Shown here: piece by piece, positions 1 through 64,000 of the stretch
Layout: every line of letters starts with the position of its first letter
How positions within the stretch are numbered: position 1 is the first letter of the stretch
Origin: Dictyostelium discoideum
Taxonomy: Eukaryota
NCBI GenBank assembly: GCA_000004695.1
Contig: CM000151.3
Location: forward strand, 448,001-512,000
DNA: 64,000 nucleotides
Direction of reading: 5' to 3'
Made by a program: the position numbers and the translations under genes
Notes under the pieces: generated by a model
What the model saw: the letters and a program-made list of their open reading frames with translations, nothing else
Databases searched by the model: none
Told to the model about the DNA's origin: nothing

Positions 1-427
1 TATTATTATTATTATTATTATTAATATTAATATTATTAGTTTCATTAAAGGTACTTTTTTCATTGACTAAAACTAAGAAACCAACTAAACAATCATTTTC
101 TATTGAACATTCTAATAATTTATTAAAATCAACCATTGAGTAGTGTGGAATTAAATTTTTATAAATTTTAATGTTTTCTTCATTTATATTTTTAATTTTT
201 TTAAAAACACAATCAAAATTATTGTAATTCTTAAAATTTAAAAATTCACCACAATTCAACTTTTCAATTAGTAATGATAGATTATTTGAATTAATAATTT
301 GTGATATATCATTGAATACTTCATATTTAATTGTTCTAAATCTAATGTTTGTATATGAAATAATGGTGTAAAATAAAAATTTATTTTTTATTACTTTCCA
401 AAATAAAATTTCTGTATTATCAGACAT
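1..427 (-). CDS. 5' part of a hypothetical N-rich protein, paralog of the gene at 2131..3393; gene continues beyond window start (partial)
   Basis: Minus-strand ATG at 427..425 (MSDNTEILFWKVIKNKFLFYTIISYTNIRFRT...) opens a frame that runs without stop to position 1. Bases 1-480 are about 93 percent identical to 2975-3460, promoter-proximal region included. Confidence 0.45.
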   Translation of the reverse strand, partial: MSDNTEILFWKVIKNKFLFYTIISYTNIRFRTIKYEVFNDISQIINSNNLSLLIEKLNCGEFLNFKNYNNFDCVFKKIKNINEENIKIYKNLIPHYSMVDFNKLLECSIENDCLVGFLVLVNEKSTFNETNNININNNNNNN

Positions 428-766
428 TTTTAAAATATAGAAAATTAAAATAATAAAAAAAAATAAAGAGATGTTTGTTATTTTTTTTTTTTTTTTTTTT
501 TTTTTTTGATTTTAAAAAATTGTTAAAAAAAATGGGTCATTCAGCGAAATCTGAAAAAATATCTTATTTTTTTTTTTTTTTTTTTTCGATGAATGGGTGC
601 ACTACAATTAATTTAAATATTTATTTTAAACACCATGTTTTTGAAAATTAATAAAAATAATTATTTGCTTTATTTTTTATTTATTTAAGTGAAAAAAAAG
701 AAATTTTATTAAATTATAATAATATAAATCAATTTATTTTTTCTTTTTTTTTTTTATTTTTTTATT

Positions 767-1915
767 TTATTTGAATAAATGGTTAAAACCATTTTGAATT
801 GTATGAAATAGATTACTACTTTTTTCTAATTCTGATATTATTGATTGATAACCTAAATTTTGAAAAAAGAATTCAAATAATTGGTGATTTTTTTTTTCAA
901 TAGCTTTGGCAACATATCTTTTAAAAGATTCATCTCTTACTAAGAAATAATCTTTTGGTAATTTACTATTTTTTGGGAAAAGGATATTATCATAATTTTC
1001 TAATAAGAGTTTAAAAATATTTATATTTCCACCAATTGAGGCATTAAAAAAACAAAGTGAAAGTAGACGTTTTTTTTCTTCATTAAATGTTTTTGGTAGT
1101 GATTGTTGTGATTTTGTTTCAAAATTATTGAATGTATCTATTAATTTCCCTAATAATTTGTAATCACTATTTTTACCAATAATTTCAAAAATAATATCTA
1201 ATTGGAAATATGATTCATTAATTAAATGATTTTCAAATTCTATTAAAAATTGATCAATTTGATTTGATAAATAAAGTGCTGATATTAATGATAATCGTGA
1301 GGGTATGGGAAATTTATCTTTACATGTTGAGAAAATACATCTACCAGAATCAATATCAACTGATTTACGATTTGTAAATAACCAATATAAAAATTGTTTA
1401 TTAATGTATGAAGCTTTTAAAATGAAGAAATCATTTTGAATACTACTAAAGAATTCAATTTCAGTTTGAGCCATTATTGAAAGTGGATTATATTGTTCTG
1501 TTGTATTTTCAATAATTAATTTTATACATTCGAATTGATAGTCTAAATTAATTTTTGAAAAGCCTTTTGAATTTACTTTTAAAAGTAAAGATTCTAATAA
1601 GAGTTTTTCATCTAAATAGTTTGAGATATTAAAATTTTTACGAGTTTCTTTTAATTTTTTAATCAAGTATGCATATGATATTAAACCATACCCTTTTGGT
1701 ACTGAAAGAGTATTATTTGAAAAACGAATGTTTATAAAAGTTGGTAAGATTAAATCATTTTCAATATTATATTTATCATTTAATTTATTTTTTATTAATT
1801 GATTGAAAGTTTCAATTAAATCAGTTCCATCCAATTTCACCCAAGTTGTTATATCAGTTTTAAAATTTGGATGTAAAATGATTTCATTGAAATTTGTAAA
1901 ACAAAATTCTAACAT
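767..1915 (-). CDS. hypothetical protein, 382 aa, with one ankyrin-like motif (ASIGGNINIFKLLLEN)
   Basis: Uninterrupted 382-codon ORF from the track with a coding-like N/K/I-rich composition. No recognisable catalytic motif. Confidence 0.45.
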   Translation of the reverse strand: MLEFCFTNFNEIILHPNFKTDITTWVKLDGTDLIETFNQLIKNKLNDKYNIENDLILPTFINIRFSNNTLSVPKGYGLISYAYLIKKLKETRKNFNISNYLDEKLLLESLLLKVNSKGFSKINLDYQFECIKLIIENTTEQYNPLSIMAQTEIEFFSSIQNDFFILKASYINKQFLYWLFTNRKSVDIDSGRCIFSTCKDKFPIPSRLSLISALYLSNQIDQFLIEFENHLINESYFQLDIIFEIIGKNSDYKLLGKLIDTFNNFETKSQQSLPKTFNEEKKRLLSLCFFNASIGGNINIFKLLLENYDNILFPKNSKLPKDYFLVRDESFKRYVAKAIEKKNHQLFEFFFQNLGYQSIISELEKSSNLFHTIQNGFNHLFK

Positions 1916-2011
1916 TTCATTTGATCTAATATATCTTTTAATATCAAAATCAAAATTTTCTTTATTATTTAATTCTTTTGAAATTAGTTTTAAATAATTA
2001 TCTTTAAAGAA

Positions 2012-2055
2012 ATTTGAATTTGAATTTGAATTTGAATTTGAATTTGAATTTGAAT
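2012..2055. repeat. (GAATTT)n hexanucleotide microsatellite, about 7 units
   Basis: gaatttgaatttgaattt... read directly between the two minus-strand genes. Confidence 0.8.
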
Positions 2056-2130
2056 CAATAGATGTATTGAAAGATGAATTTGTTGAAAGTGAAATTAAAA
2101 AATCAATTAATTCTATATCATCATATTCAA

Positions 2131-3393
2131 TTAATAAAAAATAATAACACTTATTGGATTTAAAAGATTTTTTAAAATTAATTTTGAAATAAATGATTTA
2201 TATCTTGATTTTGAAACATCTGAAGATTTCATAAATCTAAATAAAATTTGAGGATATAGTTTAGTTTCAAATATTGGCAATGTACCAATACCATTTATAG
2301 TCTTTTCTAATAATCTTGAATTGCAATATTCTAGTGAAGGTATAGATGGTTGATTTCGATAATATGATTCTAAAATTTTTTCATGAATTTGATTTGATTG
2401 AGAATTAATTTCTTCATTACTATCTTCATCATCATCATCATCAAATTTTAAAAATCTTAATGGATTATAATCAATATCAAACCCTACTGAATCATAATAA
2501 AATTTAATTAATTTTTTTAAATTAAAATCATCATATTCTAAATTAATTATATTTGATTTTAAATCTTTTTCTGAATATTTATTTTTAATTTCATTAATTT
2601 CTTCAATTGTTAAAATTGGTGGTGATGATGATGATGATTTTTTATTTTTTAAAAAAGGAAGGTTGATAATAATTATACACAAACCAATTAAAATTTCCAA
2701 ATCTGTATTTAAAACATCTTTTGGGAATATTGAATCCTTAAAAAATAAAAAATCTCTTATTTTTATTAGTGATATTAACCTTGGAATCTTTGATAACATT
2801 TTTATAATTAAGGATTTTTGAATTTTATTTGTCAATTTTTTCCACTCCATTGAGCATGGAAAATTATTATTTTCATCATTTTCATTAAGATATGTCAATA
2901 TGTCAATTGAGTTATTTTTTAATGCTTCATTAAAATAAAATTGATAATTATTGTTAACCAAAATACAATTATTATAATTATTATTATTATTATTAATATT
3001 ATTAGTTTCATTAAAGGTACTATTTTCATTGATTAAAACTAGGAAACCAACTAAACAATCATTTTCTATTGAACATTCTAATAATTTATTAAAATCAACC
3101 ATTGAGTAGTGTGGAATTAAATTTTTATAAATTTTAATGTTTTCTTCATTTATATTTTTAATTTTTTTAAAAACACAATCAAAATTATTGTAATTCTTAA
3201 AATTTAAAAATTCACAACGATTCAACTTTTCAATTAGTAAGGATTGATTATTTGAATTAATAATTTGGGATACATCATTGAAATCTTCATATTTAATTGT
3301 TCTAAATCTAATGTTTGAATATGAAATTATAATTTTAAATAAATATTTATTTTTTATTACTTTCCAAAATAAAATTTCTGTATTATCAGACAT
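2131..3393 (-). CDS. hypothetical N-rich protein, about 420 aa; true start probably MSDNTEILFWK at 3393, not the poly-K extension in the track
   Basis: Track ORF 2131..3561. The upstream 55 codons are poly-K/F from A/T homopolymers. The conserved paralog at 1..427 begins at the same MSDNTEIL methionine. Confidence 0.5.
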   Translation of the reverse strand: MSDNTEILFWKVIKNKYLFKIIISYSNIRFRTIKYEDFNDVSQIINSNNQSLLIEKLNRCEFLNFKNYNNFDCVFKKIKNINEENIKIYKNLIPHYSMVDFNKLLECSIENDCLVGFLVLINENSTFNETNNINNNNNNYNNCILVNNNYQFYFNEALKNNSIDILTYLNENDENNNFPCSMEWKKLTNKIQKSLIIKMLSKIPRLISLIKIRDFLFFKDSIFPKDVLNTDLEILIGLCIIIINLPFLKNKKSSSSSPPILTIEEINEIKNKYSEKDLKSNIINLEYDDFNLKKLIKFYYDSVGFDIDYNPLRFLKFDDDDDEDSNEEINSQSNQIHEKILESYYRNQPSIPSLEYCNSRLLEKTINGIGTLPIFETKLYPQILFRFMKSSDVSKSRYKSFISKLILKNLLNPISVIIFY

Positions 3394-3801
3394 TTTTAAA
3401 ATACAGAAATTAAAAAAATATAAAAGAAAAAAAAAAAAAAGATGTTCTTTTTTTTTTTTTTTTTTTGGCAAAACAACCTCCCCTCTTTTTTTTTTTTTTT
3501 TTTTTTTGAAATTTTTTTTTTTTTTTGAAATTTTTTTTTTTTTTTTTTTTTTTTTCATCACAATTATTATTTCTTATTTCATTGTTATTATTTTTTGAAA
3601 ATGTATAATTTAATTAATTTTTTTTAATACCACATAAACACAACAAGAAACACCACATCCAAATAATTGATTTTCAAATTTTATTTTTTTTCCTTGAAAA
3701 TTTATATTAAATAAATATTTACACCAACAAAAAAAAAGAAAAAAAAAATAATGTAATATAAAAATATTAAAAAAAAAAAAAAATCCATCTTATTGATGTT
3801 T

Positions 3802-6753
3802 TTATTGAATTAAATAAAAGAGAATTGAAATAATAGTAATTAATATGAATAATGATGATGATGATGATGATGATGATAGTTTTGAGCTATCACTATTATT
3901 TTTATTATTATTATCATCATTTCCTTTATACACATCAATATCAACATCAAATTCAATTAATTTACTATTGAATATCATTTTTAAACCTATTGAATCTTGA
4001 TCAATTATTGCTTTTGAAGTACATAGATAAAAACCAGTACCGTTAGAAATATTAATTTTATTTGTACTTTCCAAGTTAGCAATACATTGTAATTTACATT
4101 TAATAGCTCTTCGAGAACCATTTGGAAGAACTATACTTGCATCCATTGAATCAGTGAAACCAATACCACTAAGTTTAATTGAAAATCCATCTTTATCATT
4201 TTTAACTTGGTTGATTTTTGTGACATTTGGATCTGAATGATTTAAAATTACATTTGAAAGTACTAAATTTGGACCAATATAAACTGATACATTAAATGGA
4301 GTATATGAAATTTGAGGTGATGAAACTAATAAAACGTCATCAGTTGAATTTGCTAATTTTCTAGTTTCTTTATTATTAACTAATACCTTAACTTTATTTT
4401 CATTTAGTTTTGTTATGAATCTATTACCAGAAATTAAAAGTATACCATTACAATCATTATTAATTACTTTTTTAACTATTGGTGGTAGGGTTGAATTAAA
4501 TCCTGAAAGCAAATTATTTTCATCGACAACCATTTCAATTGGACCATTATTAAATGAATCATTATTTCTAATTTGAAATTGATTATTATTTAATAATTGA
4601 ATTTTTGAAGTGATATTAACATCATTATAATATACTTGAATCACTTTTTCAGAATTACCAAAATTATTACCATTGATTGTAATCATATCTTTTTTAGCTG
4701 AAATTGTTAAAAAATTAATAATTGGTTGTGCATATGAAAATTGATTATTTAATACAAGTGAATTATAATTTAATATATAATCTTTATTAATACCAGTACC
4801 AGATGGCATTTGACAAGTTGTTATATATTTATTTTTTGATGATACCGGAATTGAACATTGAATTGATTTTCTGGAACTATTAATAAATATATTTGGAATA
4901 ATTTGTTCATTGAATGGATAAGTAATATAGTAAATTCCAATTTCTAATTTACCATTTTCAGTTGTTGGATTACTAATTGAATTAATTTTTAATGATGGTA
5001 ATGTAGACATTGAAATTGGTATTGAATTACTTAAAATATTATTACGGTTTATTGTGATATTAAATAATTTAAATTTTAATAATGGTAATTCAAATGTTAA
5101 ACTTTTTTCATCATTTGAAACTTCAAACTTATCAATTAAAATCTTTTCATCTATACCAATACCAGTGATTTCAATAATTGAATCATTTGATCCTCTACCA
5201 ATATTAGTACCATTTAATAATACTATACTACCATTTAATAAAATTGCATTATTTAATGATGGTACATTATATGTAAATGTATTATTATTACTAACAGAAT
5301 CACAACCATCAAATGTAATAATAATTGGTAAATTTGAACCACCTTGATTTGCAGGACCCAATATACATTGAATTTCAGTTTGATTTGAGGTAATGTTTTT
5401 ACAAAATAAATCACCAATTTTAACAGTTGGCATAGATGAATATAAAAATGAACCTTTAATTGTAACAATACCACCATCATAATATGTAATTGAATTTACT
5501 GAAGTGATAGATGGAGGATAAAAACAATAAATAAAATTCTTTTCCATTGAAACATCATTTACTTTAATATTAATTGACATTTGACCTGATTCAACTCTTC
5601 TATAATTACTAACAATAATTTGTGTATGATCTCTATTAATTATGAAATTATTTTGTTTAACACCATCAAAATAGATTTCTTGAACTTTAAAAGCATTAAG
5701 ATAGAAATTATAACCATCTATGAATACATCTGAATATTTTTGATTATAACTGACCATTGTAATTATTGGTGGTGCATATGAAAAATTTTGATAATATAAA
5801 TAGTTAAAAGTAATTAATTTTGATGAACCAGAACCTGCTGGAAAACTTACTGTGAGATTACTAACATCAAATAAGGGATCATCGAAATTACCTTTAATAA
5901 TTGCATATGAAAATAGAGAAGGTTGTGGAGGAGCTGTTACTCTAATATAGTTCATTATATTCGGTTTTGGATCACTTACATAATCTTCATATAGAAATCT
6001 TAAATAACTACCAGTGATAATAATCTCATCACCTTGTGTTGAAGGGAGTTTATTAAATTTAAATATTGGTTTTGGAGTTAATTTTGATCCAATATAGAAA
6101 TTATTACAATCTTCCCAAGGTATTGAAAAATGTCTGACACATACTCTGCTTGATGAGCTACCCCATAATCTATTAATTGGTTGTTCAGATTTGAATACAC
6201 AGTATCTAGTTTGATTAATAATTGTATCACAATCGAAATAATTATTTGAATAGTTTGATATTGGTTTATCATTATTGTACATAATAAATCTTGTAAAATA
6301 ACATTCTTCACTAGTAGTATCAAAAGTATAAACTAAAGAAGTTTCATTATAAATTATATCTTTTACTGGTCCAATTCTAAGTTTTTTATCATTTGGAGGT
6401 AAAACAGATGGTGATCCAGTCATTGAAAGATTTTTAACTAATGTATCATTAATAAGCTTAAATGTAACAGTAAATTTTTGATTTACCAATGATGGTGGTA
6501 ATTTAAAAGTCATTTTCATCTCGTTGATTGATCCTTTAAATTCACTGATTTTATAAAATTGTCCATTACTATCATTTAATTCAATAATTGTTTTGTTTTC
6601 ATTTCCAAGATCAAAACCATGTATTTCAACAATACCATTTGGTAAATAAAATCCAGTGTCCAATTGAAGTCCTGAAATTATTGTAAAATGATTAAAAAAA
6701 GATAAAGAAATTAAAAATAATAAAATAATTTTATATTTAGTTTTAGAAAACAT
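3802..6753 (-). CDS. IPT/TIG-repeat cell-surface protein with signal peptide and C-terminal membrane anchor (Tgr-like family)
   Basis: 983-aa single ORF. N-terminus MFSKTKYKIILLFLISLSFF is signal-peptide-like. Repeated IPT/TIG-type segments are present (PPSITSVNSITYYDGGIVTIKGSFL; PIINFLTISAKKDMITINGNNFG; PPIVKKVINNDCNGILLISGNRF). The C-terminus SSSSSSSSLFILITIISILFYLIQ is hydrophobic. Confidence 0.7.
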   Translation of the reverse strand: MFSKTKYKIILLFLISLSFFNHFTIISGLQLDTGFYLPNGIVEIHGFDLGNENKTIIELNDSNGQFYKISEFKGSINEMKMTFKLPPSLVNQKFTVTFKLINDTLVKNLSMTGSPSVLPPNDKKLRIGPVKDIIYNETSLVYTFDTTSEECYFTRFIMYNNDKPISNYSNNYFDCDTIINQTRYCVFKSEQPINRLWGSSSSRVCVRHFSIPWEDCNNFYIGSKLTPKPIFKFNKLPSTQGDEIIITGSYLRFLYEDYVSDPKPNIMNYIRVTAPPQPSLFSYAIIKGNFDDPLFDVSNLTVSFPAGSGSSKLITFNYLYYQNFSYAPPIITMVSYNQKYSDVFIDGYNFYLNAFKVQEIYFDGVKQNNFIINRDHTQIIVSNYRRVESGQMSINIKVNDVSMEKNFIYCFYPPSITSVNSITYYDGGIVTIKGSFLYSSMPTVKIGDLFCKNITSNQTEIQCILGPANQGGSNLPIIITFDGCDSVSNNNTFTYNVPSLNNAILLNGSIVLLNGTNIGRGSNDSIIEITGIGIDEKILIDKFEVSNDEKSLTFELPLLKFKLFNITINRNNILSNSIPISMSTLPSLKINSISNPTTENGKLEIGIYYITYPFNEQIIPNIFINSSRKSIQCSIPVSSKNKYITTCQMPSGTGINKDYILNYNSLVLNNQFSYAQPIINFLTISAKKDMITINGNNFGNSEKVIQVYYNDVNITSKIQLLNNNQFQIRNNDSFNNGPIEMVVDENNLLSGFNSTLPPIVKKVINNDCNGILLISGNRFITKLNENKVKVLVNNKETRKLANSTDDVLLVSSPQISYTPFNVSVYIGPNLVLSNVILNHSDPNVTKINQVKNDKDGFSIKLSGIGFTDSMDASIVLPNGSRRAIKCKLQCIANLESTNKINISNGTGFYLCTSKAIIDQDSIGLKMIFNSKLIEFDVDIDVYKGNDDNNNKNNSDSSKLSSSSSSSSLFILITIISILFYLIQ

Positions 6754-7107
6754 TGTTTTTTAAATAATTTATATATAAAATTGAAAAATTATATTTTTAA
6801 AAAATTGAAAATATAATGAAAAAAAATAATTTATATGTAGTAAAATTATAAAAAAAAAAAAATATATTTTATAATAATAATTTTTAACTTTTGTTTATTA
6901 TTTTTTATTTTTAGATTTTGTTTACACCCACTCTGTGTTTTAAAAGTGACATTTTCATTTTTTTTTACGTGTGAAAAATACGGGGTGTTGTTTAAAATAA
7001 TTATAGTTTGACAATTCATTTTTTTATTTTTACATTATTTTTTTAATCTGAAAAAAAACCCAAATATTAAAAAAGCTATATCTTTATATCATTTTCAAAA
7101 AATAATA

Positions 7108-7144
<37 letters not shown>

Positions 7145-7397
7145 TTTATTGACGAAATTTTGGGTTAAAAAAAAAAAAAAAAAAAAAAAAATCAACCTCT
7201 AATTTATTTGTTACATTAACTTCGATCAGACATTATAAAATTAATTTAAATAATCCTTATTTTTTAATAACAGATTTACCCAAAAATCGTATAGTACAAG
7301 TTAAAAAATTAATTCAAATAAATAAAATATCCACTACATATGTGGAAAGTCTGACTTTTTATTTTTTTTTTTTTTATTTTTTATTTTTTTTATTTTT

Positions 7398-10300
7398 TTA
7401 AACATTAATATTATTCCAAGTAAATTTATTTAATTCTTGATTATCTTTTGAACCTAAAACTGTTGTATAATTATTTTGATTATTGAATAAATATTTTGTA
7501 GCGATTTCTTCTAATTTTGGTTTAGTTATTGATAATAAATTATTTCTTCTAGTTTGTTTCATTTCATTTGTGATATCTCTCATCCATTCACCAACACCTT
7601 TATTTGAAGGTGATTCAGGTGAATCGAAATCTGAAAATATTGAAAGTTGAGCATTTTCAATATTTTCTAAAGTGATTTTATTATTTAATGACCATTGAAT
7701 TGATTGATCAAAAGCGTCTAAAGTTTTAATTAAATTTGGATCTCTATAAGAGTAGAATGAGATGACGCCACTATCAACACTTGAACCACCACCATAGGCA
7801 CCACCCTTCTCTCTAATCTCTTTATGAAGGAATTCTGATAAAACTTTAGTTAAAATTTGAATTGGTGCTGAATCAACATGAGTATATGGTACAGCTTGAT
7901 AAGTCTTTGAAATATAATTAACAGTTGCTGGAATTGGGAAAAAGTTTAATCTACTACTATTTGTAATTTCTTCATTAGCATTATCTAATGAATTTACAAT
8001 TATTGGTGTATTTTTATTTGAAAATGGTTTTAAAAAGTTTGATAAATTATTTTCAAGATTTGAAATATTCTCTTTTTCAGTGGTAATTAAACATTTCATT
8101 AAGGAACGATCAAGAATGAATTCATTTATTGCTAAAAGTTTATTAATTAATGAATTGATATCATTTGAGGAGACTATTTCATTGATTAATCTAACTTGTG
8201 ATAAACCACTCCATTGCTCAGATAATTGAGCAGCTCTAGAGAATTTTGAAGAACTTAATATCTTTGCATATGATAAACCACTTGATGGAATACCTTCAAT
8301 TACTGAAGCTTGTTTTTGATTTAATAAATTCTTTAAAAGGTCTGGATTATTCCATTTATTCTCTAATAGAATCTTTTGTAATAATGAAAACATTTTCAAA
8401 AGATTATTATTCAATGCTGCACCTTTAATATAAATTCTCTCTTGAGTATAATCCAAATCACTATGACCCATAGTAATCAATGGTGAAACACTGAATTTAC
8501 CAATATGTAAATTAATTTCAGTATCCAATTGTTTATGATCAAATTCTGCAGCACCCATTTCATCAATTAATGAACAGAATATTGGTACGTATGGTTTCAA
8601 TTTTGGATCCATTGAGGAGATATCAATTGTACTTCTAAAATAACTAATACCATTTGTTGGTAAATCTAAAATACGTAATGGTACACCGTCACCATTGGTC
8701 ATTGATAATTTTGTATCGATATGGTCTATTTTAGATTGCTGTTTTTCAATATCACATATATTAATCTTTGGTAATACTGAAACATCTTGAATTTGATTTT
8801 GTCTAAATTGTAAATCTTTTGCAACTTCTATAATCTCTTTAGTTTGTTCTGGTGTTAATTCTGATTTAATTCTTTCCAATTTCTGCAATTCCTTTTCTTG
8901 TTCCTCTTTTTGAAGATTTTCGTCATTCTCCATTGTGATGTAAAGTCTATGAGGATTGTTTAAAAGTTCTTTAATTTTAGTTTCAAAGAAACCACCTTTT
9001 TCAAGCTCCTTTCTGAGTTTAGCAATTGCCTCATTTAAAAACAATGGATCTACAGGGTCACCACCGTGAATCCAATTCGATGATAATGAACCAACAAGTT
9101 TTAAACCAAATGAAGCTGAAACATCCTTTTGAGCAAATTCATATTGATGTAAAATCGATTCAATCACATCTGAAGCGAACCCATCACGTGATGATTTCTC
9201 CAATGTCTCTATGATTACTTTTTCAACTTTTTCTAAATCCTCTTTTTTAATACCAATACCACCAACACTAAAACTTGATTCTAATAAACCATCATCGAAA
9301 CCTGTATTTGGTGAATAATCTAAAACTAATCCACTCTCTAATAATGCTTGATACATTGGTGTATTTGATCCTCTTAATAATAAATTTGATAACATATGTA
9401 ATGATAATGATTCAAATAAATCTTTATTCTCTTTATGTAAAATTGAAATTGAAAATTTAAATTTCTTTTCAGGATTAACATCCACTTTGATAAAGGTAAA
9501 AAAAAAAAAAAAATATTAATAAATATTAATAAATATATTTATATATATATATATATATATAACTTACTTGCTGATGGTGGACATTTTAAATAAATTCTTT
9601 TAGATTCTGACCAACGTTTAACTTTATTAACAGTTGTATTAATATTATTTGAATTATTTTTAAATTTTGATAATGAATTATCATTTATAAATTTTAAATG
9701 ATTAATTGGATTTAAATCACCATAGGAAAAGAAATAAGAATTTGAAGGATGATAATGATTTGAATGAAAATCTTTTAATTGTTGGTAAGTTAATGATGGG
9801 ATATCGTTTGGTTCGCCACCACTATTGTGGGAATAGGTGGTGCCAGGATAAAGATGTTGTTGTGAGATTTCGGCATAGAATGACGATGGGTCCGATAGGG
9901 CACCTTTCATCTCATTGAATACGATTCCTTTGAATTTCAATGGCGATTGTGGGTTCTCCATTTGCTCGAATTCCAATCTGTGTCCTTCTTGACGGAAATC
10001 TTGTTCACTCAAGTTTGGGAAAAATGTAGCATCTAAATAAACTGATAATAAATTATAATAGTCTTTTGGATCCTGTGTGCCGAATGGGTAGGATGTGTGG
10101 TCTGGTGCTGTCCATGCATTCATATAGGTGTTTAACGAACGTTTTAGCATATTGAAGAATGGGTCCCTAACAGGGTATTTCTTGCTACCACATAATGTAG
10201 TGTGCTCTAAAATATGTGCTACACCTGTTGAATCTTTTGGTATGGTTTTAAATGTCACACTAAAAACATTATTTGTATCTTCACAATCTATATGTAAATA

Positions 10301-10453
10301 TTTTGCACCTGTTTCTATATGTTCAAATTGATATGTTTTAAATTGTCTCTCTGGTACTTCTCTAATTTTTATAACTTTAAATCCATGAATTTCATCACCA
10401 ATTTTTAAATTTAATTTATTTCTATCTGAAAAAAAAAATATATATTATTAATA

Positions 10454-10502
<49 letters not shown>

Positions 10503-10761
10503 CACCTTTTCCTCTTTTTATATCTTTAAAAATATCTTGATTGTCAAAAACATAGGTTTGATTTGGTTTTAATGTTGTATTGGTTTGAGGTGAAGAAATA
10601 AAAGATCTTTTATCTAAATTATTATTATTATTATTATTAAATAATGATGATGAAGATGAAGATGATGATGATGATACTTTTAAACCATGTGATGTCACTC
10701 TATTATTAATTGAATTTACACATGGTTTAATTGTTTTTATATTTTTACACAATCTTATCAT
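7398..10761 (-). CDS. presequence protease / pitrilysin family M16C metalloprotease (PreP-like), mitochondrial; 3 exons (10761..10506, 10425..9568, 9484..7398)
   Basis: Exon 1 encodes MIRLCKNIKTIKPCVNSINNRVTSHGLKV, which is presequence-like. The exon 1 donor is G|GTGAAA. The acceptor is TTTTTTTTTCAG|AT and the frame is restored (…KRGKG-DRNKLNLKIGDEIHGFKV…). The inverted zinc-binding motif HILEH sits in GVAHILEHTTLCGSKKYPVRDPFF. The exon 2 donor is GCAA|GTAAGTT and the acceptor ATCAAAG|TGGATG gives M-D-V-N. Total about 1050 aa. Confidence 0.85.
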
Positions 10762-11069
10762 TTTTATTGATAATAATGAAATAAAATAAATAAAAAAAAA
10801 AAAAAAAAATTAAAAATTAAAAATTAAAACCTAAAATTTGAAAAAAAAAATAAAAATAAAAAAAAAAATGAAAATAAAATAAAAATGAAAATAAAAAAAA
10901 ATGAAAAAACGAAAAACGAAAAAGGAATAAAATTTCTTTCTTTTTTTTTTTTTTTATAAACAAATATTTAAATATTTATAAAAAAAAAAAGAATTAAAAA
11001 AAGAAATAAAAAAAAAAAAAAAAAGATAAATTTATTGAGAGTTTATTAATTTTTTTTAACTTTTTTTAA

Positions 11070-12118
11070 TCAGCATATTTTAAAGTTATATTTTTTGGAA
11101 TTTGGAAAGGAATAATTGTTTGTTTTATTTTTCTTTGAATTATAATTTCAGATACATATTTAGGAATTGAATCAATAGTTAATTGTTGTTTTATATCACA
11201 TATTTCTAAGGTTTTGACACCTTCTGGTATTATACCGCAGGTTAATTTATTGGTTGAAATCCCATTCTAAATAAAATAAAACAATCTTACAAGTTTTGGA
11301 AATTGAATGAAAGGTAAATTCTTGTTTTTATATCACATTAAAAACAAAAAATACAACACCTTCTGGTAATATACCCTGCAGGTTTTTTTTTGATTGAATC
11401 CATTTAATAAATAAACAGCCTTTACAGAGTTGGGAATTGAATCAATAGTTAAATCTTGTTTTATATCACCTAAAAATAAGTTCTGAACACCTTCTGGTAA
11501 TATACCTTCAGATAATTTTTCTTTGAATCCATCTAAAAGCATTACATGACGAGGTATACTTTTTAAACTATTTATTCCTTTACAATTATTTTCTAAATGC
11601 AATACCATTTCTATAATTGTTATAATTTTTTAGAAATGAATGATTCTCTGAATAAATGTAATATTTTCTTGAAAAAACTAAATAATATATATATATATAA
11701 GTTAGCATTTTACAAAGTTATTAAATTAATTGATCGATATGATTATACATACATTTTATAATTAAATCATTTTCCTCCAATTCTATTATAAAATTGCGTT
11801 GGGAAATAACTTTATTCAATCTAACACTAGAATTATTATTTAAAAAATCAATAATATTATTATTACTATTATTATTATTTAATGAATAAATTAGTTTTAA
11901 ATTATCTTTTATATTATTAATTATATGATTATGGAAATCAATGGTCTGATTGTTGTATTCTTTTAACATATTTATAATATCAATACTATTATTATTAATT
12001 ATTTAATAATGTCAACGATTGGTGATATTTAATAATTATTTCAAATGTATTTCCATCTATTGAATAATTTTTAAAATCATTTTTCTTTTTGATAAAATCA
12101 TTTATTTTATCAATAATT

Positions 12119-12198
<80 letters not shown>

Positions 12199-12684
12199 GT
12201 TATTATTAATTATTGGTGATAGTATTTCAATATCATTATTTAATGATGAATTTAAAGTTTCATTTATTAATTGATTATTTTCAAATGTTGGTGTTAATTG
12301 TTTTTTAATATCTAATTCGATTTTTGAGAGTATATCATGAATTTTTTTAAATTCTTTTGTTACTAAATCATTATTATTGTTATATTGTAATTGAATTTTA
12401 TTGAAGGTTTTATTTGATTCATTTAAAATAAATTGATCATTCCCTATTCTATCAATTATTTTTGGATATATATTATCTTTAAAATTATTCATTAATAAAT
12501 TAATTTCTTTTGTTGATGATCCATCGATTTGATTGAATTTATGACCATGATGTTTATTATTTATTGAAATACATTCAATACAACATGGAATAAAATTACA
12601 ATCTAAACATAAAACCATTAAATCCTTTTTTGTATGTATTATACATTTAGTATTATTAAAATTTTCACTCTCTTTTGATATCAT
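11070..12684 (-). pseudogene. B-box zinc finger / FNIP-repeat gene, copy A, frame-disrupted (probable pseudogene)
   Basis: ATG at 12684. The B-box is [35 protein letters not shown]. An in-frame TAA and a +4 nt indel near 11990 disrupt it relative to copy B. The conserved CMY|GTATGT…TTATTTAG intron is present. The FNIP repeats ([25 protein letters not shown]) at 11100-11610 are broken by several indels. The C-terminal end …ITLKYAD* at 11070 is intact. Confidence 0.55.
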
Positions 12685-12719
12685 TTTGTGTTGTAACTGC
12701 TTTGGTTGTAAATCAAAAA

Positions 12720-12751
<32 letters not shown>

Positions 12752-12954
12752 CTCTTTATTTTTTAAAAATTTTGAGATTTAACAAGATTTCAAATTTGGT
12801 TTTTTTTTTTTTATTTATTCTTTTTTTTTTTTTTTTATTTTATTTCCAACAACATTTACTATTTATAAAAAAAAAAAAATAAAAAATAAAAAAAAAAAAA
12901 AAGAAATAAAATAAAAAAAAAAAATTTTAAAGAAAGAAAGAAAAAAAAAAAGTT

Positions 12955-13380
12955 GGTAATAAGTCCCAAAATTACCATAATAATTTCAGCCAGTTATTAG
13001 GCTGTATGGCTGCTGAAAATTACCATATTAATTTTGGCATGTGACAAATAAGATAAAAAAAAAGTATTAGAAAATTATAAATTGAAACAAATACAAAATA
13101 AAATGAAATCATTTAACAAAAAGAAATAAAAAAAAAAAAAGTTAAAAAAAAAAAAACAAGTATTAGAAACAAATGATAAAAATTTAAAACAAAATCAAAT
13201 GAAAAAAAAAAAAAAAATAAGTGTTATTGTCATTTAGATGCCAAGGAAATTAAAAATCTTAATTAAAAATCGAATACCAAAATTTATTTTTAAACAAAAT
13301 TTTATTAATAATTTATTAACTGAATGGTTAATTCTAATGTTGAGTAATATTTATTATTAAAAATGAAAAAATGAAAAAGG
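12955..13380. repeat. about 425-bp inserted segment in the B-to-A intergenic spacer, absent from the equivalent C-to-B spacer; contains internal direct repeats
   Basis: The spacers align on both sides (…aaaaaaaaaaagtt / aatttcatttaatttg…). Only this spacer carries the block beginning ggtaataagtcccaaaattaccataataatttcagc. A second copy gctgaaaattaccatattaattttggc lies about 40 nt further on. Three agtattagaaa-initiated about 45-bp units follow. Confidence 0.5.
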
Positions 13381-13459
13381 AATTTCATTTAATTTGAATT
13401 ATGTGAAAAGGATTTAGAATAAATTTATTTATTGAGAGTTTATTAATTTTTTATACTTT

Positions 13460-15048
13460 TTAATTATCTAAATATTTCAAAGTTATATTTTTTGGAATTT
13501 GAAATGGAATAATTGTTTGTTTTTGTTTCATTGGAATTATAATTTCACATACTGATTTAGGAATTGAATCAATAGTTAATTGTTTTATATCACATATTTC
13601 TAAGATTTTGACACCTTCTGGTATTATACCGGCGGTTAATTTTTGGTTGAATCCATCTAATAAATTAACATACTTTACAGATTTAGGAATTGAATCAATA
13701 GTTAGCTCTTGTTTTATGTCACCTAAAAACAAATTTTCCACACCTTCTGGTAATATACCTGCAGTTAATTTATGCTTGAATCCATCTAATAAATAAACAG
13801 ACTTTACAGATTTAGGAATCGAATCAATAGTTAAATCTTGTTTTATATCATATAAAGACAAATCTTCAATACCTTCTGGCAATATACCTGCAGTTAATTT
13901 TTGCTTGAATCCATCTATTAAATGAACAGAATTCACAGATTTAGGAATTGAATCAATAGTTAAATCTAGTTTTATATCACCTAAACTTAAAAAATTAACA
14001 CCTTCTGGTAATATACCTGCAGTTAATTTTTGGTTGAATCCATCCAATAAATAAACAAACTTTACAGAGCTAGGAATTGAATGAATAGTTAAATCTTGTT
14101 TTATATCACCTAAAAACAAAAATACAACACCTTCTGGTAATATACCTGCAGTTAATTTTCGATTGAATCCATTTAATAAATAAACAAACTCTACAGAGTT
14201 AGGAATTGAATCAATAGCTAAATCTTGTTTTATATCACCTAATAACAAATTTTTAACACCATCTGGTAATATACCTGCAGTTAATTTTTGATTGAATCCA
14301 TCTAATAAATAAACAGACTTTACAGAGCTAGGAATAGAATTAATAGTTAATTCTTGTTTTATATCACCTAAAAATAATCTATGAACACCTTCTGGTAATA
14401 TACCTTCAGATAATTTTTCATTGAACCCATCTAAAAGCATTACATTTAGAGGTATACTTTTTAAACTAGTTATACCTTTACAATTATTTCTAAATGCAAT
14501 ACCATCTTTATCATTGTTATAATTTTTTAGAAATGAGTGATTCTCTGAATAAATGTAATATTTTCTTGAAAGAACTAAATAATATATAAGTAAAGTTATT
14601 TAAATAATTAATCGATATGATCATATACATACATTTAAATATTAAATTATTTTCTTCTGATTCTATTATAAAATTACATTTGAAATTTTTGAAAATAACT
14701 TTATTAACTCCAATAATAAAATTAATAAAATTAATTTCATAATTATTATTATTATCATTATTTAAAAAGTCAGTAATATTATTATTATTATAGTTATTAT
14801 TATTATTATTTTTTAATGAATAAATTAGTTTTAAATTTTCTTTTATATTATTAATTAAATGATTATCGAAATCAATGGTCTGATCGTTGTATTCTTTAAA
14901 CATATTTATAATATCGATACTATTATTATTATTTAATAATGTCAATGATTGTTGATATTTTTTAATAATTTCAAATGTTTTTCCATCTATTGAATAATTT
15001 TCAAAATCATTTTTATTTTTGATAAAATCATTTATTTTATCAATAATT

Positions 15049-15137
<89 letters not shown>

Positions 15138-15289
15138 ATTAATTTGATCATTTTTGAAATCATTATTATCAACGTATATATGATTGTTATCATCAATTGA
15201 TGGATGAAAAAATGATTGAATTTGAAAAAGAACATCTGCTATTGGTCTTTCTTCAAGTTGTGATTTACCAATTGATAAATTATTATTAA

Positions 15290-15349
<60 letters not shown>

Positions 15350-15813
15350 ATAGTATTTCAATATCATTATTTATTGATGAATTTAAAGTTTCATTTATTA
15401 ATTGATTATTTTCAAATGTTGTTGTTAATTGTTTTTTAATATCAAAATCAATGATTGAGAGTATATCGTGAATTTTTTTAAATTCTTTTGTTACTAAAAC
15501 ATTATTATTGTTATATTGTAACTGAATTTTGTTATAAGTTTTATTTGATTCATTTAAAATAACTTCATTATTGCCTATTCTATCAATTATTTTGAAAATA
15601 TATTTCTTTAAAATTATTCATAAATAAAATAATCTCTTTTGGTGGAGAATCATCGATTTGTTTGAATTTATGACCATGATGTTTATTATTTATTGAAATA
15701 CATTCAATACAACATGGAATAAAGTTACAATCTAAACATAAAAGTATTAAATCCTTTTTTGTATGTATTATACATTTAGTATTTTTAAAATTATCATTCT
15801 CTTTTGATATCAT
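13460..15813 (-). CDS. B-box zinc finger / FNIP-repeat protein, copy B; 2 exons (15813..14633, 14574..13460), but with an apparent 2-nt frameshift near 15600 (possible pseudogene or sequence error)
   Basis: The start is [48 protein letters not shown] (B-box). The frame hits TGA after …[12 protein letters not shown]. Homology to copy A then continues in the +1 frame ([17 protein letters not shown]…). The phase-1 intron TTTAAAT|GTATGT…TTATTTAG|TT (58 nt) joins to a clean 13.5-repeat FNIP domain (13460..14440). Confidence 0.55.
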
Positions 15814-15855
15814 TTTGTGTTGTAACTGCTTAAAAAAAAAAAAAAAAAAAAAAAT

Positions 15856-15894
<39 letters not shown>

Positions 15895-16179
15895 CATAAT
15901 CTTTTAAAAATTTTGAGATTTAACAAGATTTAGATTTGGTTTTTTTTTTTTTTTATTTCTTTTTATTTATTTATTTTTTTCCAATAACAATTTTTTTTTG
16001 CAAAAAACAAAAACAAATAATAAAAAGAAAGAAATTAAAAAAAAAAAAAAAAAAAAAATAAATAATAAAAAGAAAAAAAAAAAGTTTTGGAAAATTAATT
16101 GGAAAACACTAAATTTCATTTAATTTGGATTATATAAAAAGGATATAGAATAAAATTTTTTATTGATGGTTAATTAATT

Positions 16180-16500
16180 TTTTTATCTTTTAATCTAAAC
16201 ATTTTAAAGTAATATTTTTTGGAATTTGGAAAGGAATAATTGTTTGTTTTAGTTTTCTTTGTTCACATACAGATTTTGGAATTGAATCAATTTTTAATTT
16301 TTGTTTTATATCACATATTTCTAAGATTTAAACACCTTCTGGAATTATGCCTTTAGTTAATTTTTGGTTGAATCCATCTTATAAATTAAAATACTTTACA
16401 GATTTTGGAATATAATCAATAGTTAAATCTTGTTTAATGTCACCTAAAAATTCAGAATTTTGTGACGACAACAAGGTTTGAGATTTAACAAGATTTAACT
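16180..16500 (-). pseudogene. truncated third copy (C) of the FNIP gene: last about 2 FNIP repeats fused directly to 5'UTR-like sequence
   Basis: Bases 16190-16440 match the 3' terminal repeats and 3' flank of copies A and B. Bases 16480-16500 carry the ttgagatttaacaagattt element. That element otherwise lies just upstream of the ATG of A (12775) and of B (15915). Confidence 0.5.
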
Positions 16501-16644
16501 TTGATGTGTTTTTTTTTTTTAAATGAATATTATTTTATATATTAAATTCAAATTATAATAATTTTCTTTTTATTTTAAGTTTATTATTCGTTTATTTATT
16601 TATTTTTTTTTAAATTAATTAATTTTGTGGTTTATTTATTTATT

Positions 16645-16681
<37 letters not shown>

Positions 16682-16710
16682 CTTTTTTTGACTTTTTTTT
16701 TTTAAATTAA

Positions 16711-19089
16711 TTAATTTTGTGGTTTATTATAACAAATATGTTGCCATAAAATTTGATCAGGTAAAGGAGAACGAGTATTATTTAAATGTTGTTGCTCATT
16801 ACGGAAAACTATATTGAAACGATGTAAACGTTCATGTTCAATATGACGAGTATTGTATTCTCTACAAATCCATTTTCCAAGACCCATTCTAATTGTTTCA
16901 AAACTTCCACCACTATTTAAATTTTCATAAACTTTAAACCAACGATGATTACCGATACAGTCAGGATAAGGATTTGGTTTTTCACGTGTATAAGGCTCGA
17001 CATTTGGTATCCAAGTGAATAAACCTTGATTATTCCAAAGTTCAACAAGAGTTCCATCATCAAGCTCACCTTCAAAAGTGTACCACCAATGTTGTGCTGG
17101 TGGTCTTGGTGAAAACATTGACCACATTTGATCCATTCTAGTCATAAATACTAACCAATTGATAGATTGTGGTAATGTCACTGGTATACCACAATTCACA
17201 TTATTACAATTCCAACCCAATGCAAATATTATACCCATAACCGCACAAACATTAAATAATAAACCTTTAAACATTCTTTTAACTCTTTTATTTCTAATTA
17301 ATTTACGTTGATAATTACAATTAATTTCATTTTCTTCTTCACTTTTTAATAATGCATATTCATTATTATTTTCTTCACTATTATTATTGTTATTATTATT
17401 ATTATTATCGATGATATCTTCATTACTACTATCTAGTAGAGTACCATTTAAAAGTTCATTACGTTTTTGTAATAGTTGTTGTTGTTTTTGATTTTGAATT
17501 TGTTGAATTTGAGTTTGTTGTTCTTTAGTTAATGATTTTGGCTTTAGTACTAGGATATCATCAGAAATGAAAACAATGATTCTTTCCATCAACTTCAATA
17601 CTTTTTTACCATACAATGTCACCAATGGTAATTCTAAAACTGAAACCAATGGCCAAAGTATTGGTGACACTTTACAAACTGATACCATTGCTTTATAACC
17701 AGTATATTGATTACCTTTAATATCTCTTGTAATTATCCAATTATTTAATTGTTCATTAATATGATCATTTTGATTTGCACCATCATTTATATCATTACCA
17801 TTATTAACATTATTATTATTACCAATTAAACCACTTGGTGAAAAGATATTATGTAATCCATTATTAGTTTGAATGAAACAACATTCTTGATCAGAGAAAA
17901 TTGGAGTTGGTGAAATTTCAACGTCTGGTAATAAGAGAAATGTTGAAACCAATGCTGTTATGTTATACCCATGACGACCATTGTAATAAATTTTGAAATC
18001 TGTTCTTTCACGAGTTCTTAAATAGTTGAATAGTTTATCCCAAAACCAAGTTGGATAAATTATCAATGTACCAGTTGCACAAGTTGGACTGAAAATACCT
18101 AACCTCATGAAAGCACCGAACCCAATATGTAACATTGTGAACCCAAATGCACCCAATGCTCTAATTTGTGCTGTGAAAACTGGTGAAAAGAATAACACCG
18201 ATCCAAATCCTTCATAATACAATACAAGTATAGTCATTAACTTTAAAGCATTTGGAAATTCAATAATATAGTCAACTAAAAATGTACGGAAATAGTCTAA
18301 TTGTAATGCATAATATGATGCAGTATAATCAACTCTCCATTCATCTCCAGTTTTATGTACATATGAAAATACATATAAAAATATAACTTGACAAATTATT
18401 GAAAATGTTACTTTTTTTAAAATATATATATACATTAGTAAGATAATAATAATAAATTAATTAATTATTATATTAAATAATTTACTTACCAAAATTAGTT
18501 AAAACAAATTTCTTTTTTTCTAATCTTAAAACTGGTCTTTTGAAAGCACTATCAATTGAAAAAACAGAACCTAATGGAAGAAAGATACCAAAGAATGAAA
18601 TTACTCTTAGATAAACATCACCACCATGACCAACAACATTATTTCTGGCTTGTAATGAAATTACAAAAAGGTAATGTAAAAACATATTAAGTCTTGAACG
18701 ATACCCAATAGTTAATAAAAAGCAAACTAGTATATTAATTAAAAATAAAATTTGAATACCTTCAATTGATCCAATCATCATATGAAATGAAAACCATGAT
18801 TTATTCCAAAATACTTCTGAAACTGTTGATCTTGGTAAAATTCCTTCATCTAAAAAAAAAAATTAAAAAATTAATATATATTTTTAAATATTTTATATAG
18901 ATATGTTATAACATATTTACCAGAATAATGAGCTTTAATATCAGGCCATCTTTCAATTATATCGTACATTCCGATTAAGCCAATGCATACTCTAAAAGCA
19001 GCCAAAGCTCTTTTATCAACTCCAAACATTGTTTGGAATTTAGAGACTGGCGTAATTGGTTGCTTTTTGTTTACAACCCCTAATCCCAT
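16711..19089 (-). CDS. HTTM-domain protein (vitamin K-dependent gamma-carboxylase-like transmembrane domain); 3 exons (19089..18921, 18849..18490, about 18410 or 18386..16711)
   Basis: The exon 1 donor is TCTG|GTAAAT. The acceptor is TTTTTTTTTAG|ATGAAGG and the frame is restored (…HYSG-DEGILPRSTVSEVFW…). The exon 2 donor is TTTG|GTAAGT. Exon 3 enters in frame at either of two AG sites. HTTM-like segments are KRALAAFRVCIGLIGMYD, LQARNNVVGHGGDVYLRV and HKTGDEWRVDYTASYYALQLDYF (compare VKGC KKLDADWVEGYSMEYLSL). Confidence 0.7.
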
Positions 19090-19382
19090 TTTTAATTCGA
19101 TTATTTTTGTAAAAGTTTTCTTTTTTTTTTTTGAAAAAAAAAAAAAAATTAAAAGATTAAATATAAATTTATAAATATATATAAATATATATAAATAGAT
19201 TTTTTTTTTTTTTTTTTTATCTATGGAATTATTGCAGATAAAAAATTATGTGAATAATTATTGTAATAAAATTAGAAAATTAAAAAAAAAATTAAAAAAA
19301 ACAAAATTATATTATTAAATTTATTTATATTAATTTTTTTTTTTTTTTTTTGAAAAAATGAAATAATTTACAATGGAGAAAA

Positions 19383-19431
19383 AAAAAATAAAAATAAAAA
19401 TAAAAATAAAAATAAAAATAAAAATAAAAAT
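19383..19431. repeat. (AAAAAT)n microsatellite
   Basis: aaaaataaaaataaaaat… about 8 units in the HTTM/trm61 intergenic region. Confidence 0.8.
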
Positions 19432-20084
19432 GTTATGATTATATAATTGTTTTATATTTTTTATTTATTATTAATTTTTTTTTTTTAATTGGTTTTTTTT
19501 TTTTTTTTTTTTTAATATTATTTTTTTTTTTTTTTAAAAATAAATAAAAAAAAAAAAAATGTTTTTGATAGTGGGGGGAAATTCTCACAATGTATAAGTG
19601 TATGAGAAAGAATATTATATACCTAATTAAGATAATTAAAACATTGAAATTTCGTTGTAAAATGTCTCTGTGTGTGAGTGTGTGTGAAATTATTTGTTTT
19701 TTTTTTTTTTTTTTTTTATAGTATGTGCGCAAAAAAAAAAAGCAATTAAAAAAAAGAAACAATCCTTAAAGTTAAATATATTACATTATTAAAAAAAAAA
19801 AAAAAAAAATAAAAAAAAATAAATAAAAAAAAAATTTTAAAAAATTTATAAAAAACAAATTAAATTAAAAAAAGGGGTTGTTTAACTTTGTGATTACAAT
19901 TTTTTTTTTTTTGTATCATTAATAAATGATAGATCGTTATTGGTGGGGTTTTTATTTTTATTTATTTTTTTTTTTTTTTCAACACACTATTTTTAGGATT
20001 AATTAAATTATGAATTTTGAAAGGTCCACTTTTAGAATTATTTACAAAAAAAAATAATTAAAATAATTAAAAAAAAAAAAAAAA

Positions 20085-20123
<39 letters not shown>

Positions 20124-20340
20124 ATATATTTATATTATTGTTATTTGTTTTTCATTTTCTAATTATATCTCTTTTTTTCACAAAAAATAAAAATAATTAA
20201 AAATAAATAAATAAAAATAATTAATTTATTTATATATTTATATTATTTGTTTTTCATTTTCTGATTATATCTCTTTTTTTTTCAAAAAAATAAAAAAATG
20301 AAAATAAAAAAATAAAAATAAATTAATTTATTTATAAATT
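20124..20340. repeat. about 108-bp tandem duplication (2 copies) 160-380 bp upstream of the TRM61 start
   Basis: atatatttatattatt(g)ttatttgtttttcattttct[a/g]attatatctcttttttt…caaaaaataaaaa occurs at 20124-20195 and again at 20232-20305 with the same following context. Confidence 0.6.
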
Positions 20341-20349
20341 TAATCAAAA

Positions 20350-20384
<35 letters not shown>

Positions 20385-20499
20385 AAAAAAAATTCGTAAT
20401 TTGACGAATCAGAAAAAAAAAAAGTAGTTTGTGTGATATTTTTTTATTTTTATTTTTAAATTTTTAGAGAGATATAAATAAATTTAGAAAAAAAACAAA

Positions 20500-21346
20500 A
20501 TGTTAAATCCAAATAAAATTATTAAAGAAGGTGACAGAGTTGTTATGTATAATGGAAAAGATAATATGGCAGTATTAACAATGGAATCAAACAATGTATA
20601 TAATAGTAAATTTGGAAGTTATCGTCACAAGAATATAATTGGTAAAGAGTATGGCTCGAAATTAAGCTCTGATAATGGTAATGGATTTTGTCATGTTATA
20701 GCAATGACACCAGAACTTTGGAGTATCACATTAGATCATCGTACACAAATTTTATTCAACCTCGATATCTCTACCATTATCTTCAATTTAGAATTAAAGA
20801 ATGGTTCAAGAGCAGTCGAAAGTGGTACTGGTAGTGGATCACTCTCAAGTTCAATAGCACGTACAATCGCACCAAAGGGTCATTTATTTACATTTGAATT
20901 TCATGAAGAACGTGTTAAATTTGCAAGAAAAGATTTCAAAGATAATGGTTTAGATCAATACATCACAGTCACACATCGTGATGCTTGTGGAAAAGAAGGT
21001 TTCCTTCGTCAAGATATAAATAATGATATTGATGCTGTATTTTTAGATTTACCATCACCATGGGATGCTATTGAAAATGCTATAGCTGTTATGCATGATG
21101 GTTCAATGTTATGTTCATTTTCACCATGTATTGAACAAGTAAGTAAATAAATATATACATATATCATTAAAAATATATATATAAATACTAATTTTTTTTT
21201 TTTTTTTTTTTATTAGGTTCAAAATACATGTTTAAAATTAGCAGATTCTAAATTTCAAGAAATTAAAACTATTGAAGTTTTAATTCGTACATTTGATACA
21301 AGATTACAAGAATATGAAGAATTAAATTTAACAAATCCATATATAG

Positions 21347-21379
<33 letters not shown>

Positions 21380-21516
21380 TTGAAGAAAATAGAGGTAAAT
21401 TTGAAATTGGTGGTATTGAAGGATTAAAAAAAGATAAATTATTATCAAAACCATTCACTGAAGCACGTGGTCATACTGGTTATTTAACATTTGCACGTTA
21501 TTTACCAAATGCTTAA
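20500..21516 (+). CDS. tRNA (adenine58-N1)-methyltransferase catalytic subunit TRM61/GCD14; 2 exons (20500..21138, 21217..21516)
   Basis: Matching segments are PELWSITLDHRTQILFNLDISTII, ESGTGSGSLSSSIARTIAPKGHLFTFEFHEERV and DAVFLDLPSPWDAIENA. The intron falls exactly at FSPCIEQ|GTAAGT…TATTAG|VQNTC (phase 0, 78 nt). The C-terminus is ARGHTGYLTFARYLPNA*. Confidence 0.85.
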
Positions 21517-21595
21517 AAATAAAAAATAAAAAAAAATAAAAAAAATAAATAAAAAATAAAAAAAGACACATATATTATTTATTATTTTTTTATTT

Positions 21596-21819
21596 TTATT
21601 TTCCAGCTTTAAATACCCAAACTTTACCTTTAGCTTCAGCTAATTCAGTTAAAATTTGAATGAAAATATTTTGAGGTATTTCAACATAATTTGTATCCAT
21701 TTTTTCTCTTAATAAATTTATAATATCATCTTTCTTTAAACCACCACTCTTATTAAATGCTTCTAAAATAATATCACGATACTAAAAAAAAAAAAAAAAA
21801 AAAATGTATTAGTTTTTTT

Positions 21820-21858
<39 letters not shown>

Positions 21859-23672
21859 GTTATTATTAATAAATTAATACTTACTTTATCAACTTTTTGA
21901 TTACCAGTTGTTTTTAAAACATAACTATAACGAACTATTGTTGCCATTTTCTTTAATTGTTCATCAACCATTTTATCATTAACTTGATTTAATAAATTAT
22001 TTTCAGTTTTTAAATCTCTTTGTGATGCTATATATTGTTTAATGAGTTCAATTGAACAAACACCTTGTTGTTTAAAGAAATTGTATAAAAGGAAGAGTAA
22101 TTGATGTTCAACAGTTTTACCTTCACGATAATTACTTGGAATTCTTGGAAATCCAAATATTGAATGTCTATTTGGATTTGTTAATTCTTTAACTTTATCC
22201 AAGAGTTCTTTTCTTGAATTTTCGTCTGTGAATTGTTGATTGAATTTATCGACAGTGTAAGGATTACGATCGATGAAATCATCATCTGCTTGTTTCTTTA
22301 AAAACCATCTACGTGATTTGTTATCTAAATCTGATATTTTAGATAACAATTCTCTAGCATCTTCAAAAGAGATACCAGTATCTTTGCAAAATTCTTTCTT
22401 GTCAATACCATAATCACTATCGAAAAATTGAAGTAAAAGATAGTTTCTACCAATTTCTAAATCAGAGTCTTTAGTGACAAATTCTGACTTTACCACCCAT
22501 CTACCTCTGATTAACACTGCATAGGTTTCAAGATGTTCAATGATTTGATGATCCATTAAACCACGTTTAACAGCTTGACTAACCAATTGATGGATTTTTG
22601 TATATGGTACAACGTGACCATTGGTCATGATGGTTTTAATTTGTAATGCTAATGACATTTTATGTACAGTTTCCAATGAAACAGTCTCGTGAATATAGGC
22701 TGCCTTTGATACCCATTCGTCAGGTACACGTGGACATAACATATCGAAATATTGACTTTCATTCAAATCGTACTTTATATCAGTGTAAATATCTTCACAT
22801 TGAAGTTTTTCAAATTGTTTTATTAATTCACCATCAAATTCATCATCTACTAAATTCACTTTTATCCATTGTTCTTCATTTTCAATTTGTTTTATAATAT
22901 TTGGTTGTTGATTTGCTGCTGATACCTTTGCACCTGCTTTTTTAAATTGCATTGACGCAATTTTATTTAATGGATCAATTGATTGTCCATTACCACCACC
23001 GCCACCACCATTACCACTTTCTTCATCTTGTTCATCATCATCTTTTGTGTCTTGTTTTTTACGTAACTTTTCTTCTTGCCATTTATCATCGAAATAATTG
23101 AATTGTGGACGTAATTGAATGATCGATTGTAATGGTGTTAAATGTAATTCATTACTTTTCATTAACCCGATTGCATAGTTTGTACGATGTGATACAGTGG
23201 TTGATGATAATGTATATTTGGTGGTTTTAGTTTGTGCATCTGGATTATAATTATCTGAATCTGGATCAATTGATAAATCCATTTCAACTTTTTGTTGCTT
23301 TGGTTTAATTCTAAGTTCTTCCAATTTACTCATATCATAAGGTCTCCATGGTTGTCTTAATGGATATTGAAATAAATATAAATAATCTGATAATGATTGT
23401 GATAAATAAACTGGTATTTCATGTATAACATAATCTTCTTCTTCTTCCTCTTCTTCAACTCCATTTATTATTACTTTGGTTTTTGGTGGTGGTGGTATTT
23501 TCTCTTCTTCATATTCATCTAATTCATCCAATTCAATTGTTGCTTTATCTGTATTTGTATTTGTTGTTGTTGTTGTAGTTGTAGTTGTAGTTGTTGTTTT
23601 TTGTGGTGATTTTGTTGTTTCTGTCATATCAATATCTTTTGGTTCATTTATTGTTGTTGACGATGCGTCCAT
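21596..23672 (-). CDS. DNA-directed RNA polymerase III subunit RPC5 (POLR3E-like); at least 2 exons (23672..21885, 21781..21596)
   Basis: DYVIHEIPVYLSQSLSDYLYLFQYPLRQPWRPYD…IKPKQQKVEMDLSIDP…ELHLTPLQSIIQLRPQFNYFD aligns to the RPC5 N-terminal signature. The donor is GTTGATAAA|GTAAGT and the acceptor is TTTTTTTAG|TATCGT (103-nt intron, phase 0). The terminal exon ends …AEAKGKVWVFKAGK*. Confidence 0.8.
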
Positions 23673-23755
23673 CTTTAATTAAATAATATCCCACAATTTT
23701 TACAAAAATGAAAATTAATGAAAATGAAAAAAAAAGTTTTATACGAAATTTTTCG

Positions 23756-23789
<34 letters not shown>

Positions 23790-24139
23790 TTTTTTCATTT
23801 TTTTTTATTTTTTTATTTTTTATTTTATTTTTTTTTAACAATCATCATTAATTTTATTTTTAATATGGATTTAGTATAGATAAATAGAGAACTCAAAAGT
23901 AAACAAAATGATATAAAATATAAAAAAAATGAATTTGATCATTCAAATAGATTAATAAAAAAAAAAAAAAAAAAAAAACTTTTTTTATTCAAATATTTAA
24001 AAATCTTTTACTTGGTTATTTTGTTTTTTCCTTTTTAATTTCAAAATTGGCAAATAATGAATGTTTTCTTTTTTATTATTCGATATTTTTTTAAGGTGAT
24101 GGATTAATTGTTTAAAAAAAAAAATGATTTGAAAATTCT

Positions 24140-24330
24140 AAAAATTGAGGAGAGTAATTAAAATTAAAAGAATACAAAACAACTGATGTGGTGGAGGTTT
24201 AATATTAATTGAGTCATTGGTATGTTCTCCAGTGGTTGTACTTATAGTTCCAATTATGGTTGTGTTGAAGTTGTAGTTGATAGGGACCAGGGTACATACA
24301 AATAGCTGCAAGTCTTGACGAACTTCAATT
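24140..24330 (-). pseudogene. duplicated 3'-terminal fragment (Thr-rich stalk plus hydrophobic tail) of the upstream gene at 24505..25932
   Basis: Minus-strand translation gives …TTTGEHTNDSINIKPPPHQLFCILLILITLLNF*. Compare the parent C-terminus …TTGGGKKHTSNSINSKKSVSLPLLLCILLVLITLLNL*. Both 3' flanks begin gagtaattaaaa[t/c]taaaagaataca. Confidence 0.5.
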
Positions 24331-24504
24331 TATTAATCCATCTGAAAAGCATCAAATAAAAAGAGCAAAAATAGAACACAGGAAATCCGATAAATAAATA
24401 CCTTTTTTTGGTATATTCTCATTATATTATTATATTAAATAATTTAAAAAAAAAAAAAAAAAAAAAAAATTATAAAAAACAGTTTTTATTTTTTTTTTTT
24501 TATT

Positions 24505-25932
24505 CTAAAGATTTAAAAGAGTAATTAAAACTAAAAGAATACATAATAGTAATGGAAGAGAAACAGATTTTTTACTATTAATTGAATTACTGGTGTGCTT
24601 TTTTCCACCACCAGTTGTAGATGTAGATGTAGTAAATGGACTTGTTGTAGATGTTGAGGCAGTGGTGGTGGTGGTAGTACTACCAGATGATGGATATATT
24701 GAACATATTTGATTTCCATTATACATGATATTACAATCAGAACAAATTGGATATTGATTTAAACTATCACCATTATTATTTGTAAAAATGATTTTTGAAT
24801 TTACACATATAATTGAACCTCTAGCATTTGGATAATTAATAGAATTTTCATCAAAATATAAATTTGAGTCACTTGCATCAATTACATTACTATTACCATT
24901 ATTATTATTATTATTAATAATTTTATTTAATTTTAAATTAACATCACCATTTAGTAAATGAATAAATCCATCATTAATATTTGTAAAAGTATTATTTGTA
25001 ATAGTAACTTCATCTGAATTATAGTTAGCATTAATTAAAAATGAATTTGAAATTTTCATATTATTATATTCTGAATTTTTAATTACTAAACTACCATTTT
25101 TATATGTAATTAAAAACTCTTTACCACTATTGATTTTTATTTCATTGAATGTTGATGAATCAATTATTAATGAATTTGTTCCTAAAATATTATTATAAAA
25201 ATAATTACCCAATGTAATTGTTTTAAAATTTGATGAAATAAAATGAACTTTAAAATTTAAAAAATTAAATAATTGTGAAGTGATATTAATATTTTCAAAT
25301 TTTGTATTTATAAAATCAATTGAATTAAATCCATTATTTGATGATGAAGATGGTGCGCCATTTAAGTAAATATTAAAATCTTTATAACAATTTGAAATTT
25401 GACATGAATCAAATGTAATTTTAGTATAGTCATTATTTGGTGCTGGTGATGAAGTACGATAAACAAGAAAACTGCTATTAAAGTTTATAATATTAATATT
25501 TGATAATTTTAAAATTGAGTTATTCAAAGTTGAGTTTAATTTTAAAATTGAGATGAACGTTTTCTCTAAGGTACTGCCATCAATTGTGACTTTATTAGAG
25601 CCAATTGTGTATGTGGATATTGTTATATTCCAACCGTAAAATGAAAAACTATTTAAATCACCTCTATATGTTCCATCAACTAATTTTAAAACTAAATTTG
25701 AATTTATATTTTCAGGTTGATTTTTAATTTTTGAAAAATAAGCTATTGCTTCTTGAATTGAATTACAAGAATTATTTAAAGAATCTCCACATTCACCATT
25801 TGAATTGATTTTATTTGTGTCAACAATTAAATCAAATGTTGGAAAATTTGAATCAGAACTTGAACTTAAATTAATAAAATTAAAAAATAAAATATAAATA
25901 TAAACAAACAAGAGATAATATTTTTTTAACAT
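24505..25932 (-). CDS. secreted N/S-rich cell-surface protein with signal peptide, Thr/Ser stalk and C-terminal hydrophobic (GPI-anchor-like) tail
   Basis: 475-aa ORF. The N-terminus MLKKYYLLFVYIYILFFNFINLSSSS is signal-peptide-like. The C-terminus is TTTTTTASTSTTSPFTTSTSTTGGG…LPLLLCILLVLITLLNL. N-x-S/T sequons are very frequent. Confidence 0.6.
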   Translation of the reverse strand: MLKKYYLLFVYIYILFFNFINLSSSSDSNFPTFDLIVDTNKINSNGECGDSLNNSCNSIQEAIAYFSKIKNQPENINSNLVLKLVDGTYRGDLNSFSFYGWNITISTYTIGSNKVTIDGSTLEKTFISILKLNSTLNNSILKLSNINIINFNSSFLVYRTSSPAPNNDYTKITFDSCQISNCYKDFNIYLNGAPSSSSNNGFNSIDFINTKFENINITSQLFNFLNFKVHFISSNFKTITLGNYFYNNILGTNSLIIDSSTFNEIKINSGKEFLITYKNGSLVIKNSEYNNMKISNSFLINANYNSDEVTITNNTFTNINDGFIHLLNGDVNLKLNKIINNNNNNGNSNVIDASDSNLYFDENSINYPNARGSIICVNSKIIFTNNNGDSLNQYPICSDCNIMYNGNQICSIYPSSGSTTTTTTASTSTTSPFTTSTSTTGGGKKHTSNSINSKKSVSLPLLLCILLVLITLLNL

Positions 25933-26533
25933 TCTTTTTATTTTTTTCTATATTTTTTTTTTTTTTTTTTATATTATTTTTTTTTTTTTTAATTTATATG
26001 GTTTTTTTTTGGGTGGTTAATTAGTGGGTTTTTTATTTTTTATATGTAAAAAAGAATTTAAAATCGATTTTATATTGTTTTTTTTTTTTTGATTTAATTA
26101 TGAAAATAAAAAAAAAAAAATACCACTATCTAAAAATAGATTCAATTTTTGATACTCTGAGGGTGAATTGTTTTTATTTTTATTTTTAAAAAGGTTTCCT
26201 AAATGAGGAAATGGGTTTATTTATTTTTATTTTTATTTTTAAATATTTTTCTTTTTTTTTTAAATTAATTATTTTTTAATTTCTGGAAAAATGATAATAT
26301 ATTTTCCTAGGAATTAAATTTATTATAATGATGAAAAGGAAAATAATAATAAAATATCTGATTTATTTTATTTGAATTATTTTTTTAAATTTAAGAATGA
26401 AAAAAAAAAAAATGGAAAAAAAAAAAAGGAAAGGAAAGAAAAAAAAAAAGAAAAAAAAATAATTATCTAAAACAAACCAATTTAATGGGTTTTAAACTTT
26501 TTTTTTTTTTTTTTTGTATTTTTTTTTTTTTTT

Positions 26534-30175
<3,642 letters not shown>

Positions 30176-30475
30176 GTGATATTACTATTTAAATTTATTT
30201 ATTTATTGATTAATTTATTTGTTTCTTTTATTTTATTTTATTTTATTTTATTTTATTTTAATATATTTTATTTTAATTTATTTTATTTTATTTTTTTTTT
30301 TTATTTTTTTTTTTTTTTTATTATTGAACAAAAAAAAATAAAATAAAAGAAAATAATATAATATAATATAATATAAATATATATATATTAATATATATTA
30401 ATATATATTAATGTATTTTTTTTTTTTTTTTTTTTTAATTGTATGTTTTTGTGTGTGTCAGTTGTTTTAAGTTTG

Positions 30476-30507
<32 letters not shown>

Positions 30508-30652
30508 TTGGGTGAGAGTTTTGTTTTTTTTTTTTTTGTTGTGAATTTTTATTTTTTTTTTTTATTTTTTTTTTTTTTCTCGAGTTATTGTTTTATTTTA
30601 GCCCAAACAAAAAAATCAAAACAATCTTGATGAGTTTTTTGGAATTTTGGAG

Positions 30653-30688
<36 letters not shown>

Positions 30689-30931
30689 AAACTAAAAAAA
30701 AAAAAAAAAAAAATGAATTTGGTATTAGAAATGTTAAAAAAAAAATAATAAAATAAAATGAAAAAATAAATTAAATAAAAAGTATTAATAAAAAGATAAT
30801 TTTTTTTAAATTAAAATTAGATAAGAGAAAATAATGATAATAAAAAAAAAAAATAAATAAAAAAAAAAAAATAAAAAAAAAATAAAAAAAATAAAAAAAA
30901 AATAAAAAAAATAAAAAAAATTTTAAAAAAA

Positions 30932-30971
<40 letters not shown>

Positions 30972-31424
30972 GTGAGATGCATATAAAACTAAATTTTTAA
31001 ATGTAGGTGTTGGTTTATTTTTGGAGTGTGGGTATGTGGTGGTGTATGTTATCATTTGAGGTATTTTATAAGTACATTAAAGTAAATTAAAAATAAAATA
31101 AAATAAAAATTTTAATTTTATATATTTATATTTATATATAAAAAAAATTGATTTAATAATTTTTTTTTTTTTTTTTTTAAAAAATAAAAATTATTTTTAA
31201 AAAAAAAAAAATAAAAATAAAAAAAAATAAAATAAAAAATAAATAAATAAAAAAAACAAATAATAATAAAATAAATAAATATTTAAATTGAAAAACCACA
31301 CCCAAAATAGAACAAAAAAAAAAAACTAGACATTGTTTCTTATTAACTATTGCATTCAATAGGAAGTTGTACAACTATAAAAATAATATTAAAAAAAAAA
31401 ATATAATCATTATAATATATTAAG

Positions 31425-31460
<36 letters not shown>

Positions 31461-32276
31461 TTAACAAATTCTATTTAAATAAATAGTACTACCTACTATT
31501 TTAAATTTTTTTTTTAAATTTTATTTTTTAAATTTTATTTTTTTTTTTTTATTTTTTTTTTAATATAAATTTATATAAATTAATATTAGGATTTAAAAAA
31601 AAAAAAAAAAAAAAAACAAAAATATATTCTTATTATTAAAATTTTTATTTTGTTGTATTTTTAAAACTTAGCTTTTTTTTTTTTTTTAATTTTTTTTTCC
31701 ACAAAATCATAAAAAAAAAAAAATCTCGCAAAACGATCAACGTATATTGGCATTAATGTAATTGGGGACTTATATTTTTAGATTTTAGATTTGCCAACAA
31801 AATAAAAAAAAAAAAAAAGAGTGGTGTTTTTTTTATTTTTTTTATTTTTTTTTATTTTTTTATTTTTAAAAAAATATATTTAGATTTTTTATTTTTTATT
31901 TTTTATTTTTTTTTTTTTTGAGTAGTGAATGTGAAGCATACGTTGAAATTATATTACAATTGATAAAAAAAAAAAAAAAAAATTAATTTCCATTTTAAAA
32001 TAAACTACCCTAATTTTATTGAATATGGTAATAATTTTTTTTTTTTTTTTATTCATTGGATAAATTAGGGGAAAGGGTAAAGATTTATCCAAGAAAATAA
32101 TTTAAAAATTTTCTTGGAAATTATTTATTTATATTATTTTATTTTTTTTTTTTTTTTCAATTTTCACTTTTTTTTTTTTATTTTTTTTTTTTATTTTTTT
32201 ATTTTTCAATTTTCACGCAAACATACAAACACAAACACACAGATAAAAAAAAAAAAAAAAAAAATCACGAAATGAA

Positions 32277-40472
<8,196 letters not shown>

Positions 40473-40533
40473 ATAATAACAATAATAAAACAAAACACTT
40501 TTTTATTTTATAAATAATAATTTAATTTAAATT

Positions 40534-45615
<5,082 letters not shown>

Positions 45616-45727
45616 TCTAACTTATATATATATATAAGTTAATAAAAAGTTTTATTTTATAACTGTTAAAAATAAAAAAAAAAATAAAATAAAAATAAAA
45701 TTTTTTTTTTTTTTTTTTTTATTTTTT

Positions 45728-45759
<32 letters not shown>

Positions 45760-45910
45760 CGAAAACCTGGTTAATTAATTTTATTTTTATTTTTATTTTT
45801 ATTTTTTATTTTTACTTTTATTTTTTAAGTTTATACAGATCAAGATTGTGTTGAATTTTCTGAATTATTAAAAAAAAAAAAACATAATCATAAATTTATT
45901 TATGATTATG

Positions 45911-45941
<31 letters not shown>

Positions 45942-46159
45942 AATTTTATTTTTTTTTTTTGAATTTTTGGTATCTGTTTGGTGGAACTTTTCCTTTGACA
46001 ATTTTCAAAAGGGGTCTGAAAATTTAAAAATAAAATGAAAAAAAAAAATCCTAATAAGCTCGTAATTAAAAATCTTAAGATTTTTTTTTTTTTTTTAAAA
46101 AATTAAACACTATTTGTTATTAAAAAGGGTAAAAAAAAAAAATTAATTATTATAATTAC

Positions 46160-46207
<48 letters not shown>

Positions 46208-46315
46208 CAAAAACAATGACTTAATTTTATTTTTAAAATGGATTTAGTATTTAAAAATAGAATACTCGAAAAATATACAGGTGATATAGAATGTAAAAAA
46301 AAAAAATGAATGCCA

Positions 46316-46359
<44 letters not shown>

Positions 46360-46366
<7 letters not shown>

Positions 46367-46452
46367 TGAAGTTCATTTAATGGTATACCATTCGGTGATT
46401 GATAACTTTCAAAATTGTTTTGAGTTTTAGTTGAGTTATTATTAATATTATC

Positions 46453-46532
<80 letters not shown>

Positions 46533-47460
46533 TACTATTATTATTATTATTATGATAATCCCAATAAGTTAACCAATGAGAATGAATTGAAATATGATTA
46601 TCACGACCAAATAATGAAGAGAAATTTAAACGATAACATGATAAACTAATTAATAAACCGATTGACCAACCAGCTAAAACATTTAAAAAAGTGTGACGAT
46701 AATCGGCAACTCTTGAAATACCAATTAACCCAGCAGTAATTAAACAACCAATAATAAGTAAATAAATAATAATATGACCTCTATTATCAAAACACTTTAA
46801 TCTAGCCAATAAATACAATGCCAAGAAACCAAAACAGCTCGCAGCAATACTTGAATGACCAGATGGGTAAGCTGATAAACCGTCATTTACAATAAACTCA
46901 CTCTCTGTGCAAATTGATCTATCATAATAGATTGCACCATACCCAACAGGTGGGTTGCCTGCTACGATTGATTCTTTAGTAGGTTTGCAAAATTCTAAAA
47001 ACGAAGGTCTCAATCCTCCAATGAACACTTTAAATGATCCAGTTAATAGTATTGTAACTGAAATTGATTGAAGAAATCCTAATAGTGAATGATGGAAATC
47101 GTTTATATCCCTTTTAAATATAATTGAAATTAGTAGTATCATTGCAAATGGTACGGCAGTTACAAGAGGTATTAATAAGCCAAGGGGTATGATTTCCTCT
47201 AGTTTCGGATACGATATTGATTCATCGTTTAATCTAAACAATCTTCCTCTTACTGGTACTTTTAAAAGTAATATAGAACCAATAACTAATAAAACAACTA
47301 CACAAAACCAATCTAATAAATAAATTAATTTTTTATTATTTTTCCTTAAATCAATATCATAAAATAATGGTTTATCATATTGATTTTCATAAATTATTTT
47401 TTTGATTTTTTTATTTATAATTGTTTCATCATTATTAAATAGTAATCCACTATTTTCCAT
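46360..47460 (-). CDS. lipid phosphate phosphatase (PAP2 superfamily), multi-pass membrane protein with poly-N tail
   Basis: PAP2 motifs appear in order: KVFIGGLRPSF (KxxxxxxRP), YPSGHSS (PSGH) and SRVADYRHTFLNVLAG (SRxxxxxHxxxD). Several hydrophobic helices are present. Confidence 0.8.
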
Positions 47461-48282
47461 TTTTTTTTTTTTATTTTTTTATTTTTTTAATGTGTTTAGG
47501 TTATATTTAATTAATTTATTTTTTATTAATATCTAAAAATATAAAATAAAAAAAAAAAAAAAAAAAAACAAAACTCAACGTTTTTGGGGTTACATGGGTG
47601 TTATTATTTTTTTTTTTATATTTTTTTTTTTTATTTTTTTTTTTTTTTATTTTTTTTTTTTTATTTTTTCTGAATTTTTAGGTGAAAATAATTATTTTTT
47701 TATTTCCCAAACCTTTTTAGAAAGATAGACAATAAACAATGTTTTTGTAATAATAATAATAATAATAGTAATAATCAAATTATTGAAGAAAAATAGTATC
47801 AGTTGATCATTATAAAATACTTTATGATTGAAAAGCTTTCAAAGAATTTTTATATGATGGATCTTTTGATAGGTTCACTCCAGAATTGAAATTGCAAATC
47901 TTTGATGCTGGCATTGATTGCTTTTCAGTTTTATTAAATTTAAACGACCAAAATTGGCCAAAAATTTCATTTTTATCAGTACCAAAAAGATGTCTTTTGA
48001 AGAATAGATATAATCCATAATAAAGCCATCAAAAAAGAGTATCCTTCAAATCTCCTTTTGATATCTATGATCAAAAAAACTATAATCAATTCATTAATGA
48101 TATAGTTTATGATGAAAAAAATATAAAAGACTTGGTCGATCTTTAATCCCATCTTGTGACGATGATTGGTGTGAATTATTGATACATTTACAAAAAATCC
48201 TTAAACCTGTAATCTATTTTAATTTAATCAATCAATTAAAATTGATATATGAATAATAACAAAACAAAACAAAACAAAACAA

Positions 48283-48547
<265 letters not shown>

Positions 48548-48959
48548 CAATTGATAATCCATGTGGATATGTAAATTGAGAATTGTAATAATAATACACC
48601 AAAACCAATACAAGCAAACATAAAAATTAGAAGTAATAAAGTAGGGTCTATTTCTAAAAATGTTAACGTTTCTTTCTGGGAATAATAAAATTTCAAATAA
48701 AAACATCGATAATAAACCCAGGAATATCCTTTAATAAAATAGTTAAAAATTTAAAATTAAAATTACACACACACATATATATATTTAATAGATTAATAAA
48801 TTGTTACTATAATAAAATTTTTAAAAACATATACAATTTTCCTTTTAAAAATAAAGTCTTTTTTTATGAAAGTAACATTCAGACATTATTATTATTTATT
48901 TTTTTTATTTATTTATTTGTTTATTTCAATTAAATTAAATTTTTAATATTTATAAATAG

Positions 48960-50210
48960 TTCTTCGTCTCCAATTTCATTTGGTATTTGGAAATTTGGTT
49001 CTTTTAAATAATTTATTAAAATTGTTCTAATCTTGGAACTACACGGGAAAAAACACAATAAAATCCATTTTTATCTTTAAAACCGCGGTCACCAGAATTA
49101 TAATACCCTTTGGATTTTATGAATAATTGTTTATTTTTCATTATTTTTATAAAATGAAATTGCAAAACTTGATGGTATTGGTAATTTAAATGAAAATCCA
49201 CCAATTTCATTCTCATTTACCAACTCTGGTGAAAGTATTGATGGTTTAATGAAAATTGAAGGTACACCACCTACTTCATTATGAATGGGATCATTTTATA
49301 TTTTGTTCATTACCAAAATGCTTGATATTCCAATTTCACTCTGACCATACCCTCTTGAACGTTTTACTTTAATTTTAATTTCAAAGAAATCTGAAATTGA
49401 TTCATCAATAATTTCGTGACCAGTACCAATAAACTTGATAAATTATAGGTTGAATGTAAATTCACGGGTATTTGGAAAGTGTGTGGACCAGTGAATGCGA
49501 CGGATACTTTATGTTTTTCAATTGTTTTCCAAAATAAATCTTCAAGTTTTTGAATTGTTAAAGAGCCCATACCAGTATAGCAAAAGAATGTTAAAATTAA
49601 CTTGTTTGATAAAAGTGTACTACTGTGGTATTTCAAACAAACCAAATATGAAACATTACCTCTAACAATTGGTTGAATCTCTTGTAAAAACTATATATAA
49701 TGGATGACTTGAATTAACTGAAACATATTCATAAAATGGTTTTGTTGATTTTCTTTGATTCTATTTATTTCTAAATCCAAATTTAAAGAATTTGGTATTG
49801 GTTTTGTACTTTTAAAATTATAAAACAGATTCCAATTAAATAGCCATTATCATCATTTCTATAATGGGTAATTGCTAGAATTGGTTTAAAATTTTATATG
49901 TCAATTGCTTTGTTTAATTTTGATGTTATATAAATTTATTAATGAATAATCAATGCTACTTGATCCCTTTTTATTGGATTATTTATATGAACTATTTAAT
50001 TTACCACCTTGAAACCAATCAGGATAAATTTCATCACTACTATAAATTTTATCCAAAAATAATAAAAAACAATTATTAGAACAAAATAAATAATTTAATT
50101 AATTGTTTATAACTTACCAATAAATATATTTCTTTGCAACCTCATCCCAAGATTCATTTGGTTTAGTATTTATTATAATTTTCAAAATTAAATGGATCAC
50201 TTAATTTGTG
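48960..50210 (-). pseudogene. decayed AMP-dependent synthetase/ligase (acetyl/acyl-CoA synthetase-like) pseudogene
   Basis: Minus-strand fragments lie in different frames and are separated by stops. They are …SWDEVAKKYIYW (followed by GTAAGTT…TTTATAG) then TSDEIYPDWFQGGKLNSSY (compare ACS WFEDGTLNLCYN), …KHKVSVAFTGPHTFQIPVNL, RGYGQSEIG, and YYNSGDRGFKDKNGFYCVFSR (compare Y.TGD…DGY.wi.GR). Confidence 0.5.
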
Positions 50211-51180
50211 CATCTCCTTTTTTTTTTTTAAATTTAATTCAAAAACACACCACAAATAAATTAAAAGGTGTTCAGAGGAAAAAAAAAAAAAAAAAAAAAA
50301 AAAATTAAAAGAGAAATTGTCAAAAAAAAAAAAAAAAAAAAAAAAAGTGTGATTGTGTTTAAAAATTTTTATAAAAAAAAAAAAAAAGTTTTGTTTAGCG
50401 GTTATTTGTAAATAACACACTCAGACGTTTTCTAACATGTGGGTGTTGTGGGGTTAGAAAAATAATAAACACTTGAAAAAACAAAAATAAACCTAGAAAA
50501 TAAAAAAAATAAAAACTAAGGGAAAAACACAGATAAACCAGAAAAAAAAAAAAAAAAAAAAAACTTTTTTTTATATAAGTGAGTGTGTGAAGTACTTGTT
50601 AACAGTTGAATGGATATCTCAATTAACTATATTAGATTGGTAAAAATTAATTTGCTAATAAATATTTTCAATTTATATCTGGTGTATCACCTGTAACTGC
50701 AAGAAATGTTTAATAAATTTTTTTTTTTTTAACACTATGGCCAACAATTAGGGTGTTAAAATTTAAACTACACGTACGTTTCCTCATTTATACAAAATAA
50801 TAATAATAAATATAATATTAATTTTTTAATTTTATTCATAAACATTAGGTAATCAAAATCTATTTATAAAAAAACGCTGTTTTTAATATAAAAATAATAG
50901 TAATCAAAGTTACATTAAACTCAAATTATACAAGAACAATAGAAAAAAAATAACACTTTATTTTTTTTTTTTTAAATTATTATTTTTAATTATTTTTTTG
51001 TATTTATTTTGGAATGTATAAAAATAAATAAATTTGAATTTATCTATTTATTTAATTATAAAAAAAAAAAAAAAATATTAAAATATTTATTAAAAATAAT
51101 AAAATCAATATTCAACCTAATAAATACAAACAACAATAAAAAAAATAAAATAACAATTTATATATATATATTAACAAAAA

Positions 51181-54100
51181 ATGGATATGAAATTAAATGA
51201 TATTGAAAATGAAAATTTTATAAATCAAATGAAAGGTGTTGCAATTGTTGGTATTGGATTTAGAATCCCTTCTGGTAATAGTGAAAATTCAATTAGTTCA
51301 CCAGATGATTTATTTAATAATTTAAAGAATGGTTTTGATGGTGTTAGTAGTACATCAGAAAGATGGAGTGACAATTACCACAAGTTGGGTGAAATTAGTA
51401 GTCCAAATGCAGGTTTATTACCATTAAATGAATGGAAATCATTCGATCCATTATTTTTTGGTATTAATCCATCCGATGCTCATCATATTGATCCTCAACA
51501 AAGATTATTATTAAAATGTACATGGGAAGCATTAGAAGATGCATCTATCGATCCAATTTCAATTCGTGGTACAAATACTTCAGTTTTCATTGGCTCATCA
51601 ACTATTGATTATTTACATGCAAATAAACATCCAGATCTTATTTTAAAGAATGCTATTGGTTTTTCACCAAGTACTTTATCAAATAGAATTTCATACTGCT
51701 TCGATATCCATGGTCCTTCATTATCAATTGATACAGCTTGCTCATCATCAATGAATGCTGTTACTCAAGGTTATCACTCAATATTAAATGGTACTTCCAA
51801 TATGTCTATTGTTGGTGGTGTAAATTTTGTAATAGGTAAGAATTCTTATATTCTTGTGATTAATTATAATTATAATTTATTTTTAAATTATTAACTATTT
51901 TATTTATTTATTCATACTAGATGTTGAAACAATAAAAGGTTTTTCATATTTAAATATGTTAAGTAAAACACATGGTAAATGTAAAGCATTTGATGAAAGT
52001 GGTGATGGTTTTACACGTGGTGAATGTGCTGGTGTTGTAGTTTTAAAGAAACTTGATGATGCTATTAGAGATGGTAATAGAATTTATTGTATAATTAATG
52101 GTATAAGTTCAAATATTGATGGTAATGGAATTGCTGATAAGGCCAACTTTTATTCACCATCAAAGCAATCACAATTTAATAATATTAATTTAGCATTTAA
52201 ATCAACCAATGGTAAAATTTCAGTAAATGACATTCAATATATCGAAGCACATGGTACCGGTACTAAAACAGGTGATCCAATTGAAACTGAAGCAATTTCA
52301 ATGGCTTTTAAAAATAGAGATAAATCAACACCAATTCTAATTGGTTCAATTAAAAGTAATATTGGTCATTGTGAAGCTGGTTCAGGTGTTGTATCATTAA
52401 TCAAATGTTGTTTAATGTTTAAATATCAATGCTTTTTACCAAATATTCATTTCAAAAATCCAAATCCATTAATTAAATTCAATGAATGGAATTTAAAAGT
52501 TGTAACATCACCAATTCCATTCAACAGAAATAATGAAAAATCAGTTTCAATGATGATTAATAACTTTGGTGTTACTGGTTCAAATTGTTGTTTACTTATT
52601 TCAGAGTTTAAAAAACAAGATTATGAATCATATGAAAACAACATCGGCAGTATTAATAAAAATATATTAGTGCCATTCTCAGCAAATTCTCCAAAGTCAT
52701 TGGACCAATACCAATCAAAAATCAAAAATATAATTAATAATCAATTCAATTTTATTGATTTTGCAAATAACCAAATTTATTCAAAATCAAATTATCTTTA
52801 TCAAAGATCAGTTGTAATAGCAAATAATTCAAATGATCTTGTTAATAAAATTTTAAATAAAAAACATATTCAAACTAAAAATCCAATCATTTCAAATATG
52901 TCATTCAAAGGAAAGAATCCAATTACAATTTTTGTTTTTTCAGGTCAAGGATCACAATATCCTAAAATGGCTTTAGAATTATATAATAATGAAGTAATCT
53001 TTAAAAAATCAATTGATTTAATCGATTCAAAATTATCAAAATACTATGGTTATTCAGTTTTAGAAAAATTAAGATCGATTGGAGATGATGATACTACTTC
53101 CATTCATGATCCAACTATTGCACAACCAGCAATGTGTATGTTTTCAGTATCATTATTTGAATTATATAAACATTGGGGAGTAAATCCTTCATTTATTCTT
53201 GGTCATAGTCTTGGTGAAATCCCAACCTCATATTGTTCTGGAATGATTGATTTAGATACATTCTGTTATACAGTTTATCAAAGATCAATAGCACAAACTA
53301 AAACACATGGTAATGGTAGAATGTTATCAATCAATATTAGTGATGAAGAATTTAAATCAATGTATTCTCAAAAGTATCCACAAATTGAAATTGCGTGTTA
53401 TAATTCACCTCAATCAATTGTTGTGGCAGGTAATGAATCAATATTAAATGAAATTTCAAAAGAATTAAAAGAAAAAGAAATTTTCACTGCAATGTTAGGT
53501 TCATTATCATCATTCCATACAAGTAGTCAACAATGTACAAAAGATAGTATATTACAACTAAACATTGAAAGTAAAAAATCAAAAGTACCAACATTTTCAA
53601 CAGTTACAACAAATTTATTCAACGAATCAGATCCATTTAATTCACAGTATGTTTATGATAATATTATTAATCCAGTTAAATTCACACAAACAATTTCAAA
53701 TATTTATAAACATATCGAATCAAATCAATTAGATAATGATATTGTATTCATTGAAATTGCACCACATCCAACATTATCATTTTATATTAAACAAATGGTA
53801 CCATCAAGTTTAAATGAATCAGTTTCAGTTTATTCAGCACTTCACAAGAAAAAGAATGATGTCGAAGAGTTTCAACAAACCATTTCAAATTTATATTGTC
53901 AAAATGGATATAATATTAATTTTAAATGTCAATTTAATAATAAAAAATCAAATCAAAAAATTAATTTACCACTTTATCAATGGGATGACGAATTATATTT
54001 CGCTCAAACTCAAGTACTCGAACAACATAGAAAAGAAGGACCACCAATTGACCATCTTGGTCTATCAAACTCTTATTATTCACCATTTAAAAATTCATAT

Positions 54101-57100
54101 AGGACATTTATTGATATAAAGAATAAACCATTTCAATATCTAAAAGGTCATATGGTTAAAGGTAAATACTACTTCCCAGGTTGTGGTTATATTGATAATA
54201 TTATTCAGCTTTATAAAAATCAAGATATTTTTATTAGTTTTATTGAATTTAAAACACCATTAATTTTAATTGAGGGTATCAATCAATGTTTACAGACAAA
54301 CATTCAACAAACTGGTAAAAGTGAATATCGTGCACAATTTCATTTCAAAGATCAAAAATCAAATGAATGGATTCAATCATCAAATGCAAATTTCCAATTA
54401 TTAGATCACACTATTGAAATGCCACCAAAGTATAATATTGAAGAAATTATTAAAAACAAATGTACGTTGGCAAGATTAACAAAGAATGAAATTTATACTC
54501 ACATAAAATCAAAAACTGGTTTAAATTATACTGCAATGTTTCAAGGTGCTACTGAATGTTATATAGGTGTAGATTGTACATTATCAGTTGTATCAATTGA
54601 ATCTCAAACAAATTCATTTTTAAATATACCAATTTTAGATTCAGTTTTCCATGGTAACATTTCTTTAATAAATGATCAATGTCAAATTGTATTTGATAAA
54701 GTTCATGGGTTAAAGTACTATTCATCAAATATTCCAAATGATTATAAAGATAAATCAGTTTATGTATATGCAAAATTAAAATCAAAGACAAGTGATTCAT
54801 ATTCAGCTTCATTTACTGTACTATTATCGGATGGTACAGTTGTATATGAAATTGATGAAGCATTCAGTAAATCTTTAATTCCAATTAAAGAATTACTTAA
54901 AATTGAATATCCAAATGATGAATTATTTTCAATTAATTTACAACCAAAAGATTCTCCAATTCCAGCTCCTTCAACTTTCAAATCCCTAATTTATGAAAAT
55001 GATCGTTTCAATGCTGAACCACCAATGGTAGAGAATCTCTTTCAATACATTTCAACAATATTTTATAAAAATATTATAAATAGATGTCCAGAAATTAATA
55101 TTGATATAATTAAATCTTTAAGTATTGATGAAATTATTTCAAATTTCAGTAAAATTTCAAAACATGAAAGATTATTTAAATATGTTTTTGAAACTATAAA
55201 AGAGAATGGTATTCTTAATAGTTTGGAAGAAAAAGATGATACTTACTTTGTATTTAATGAAGTACTTATCAAATCATCAAGAGTTATTTCAAAATTATTA
55301 TTCCCATTAGAAAATGATAATGATAATGAAGATACACCTCAATTATTATTTCAAAATGGTTTAATGGATAAAGTTTATAAATGCAGATATTTAAAAAATA
55401 AGAATCAAATGATTGCCCATATTATTAAACATTCAATTAAAGAGATTATTAATAATAATATTATAATTAGAATTTTAGAATTTGGAGGAGGTACTGCATC
55501 ATTATCAGTTGAAGTTATTGAAGAAATCGTTACATTACTTCAAGAGAATCCAAATTATCAAGTTGAAATCGAATATACATGGAGTGATATTTCGCCTGCA
55601 TTCATAGTAGATACAAAGAATAAAATCAATAAAATCATTAAAGGTGCTGGTATAACAAATGGATTAAATGTTATTTATCATCCATTAACAATTGATGAAT
55701 CATTGGTAGAACTTCAATCAATCAAACCATCATATTATGATTTTGTTATAATGTCAAATGTTCTTCATGTTGTTAAAGATATTAAACAAGCTGTAGAACA
55801 AATGTATCAATTGTTAATACCAAATGGTCAATTACTTTTTGTTGAACCCCCTTATAAATCAATAATATGTGATAGTTTATTTGGTTCATTTGAACAATGG
55901 TGGGCATTCACTGATACTGATATTAGAAAAGATCATTGTTGTCTTTCTCAAGATGGTTGGTATAAATTATTGAAATGGTCAAACTTTGAAAGTATTGAAA
56001 TGTCAACTGAAAGTAAATTCATGGGATCAGTTATCCAAGCACAAAAACCATCATTTACATCATTAATAAATCAACAACCAAAGTATGATAATATTATTAT
56101 TTTTGGTAACAATTGTCCAAACTTTATTGATAATATTAAACCATTTTCAAATTTCAATGAGTTCATTCAAATTGAAACTATTCAAGAATTTGATCAACTA
56201 ATTAACAAATCAACAATTACAAATGATTCAATCATTTATTTCATAAAATCAATTAATCAGTTATCTTTGGATAATTATAAACAAGCAACTCTTGAATATA
56301 TTGAAATCAATCAAAAACTATTACAAATTAATAGTTTATGTAAACATGTATTAATTGTTAATGATTCAAGAAAAACCAACTATTTAGCATCATCAATTGT
56401 TGGTGCTGCAAGATACTTTGATGAATTCCAACAATTGAAATTACATACATTAGATTTTGATTATGATTCAACCCAAAATTATTTAATTTCAAAAAATAAC
56501 AAAATGGTTCAATTCATTAATAACTTGATAGACTCCAAAACAAATGTTCATAAAGAAATGATTATAATTAATAACAAAGTATATTATGAAATAGTTCAAA
56601 AAGAGAAAAATCTAAAATTAAAATACAATTCAGAATCTTTCGAACAACAAGATAATTTAATGTGTTCATTATCACCAAATTTAGAATATCAATTACAATC
56701 AAAACAAATTAAATTAAGAGATAATCAAGTTGAAGTTAAAACAATTGCAACTGGTATCAATAATAAAGATTACTTAGTTTATAGTGGTTTAGAAGGTAGT
56801 GTTAATTCAAATACACCACAATTTGGATATGAATTTTCAGGTATAATAACAAGAGTTGGTAATAATGTAAAAGATTATAAAGTTGGTGATAATGTATTTG
56901 GTTTATCAAATTCTTGTACATCATCCAATATTATTGTGAATCATGAAAGAATTCAAATAAAACCTTCAAACATAAGTCATATTGAAGCAGCATCAATTCC
57001 AATTGATTATTTAACATCATTTATGAGTTTATTCAATGTTGGTTGTTTAAATATTGAAGATAATGAATCAATTTTAATTCATTTAGGTAGTGATAGTTTT

Positions 57101-58804
57101 GGGTTATCAACATTTGAAATATTAAAATGGAAAGGTTTTAAATCAAATTTATTCGTTACAGTTAATTCGGATGAAATTAAACAATATCTTTTAAATAATT
57201 ATGGTGATTTAATAACTGCAATTTATTCAAACACAGATAAAGGTTATGTAAGTCAAATTAAAAATAAACTTATTGAACAAGGCTCAAATGATAATGGAGT
57301 AGATTTAATATTAAATACATTACCAAGTGATTTTATGGATTCAAATTTCCAATTGTTAGCAATTAATGGTAGAATTATAGATTTATCAAATGATCATTTA
57401 AACCAAAGTGAATATATGAAAAATGTAAACTTTACTCTTAATCGTGGTTATCATAATTTTGATTTAATGTCACAAAGAAATTCAAGAATCAATAGAAGTT
57501 TATTAACCATTTCAAAAGCAATTGAAAATGGTGAATTAAAATTAATTCCAATTAAAGAATTTTCAAACTCTGATATTAATGATGCAATTGAATTTATTAT
57601 TGAAGAGAATAGAATTGATAAAATTGTAGTTAGTCATGATCATGAAGTTTATCAAGAACTCTATGCTAAATTTTCAAATGAAAATGATTTTTCAATATTA
57701 AAATCAAATTATCAAATTAATTCAAATAATTTAGGTAAAAATATATTAATTACCGGTCAATCAGGTATTATTTTAGAAATATTAAAATGGATCATTAAAT
57801 ATTCAAATATTAACACAATAGAAAATGTTATTATTCTTTCAAGATCATCATTAAAATGGGAATTAGAATTATTAATTAATCAAACCAAACTATCAAATAA
57901 TAATATTAAATTCCATTTCAAGAGTGTTGATGTTGGTGATAGTGAACAAGTTGATAATGCAATCAATGAAATATTAAATGAAAATCAAGAAATTATAAAT
58001 ATTCATTCAATATTCCATTTTGCATTTACCCAAATTGCATGTAAAGTTCAAGAAATCAATATGAAACATTTAGATATTTCACACGGAGCAAAAACAATGG
58101 GAGCAATTAATTTACATAATCAATCAATTAAACGTAATTGGAAATTAATTAATTTTGTGATTTCGTCATCAATTGCCTCTCTTGTTGGTTCAACAGATCA
58201 GTGTTCATATGTTTGTGCAAATGCATTATTAGATTCATTTTCAAAATATAGAGTATCTCTTGGACTACCATCAACATCTATTAATCTTGGTGCAATTGAA
58301 TCAACTGGTTTCGTTTCAAAGAATGAATCGATTTCAGTATTTTTAGATGGCAGTGGTATTATTCCAACACCAATCAATCAAGTTTTAGGCCTTTTAGATT
58401 TACAAATTCAAAACCCTGGTAAATTTACAAATTCAATGGTTGCTAAATTTAATCCATTAAACTTTTCAAATAATGAACAAATTAATCTTTTATTAAAAAT
58501 GGATTACATTTTCAATTTACATTCTAATGGATATACTAAAGTAAAGGAGAGTGCTGGAAGTAAAAATGTTGATGAATTGTTTATTAAAAAAATATCAGAT
58601 TTATTCTCAATTGATGAATCTAAAATAAATAAGGATATTAGATTAATCGATTATGGCGCAGACTCATTAGTTATCGTTCAATTAAAGAATTGGGTTGACC
58701 AAGAAATTGGATTTAATTTAATTACAATTCAACAACTTCAAAATAATACAATTAATGTTTCAATTAAAATAATTTTAAATTTTTTGAAAAAGATAAATAA
58801 ATAA
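51181..58804 (+). CDS. type I iterative polyketide synthase (KS-AT-DH-cMT-ER-KR-ACP); 2 exons (51181..51835, 51921..58804)
   Basis: KS motifs are DTACSSS, EAHGTGT and [12 protein letters not shown] motifs are [14 protein letters not shown] and GHSLGE. DH motif is [17 protein letters not shown]. The methyltransferase motif is [14 protein letters not shown] motif is ILITGQSGIILEILKW. ACP motif is IDYGADSLVIVQL. The phase-1 intron is GTAATAG|GTAAGA…CATACTAG|ATGTTG, 85 nt. It joins [34 protein letters not shown]. Confidence 0.9.
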
Positions 58805-59456
58805 GAATAAAAAAGATAAACAAATAAAAATAAAAAAAATTAAAAAAATGGTGGTCAAAAAAAAAAAAAAAAAAAAAAAAAAATTTAATCAAATAATAAA
58901 AAATAATAAAAAAAAAAAATTTAAAAAAAAAAAATAAATTTAAAAAAATTTAATCAAATAATAATAAAAAAATTTTTTATTGTCACTATTTTAAATTTAT
59001 TTTTTTTTTTTTTTATTAAAAAAATTTATTTTTTGAAAACCAATTTTTTTTTTTTTTTTTTTTTTTTAAAAATAATGTGTACACCACACAACATAATAAC
59101 TGTGCATTTTTTTAAACCTTTTTTTTTAAAAAAAAAAAATAAACAAATTTGTATTAATTTTTTTTTTATTTTTTTATTTTAACAAAATACCACAATTTAG
59201 AAACCAAAAAAAAAAAGCAAAGTGGTTGAAAATTTTTTGTAACGAAAAATGTACACAAAATCAAATAAAAATAACAGTTTGATGTTTTTTTATCCCCCAA
59301 ATTTTACCCCCACCAATAAGTGTTTTATTGTAATAAAATAGATACATTAAAAAAAAAAAAAAAATTGCAATTTAATTAATGTATCTATTTTTTTAATTAA
59401 AAAAAAAAATAACATTTAATTTTAATAATATTAATAAGTAAAATAACTAAATCCTT

Positions 59457-62400
59457 ATGAATAATTTAAAAAATATAGATTTAATAGAGAAAGGTGTTGC
59501 AATTGTTGGTATTGGATTTAGAATTCCTTCTGGTAATAATGAAAATTCAATTTGTTCACCAGATGATTTATTTAATAATTTAAAGAATGGTTTTGATGGT
59601 GTTAGTAGTACATCAGAAAGATGGAGTGACAATTACCACAAGTTGGGTGAGATTAGTAGTCCAAATGCAGGTTTATTACCATTAAATGAATGGAAATCAT
59701 TCGATCCATTATTTTTTGGTATTAATCCATCTGAAGCATCTTTAATCGATCCACAACAAAGATTATTATTAAAATGTACATGGGAAGCATTAGAAGATGC
59801 GTCAATTGATCCAATTTCAATTCGTGGTACAAATACTTCAGTTTTCATTGGTGCTTCAAATATAGATTATCAACATACAAATAAACACCAAGACTCAGTT
59901 TTAAAAAATGCAATAGCACAATCCACCTGTGCAATTTCAAATAGAATATCATATTGTTTCGATTTTAATGGTCCATCATTATCAATTGATACTGCATGTT
60001 CATCATCATTAAATGCAGTTTCTCAAGGTTATCATTCAATATTAAATGGTACTTCTGATATCTCAATTGTTGGTGGTGTAAATTTAATATTAGGTAAGGA
60101 TTATATTTTAATTGTATATATTTTAAATTAAAAATACACTCATTAATTAATTTTTTATTTAATTTATTTTATCAGATGTTGAAATGACAAAGGCATATTC
60201 GTATTTAAGCATGTTAAGTAAAACACATGGTAAATGTAAAGCATTTGATGAAAGTGGTGATGGTTTTACACGTGGTGAATGTGTCGGTGTTGTAGTTTTA
60301 AAAAATTTACAAGATGCAATTAAAGATGGTAATAGAATTTATTGTGTAATTAATGGTTCAAGTTCAAATGTTGATGGTAATGGTAATATGGATAAAGTTA
60401 ACTTTTATTCACCATCAAAACAATCACAATTTAATAATATTAATTCAGCATTTAAATCAACAAATGACAAGCTCTCAATTAATGATATTCAATATATCGA
60501 AGCACATGGTACTGGTACTAAAACAGGTGATCCAATTGAAACTGAAGCAATTTCAATGGCTTTTAAAAATAGAGATAAATCAGCACCAATTCTAATTGGT
60601 TCAATTAAAAGTAATATTGGTCATTGTGAAGCTGGTTCAGGTGTTGCATCATTAATCAAATGTTGTTTAATGTTTAAATATCAATGCTTTTTACCAAATA
60701 TTCATTTCAAAAATCCAAATCCATTAATTAAATTCAATGAATGGAATTTAAAAGTTGTAACATCACCAATTCCATTCAACAAAAGAAATAATGAAAAACC
60801 AGTTTCAATGATGATTAATAACTTTGGTGTAACAGGTTCAAATTGTTGTTTACTTATTTCAGAATTTAAAAATAACAATAACTTTAAAGAGAATATTAAT
60901 TTAGAATCTCAAAGTGTTAATGATAGAGTGTTAATACCATTCTCAGCAAATTCATCAAATTCATTAAATCAATACCAATCAAAATTTAAAAATATAATTA
61001 ATAATCAATTCAATTTTATTGATTTTACCGCAATTCAAATTTATTCAAAATCAAATTATCTTTATCAAAGATCAGTTGTAATTGCAAGTAATTCAAATGA
61101 ACTTTTTGAAAATATCTCAAATAAAAAACAAATTCAAACTAAAAATTCAATTATCTCAAATATGTCATTCAAAGGAAAGAACCCAATTACAATTTTTGTT
61201 TTTTCAGGTCAAGGATCACAATATCCTAAAATGGCTTTAGAATTATATAATAATGAAGTAATCTTTAAAAAGTCAATTGATTTAATCGATTCAAAATTAT
61301 CAAAGTACTACGGTTTTTCAGTATGGGAGAAGGTAAAAACAATCAAAGATGATGACTTAACCTCAATACATGATCCAATTTTTGCCCAACCAGCACTATG
61401 TATGATTTCAGTATCACTATTTGAATTATATTACCATTGGGGAGTAAATCCATCATTTATTCTTGGTCATAGTCTTGGTGAAATTTCAGCATCATATTGT
61501 TCTGGAATGATTGATTTAGATACATTCTGTTATACAGTTTATCAAAGATCAATAGCACAATCTAAAACAAATGGTTGTGGTAGAATGTTATCAATTAATA
61601 TCAGTGATGAAGAATTTAAATCAATGTATTCTCAAAAGTATCCACAAATTGAAATTGCGTGTTATAATTCACCTCAATCAATTGTTGTGGCAGGTAATGA
61701 ATCAATATTAAATGAAATTTCAAAAGAATTAAAAGAAAAAGAAATTTTCACTGCAATGTTAGGTTCATTATCATCATTCCATACAAGTAGTCAACAATCT
61801 ACAAAAGATAGCATATTACAACTAAACATTGAAAGCAATCAACCAAAAGTACCAATATTTTCAACAGTTACAACAAATTTATTTAATGAATCAAATCGAT
61901 TTAATTCACAATATGTTTATGATAATATTATCAAACCAGTTAAATTCACACAAACAATTTCAAATATTTATAAACATATCGAATCAAATCAATTAGATAA
62001 TGATATTGTATTCATTGAAATTGCACCACATCCAACATTATCATTTTATATTAAACAAATGGTACCATCAAGTTTAAATGAATCAGTTTCAGTTTATTCA
62101 GCACTTCACAAGAAAAAGAATGATGTCGAAGAGTTTCAACAAACCATTTCAAATTTATATTGTCAAAATGGATATAATATTAATTTTAAATGTCAATTTA
62201 ATAATAAAAAATCAAATCTAAATATTGAATTACCTCTTTACCAATGGAGTGACGAATTATACTTCGCTCAAAATCAAGTACTTGAACAACATAGAAAAGG
62301 AGGACCACCAATTGACCATCTTGGTCTATCAAACTCTTATTATTCACCATTTAAAAATTCATATAAAACACTTATTGATATAAATTATAAACCATTTCAA

Positions 62401-64000
62401 TATCTTAAAGGTCATATGGTTAAAGGTAAATACTACTTCCCAGGTTGTGGTTATATTGATAATATTATTCAACTTTATAAAAATCAAGATATTTTTATTA
62501 GTTTTATTGAATTTAAAACACCATTAATTTTAATTGAAGGTATCAATCAATATTTACAAACAAACATTCAACAAACTGGTAAAAGTGAATATCGTGCACA
62601 ATTTCATTTCAAAGATCATAAATCAAATGAATGGATTCAATCATCAAATTCAAATTTCCAATTATTAGATCATGGTAATGATATACCATCAAATTATAAT
62701 ATTAAAGAAATTATTAAAAACAAATGTAATTTGAGCAAATTAACAAAGAATGAACTTTATAAAAATATTAAATCAAAAACTGGTTTAAATTATACTGGAG
62801 TTTTTCAAGGTGTTACTGAATGCTATATAGGTGATAATTGTACCTTATCAGTTGTATCTTTAGAATCTCAAACAAACTCATTTTTAAATATACCAATTTT
62901 AGATACATGCTTACACGGAATGTTAATATTAATAAATGATCAATGTCAAATTGTATTTGACAAAGCCATTGGATTTAAATATTATTCATCAAACATACCA
63001 GCAGATTTTAAAGAAAACAAAGATAGTTTTTATGTTTATTCCAATCTTAGACCAAGAGTAGGTGGTGATTCATACCATGGAACAATTATAGTAATGTTAT
63101 CAGATGGTTCAGTTTTATATGAAATTGAAGAAGTTGTTTGTAAATCATTAATTCCAATCAAAGATTCACTTAAAATTGAATATCCAAATGATGAATTATA
63201 CAAAGTTCATTTACAATCAAAAGATTCTCCAATTCCAACACCATCATCATTCAAATCAATTATTTATGAAAATGATTTCTTTCAATCTTCACTTAATATT
63301 CCAGAAGATTTATTCAAATATATTTCAACATTATTTTATAAAGATATTATAAAAAGATGTCCAGAAATTAATATCAATAAAATTAATTCTCATAGTGTTA
63401 ATGAAATTATTTCAAGTTTCAGTAAAATTTCAAAACATGAAAGATTATTTAGATTTGTATTTGAAACAATAAAAGAGAATGGTATTCTTAATAGCTTCGA
63501 AGAAAAAGATGACACTTACTTCGAATTTAATAAAGTAATTATCAAATCATCAAGAATTATTTCAAAATTATTATTTCCATTAGAAAATGATAATGATAAT
63601 GAAGATTTACCTCAATCATTATTTCAAAATGGTTTAATGGATAAAATTTATAAATGCAGTTATTTAAGAAAGAAGAATCAAGTGATTTCACATGTCATTA
63701 AACATTCAATTAAAGAGATTATTAATAATAATATTATAATTAGAATTTTAGAATTTGGAGGAGGTACTGCATCATTATCAGTTGAAGTTATTGAAGAAAT
63801 CGTTACATTACTTCAAGAGAATCCAAATTATCAAGTTGAAATCGAATATACATGGAGTGATATTTCACCTGCATTCATAGCAGATGCAAAGAATAAAATC
63901 AATAAAATCATTAATGATGCTGCTATAACAAATGGATTAAATGTTATTTATCATCCATTAACAATTGGTGAATCATTGATAGAAACTCAATCAATTAAAC
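59457..64000 (+). CDS. second type I polyketide synthase, tandem paralog of 51181..58804; 2 exons (59457..60093, 60176..beyond window end), partial
   Basis: The N-terminus [27 protein letters not shown] and the KS domain are about 88 percent identical to the first PKS. It has the same phase-1 intron position (ATATTAG|GTAAGG…TTATCAG|ATGTTGAAATG). The downstream frame stays open through AT, DH and methyltransferase motifs to position 64000. Confidence 0.9.

Follow-up and report, generated by a model that had tools for sequence, protein, structure and literature searches.

Tandem B-box/FNIP genes on chromosome 2 of Dictyostelium discoideum: copy turnover at the locus and probable errors in the AX4 reference sequence

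A window of 64 kb from chromosome 2 of Dictyostelium discoideum AX4, which encodes the exact proteins XP_645543 and DDB_G0295819, contains three head-to-tail copies of a B-box/FNIP gene on the minus strand, referred to as A, B and C, at the places given in the original prediction. There the copies had been read as successive stages of decay in a birth-and-death series. The question raised by this locus is whether A and B are dead genes in the cell or only appear so in the reference sequence. The best explanation of the whole, to which we assign a probability of about 0.8, is that the array consists of tandem B-box/FNIP genes with copy turnover, and that the lesions in A and B are errors in the AX4 reference.

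The three copies had been said to have a 5' element and 3' flanks in common, and a direct search of the window bore this out. The 20-nt 5' element TTTGAGATTTAACAAGATTT (plus strand) has three exact occurrences in the 64 kb, at 12771, 15912 and 16477, compared with 0.01 expected from shuffles. Among the copies, a comparison of the flanks recovered two flank types and shared 3' flanks. The shared elements are as follows:

12771-12790, minus strand: shared 5' element of copy A (exact 20-mer)
15912-15931, minus strand: shared 5' element of copy B (exact 20-mer)
16477-16500, minus strand: shared 5'UTR/promoter-proximal element of copy C (20-mer at 16477-16496)
13381-13459, minus strand: 3' flank of copy B, of the inner-copy spacer type
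16112-16189, minus strand: 3' flank of copy C, of the inner-copy spacer type, common to B and the wild copies R_1 and W_1

Head-to-tail copies, shared flanks and a copy number that differs between strains were all found, as for a tandem array with unequal crossover. An IPT/TIG gene in which Pfam matches Ig_TgrO1 lies within a few kb of the array. No tRNA and no Rfam match at the gathering thresholds was found across the window.

Copy B is one of the two full-length copies, with this structure:

14633-15813, minus strand: exon 1 with the ATG at 15813, encoding the B-box zinc finger, the helical region and poly-Asn tracts
15278-15144, minus strand: B-specific insert of 45 aa within exon 1
14575-14632, minus strand: intron of 58 nt, GTATGT...TTTAG (GT..AG), phase 1
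13460-14574, minus strand: exon 2, encoding a linker and the FNIP domain, in which Pfam finds 7 stretches of 43 aa (period 129 nt), with the stop at 13462-13460
15593-15661, minus strand: cluster of AX4 lesions, namely 9 base substitutions and two gaps of 1 nt, none of which occurs in AX2-214

The predicted FNIP frame of 326 aa is real (13460-14440), and exon 2 is open beyond it, for 371 codons counted from the splice acceptor, with a 129-nt periodicity at 13582-14526. The 2-nt frameshift assigned to the B-box exon holds as a net loss of 2 nt, though not as one event, being made up of two 1-nt gaps, one preceding 15604 and the other, 11 nt away, preceding 15593, that lead to stops at about 15585. 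The frame is lost about 20 codons past the last zinc ligand, outside the B-box. Splicing does not offer a rescue, as there is no GT from about 15640 to the stops at about 15585, and use of the nearest upstream GT would, on our reading, delete zinc ligands and leave the phase unrestored. Two further AX4 substitutions, at 15447 and 15444, are likewise absent from AX2-214.

The features of copy A are:

11753-12684, minus strand: exon 1 with the ATG at 12684
11678-11752, minus strand: intron of 75 nt, homologous to the intron of B
11066-11677, minus strand: exon 2, encoding the FNIP domain, with the stop at 11068-11066

The lesions reported for this copy are present in the window. The in-frame stop is a TAA at 11997-11995, inside a 4-nt excess relative to B, and the shredded FNIP region corresponds to many indels between 11592 and 11239. 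In AX2-214 the picture is different: the extra T at 11998 that creates the TAA is missing, none of the CAA to CAC changes seen in AX4 at 12291, 12216 and 12022 occurs, and the FNIP units are clean and in an open frame. Between 11592 and 11239, AX4 differs from AX2-214 by 11 one-base insertions, several substitutions and the loss of approximately one 129-nt unit, and below 11239 exon 2 matches AX2-214 perfectly again.

The comparison sequence is the same locus (JBTAPE010000001.1:460914-483865) in the D. discoideum assembly GCA_054883475.1, which belongs to a set of ten Nanopore and Illumina assemblies in which AX2-214 is the sole laboratory strain; it is almost certainly this strain that we infer it to represent. 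The claim of errors in AX4 rests on a comparison with the assembly of another strain. Not one of the disabling lesions in A and B was reproduced there, and both frames are open, with 765 aa in B and 552 aa in A; the gene model of A deposited for AX2, of 495 aa, has an intron of 246 nt instead. The reading of A and B as decay stages does not survive this result, since the lesions are absent from the assembly of a near-isogenic strain in which both genes are open. A sequence correction restoring the frame of B, which the original prediction had itself named as speaking against it, is what the AX2-214 sequence provides.

The differences between AX4 and AX2-214 are confined to two tight clusters, about 45 difference blocks beside more than 13 kb without substitutions. 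The 11.1 kb flank (11100-1) showed 0 substitutions and only differences in homopolymer length, and the segment at 15444-13277 showed 0 differences, with exon 2 of B identical throughout. Most changes are A to T, A to C or doublings of one base, and 10 of the 11 extra bases in copy A double the neighbouring base. Along copy A, the differences are at first about 200 nt apart, become ever denser until only a few nt separate them near 11239, and end there abruptly. At the differing sites in copy B, the AX2 base is common to A and to the four wild-strain copies at 12 of 13, and the AX4 base is shared with none of the five other copies (0 of 13). Across the 520 nt at the 5' end of the gene, A and B share 92.9% identity in the window and 95.2% in AX2. 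Polishing with short reads can make copies of paralogous repeats more alike than they are, yet in B of AX2-214 bases specific to B alternate with corrected bases.

Because the clustering and the type of the lesions fit base-calling and assembly error rather than mutation, we conclude that both sets of lesions most likely arose in the Sanger-era AX4 reference of chromosome 2, where bases were called at low quality and a repeat unit was collapsed, and are not biological. Sanger reads of low quality typically leave a pattern of this kind. Judged from sequence comparison, both genes are therefore most likely intact and live in the cell, with 552 aa in A and 765 aa in B. The dN/dS values among the open copies, 0.55-0.77, indicate weak constraint only.

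An unlikely alternative is that the lesions are real in AX4, having arisen by clustered mutation of both paralogs after the split of AX3/AX4 from AX2, so that A and B would be young pseudogenes specific to AX4. Such mutation could have come from error-prone repair, for instance, or from conversion by diverged pseudogene paralogs in other parts of the genome. The window sequence itself carries the lesions, the locus is prone to recombination with a copy number that varies between strains, and the family paralogs on chromosome 5 are possible donors for conversion. One wild copy, R_1, looks frameshifted, so real decay does occur at the locus. It is difficult to reconcile such a history with about 45 difference blocks in two patches next to more than 13 kb free of substitutions, and conversion would not yield doublings in runs of 1-2 bases or a graded density with a sharp edge. 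AX3 was made with nitrosoguanidine treatment, for which G:C to A:T changes are expected, and nitrosoguanidine was rejected as the source of the clustered changes given that the spectrum consists mostly of A to T, A to C and one-base insertions. The measured mutation rate, 2.9e-11 per site per generation (PMC3466296), also speaks against real lesions in AX4. When AX4-derived lines were resequenced, 1,916 departures from the reference were common to them; the study ascribed these to errors in the reference, to differences between clones or to mutations older than the founding of the lines (PMC3466296). Localized hypermutation or conversion within decades of laboratory culture, beside tgr-family genes, with both clusters real in AX4, appears less likely again; if true, the changes would have been confined to tandem paralogs, with the surrounding sequence of more than 13 kb left untouched.

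Least probable of all is that AX4 is right for the whole laboratory lineage and that mis-mapped paralog reads repaired broken genes in AX2-214 during polishing. A tandem repeat with internal 129-nt repeats is hard to polish, and in the B patch AX2 is nearer to copy A than AX4 is. Copy B of AX2-214 is nevertheless not a pasted copy A, as alignment columns 152, 163 and 184, at which the two disagree, lie scattered among the corrected positions. One codon specific to B is GAA (Glu), as in the wild copies, where A has GGA (Gly). The FNIP segment of A in AX2-214 is only about 90% identical to any segment of B, and chance polishing errors would not reopen two long reading frames with residues that match the orthologues. 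Gene conversion from A to B in AX2 is ruled out by the same B-specific bases.

Error in the reference does not extend to copy C, which is a true unprocessed pseudogene:

16190-16450, minus strand: copy C, the last two FNIP units and the C-terminal tail, with the original stop at 16192-16190

As had been described, two terminal repeats are joined to the 5' element, with a junction of 26 nt of filler in between (16476-16451) that is unmatched in the other copies; all that lay between the 5' element and the penultimate repeat has been lost. The remainder has in-frame TAA codons at 16381-16379 and 16330-16328 and a 9-nt deletion. Copy C is a real relic because it is truncated, contains two in-frame stops and is identical in the AX4 window and in GCA_054883475.1. 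Of the birth-and-death series, the relic C and the gain and loss of copies at the locus thus stand, and the decay stages assigned to A and B do not.

The locus gains and loses copies across strains and species. There is one copy in D. firmibasis, located next to a presequence-protease gene, one truncated copy in D. dimigraforme, none in the cryptic sister species ACTFIY, two in wild D. discoideum, and two plus the relic C in the laboratory lineage. Open copies in the wild strains are W_1 (623 aa), W_2 (769 aa) and R_2 (699 aa). The evolutionary history is partly observed and partly inferred. The ancestral state would be one B-box/FNIP gene beside the presequence-protease gene, which was presumably duplicated in D. 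discoideum. A third unit was probably added in the lineage of the laboratory strains via unequal crossover: copy B has an upstream spacer of the copy 2 type and a 3' flank of the copy 1 type. The sequence upstream of copy C is collinear with that upstream of copy 1 in the wild strains. The first unit (C) may then have been gutted by an internal deletion of about 2 kb. The genes themselves may change rapidly as their 129-nt FNIP units recombine unequally and their AAT tracts slip; the number of FNIP units per copy, counted by motif, ranges from about 4 to 8.

The encoded proteins begin with a zinc finger of the B-box type, continue with a middle region that is helical and rich in Asn, and end in a solenoid of FNIP repeats (FGxxFN-class LRR). 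In the frame-repaired B, Pfam FNIP (PF05725) scored 200.5 bits against a cut-off of 21 (E = 3e-60) in 7 stretches. The zf-B_box match (PF00643) is below its cut-off of 24.1, with 21.4 bits in B and 20.2 bits in A (E = 3e-4 to 7e-4). All the wild copies, like A and B, have eight putative zinc ligands (C14, H17, C26, C29, C34, C38, H45 and H48); the B-box consensus is C-x2-H-x7/8-C-x2-C-x4-C-x2/3-C-x6-H-x2-H. No RING domain was identified by Pfam, and just 9 residues precede the B-box. A structural model of the paralog P0003, 49% identical to B, has a solenoid at residues 310-510 (pLDDT 80-94) and helices at 60-137 and 140-159, with pLDDT <50 in the N-terminal half. Foldseek matched this model to CroV588 (6nyr, E = 1.5e-11) and a CroV FNIP protein (7zal, E = 4.6e-6), and a PDB search with the N-terminus retrieved no sequence match. 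From the domain architecture, the B-box and the helical part would mediate self-association and the surface of the FNIP-LRR would bind a partner, in an overall plan resembling TRIM proteins without a RING domain.

Protein searches with the repaired B and with its N-terminus returned paralogs only, at ≤68% identity. Exact look-ups of the window ORFs and of the AX2 products gave no match in a database that evidently lacks these products, and no independent assembly on record has the ORFs specific to the lesions, although the undisputed 326-aa ORF is missing there as well. Two on chromosome 5, DDB_G0289849 and DDB_G0290679 ('B box-type domain-containing protein' in UniProt), carry PF00643 and PF05725 in precomputed annotation and have the same domain order as A and B, with the same Cys/His pattern in the B-box, a helical middle and FNIP units of 43 aa. 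They are 34-49% identical to B over 78-85% of the length. Unlike these paralogs, A and B have long poly-Asn tracts, and the 45-aa insert of B was found elsewhere only in one chromosome 5 paralog, P0005. With FNIP/FGxxFN LRR proteins in general (PF05725; 6nyr, 7zal; PMC9525666) they have in common a 22-residue repeat with the signature FN...(I/L)P, but each 43 aa here combines one DGFNxKL...LPEGV half with one GDIKQ...SIP half. The Dictyostelium repeats are also joined to a zinc finger, whereas the viral proteins are repeat-only. The likeness to TRIM/RBCC proteins is one of modular order, in which zinc ligands spaced as in a B-box come first, then a long stretch predicted to be helical, and last a binding domain at the C-terminus. 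A and B are not members of that family. They have no RING, their B-box begins at residue 10, a coiled coil is predicted with low confidence only and the C-terminal domain is an LRR rather than PRY-SPRY. As in the tgr family (PMC12745789), copy number and content vary by duplication, deletion and recombination between strains and sister species, but the protein families are unrelated and a recognition function is not evidenced here.

The small, fast-changing cluster of A, B and C is an ordinary member of a known, large family, and a copy number that ranges from none to two plus a relic among close relatives is typical of such a family and unsurprising. The AX4 patches at 15444-15661 and 11239-12291 of the window deserve correction or checking at the level of reads. 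In the Dictyostelium reference in widest use, A and B look like decaying genes but are probably intact, and calls of pseudogenes or birth-and-death evolution that are based on AX4 chromosome 2 alone can mislead in repeat-rich tandem families.

Three related units occupy the minus strand of the array region, as the original prediction stated, and they share a 5' element: the 20-mer TTTGAGATTTAACAAGATTT (plus strand) occurs exactly three times in the 64 kb, once ahead of each unit, whereas shuffles gave an expected count of 0.01. Copies B and C have one type of 3' flank in common, and copy A has another. The window versions of A and B share 92.9% identity across the 5'-most 520 nt of the gene, and their landmarks are as follows.

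Landmarks of copies B and A in the AX4 window
15813, minus strand: start ATG of copy B
14632-14575, minus strand: 58-nt intron of copy B (GTATGT...TTTAG)
13462-13460, minus strand: stop codon of copy B
12684, minus strand: start of copy A
11752-11678, minus strand: 75-nt intron of copy A, homologous to the B intron
11068-11066, minus strand: stop codon of copy A

FNIP repeats were recovered by Pfam in seven stretches (E = 3e-60), while the B-box scored 21.4 bits, just below the cut-off of 24.1; all eight of its Cys/His ligands are retained without change in each copy examined. The FNIP frame of B is open as predicted, although exon 2 extends over 371 codons rather than 326. Copy C indeed retains only the 5' element, joined through 26 nt of unmatched filler to the last two FNIP units, and carries two in-frame TAA codons and one 9-nt deletion. 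Exon 1 of B contains a 45-aa segment between two poly-Asn tracts (15144-15278) that only B has at this locus; neither A nor the copies of the wild strains, D. firmibasis and D. dimigraforme contain it. The segment resembles part of P0005, a paralog on chromosome 5, and may have been lost long ago elsewhere or passed from one chromosome to the other.

A second assembly of the locus, L001, was reached by a look-up of the neighbouring IPT/TIG protein. It belongs to GCA_054883475.1, from a set of ten Nanopore and Illumina genomes in which AX2-214 is the sole laboratory strain, and we infer that it represents AX2-214. Compared with the window, L001 showed no substitutions over positions 11100-1, with ten homopolymer-length differences only, and no differences over 15444-13277, which covers most of B; copy C is the same base for base. 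In L001, B is uninterrupted and encodes 765 aa, matching a called gene with a 765-residue product at exactly the same coordinates. Copy A is likewise open: splicing of the 75-nt intron homologous to that of B gives 552 aa, whereas the model of A on deposit (L001 3974-5707) has a 246-nt intron that takes the linker and first FNIP unit with it, leaving 495 aa. The proposal that A and B represent stages of graded decay is thus not supported, since both frames are open in L001; the array and its relic C are real, but the apparent damage to A and B very probably reflects faults in the AX4 reference.

The differences between AX4 and AX2 are clustered in two patches rather than dispersed. Patch 1, in B, comprises nine substituted bases and two gaps within 15661-15593, followed by two substitutions at 15447 and 15444. 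A net loss of two nucleotides is present in exon 1 of B as predicted, but it consists of two separate single-base gaps, before 15604 and 15593, and lies about 20 codons past the zinc finger, not within it. After these gaps the AX4 frame of B meets stops near 15585; the +1 frame remains open through the splice to the normal stop. In an alignment of both B versions, both A versions and four wild-strain copies, the AX2 base was present in all five comparison copies at 12 of the 13 patch 1 sites, the remaining site having three different bases among copies, and the AX4 base was common to no other copy. AX2-B is not simply a copy of A: three positions lying among the corrected ones differ between the two, and AX2-B encodes QIDESSTKEI, as do the wild copies, instead of the QIDGSSTKEI of A.

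Patch 2, in A, starts with CAA>CAC changes at 12291, 12216 and 12022 and an extra T at 11998. This T alone creates the in-frame stop noted previously (TAA, 11997-11995); once it is removed, the difference between A and B at this point is one in-frame AAT codon. The FNIP region described as shredded is a series of indels from 11592, where there is an extra A, to 11239. Between 11481 and 11239 the changes become ever denser, and beyond 11239 the two versions agree again. Of the 11 extra bases, ten double an adjacent base, in runs of only one or two bases, and roughly one 129-nt FNIP unit is missing at the density peak. The graded density with its sharp end, the over-called bases and the collapsed repeat unit are the traits expected if the low-quality tail of one Sanger read had been joined to the read that follows. 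From these sequence comparisons, the lesions of A and B are probably errors in the AX4 reference, with a probability of about 0.8.

The lesions could instead be real and specific to AX4, which we consider unlikely given the low measured mutation rate and the lesion spectrum. A total of 1,916 differences from the reference are common to all AX4-derived lines in one study, which ascribed them to reference errors, clone differences or mutations predating the founding of the lines, and the base-substitution rate was 2.9e-11 per site per generation (PMC3466296). At that rate, fewer than 0.1 substitutions are expected in 5.5 kb, even assuming 1e5 generations per laboratory lineage. Nitrosoguanidine was the mutagen used in deriving AX3, but the lesions are mostly A>T, A>C and insertions, which does not fit the G:C>A:T bias of this agent. 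That polishing wrongly repaired AX2 is highly improbable, since its A and B sequences are unique rather than pasted from a paralog and the restored long frames have residues matching those of orthologues. The lesion-specific ORFs had no match in public read assemblies, but this carries no weight, as the undisputed 326-aa ORF was missing there too. The practical value of the reference-error reading lies in two AX4 patches that need read-level confirmation.

Outside the patches, the only AX4/AX2 substitutions are two isolated G (AX4) versus T (AX2) differences at 13277 and 13241, in unique intergenic sequence of the B-A spacer. The same spacer contains an imperfect hairpin of about 90 nt (12955-13050; RNA minimum free energy -23.7 kcal/mol, z = -2.8), which had no Rfam hit; it is identical in the AX2 locus, and the wild strain ACTFIW matches only fragments of 19-28 nt.

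Syntenic loci were fetched from other genomes via the adjacent presequence-protease gene, and copies were counted between this gene and a putative HTTM-like gene.

B-box/FNIP copies at the syntenic locus
D. firmibasis (L005): one gene, 627 aa
D. dimigraforme (L006): one gene, 388 aa, without FNIP hits
Wild D. discoideum ACTFIR (L003): two copies, R_2 open (699 aa), R_1 frameshifted under a homology-based model
Wild D. discoideum ACTFIW (L004): two copies, both open, W_1 (623 aa) and W_2 (769 aa)
Cryptic sister species ACTFIY (D. cf. discoideum, GCA_054859205.1; L002 9171-9828): no copy
Laboratory lineage AX4 and AX2 (window, L001): C (relic), B and A

The whole array is absent from the sister species, where about 650 nt separate the two flanking genes. 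In the flanks, identity to AX4 is about 91-93% at both wild D. discoideum loci. When exons are modelled by homology, copy R_1 (L003 5164-7085, GCA_054859385.1) loses its frame over about 1.2 kb; the 587-aa model on deposit needs 158 nt of introns, compared with 59 nt in homologues. Two readings fit R_1: a genuine young pseudogene, or an error left over from the long reads.

The sequence upstream of C is collinear with that upstream of wild copy 1, the 3' part and flank of A are collinear with wild copy 2, and B joins an upstream spacer of the copy-2 type to a 3' flank of the copy-1 type. Such a positional pattern is expected from unequal crossover between misaligned two-copy arrays, which would have produced the laboratory array. 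The terminal repeats of C are about 75-82% identical to every other copy. Among the open copies, the number of FNIP motifs ranges from 4 to 8 and the longest Asn run from 28 to 51 residues, further signs of rapid change, and dN/dS ranges from 0.55 to 0.77, which points to fast evolution under weak constraint.

The GC content of the window is 13-31% throughout. ORFs at 3802-6753 and 24505-25932 match exactly the AX4 proteins XP_645543 (an IPT/TIG protein) and DDB_G0295819, both borne on chromosome 2 (8,484,197 bp). A run of large genes adjoins the array (window 767-6753, L001 10001-22118); the first encodes 983 aa with Pfam hits to IPT/TIG and Ig_TgrO1, no Pfam hit is recorded for the three that follow (874, 856 and 990 aa), so that a tgr-family cluster at this position is only a possibility. 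A 1213-aa ORF on the minus strand (26534-30175) contains very long CAA (polyglutamine) tracts, to which the extreme skew in GC and AT at 26-31 kb is due; low-complexity genes of this kind are ordinary in Dictyostelium.

[quoted passage not shown] A structure model was made for DDB_G0289849, a paralog on chromosome 5 with 49% identity to B. Its C-terminal half is a confident solenoid (pLDDT 80-94) that matches 6nyr (E = 1.5e-11) and 7zal (E = 4.6e-6). For the N-terminal half, long helices are predicted at pLDDT below 50, and the N-terminus had no sequence match in PDB. The layout of the A and B proteins resembles that of TRIM proteins, but they have no RING domain and are not members of that family. 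Gene models for both are called at the locus in a recent public assembly, and A and B are members of a known, large and fast-evolving Dictyostelium family. To judge from architecture, a zinc-finger and helical self-association module in A and B would most likely present an LRR binding surface.

Follow-up and report, generated by a model that had tools for sequence, protein, structure and literature searches.

Near the end of the window, the 64,000-nt stretch of Dictyostelium discoideum DNA analysed here, two polyketide synthase (PKS) genes lie in tandem, and along their shared length blocks of near-complete identity alternate with blocks that are strongly diverged. The question raised by this locus is how such a patchwork arose. 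The first gene (51181-51835 + 51921-58804, 2512 aa, no internal stop) encodes a protein identical over 2512/2512 residues to pks5 of D. discoideum AX4 (DDB_G0271520 / UniProt Q86JI5). The second (59457-60093 + 60176 to beyond 64000) is open over 1487 codons up to the window end and represents the first 60% of pks6. It was identified as pks6 by its position, a protein search with the fragment having returned neither pks6 itself nor any protein of about 2900 aa, and its length is that of the gene predicted in ACTFIT, a near-identical strain, where the full gene extends about 4.3 kb past the window end and has a reductase (R) domain at its C-terminus. Both are genes already annotated in D. discoideum.

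All features of the two genes are on the forward (+) strand. In pks5, exon 1 (51181..51835, from the ORF and the GT donor at 51836) encodes the N-terminal part of the ketosynthase (KS) and is followed by a phase 1 intron of 85 nt (51836..51920) with GTAAG...TAG boundaries, the removal of which gives the exact database protein. Exon 2, stop codon included, occupies 51921..58804 and is supported by Pfam matches and catalytic motifs. In pks6, exon 1 (59457..60093, from the ORF and the splice donor at 60094) precedes a phase 1 intron of 82 nt (60094..60175), located at the same codon position as in pks5 and present in the ACTFIT gene model (2924 aa, single intron); exon 2 (60176..64000) is cut at the window end, and L003 18274-27130 is identical over the 4544 shared bases. 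Both introns are GT..AG, and they split the same aligned codon, an identical position that the first-pass annotation of this DNA had noticed. It had also placed the two same-strand genes about 650 bp apart, and the spacer indeed measures 652 bp (58805..59456, no strand assigned). According to the limits of the blastn alignment, this spacer is outside the repeated unit: the alignment stops at the pks5 stop codon and restarts about 30 nt inside pks6.

Both enzymes appear to be iterative type I PKSs of the highly reducing kind, each with a single module in the order KS-AT-DH-cMT-ER-KR-ACP. On pks5, Pfam detects the KS (ketoacyl-synt, E 1.8e-65; Ketoacyl-synt_C, E 3e-30), AT (Acyl_transf_1, E 1.1e-42), MT, ER, KR and ACP (ACP_SdgA_C, E 7.7e-32), with matches to KR, MT, ADH_N and ADH_zinc_N_2; each domain is present once, in a single module. 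The catalytic Cys and the two His of the KS are found in pks5 and pks6 (DTACSSS, EAHGTGT and a second His motif), the AT contains GHSLGE, which conforms to GHSxG, and the carrier protein contains GADSL with the serine of DSL. Converted from amino acid positions, the approximate limits of the pks5 domains are as follows: KS to 52453, AT 52928-53881, DH motif near 54149, C-methyltransferase 55466-55993, ER 56720-57631, KR 57746-58300 and ACP 58544-58798. The KS-AT-DH-cMT architecture initially ascribed to both genes is recovered by Pfam in pks5 for KS, AT and MT; the DH is represented in both genes by the motif HxxxGxxxxP, and its Pfam support is restricted to weak, sub-threshold matches in pks6 (PS-DH, E 9.8e-5), with no DH match in pks5. 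In the nucleotide-binding stretch of the ER, pks5 has LIHLGSDSFG and pks6 has LIHLGRDGFG, both of which depart from the usual GGVG, and on account of this departure the ER activity of the two enzymes appears doubtful. The protein pks6 carries an extra C-terminal (thioester-)reductase domain (Pfam NAD_binding_4, E 1.6e-52), and release of its product would be reductive. No remnant of a reductase domain was found after pks5, the third gene of the array or pks8 (tblastn for the pks5/pks6 spacer).

The product of the locus, first thought not to be inferable, is published in the case of pks5. According to PMC9618038, the products of pks5 are dictyodenes A and B, C18 hydroxy acids that are yellow and polyunsaturated and have one methyl branch, and dictyodene is the yellow spore pigment and suppresses premature spore germination. 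PMC9618038 and PMC12625978 place pks5 expression in the fruiting body, in its cup cells; pks6 is mentioned in the literature searched only for transcript changes (PMC12625978).

The locus is more than the tandem pair first described. The genes pks5 and pks6 stand at the head of an array that comprises at least five paralogs, all on one strand, and a pseudogene, in the order pks5, pks6, a third gene of 2513 aa, pks8/35, pseudogene fragments and a fifth gene of 2931 aa on the same contig, and the three additional paralogs and the pseudogene downstream are also in exchange. The AX4 DNA past the window is represented here by the strain ACTFIT. Compared over the third gene from 1.5 kb onwards and over the fifth gene short of its end, the downstream paralogs each have about 88% identity to pks5 and share about 95% among themselves.

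A single collinear blastn alignment joins 51231-55727 to 59489-64000, with 89.6% identity over 4538 nt. Identity per 100-nt window ranges from 60 to 100%; the strongly mosaic identity announced by the first-pass annotation is thus real, and the divergence profile is not uniform. Maximal-scoring segment analysis delimits seven near-identical tracts that total 1513 nt with 11 mismatches, the identity elsewhere being 83%. Tract 1 (51296..51473, partner 59554-59731; 1 mismatch in 178 nt) is in the N-terminal part of the KS, and tract 2 (52232..52525, partner 60487-60780; 3 mismatches in 294 nt) covers the C-terminal half of the KS with both catalytic His, a segment where all five paralogs are 98-100% identical. 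Tract 3 (52892..53040, partner 61156-61304; 2 mismatches in 149 nt) marks the start of the AT. It is followed in the AT by tract 4 (53339..53534, partner 61603-61798; 0 mismatches in 196 nt) and, in the C-terminal part of this domain, by tract 5 (53672..53954, partner 61936-62218; 0 mismatches in 283 nt). Over tract 5, identity is only 85-88% in comparisons between species, and it is 98-99% for the two D. firmibasis paralogs. Tract 6 (54143..54385, partner 62407-62649; 5 mismatches in 243 nt) includes the N-terminal half of the DH with HxxxGxxxxP, and tract 7 (55424..55593, partner 63697-63866; 0 mismatches in 170 nt) the SAM-binding motif of the methyltransferase. Tracts 4, 5 and 7 were also obtained by run analysis. 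The longest exact run is of 283 nt, to be compared with a mean of 57 nt and a maximum of 121 nt when the 501 differing columns are placed at random (5000 permutations).

Some of the blocks singled out initially can be stated more precisely. The block 53695-53955, described as essentially identical, is so at 260/261 nt and lies within the 283-nt exact run. The methyltransferase block 55380-55720, estimated at about 97%, has a measured identity of 94.7%, contains the 170-nt exact run and pairs with 63653-63993, about 13 nt away from the partner first proposed. The KS-AT linker 52610-52900, placed at 75-80%, is measured at 79.8% (partner 60868-61164). Two sequence types of this divergent linker circulate in the family: over 52527..52740 (partner about 60782-61004), identity is 76-82% for pks5/pks6, 100% for pks6 and the fifth gene and 81% for pks6/pks8, and over the same positions the counterparts of pks5 and pks6 in ACTFIW, another strain, share 93-99% identity. 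A second divergent block, 67-77% identical, comprises the C-terminal half of the DH and the linker that follows (54616..55060, partner about 62880-63330). The similarity is not shared by the upstream DNA (about 50% identical between pks5 and pks6) nor by the introns (60%).

The best explanation of the mosaic as a whole, to which we give a probability of about 90%, is repeated interlocus conversion between old tandem paralogs. The synonymous mosaic and the changes of tree topology between blocks, both given below, indicate interlocus gene conversion and not constraint, artefact or recent duplication. Homologous recombination between misaligned tandem copies would have repeatedly copied short stretches (about 150-300 nt), probably for the most part by non-crossover interlocus gene conversion, with repair templated by the paralog as the putative molecular route. 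Conversion would succeed above all in the catalytic cores, namely the C-terminal half of the KS, the AT, the N-terminal half of the DH and motif I of the methyltransferase, perhaps confined there by a protein constraint that keeps the cores alike enough to recombine. The old divergence is kept in the linkers, the DH C-terminal half, the MT-ER region, part of the ER, the KR C-terminus, the ACP, the intron and the promoters. No signal of GC-biased conversion was detected, GC3 being 0.108 in converted and 0.119 in divergent windows (rho -0.03).

Repeated unequal crossing-over in the array, which would produce chimeric genes and changes of copy number without non-crossover tracts, is an unlikely source of the mosaic. 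Copy number does vary as this process predicts: D. cf. discoideum ACTFIY has pks5 without a PKS gene downstream, the D. firmibasis array has three genes, and a protein search in D. citrinum gave one gene of the pks5-9 family per strain. A KS-AT pseudogene fragment inside the array points in the same direction. However, seven short tracts alternate with divergent blocks inside one gene pair, and to produce any one of them two crossovers at exact positions would be required, without disturbing the order of the neighbouring genes; moreover, the promoters and the spacer were not exchanged. Sequence alone cannot separate non-crossover conversion from repeated unequal crossing-over.

That the duplication was recent and lineage-specific, with certain islands diverging fast afterwards, is very unlikely. 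This reading is implied by the published KS-AT trees, and the first-pass annotation had also suggested a recent duplication. It agrees with the overall identities, within-species paralogs being closer (pks5-pks6 87.9%, the D. firmibasis pair Df75-Df76 86.8%) than any between-species pair (at most 84.8%), and with Sucgang et al. 2011, who from KS-AT trees with few orthologs between species inferred species-specific PKS expansions. The divergent islands contradict it. In the 495 divergent codons, pS between pks5 and pks6 is 0.44, against 0.42 between pks5 and its D. firmibasis counterpart Df75, which is the between-species level, and positive selection would not raise pS. Positive selection in the islands was itself not supported: their pN/pS is about 0.42, the same as for the whole gene, and not above 1.

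The block-specific trees, with the blocks defined independently from the D. firmibasis paralog pair, bear on the same point. In the high-pS blocks, the pks5 types and the D. firmibasis genes are separated from the pks6-9 types and the D. citrinum gene (100% bootstrap each), whereas in the low-pS blocks all the genes labelled D. discoideum form one clade (100% bootstrap). By domain, the KS+AT tree gives a species-type clade with 99% bootstrap and in the DH-C/linker tree (aa 1041-1386) pks5 falls with the D. firmibasis genes, and pks6-9 fall with the gene of D. citrinum, at 98% bootstrap; these two splits are incompatible, so that adjacent segments of the same genes are in conflict. On these trees, the split between the pks5 and pks6-9 lineages appears to predate the divergence of D. 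discoideum, D. citrinum and D. firmibasis. A recent duplication is contradicted for the pks5/pks6 split and plausible for the pks6-9 subgroup (about 95% identical).

Site patterns were also considered. In the quartet pks5/6/8/9, all three topologies are supported (50, 63 and 42 sites), in runs, one of them of 29 consecutive sites over 52615-53134. Our own PHI-type pairwise-homoplasy test was weakly informative, its window being too wide for the 155 informative sites. Exchange went on once lineages had separated, as is seen from states that both paralogs of one lineage have and both paralogs of another lack: these occur at 39 sites, versus 12 sites with the control pattern, and they are clustered (39 runs versus 74 expected, below all 5000 permutations). 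With a third lineage, the counts are 34 versus 6 sites, and between the two closest divergent lineages only 17 versus 11.

Uneven purifying selection alone, by which the identical blocks would be the most constrained parts of the genes without any exchange, is highly improbable. The near-identical tracts do coincide with the catalytic cores, and between-species pN is lower in them (0.06) than elsewhere (0.14-0.20). Yet the synonymous sites are homogenised too. In partitions picked from the data, with approximate boundaries and with circularity reduced by the blocks defined from the D. firmibasis pair, the 200 near-identical codons have a pS of 0.008 between pks5 and pks6, against 0.22-0.31 between species (0.31 for D. 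firmibasis and 0.23 for D. citrinum); the sites are therefore free to change. Constraint also fails to account for trees of the tracts that group by species and trees of other blocks that group by ortholog. Along the gene, pS between pks5 and pks6 varies from 0.00 to 0.67 per 40 codons, and the synonymous differences are over-dispersed (index 4.13 versus 0.85 in permutations, maximum 1.83 of 10,000). The longest run without a synonymous difference is of 99 codons, versus a permutation maximum of 92 (10,000 permutations). For pks5-pks6, the profile of pS shows a correlation of rho 0.59 with the corresponding profile of the D. firmibasis pair, and of rho 0.35 with pN between species.

An assembly artefact, in which a single real gene would have been assembled twice, has a negligible probability: nothing speaks for it except that AT-rich repeats are in general hard to assemble, the copies differ at 11% of positions and in their N-termini, introns, promoters and one whole C-terminal domain, in three independent assemblies a gene of the pks6 type comes after one of the pks5 type, and the independent assembly of ACTFIT, which continues into the full 2924-aa pks6, reproduces positions 41151-64000 of the window at 99.83%, against the artefact that the first-pass annotation had named as a possible refutation.

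Interlocus gene conversion between tandem paralogs, already suggested by that annotation, is strongly supported by synonymous mosaicism, block-specific tree conflict and strain-specific shared substitutions. With known genes and a known mechanism, the result is solid but fairly ordinary, a textbook case of concerted evolution. Mosaic conversion between eukaryotic tandem duplicates is known from the human gamma-globin genes, RHD/RHCE and the opsin arrays. The present genes resemble them in being old duplicates with short tracts of near-zero pS and unconverted ancient islands, and differ from them in that the pks genes are very large (7.6-8.9 kb) and multi-domain, the tract map being readable domain by domain. 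There is also a likeness with bacterial multi-module PKSs, where homologous recombination homogenises the KS and other cores and leaves other segments distinct, and where domain trees group by cluster and not by function. In those systems, however, exchange takes place between modules of one assembly line, whereas here it would involve separate single-module iterative genes that lie in tandem in a eukaryote. For Dictyostelium, Jenke-Kodama et al. expressly did not settle the question.

We tentatively consider that conversion is domain-structured and parallel, although this is a possibility that we hold with limited confidence: the same cores would be homogenised in the five D. discoideum paralogs and independently in D. 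firmibasis, and fixed islands (KS-AT linker, DH C-terminal half, MT-ER, KR C-terminus, ACP) would resist. If selection against conversion keeps the islands distinct, they would show which parts of an iterative synthase program chain length, reduction and release, and their limits would be natural points for swaps in engineering. To our knowledge, the chain length, methylation and reduction of an iterative PKS cannot yet be read from its sequence. The locus offers a natural experiment in this respect, the product of pks5 being known and its four close paralogs, which have nearly the same catalytic cores, differing in defined islands and in the presence of a release domain; fewer places are thus left in which product specificity could lie, and joining points for chimeras are suggested.

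Zucko and colleagues are reported to have counted 45 PKS genes, often arranged as clusters that comprise two to five very similar genes, with promoters reportedly far more divergent than coding regions. The locus is like these clusters in its tandem, very similar genes and in promoters that diverge more than the coding sequences. The comparison with the KS-AT trees of Sucgang et al. 2011 goes differently: here the KS-AT tree groups by species (99%) but other domains recover an older orthology, and therefore part of the apparent lineage-specific expansion of pks5-9 would be concerted evolution. Trees built on KS and AT, the domains usually taken as markers, bring these genes together by species through conversion, and the recency and lineage specificity of Dictyostelium PKS expansions would therefore be overstated; if so, the "lineage-specific expansion" drawn from KS-AT trees would be partly an artefact of concerted evolution. 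The terms "gene conversion" and "concerted" are absent from Sucgang et al. 2011, as are "duplicat" and "paralog" from PMC12625978. No discussion of the mosaic relation of pks5 to pks6-9 was found in the parts searched of PMC9618038 and PMC12625978, and a literature search, Zucko et al. 2007 (Bioinformatics 23:2543) set apart, found no published gene conversion in Dictyostelium PKS genes.

The conversion had been called ongoing. This is shown on the timescale of lineages that are about 4-5% diverged. Between the near-identical laboratory-type strains AX4 and ACTFIT no conversion event was seen, and conversion activity at present is therefore only putative. The only coding difference between these two strains is one cluster of four substitutions (54465-54474), at which the AX4 state matches none of the compared paralogs. 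The other differences are homopolymer length changes and two intergenic substitutions.

The window has a G+C content of about 22%, and the region 51181-64000 contains two long reading frames on one strand, each interrupted once. The first gene, pks5, is located on the plus strand at 51181-51835 and 51921-58804, with an 85-nt GT..AG intron between the exons, and its spliced product of 2512 amino acids is identical at every residue to AX4 DDB_G0271520 ("probable polyketide synthase 5"). The second gene, pks6, also on the plus strand, covers 59457-60093 and 60176 to the end of the window, with an 82-nt intron. Both introns are in phase 1 and interrupt the same codon of the alignment, as the common intron position reported by the first-pass annotation implied. 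KS, AT, C-methyltransferase (MT), ER, KR and ACP domains were detected with Pfam in the pks5 product, and both genes retain intact catalytic motifs for KS, AT, DH (HxxxGxxxxP), MT and ACP. In ACTFIT, a strain nearly identical to AX4 (GCA_054883475.1, locus L003), pks6 runs on to a 2924-aa product, which gains at its C-terminus a domain of the thioester-reductase type (NAD_binding_4, E 1.6e-52) that pks5 does not have. Upstream of pks5 are genes for a family-B DNA polymerase, a myotubularin-type phosphatase and PAP2. Just upstream of pks5, the minus strand (48939-50210) carries a degraded relative of an acetyl-CoA-synthetase-like (AMP-binding) gene; its tblastx similarity to an intact D. firmibasis gene (649 aa) comes in scattered pieces that change frame, and no ORF is longer than 93 aa. 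As the intact gene is found between two D. firmibasis PKS genes, an acyl-activating enzyme may once have been part of the cluster.

The two genes were aligned by blastn in one collinear match of 4538 nt with 89.6% identity. Identity in 100-nt windows ranges from 60 to 100%; the profile is thus strongly mosaic, as first described, and not uniform. The block 53695-53955 is identical at 260 of 261 positions and belongs to a 283-nt stretch that contains an unbroken exact match. The KS-AT linker (52610-52900), first estimated at about 75-80%, is 79.8% identical, and the methyltransferase block, at the coordinates first given, is 94.7% identical, slightly less than the initial estimate of about 97%. 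When the 501 differing columns were placed at random, the longest exact run had a mean of 57 nt and a maximum of 121 nt (5000 trials). A scoring scan delimited seven near-identical tracts with a total length of 1513 nt and 11 mismatches, the remainder being 83.1% identical. The similarity includes neither the upstream DNA (about 50% identity) nor the introns (60%).

An assembly duplication artefact is excluded by the independent ACTFIT assembly, which matches window positions 41151-64000 with 99.83% identity, the differences being six substitutions and homopolymer-length gaps. Uneven identity may also come from protein constraint, but the erasure of synonymous differences is not expected from it. 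Within the window, pS between pks5 and pks6 is 0.197 overall and varies from 0.00 to 0.67 per 40 codons. The dispersion index of the synonymous differences is 4.13 (0.85 in permutations), and the longest run free of them is 99 codons, against a maximum of 92 in 10,000 permutations. The genes were compared with homologous loci from three lineages that are more divergent and carry the label D. discoideum or D. cf. discoideum, from D. firmibasis (three genes) and from D. citrinum (one gene). The 200 codons where pS between pks5 and pks6 is 0.008 display a pS of 0.31 to D. firmibasis and of 0.23 to D. citrinum, which rules out mutational cold spots or constrained silent sites at these codons.

In the 495 most divergent codons, pS is 0.44 between pks5 and pks6 and 0.42 between pks5 and its D. 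firmibasis counterpart; by pN, this counterpart is the nearest to pks5, and the D. citrinum gene is the nearest to pks6. Phylogenetic trees were built from blocks defined on the D. firmibasis paralog pair alone, as a guard against circularity. The low-pS blocks gather all the D. discoideum-labelled genes in one clade (100% bootstrap), and the high-pS blocks separate the pks5 types and the D. firmibasis genes from the pks6-9 types and the D. citrinum gene (100% each). Likewise, the KS+AT tree groups sequences by species (99%) and the tree of the DH C-terminal half and linker by ortholog type (98%). From the synonymous divergence and the block-specific trees, we infer that the split between the pks5 and pks6-9 lineages predates these species and that the identical tracts are younger than this split and were copied between paralogs. 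The gene conversion proposed by the first-pass annotation is therefore supported by homogenised synonymous sites and conflicting block trees. The recent duplication proposed with it is contradicted by the near-equality of the paralog and between-species pS in divergent codons and by the ortholog-type trees (98-100%).

The seven tracts correspond to the N-terminal part of KS, the C-terminal half of KS with both catalytic histidines, three pieces of AT, the N-terminal half of DH with its motif, and the SAM-binding motif of the methyltransferase. The divergent blocks comprise the final part of exon 1 with the intron, the KS-AT linker and the C-terminal half of DH; full-length comparisons beyond the window end add the MT-to-ER stretch, part of ER, the KR C-terminus and ACP. 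The pS profiles of the D. discoideum and D. firmibasis pairs are correlated (rho 0.59), and the former also correlates with the between-species pN (rho 0.35). At about 0.42, the pN/pS ratio of the divergent blocks equals that of the whole gene, and no rise of GC3 was seen in converted blocks. Conversion would require highly similar stretches, which protein constraint would maintain in the catalytic cores, and a segment, once diverged, would escape further conversion. Such similarity-dependent conversion is the simplest reading of the tract placement. The data would allow, but do not require, selection against conversion in segments that determine specificity.

The pair is part of a larger array. 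On the same ACTFIT contig, pks6 is followed on the same strand by a 2513-aa PKS gene, a gene encoding a protein identical to AX4 pks8/35, KS-AT pseudogene fragments and a 2931-aa PKS gene. From gene order and length, we infer that the members without a name are pks6, pks7 and pks9. Identity is about 88% between pks5 and every other array gene and about 95% among those four; the next nearest D. discoideum PKS proteins do not exceed 57% identity. The pseudogene, downstream of pks8 (ACTFIT locus L002, 17944-19441), consists of KS and AT fragments called as genes of 116 and 331 aa, which match the beginnings of both pks5 and pks6 at 89-94% identity, and is a truncated copy inside the array. The pks8 product (protein cluster P0006, outside the window) bears two AX4 locus names, DDB_G0271618 and DDB_G0295667, which fits the large duplication known from chromosome 2 of AX4; an edge of that duplication may thus lie within or beside the array. 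Array content differs by lineage. In D. cf. discoideum (GCA_054859205.1, L007 17633-27632), pks5 is followed not by pks6 but by unrelated genes, among them a TgrO1-like gene and a transposase fragment. In GCA_054859385.1 (L006 18361-26542), the gene call splits the counterpart of pks6 into two genes (278 and 2331 aa), suggesting that it is disrupted.

The pks5-pks6 mosaic largely recurs when pks5 is compared with the three remaining members, apart from local deviations. At 52966-53110, the third gene (2513 aa) resembles pks5 (95% and 91% in adjacent windows) more than pks6 (83% and 79%), and at 52527-52660 pks6 is 100% identical to the fifth gene (2931 aa) and 81% to pks8. In the quartet pks5/6/8/9, the three groupings are backed by 50, 63 and 42 sites, arranged in runs, one of 29 consecutive sites. 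Between AX4 and a lineage about 4% diverged, 39 sites have a state that is common to both paralogs of one lineage and absent from both of the other (control pattern, 12), and they are clustered (39 runs for 74 expected, fewer than in any of 5000 permutations); the same test on a third lineage gave 34 sites against 6. No conversion was seen between the nearly identical AX4 and ACTFIT, so that the conversion first called ongoing is supported as such over evolutionary time, and not demonstrably at present. The only coding difference between these strains in 22.8 kb is four substitutions within 10 nt of the DH region of pks5 (54465-54474; ACGTTGGCAAGA in AX4, AACTTGACAAAA in ACTFIT). The AX4 state occurs in no paralog or other lineage compared, and the ACTFIT state resembles other lineages; possible origins of the cluster are an error in one of the two assemblies' sequences, a mutation of several nucleotides at once, or conversion by a donor outside the sample.

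Zucko et al. (2007) reportedly described clusters in the D. discoideum genome whose PKS genes are very similar to one another. Both pks5 and pks6 are already annotated, and gene conversion among modules is well documented in bacterial assembly-line PKSs; the Dictyostelium case was left open by Jenke-Kodama et al. Species-specific PKS expansions were inferred from KS-AT trees by Sucgang et al. (2011), where conversion is unmentioned. Our literature search, of partial coverage and hence no proof of absence, found no paper on conversion among Dictyostelium PKS genes. Known genes and a known process thus provide a well-supported new instance, with the useful consequence that KS-AT trees are misleading for this PKS subfamily.

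That the product cannot be inferred, as first stated, is fair for sequence alone and outdated for pks5. According to PMC9618038, pks5 produces dictyodenes A and B, yellow C18 17-hydroxy acids that are polyunsaturated and carry a single methyl branch; they come from fruiting-body cup cells and suppress premature spore germination. A later study (PMC12625978) describes a broader set of Pks5 products and a few features tied to pks7, and there, within the literature searched, pks6 is mentioned only as a transcript altered in a mutant. The added reductase domain suggests that the pks6 product would be released as an aldehyde or alcohol. The nucleotide-binding stretch of the enoylreductase reads LIHLGSDSFG in pks5 (aa 1937-1946, window about 57074-57103) and LIHLGRDGFG in pks6 (aa 1939-1948, beyond the window), the usual sequence being ...GGVG. 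Weakened ER function in pks5 would be consistent with a product that has seven conjugated double bonds.

Elsewhere in the window, about 361 imperfect GTT triplets (27916-29017; 69% matches) lie within a 1213-aa minus-strand ORF (26534-30175) and explain why GC and AT skew are extreme at 26-30 kb; they would encode a very long run of mostly one amino acid, long even for Dictyostelium. In the region 11030-16461, a 129-134-nt (43-aa) tandem repeat is present in 6.9 copies at 13550-14434 and 2.8 copies at 11163-11536, with related copies near 16112-16461, and larger duplicated segments (84-92%) join 11.0-12.9 and 13.4-16.1 kb. These repeats overlap minus-strand ORFs and may therefore represent a small family of repeat-containing genes. 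Finally, a direct repeat of about 500 nt (2-499 and 2968-3466, about 3 kb apart, 93.4% identity) also overlaps minus-strand ORFs.
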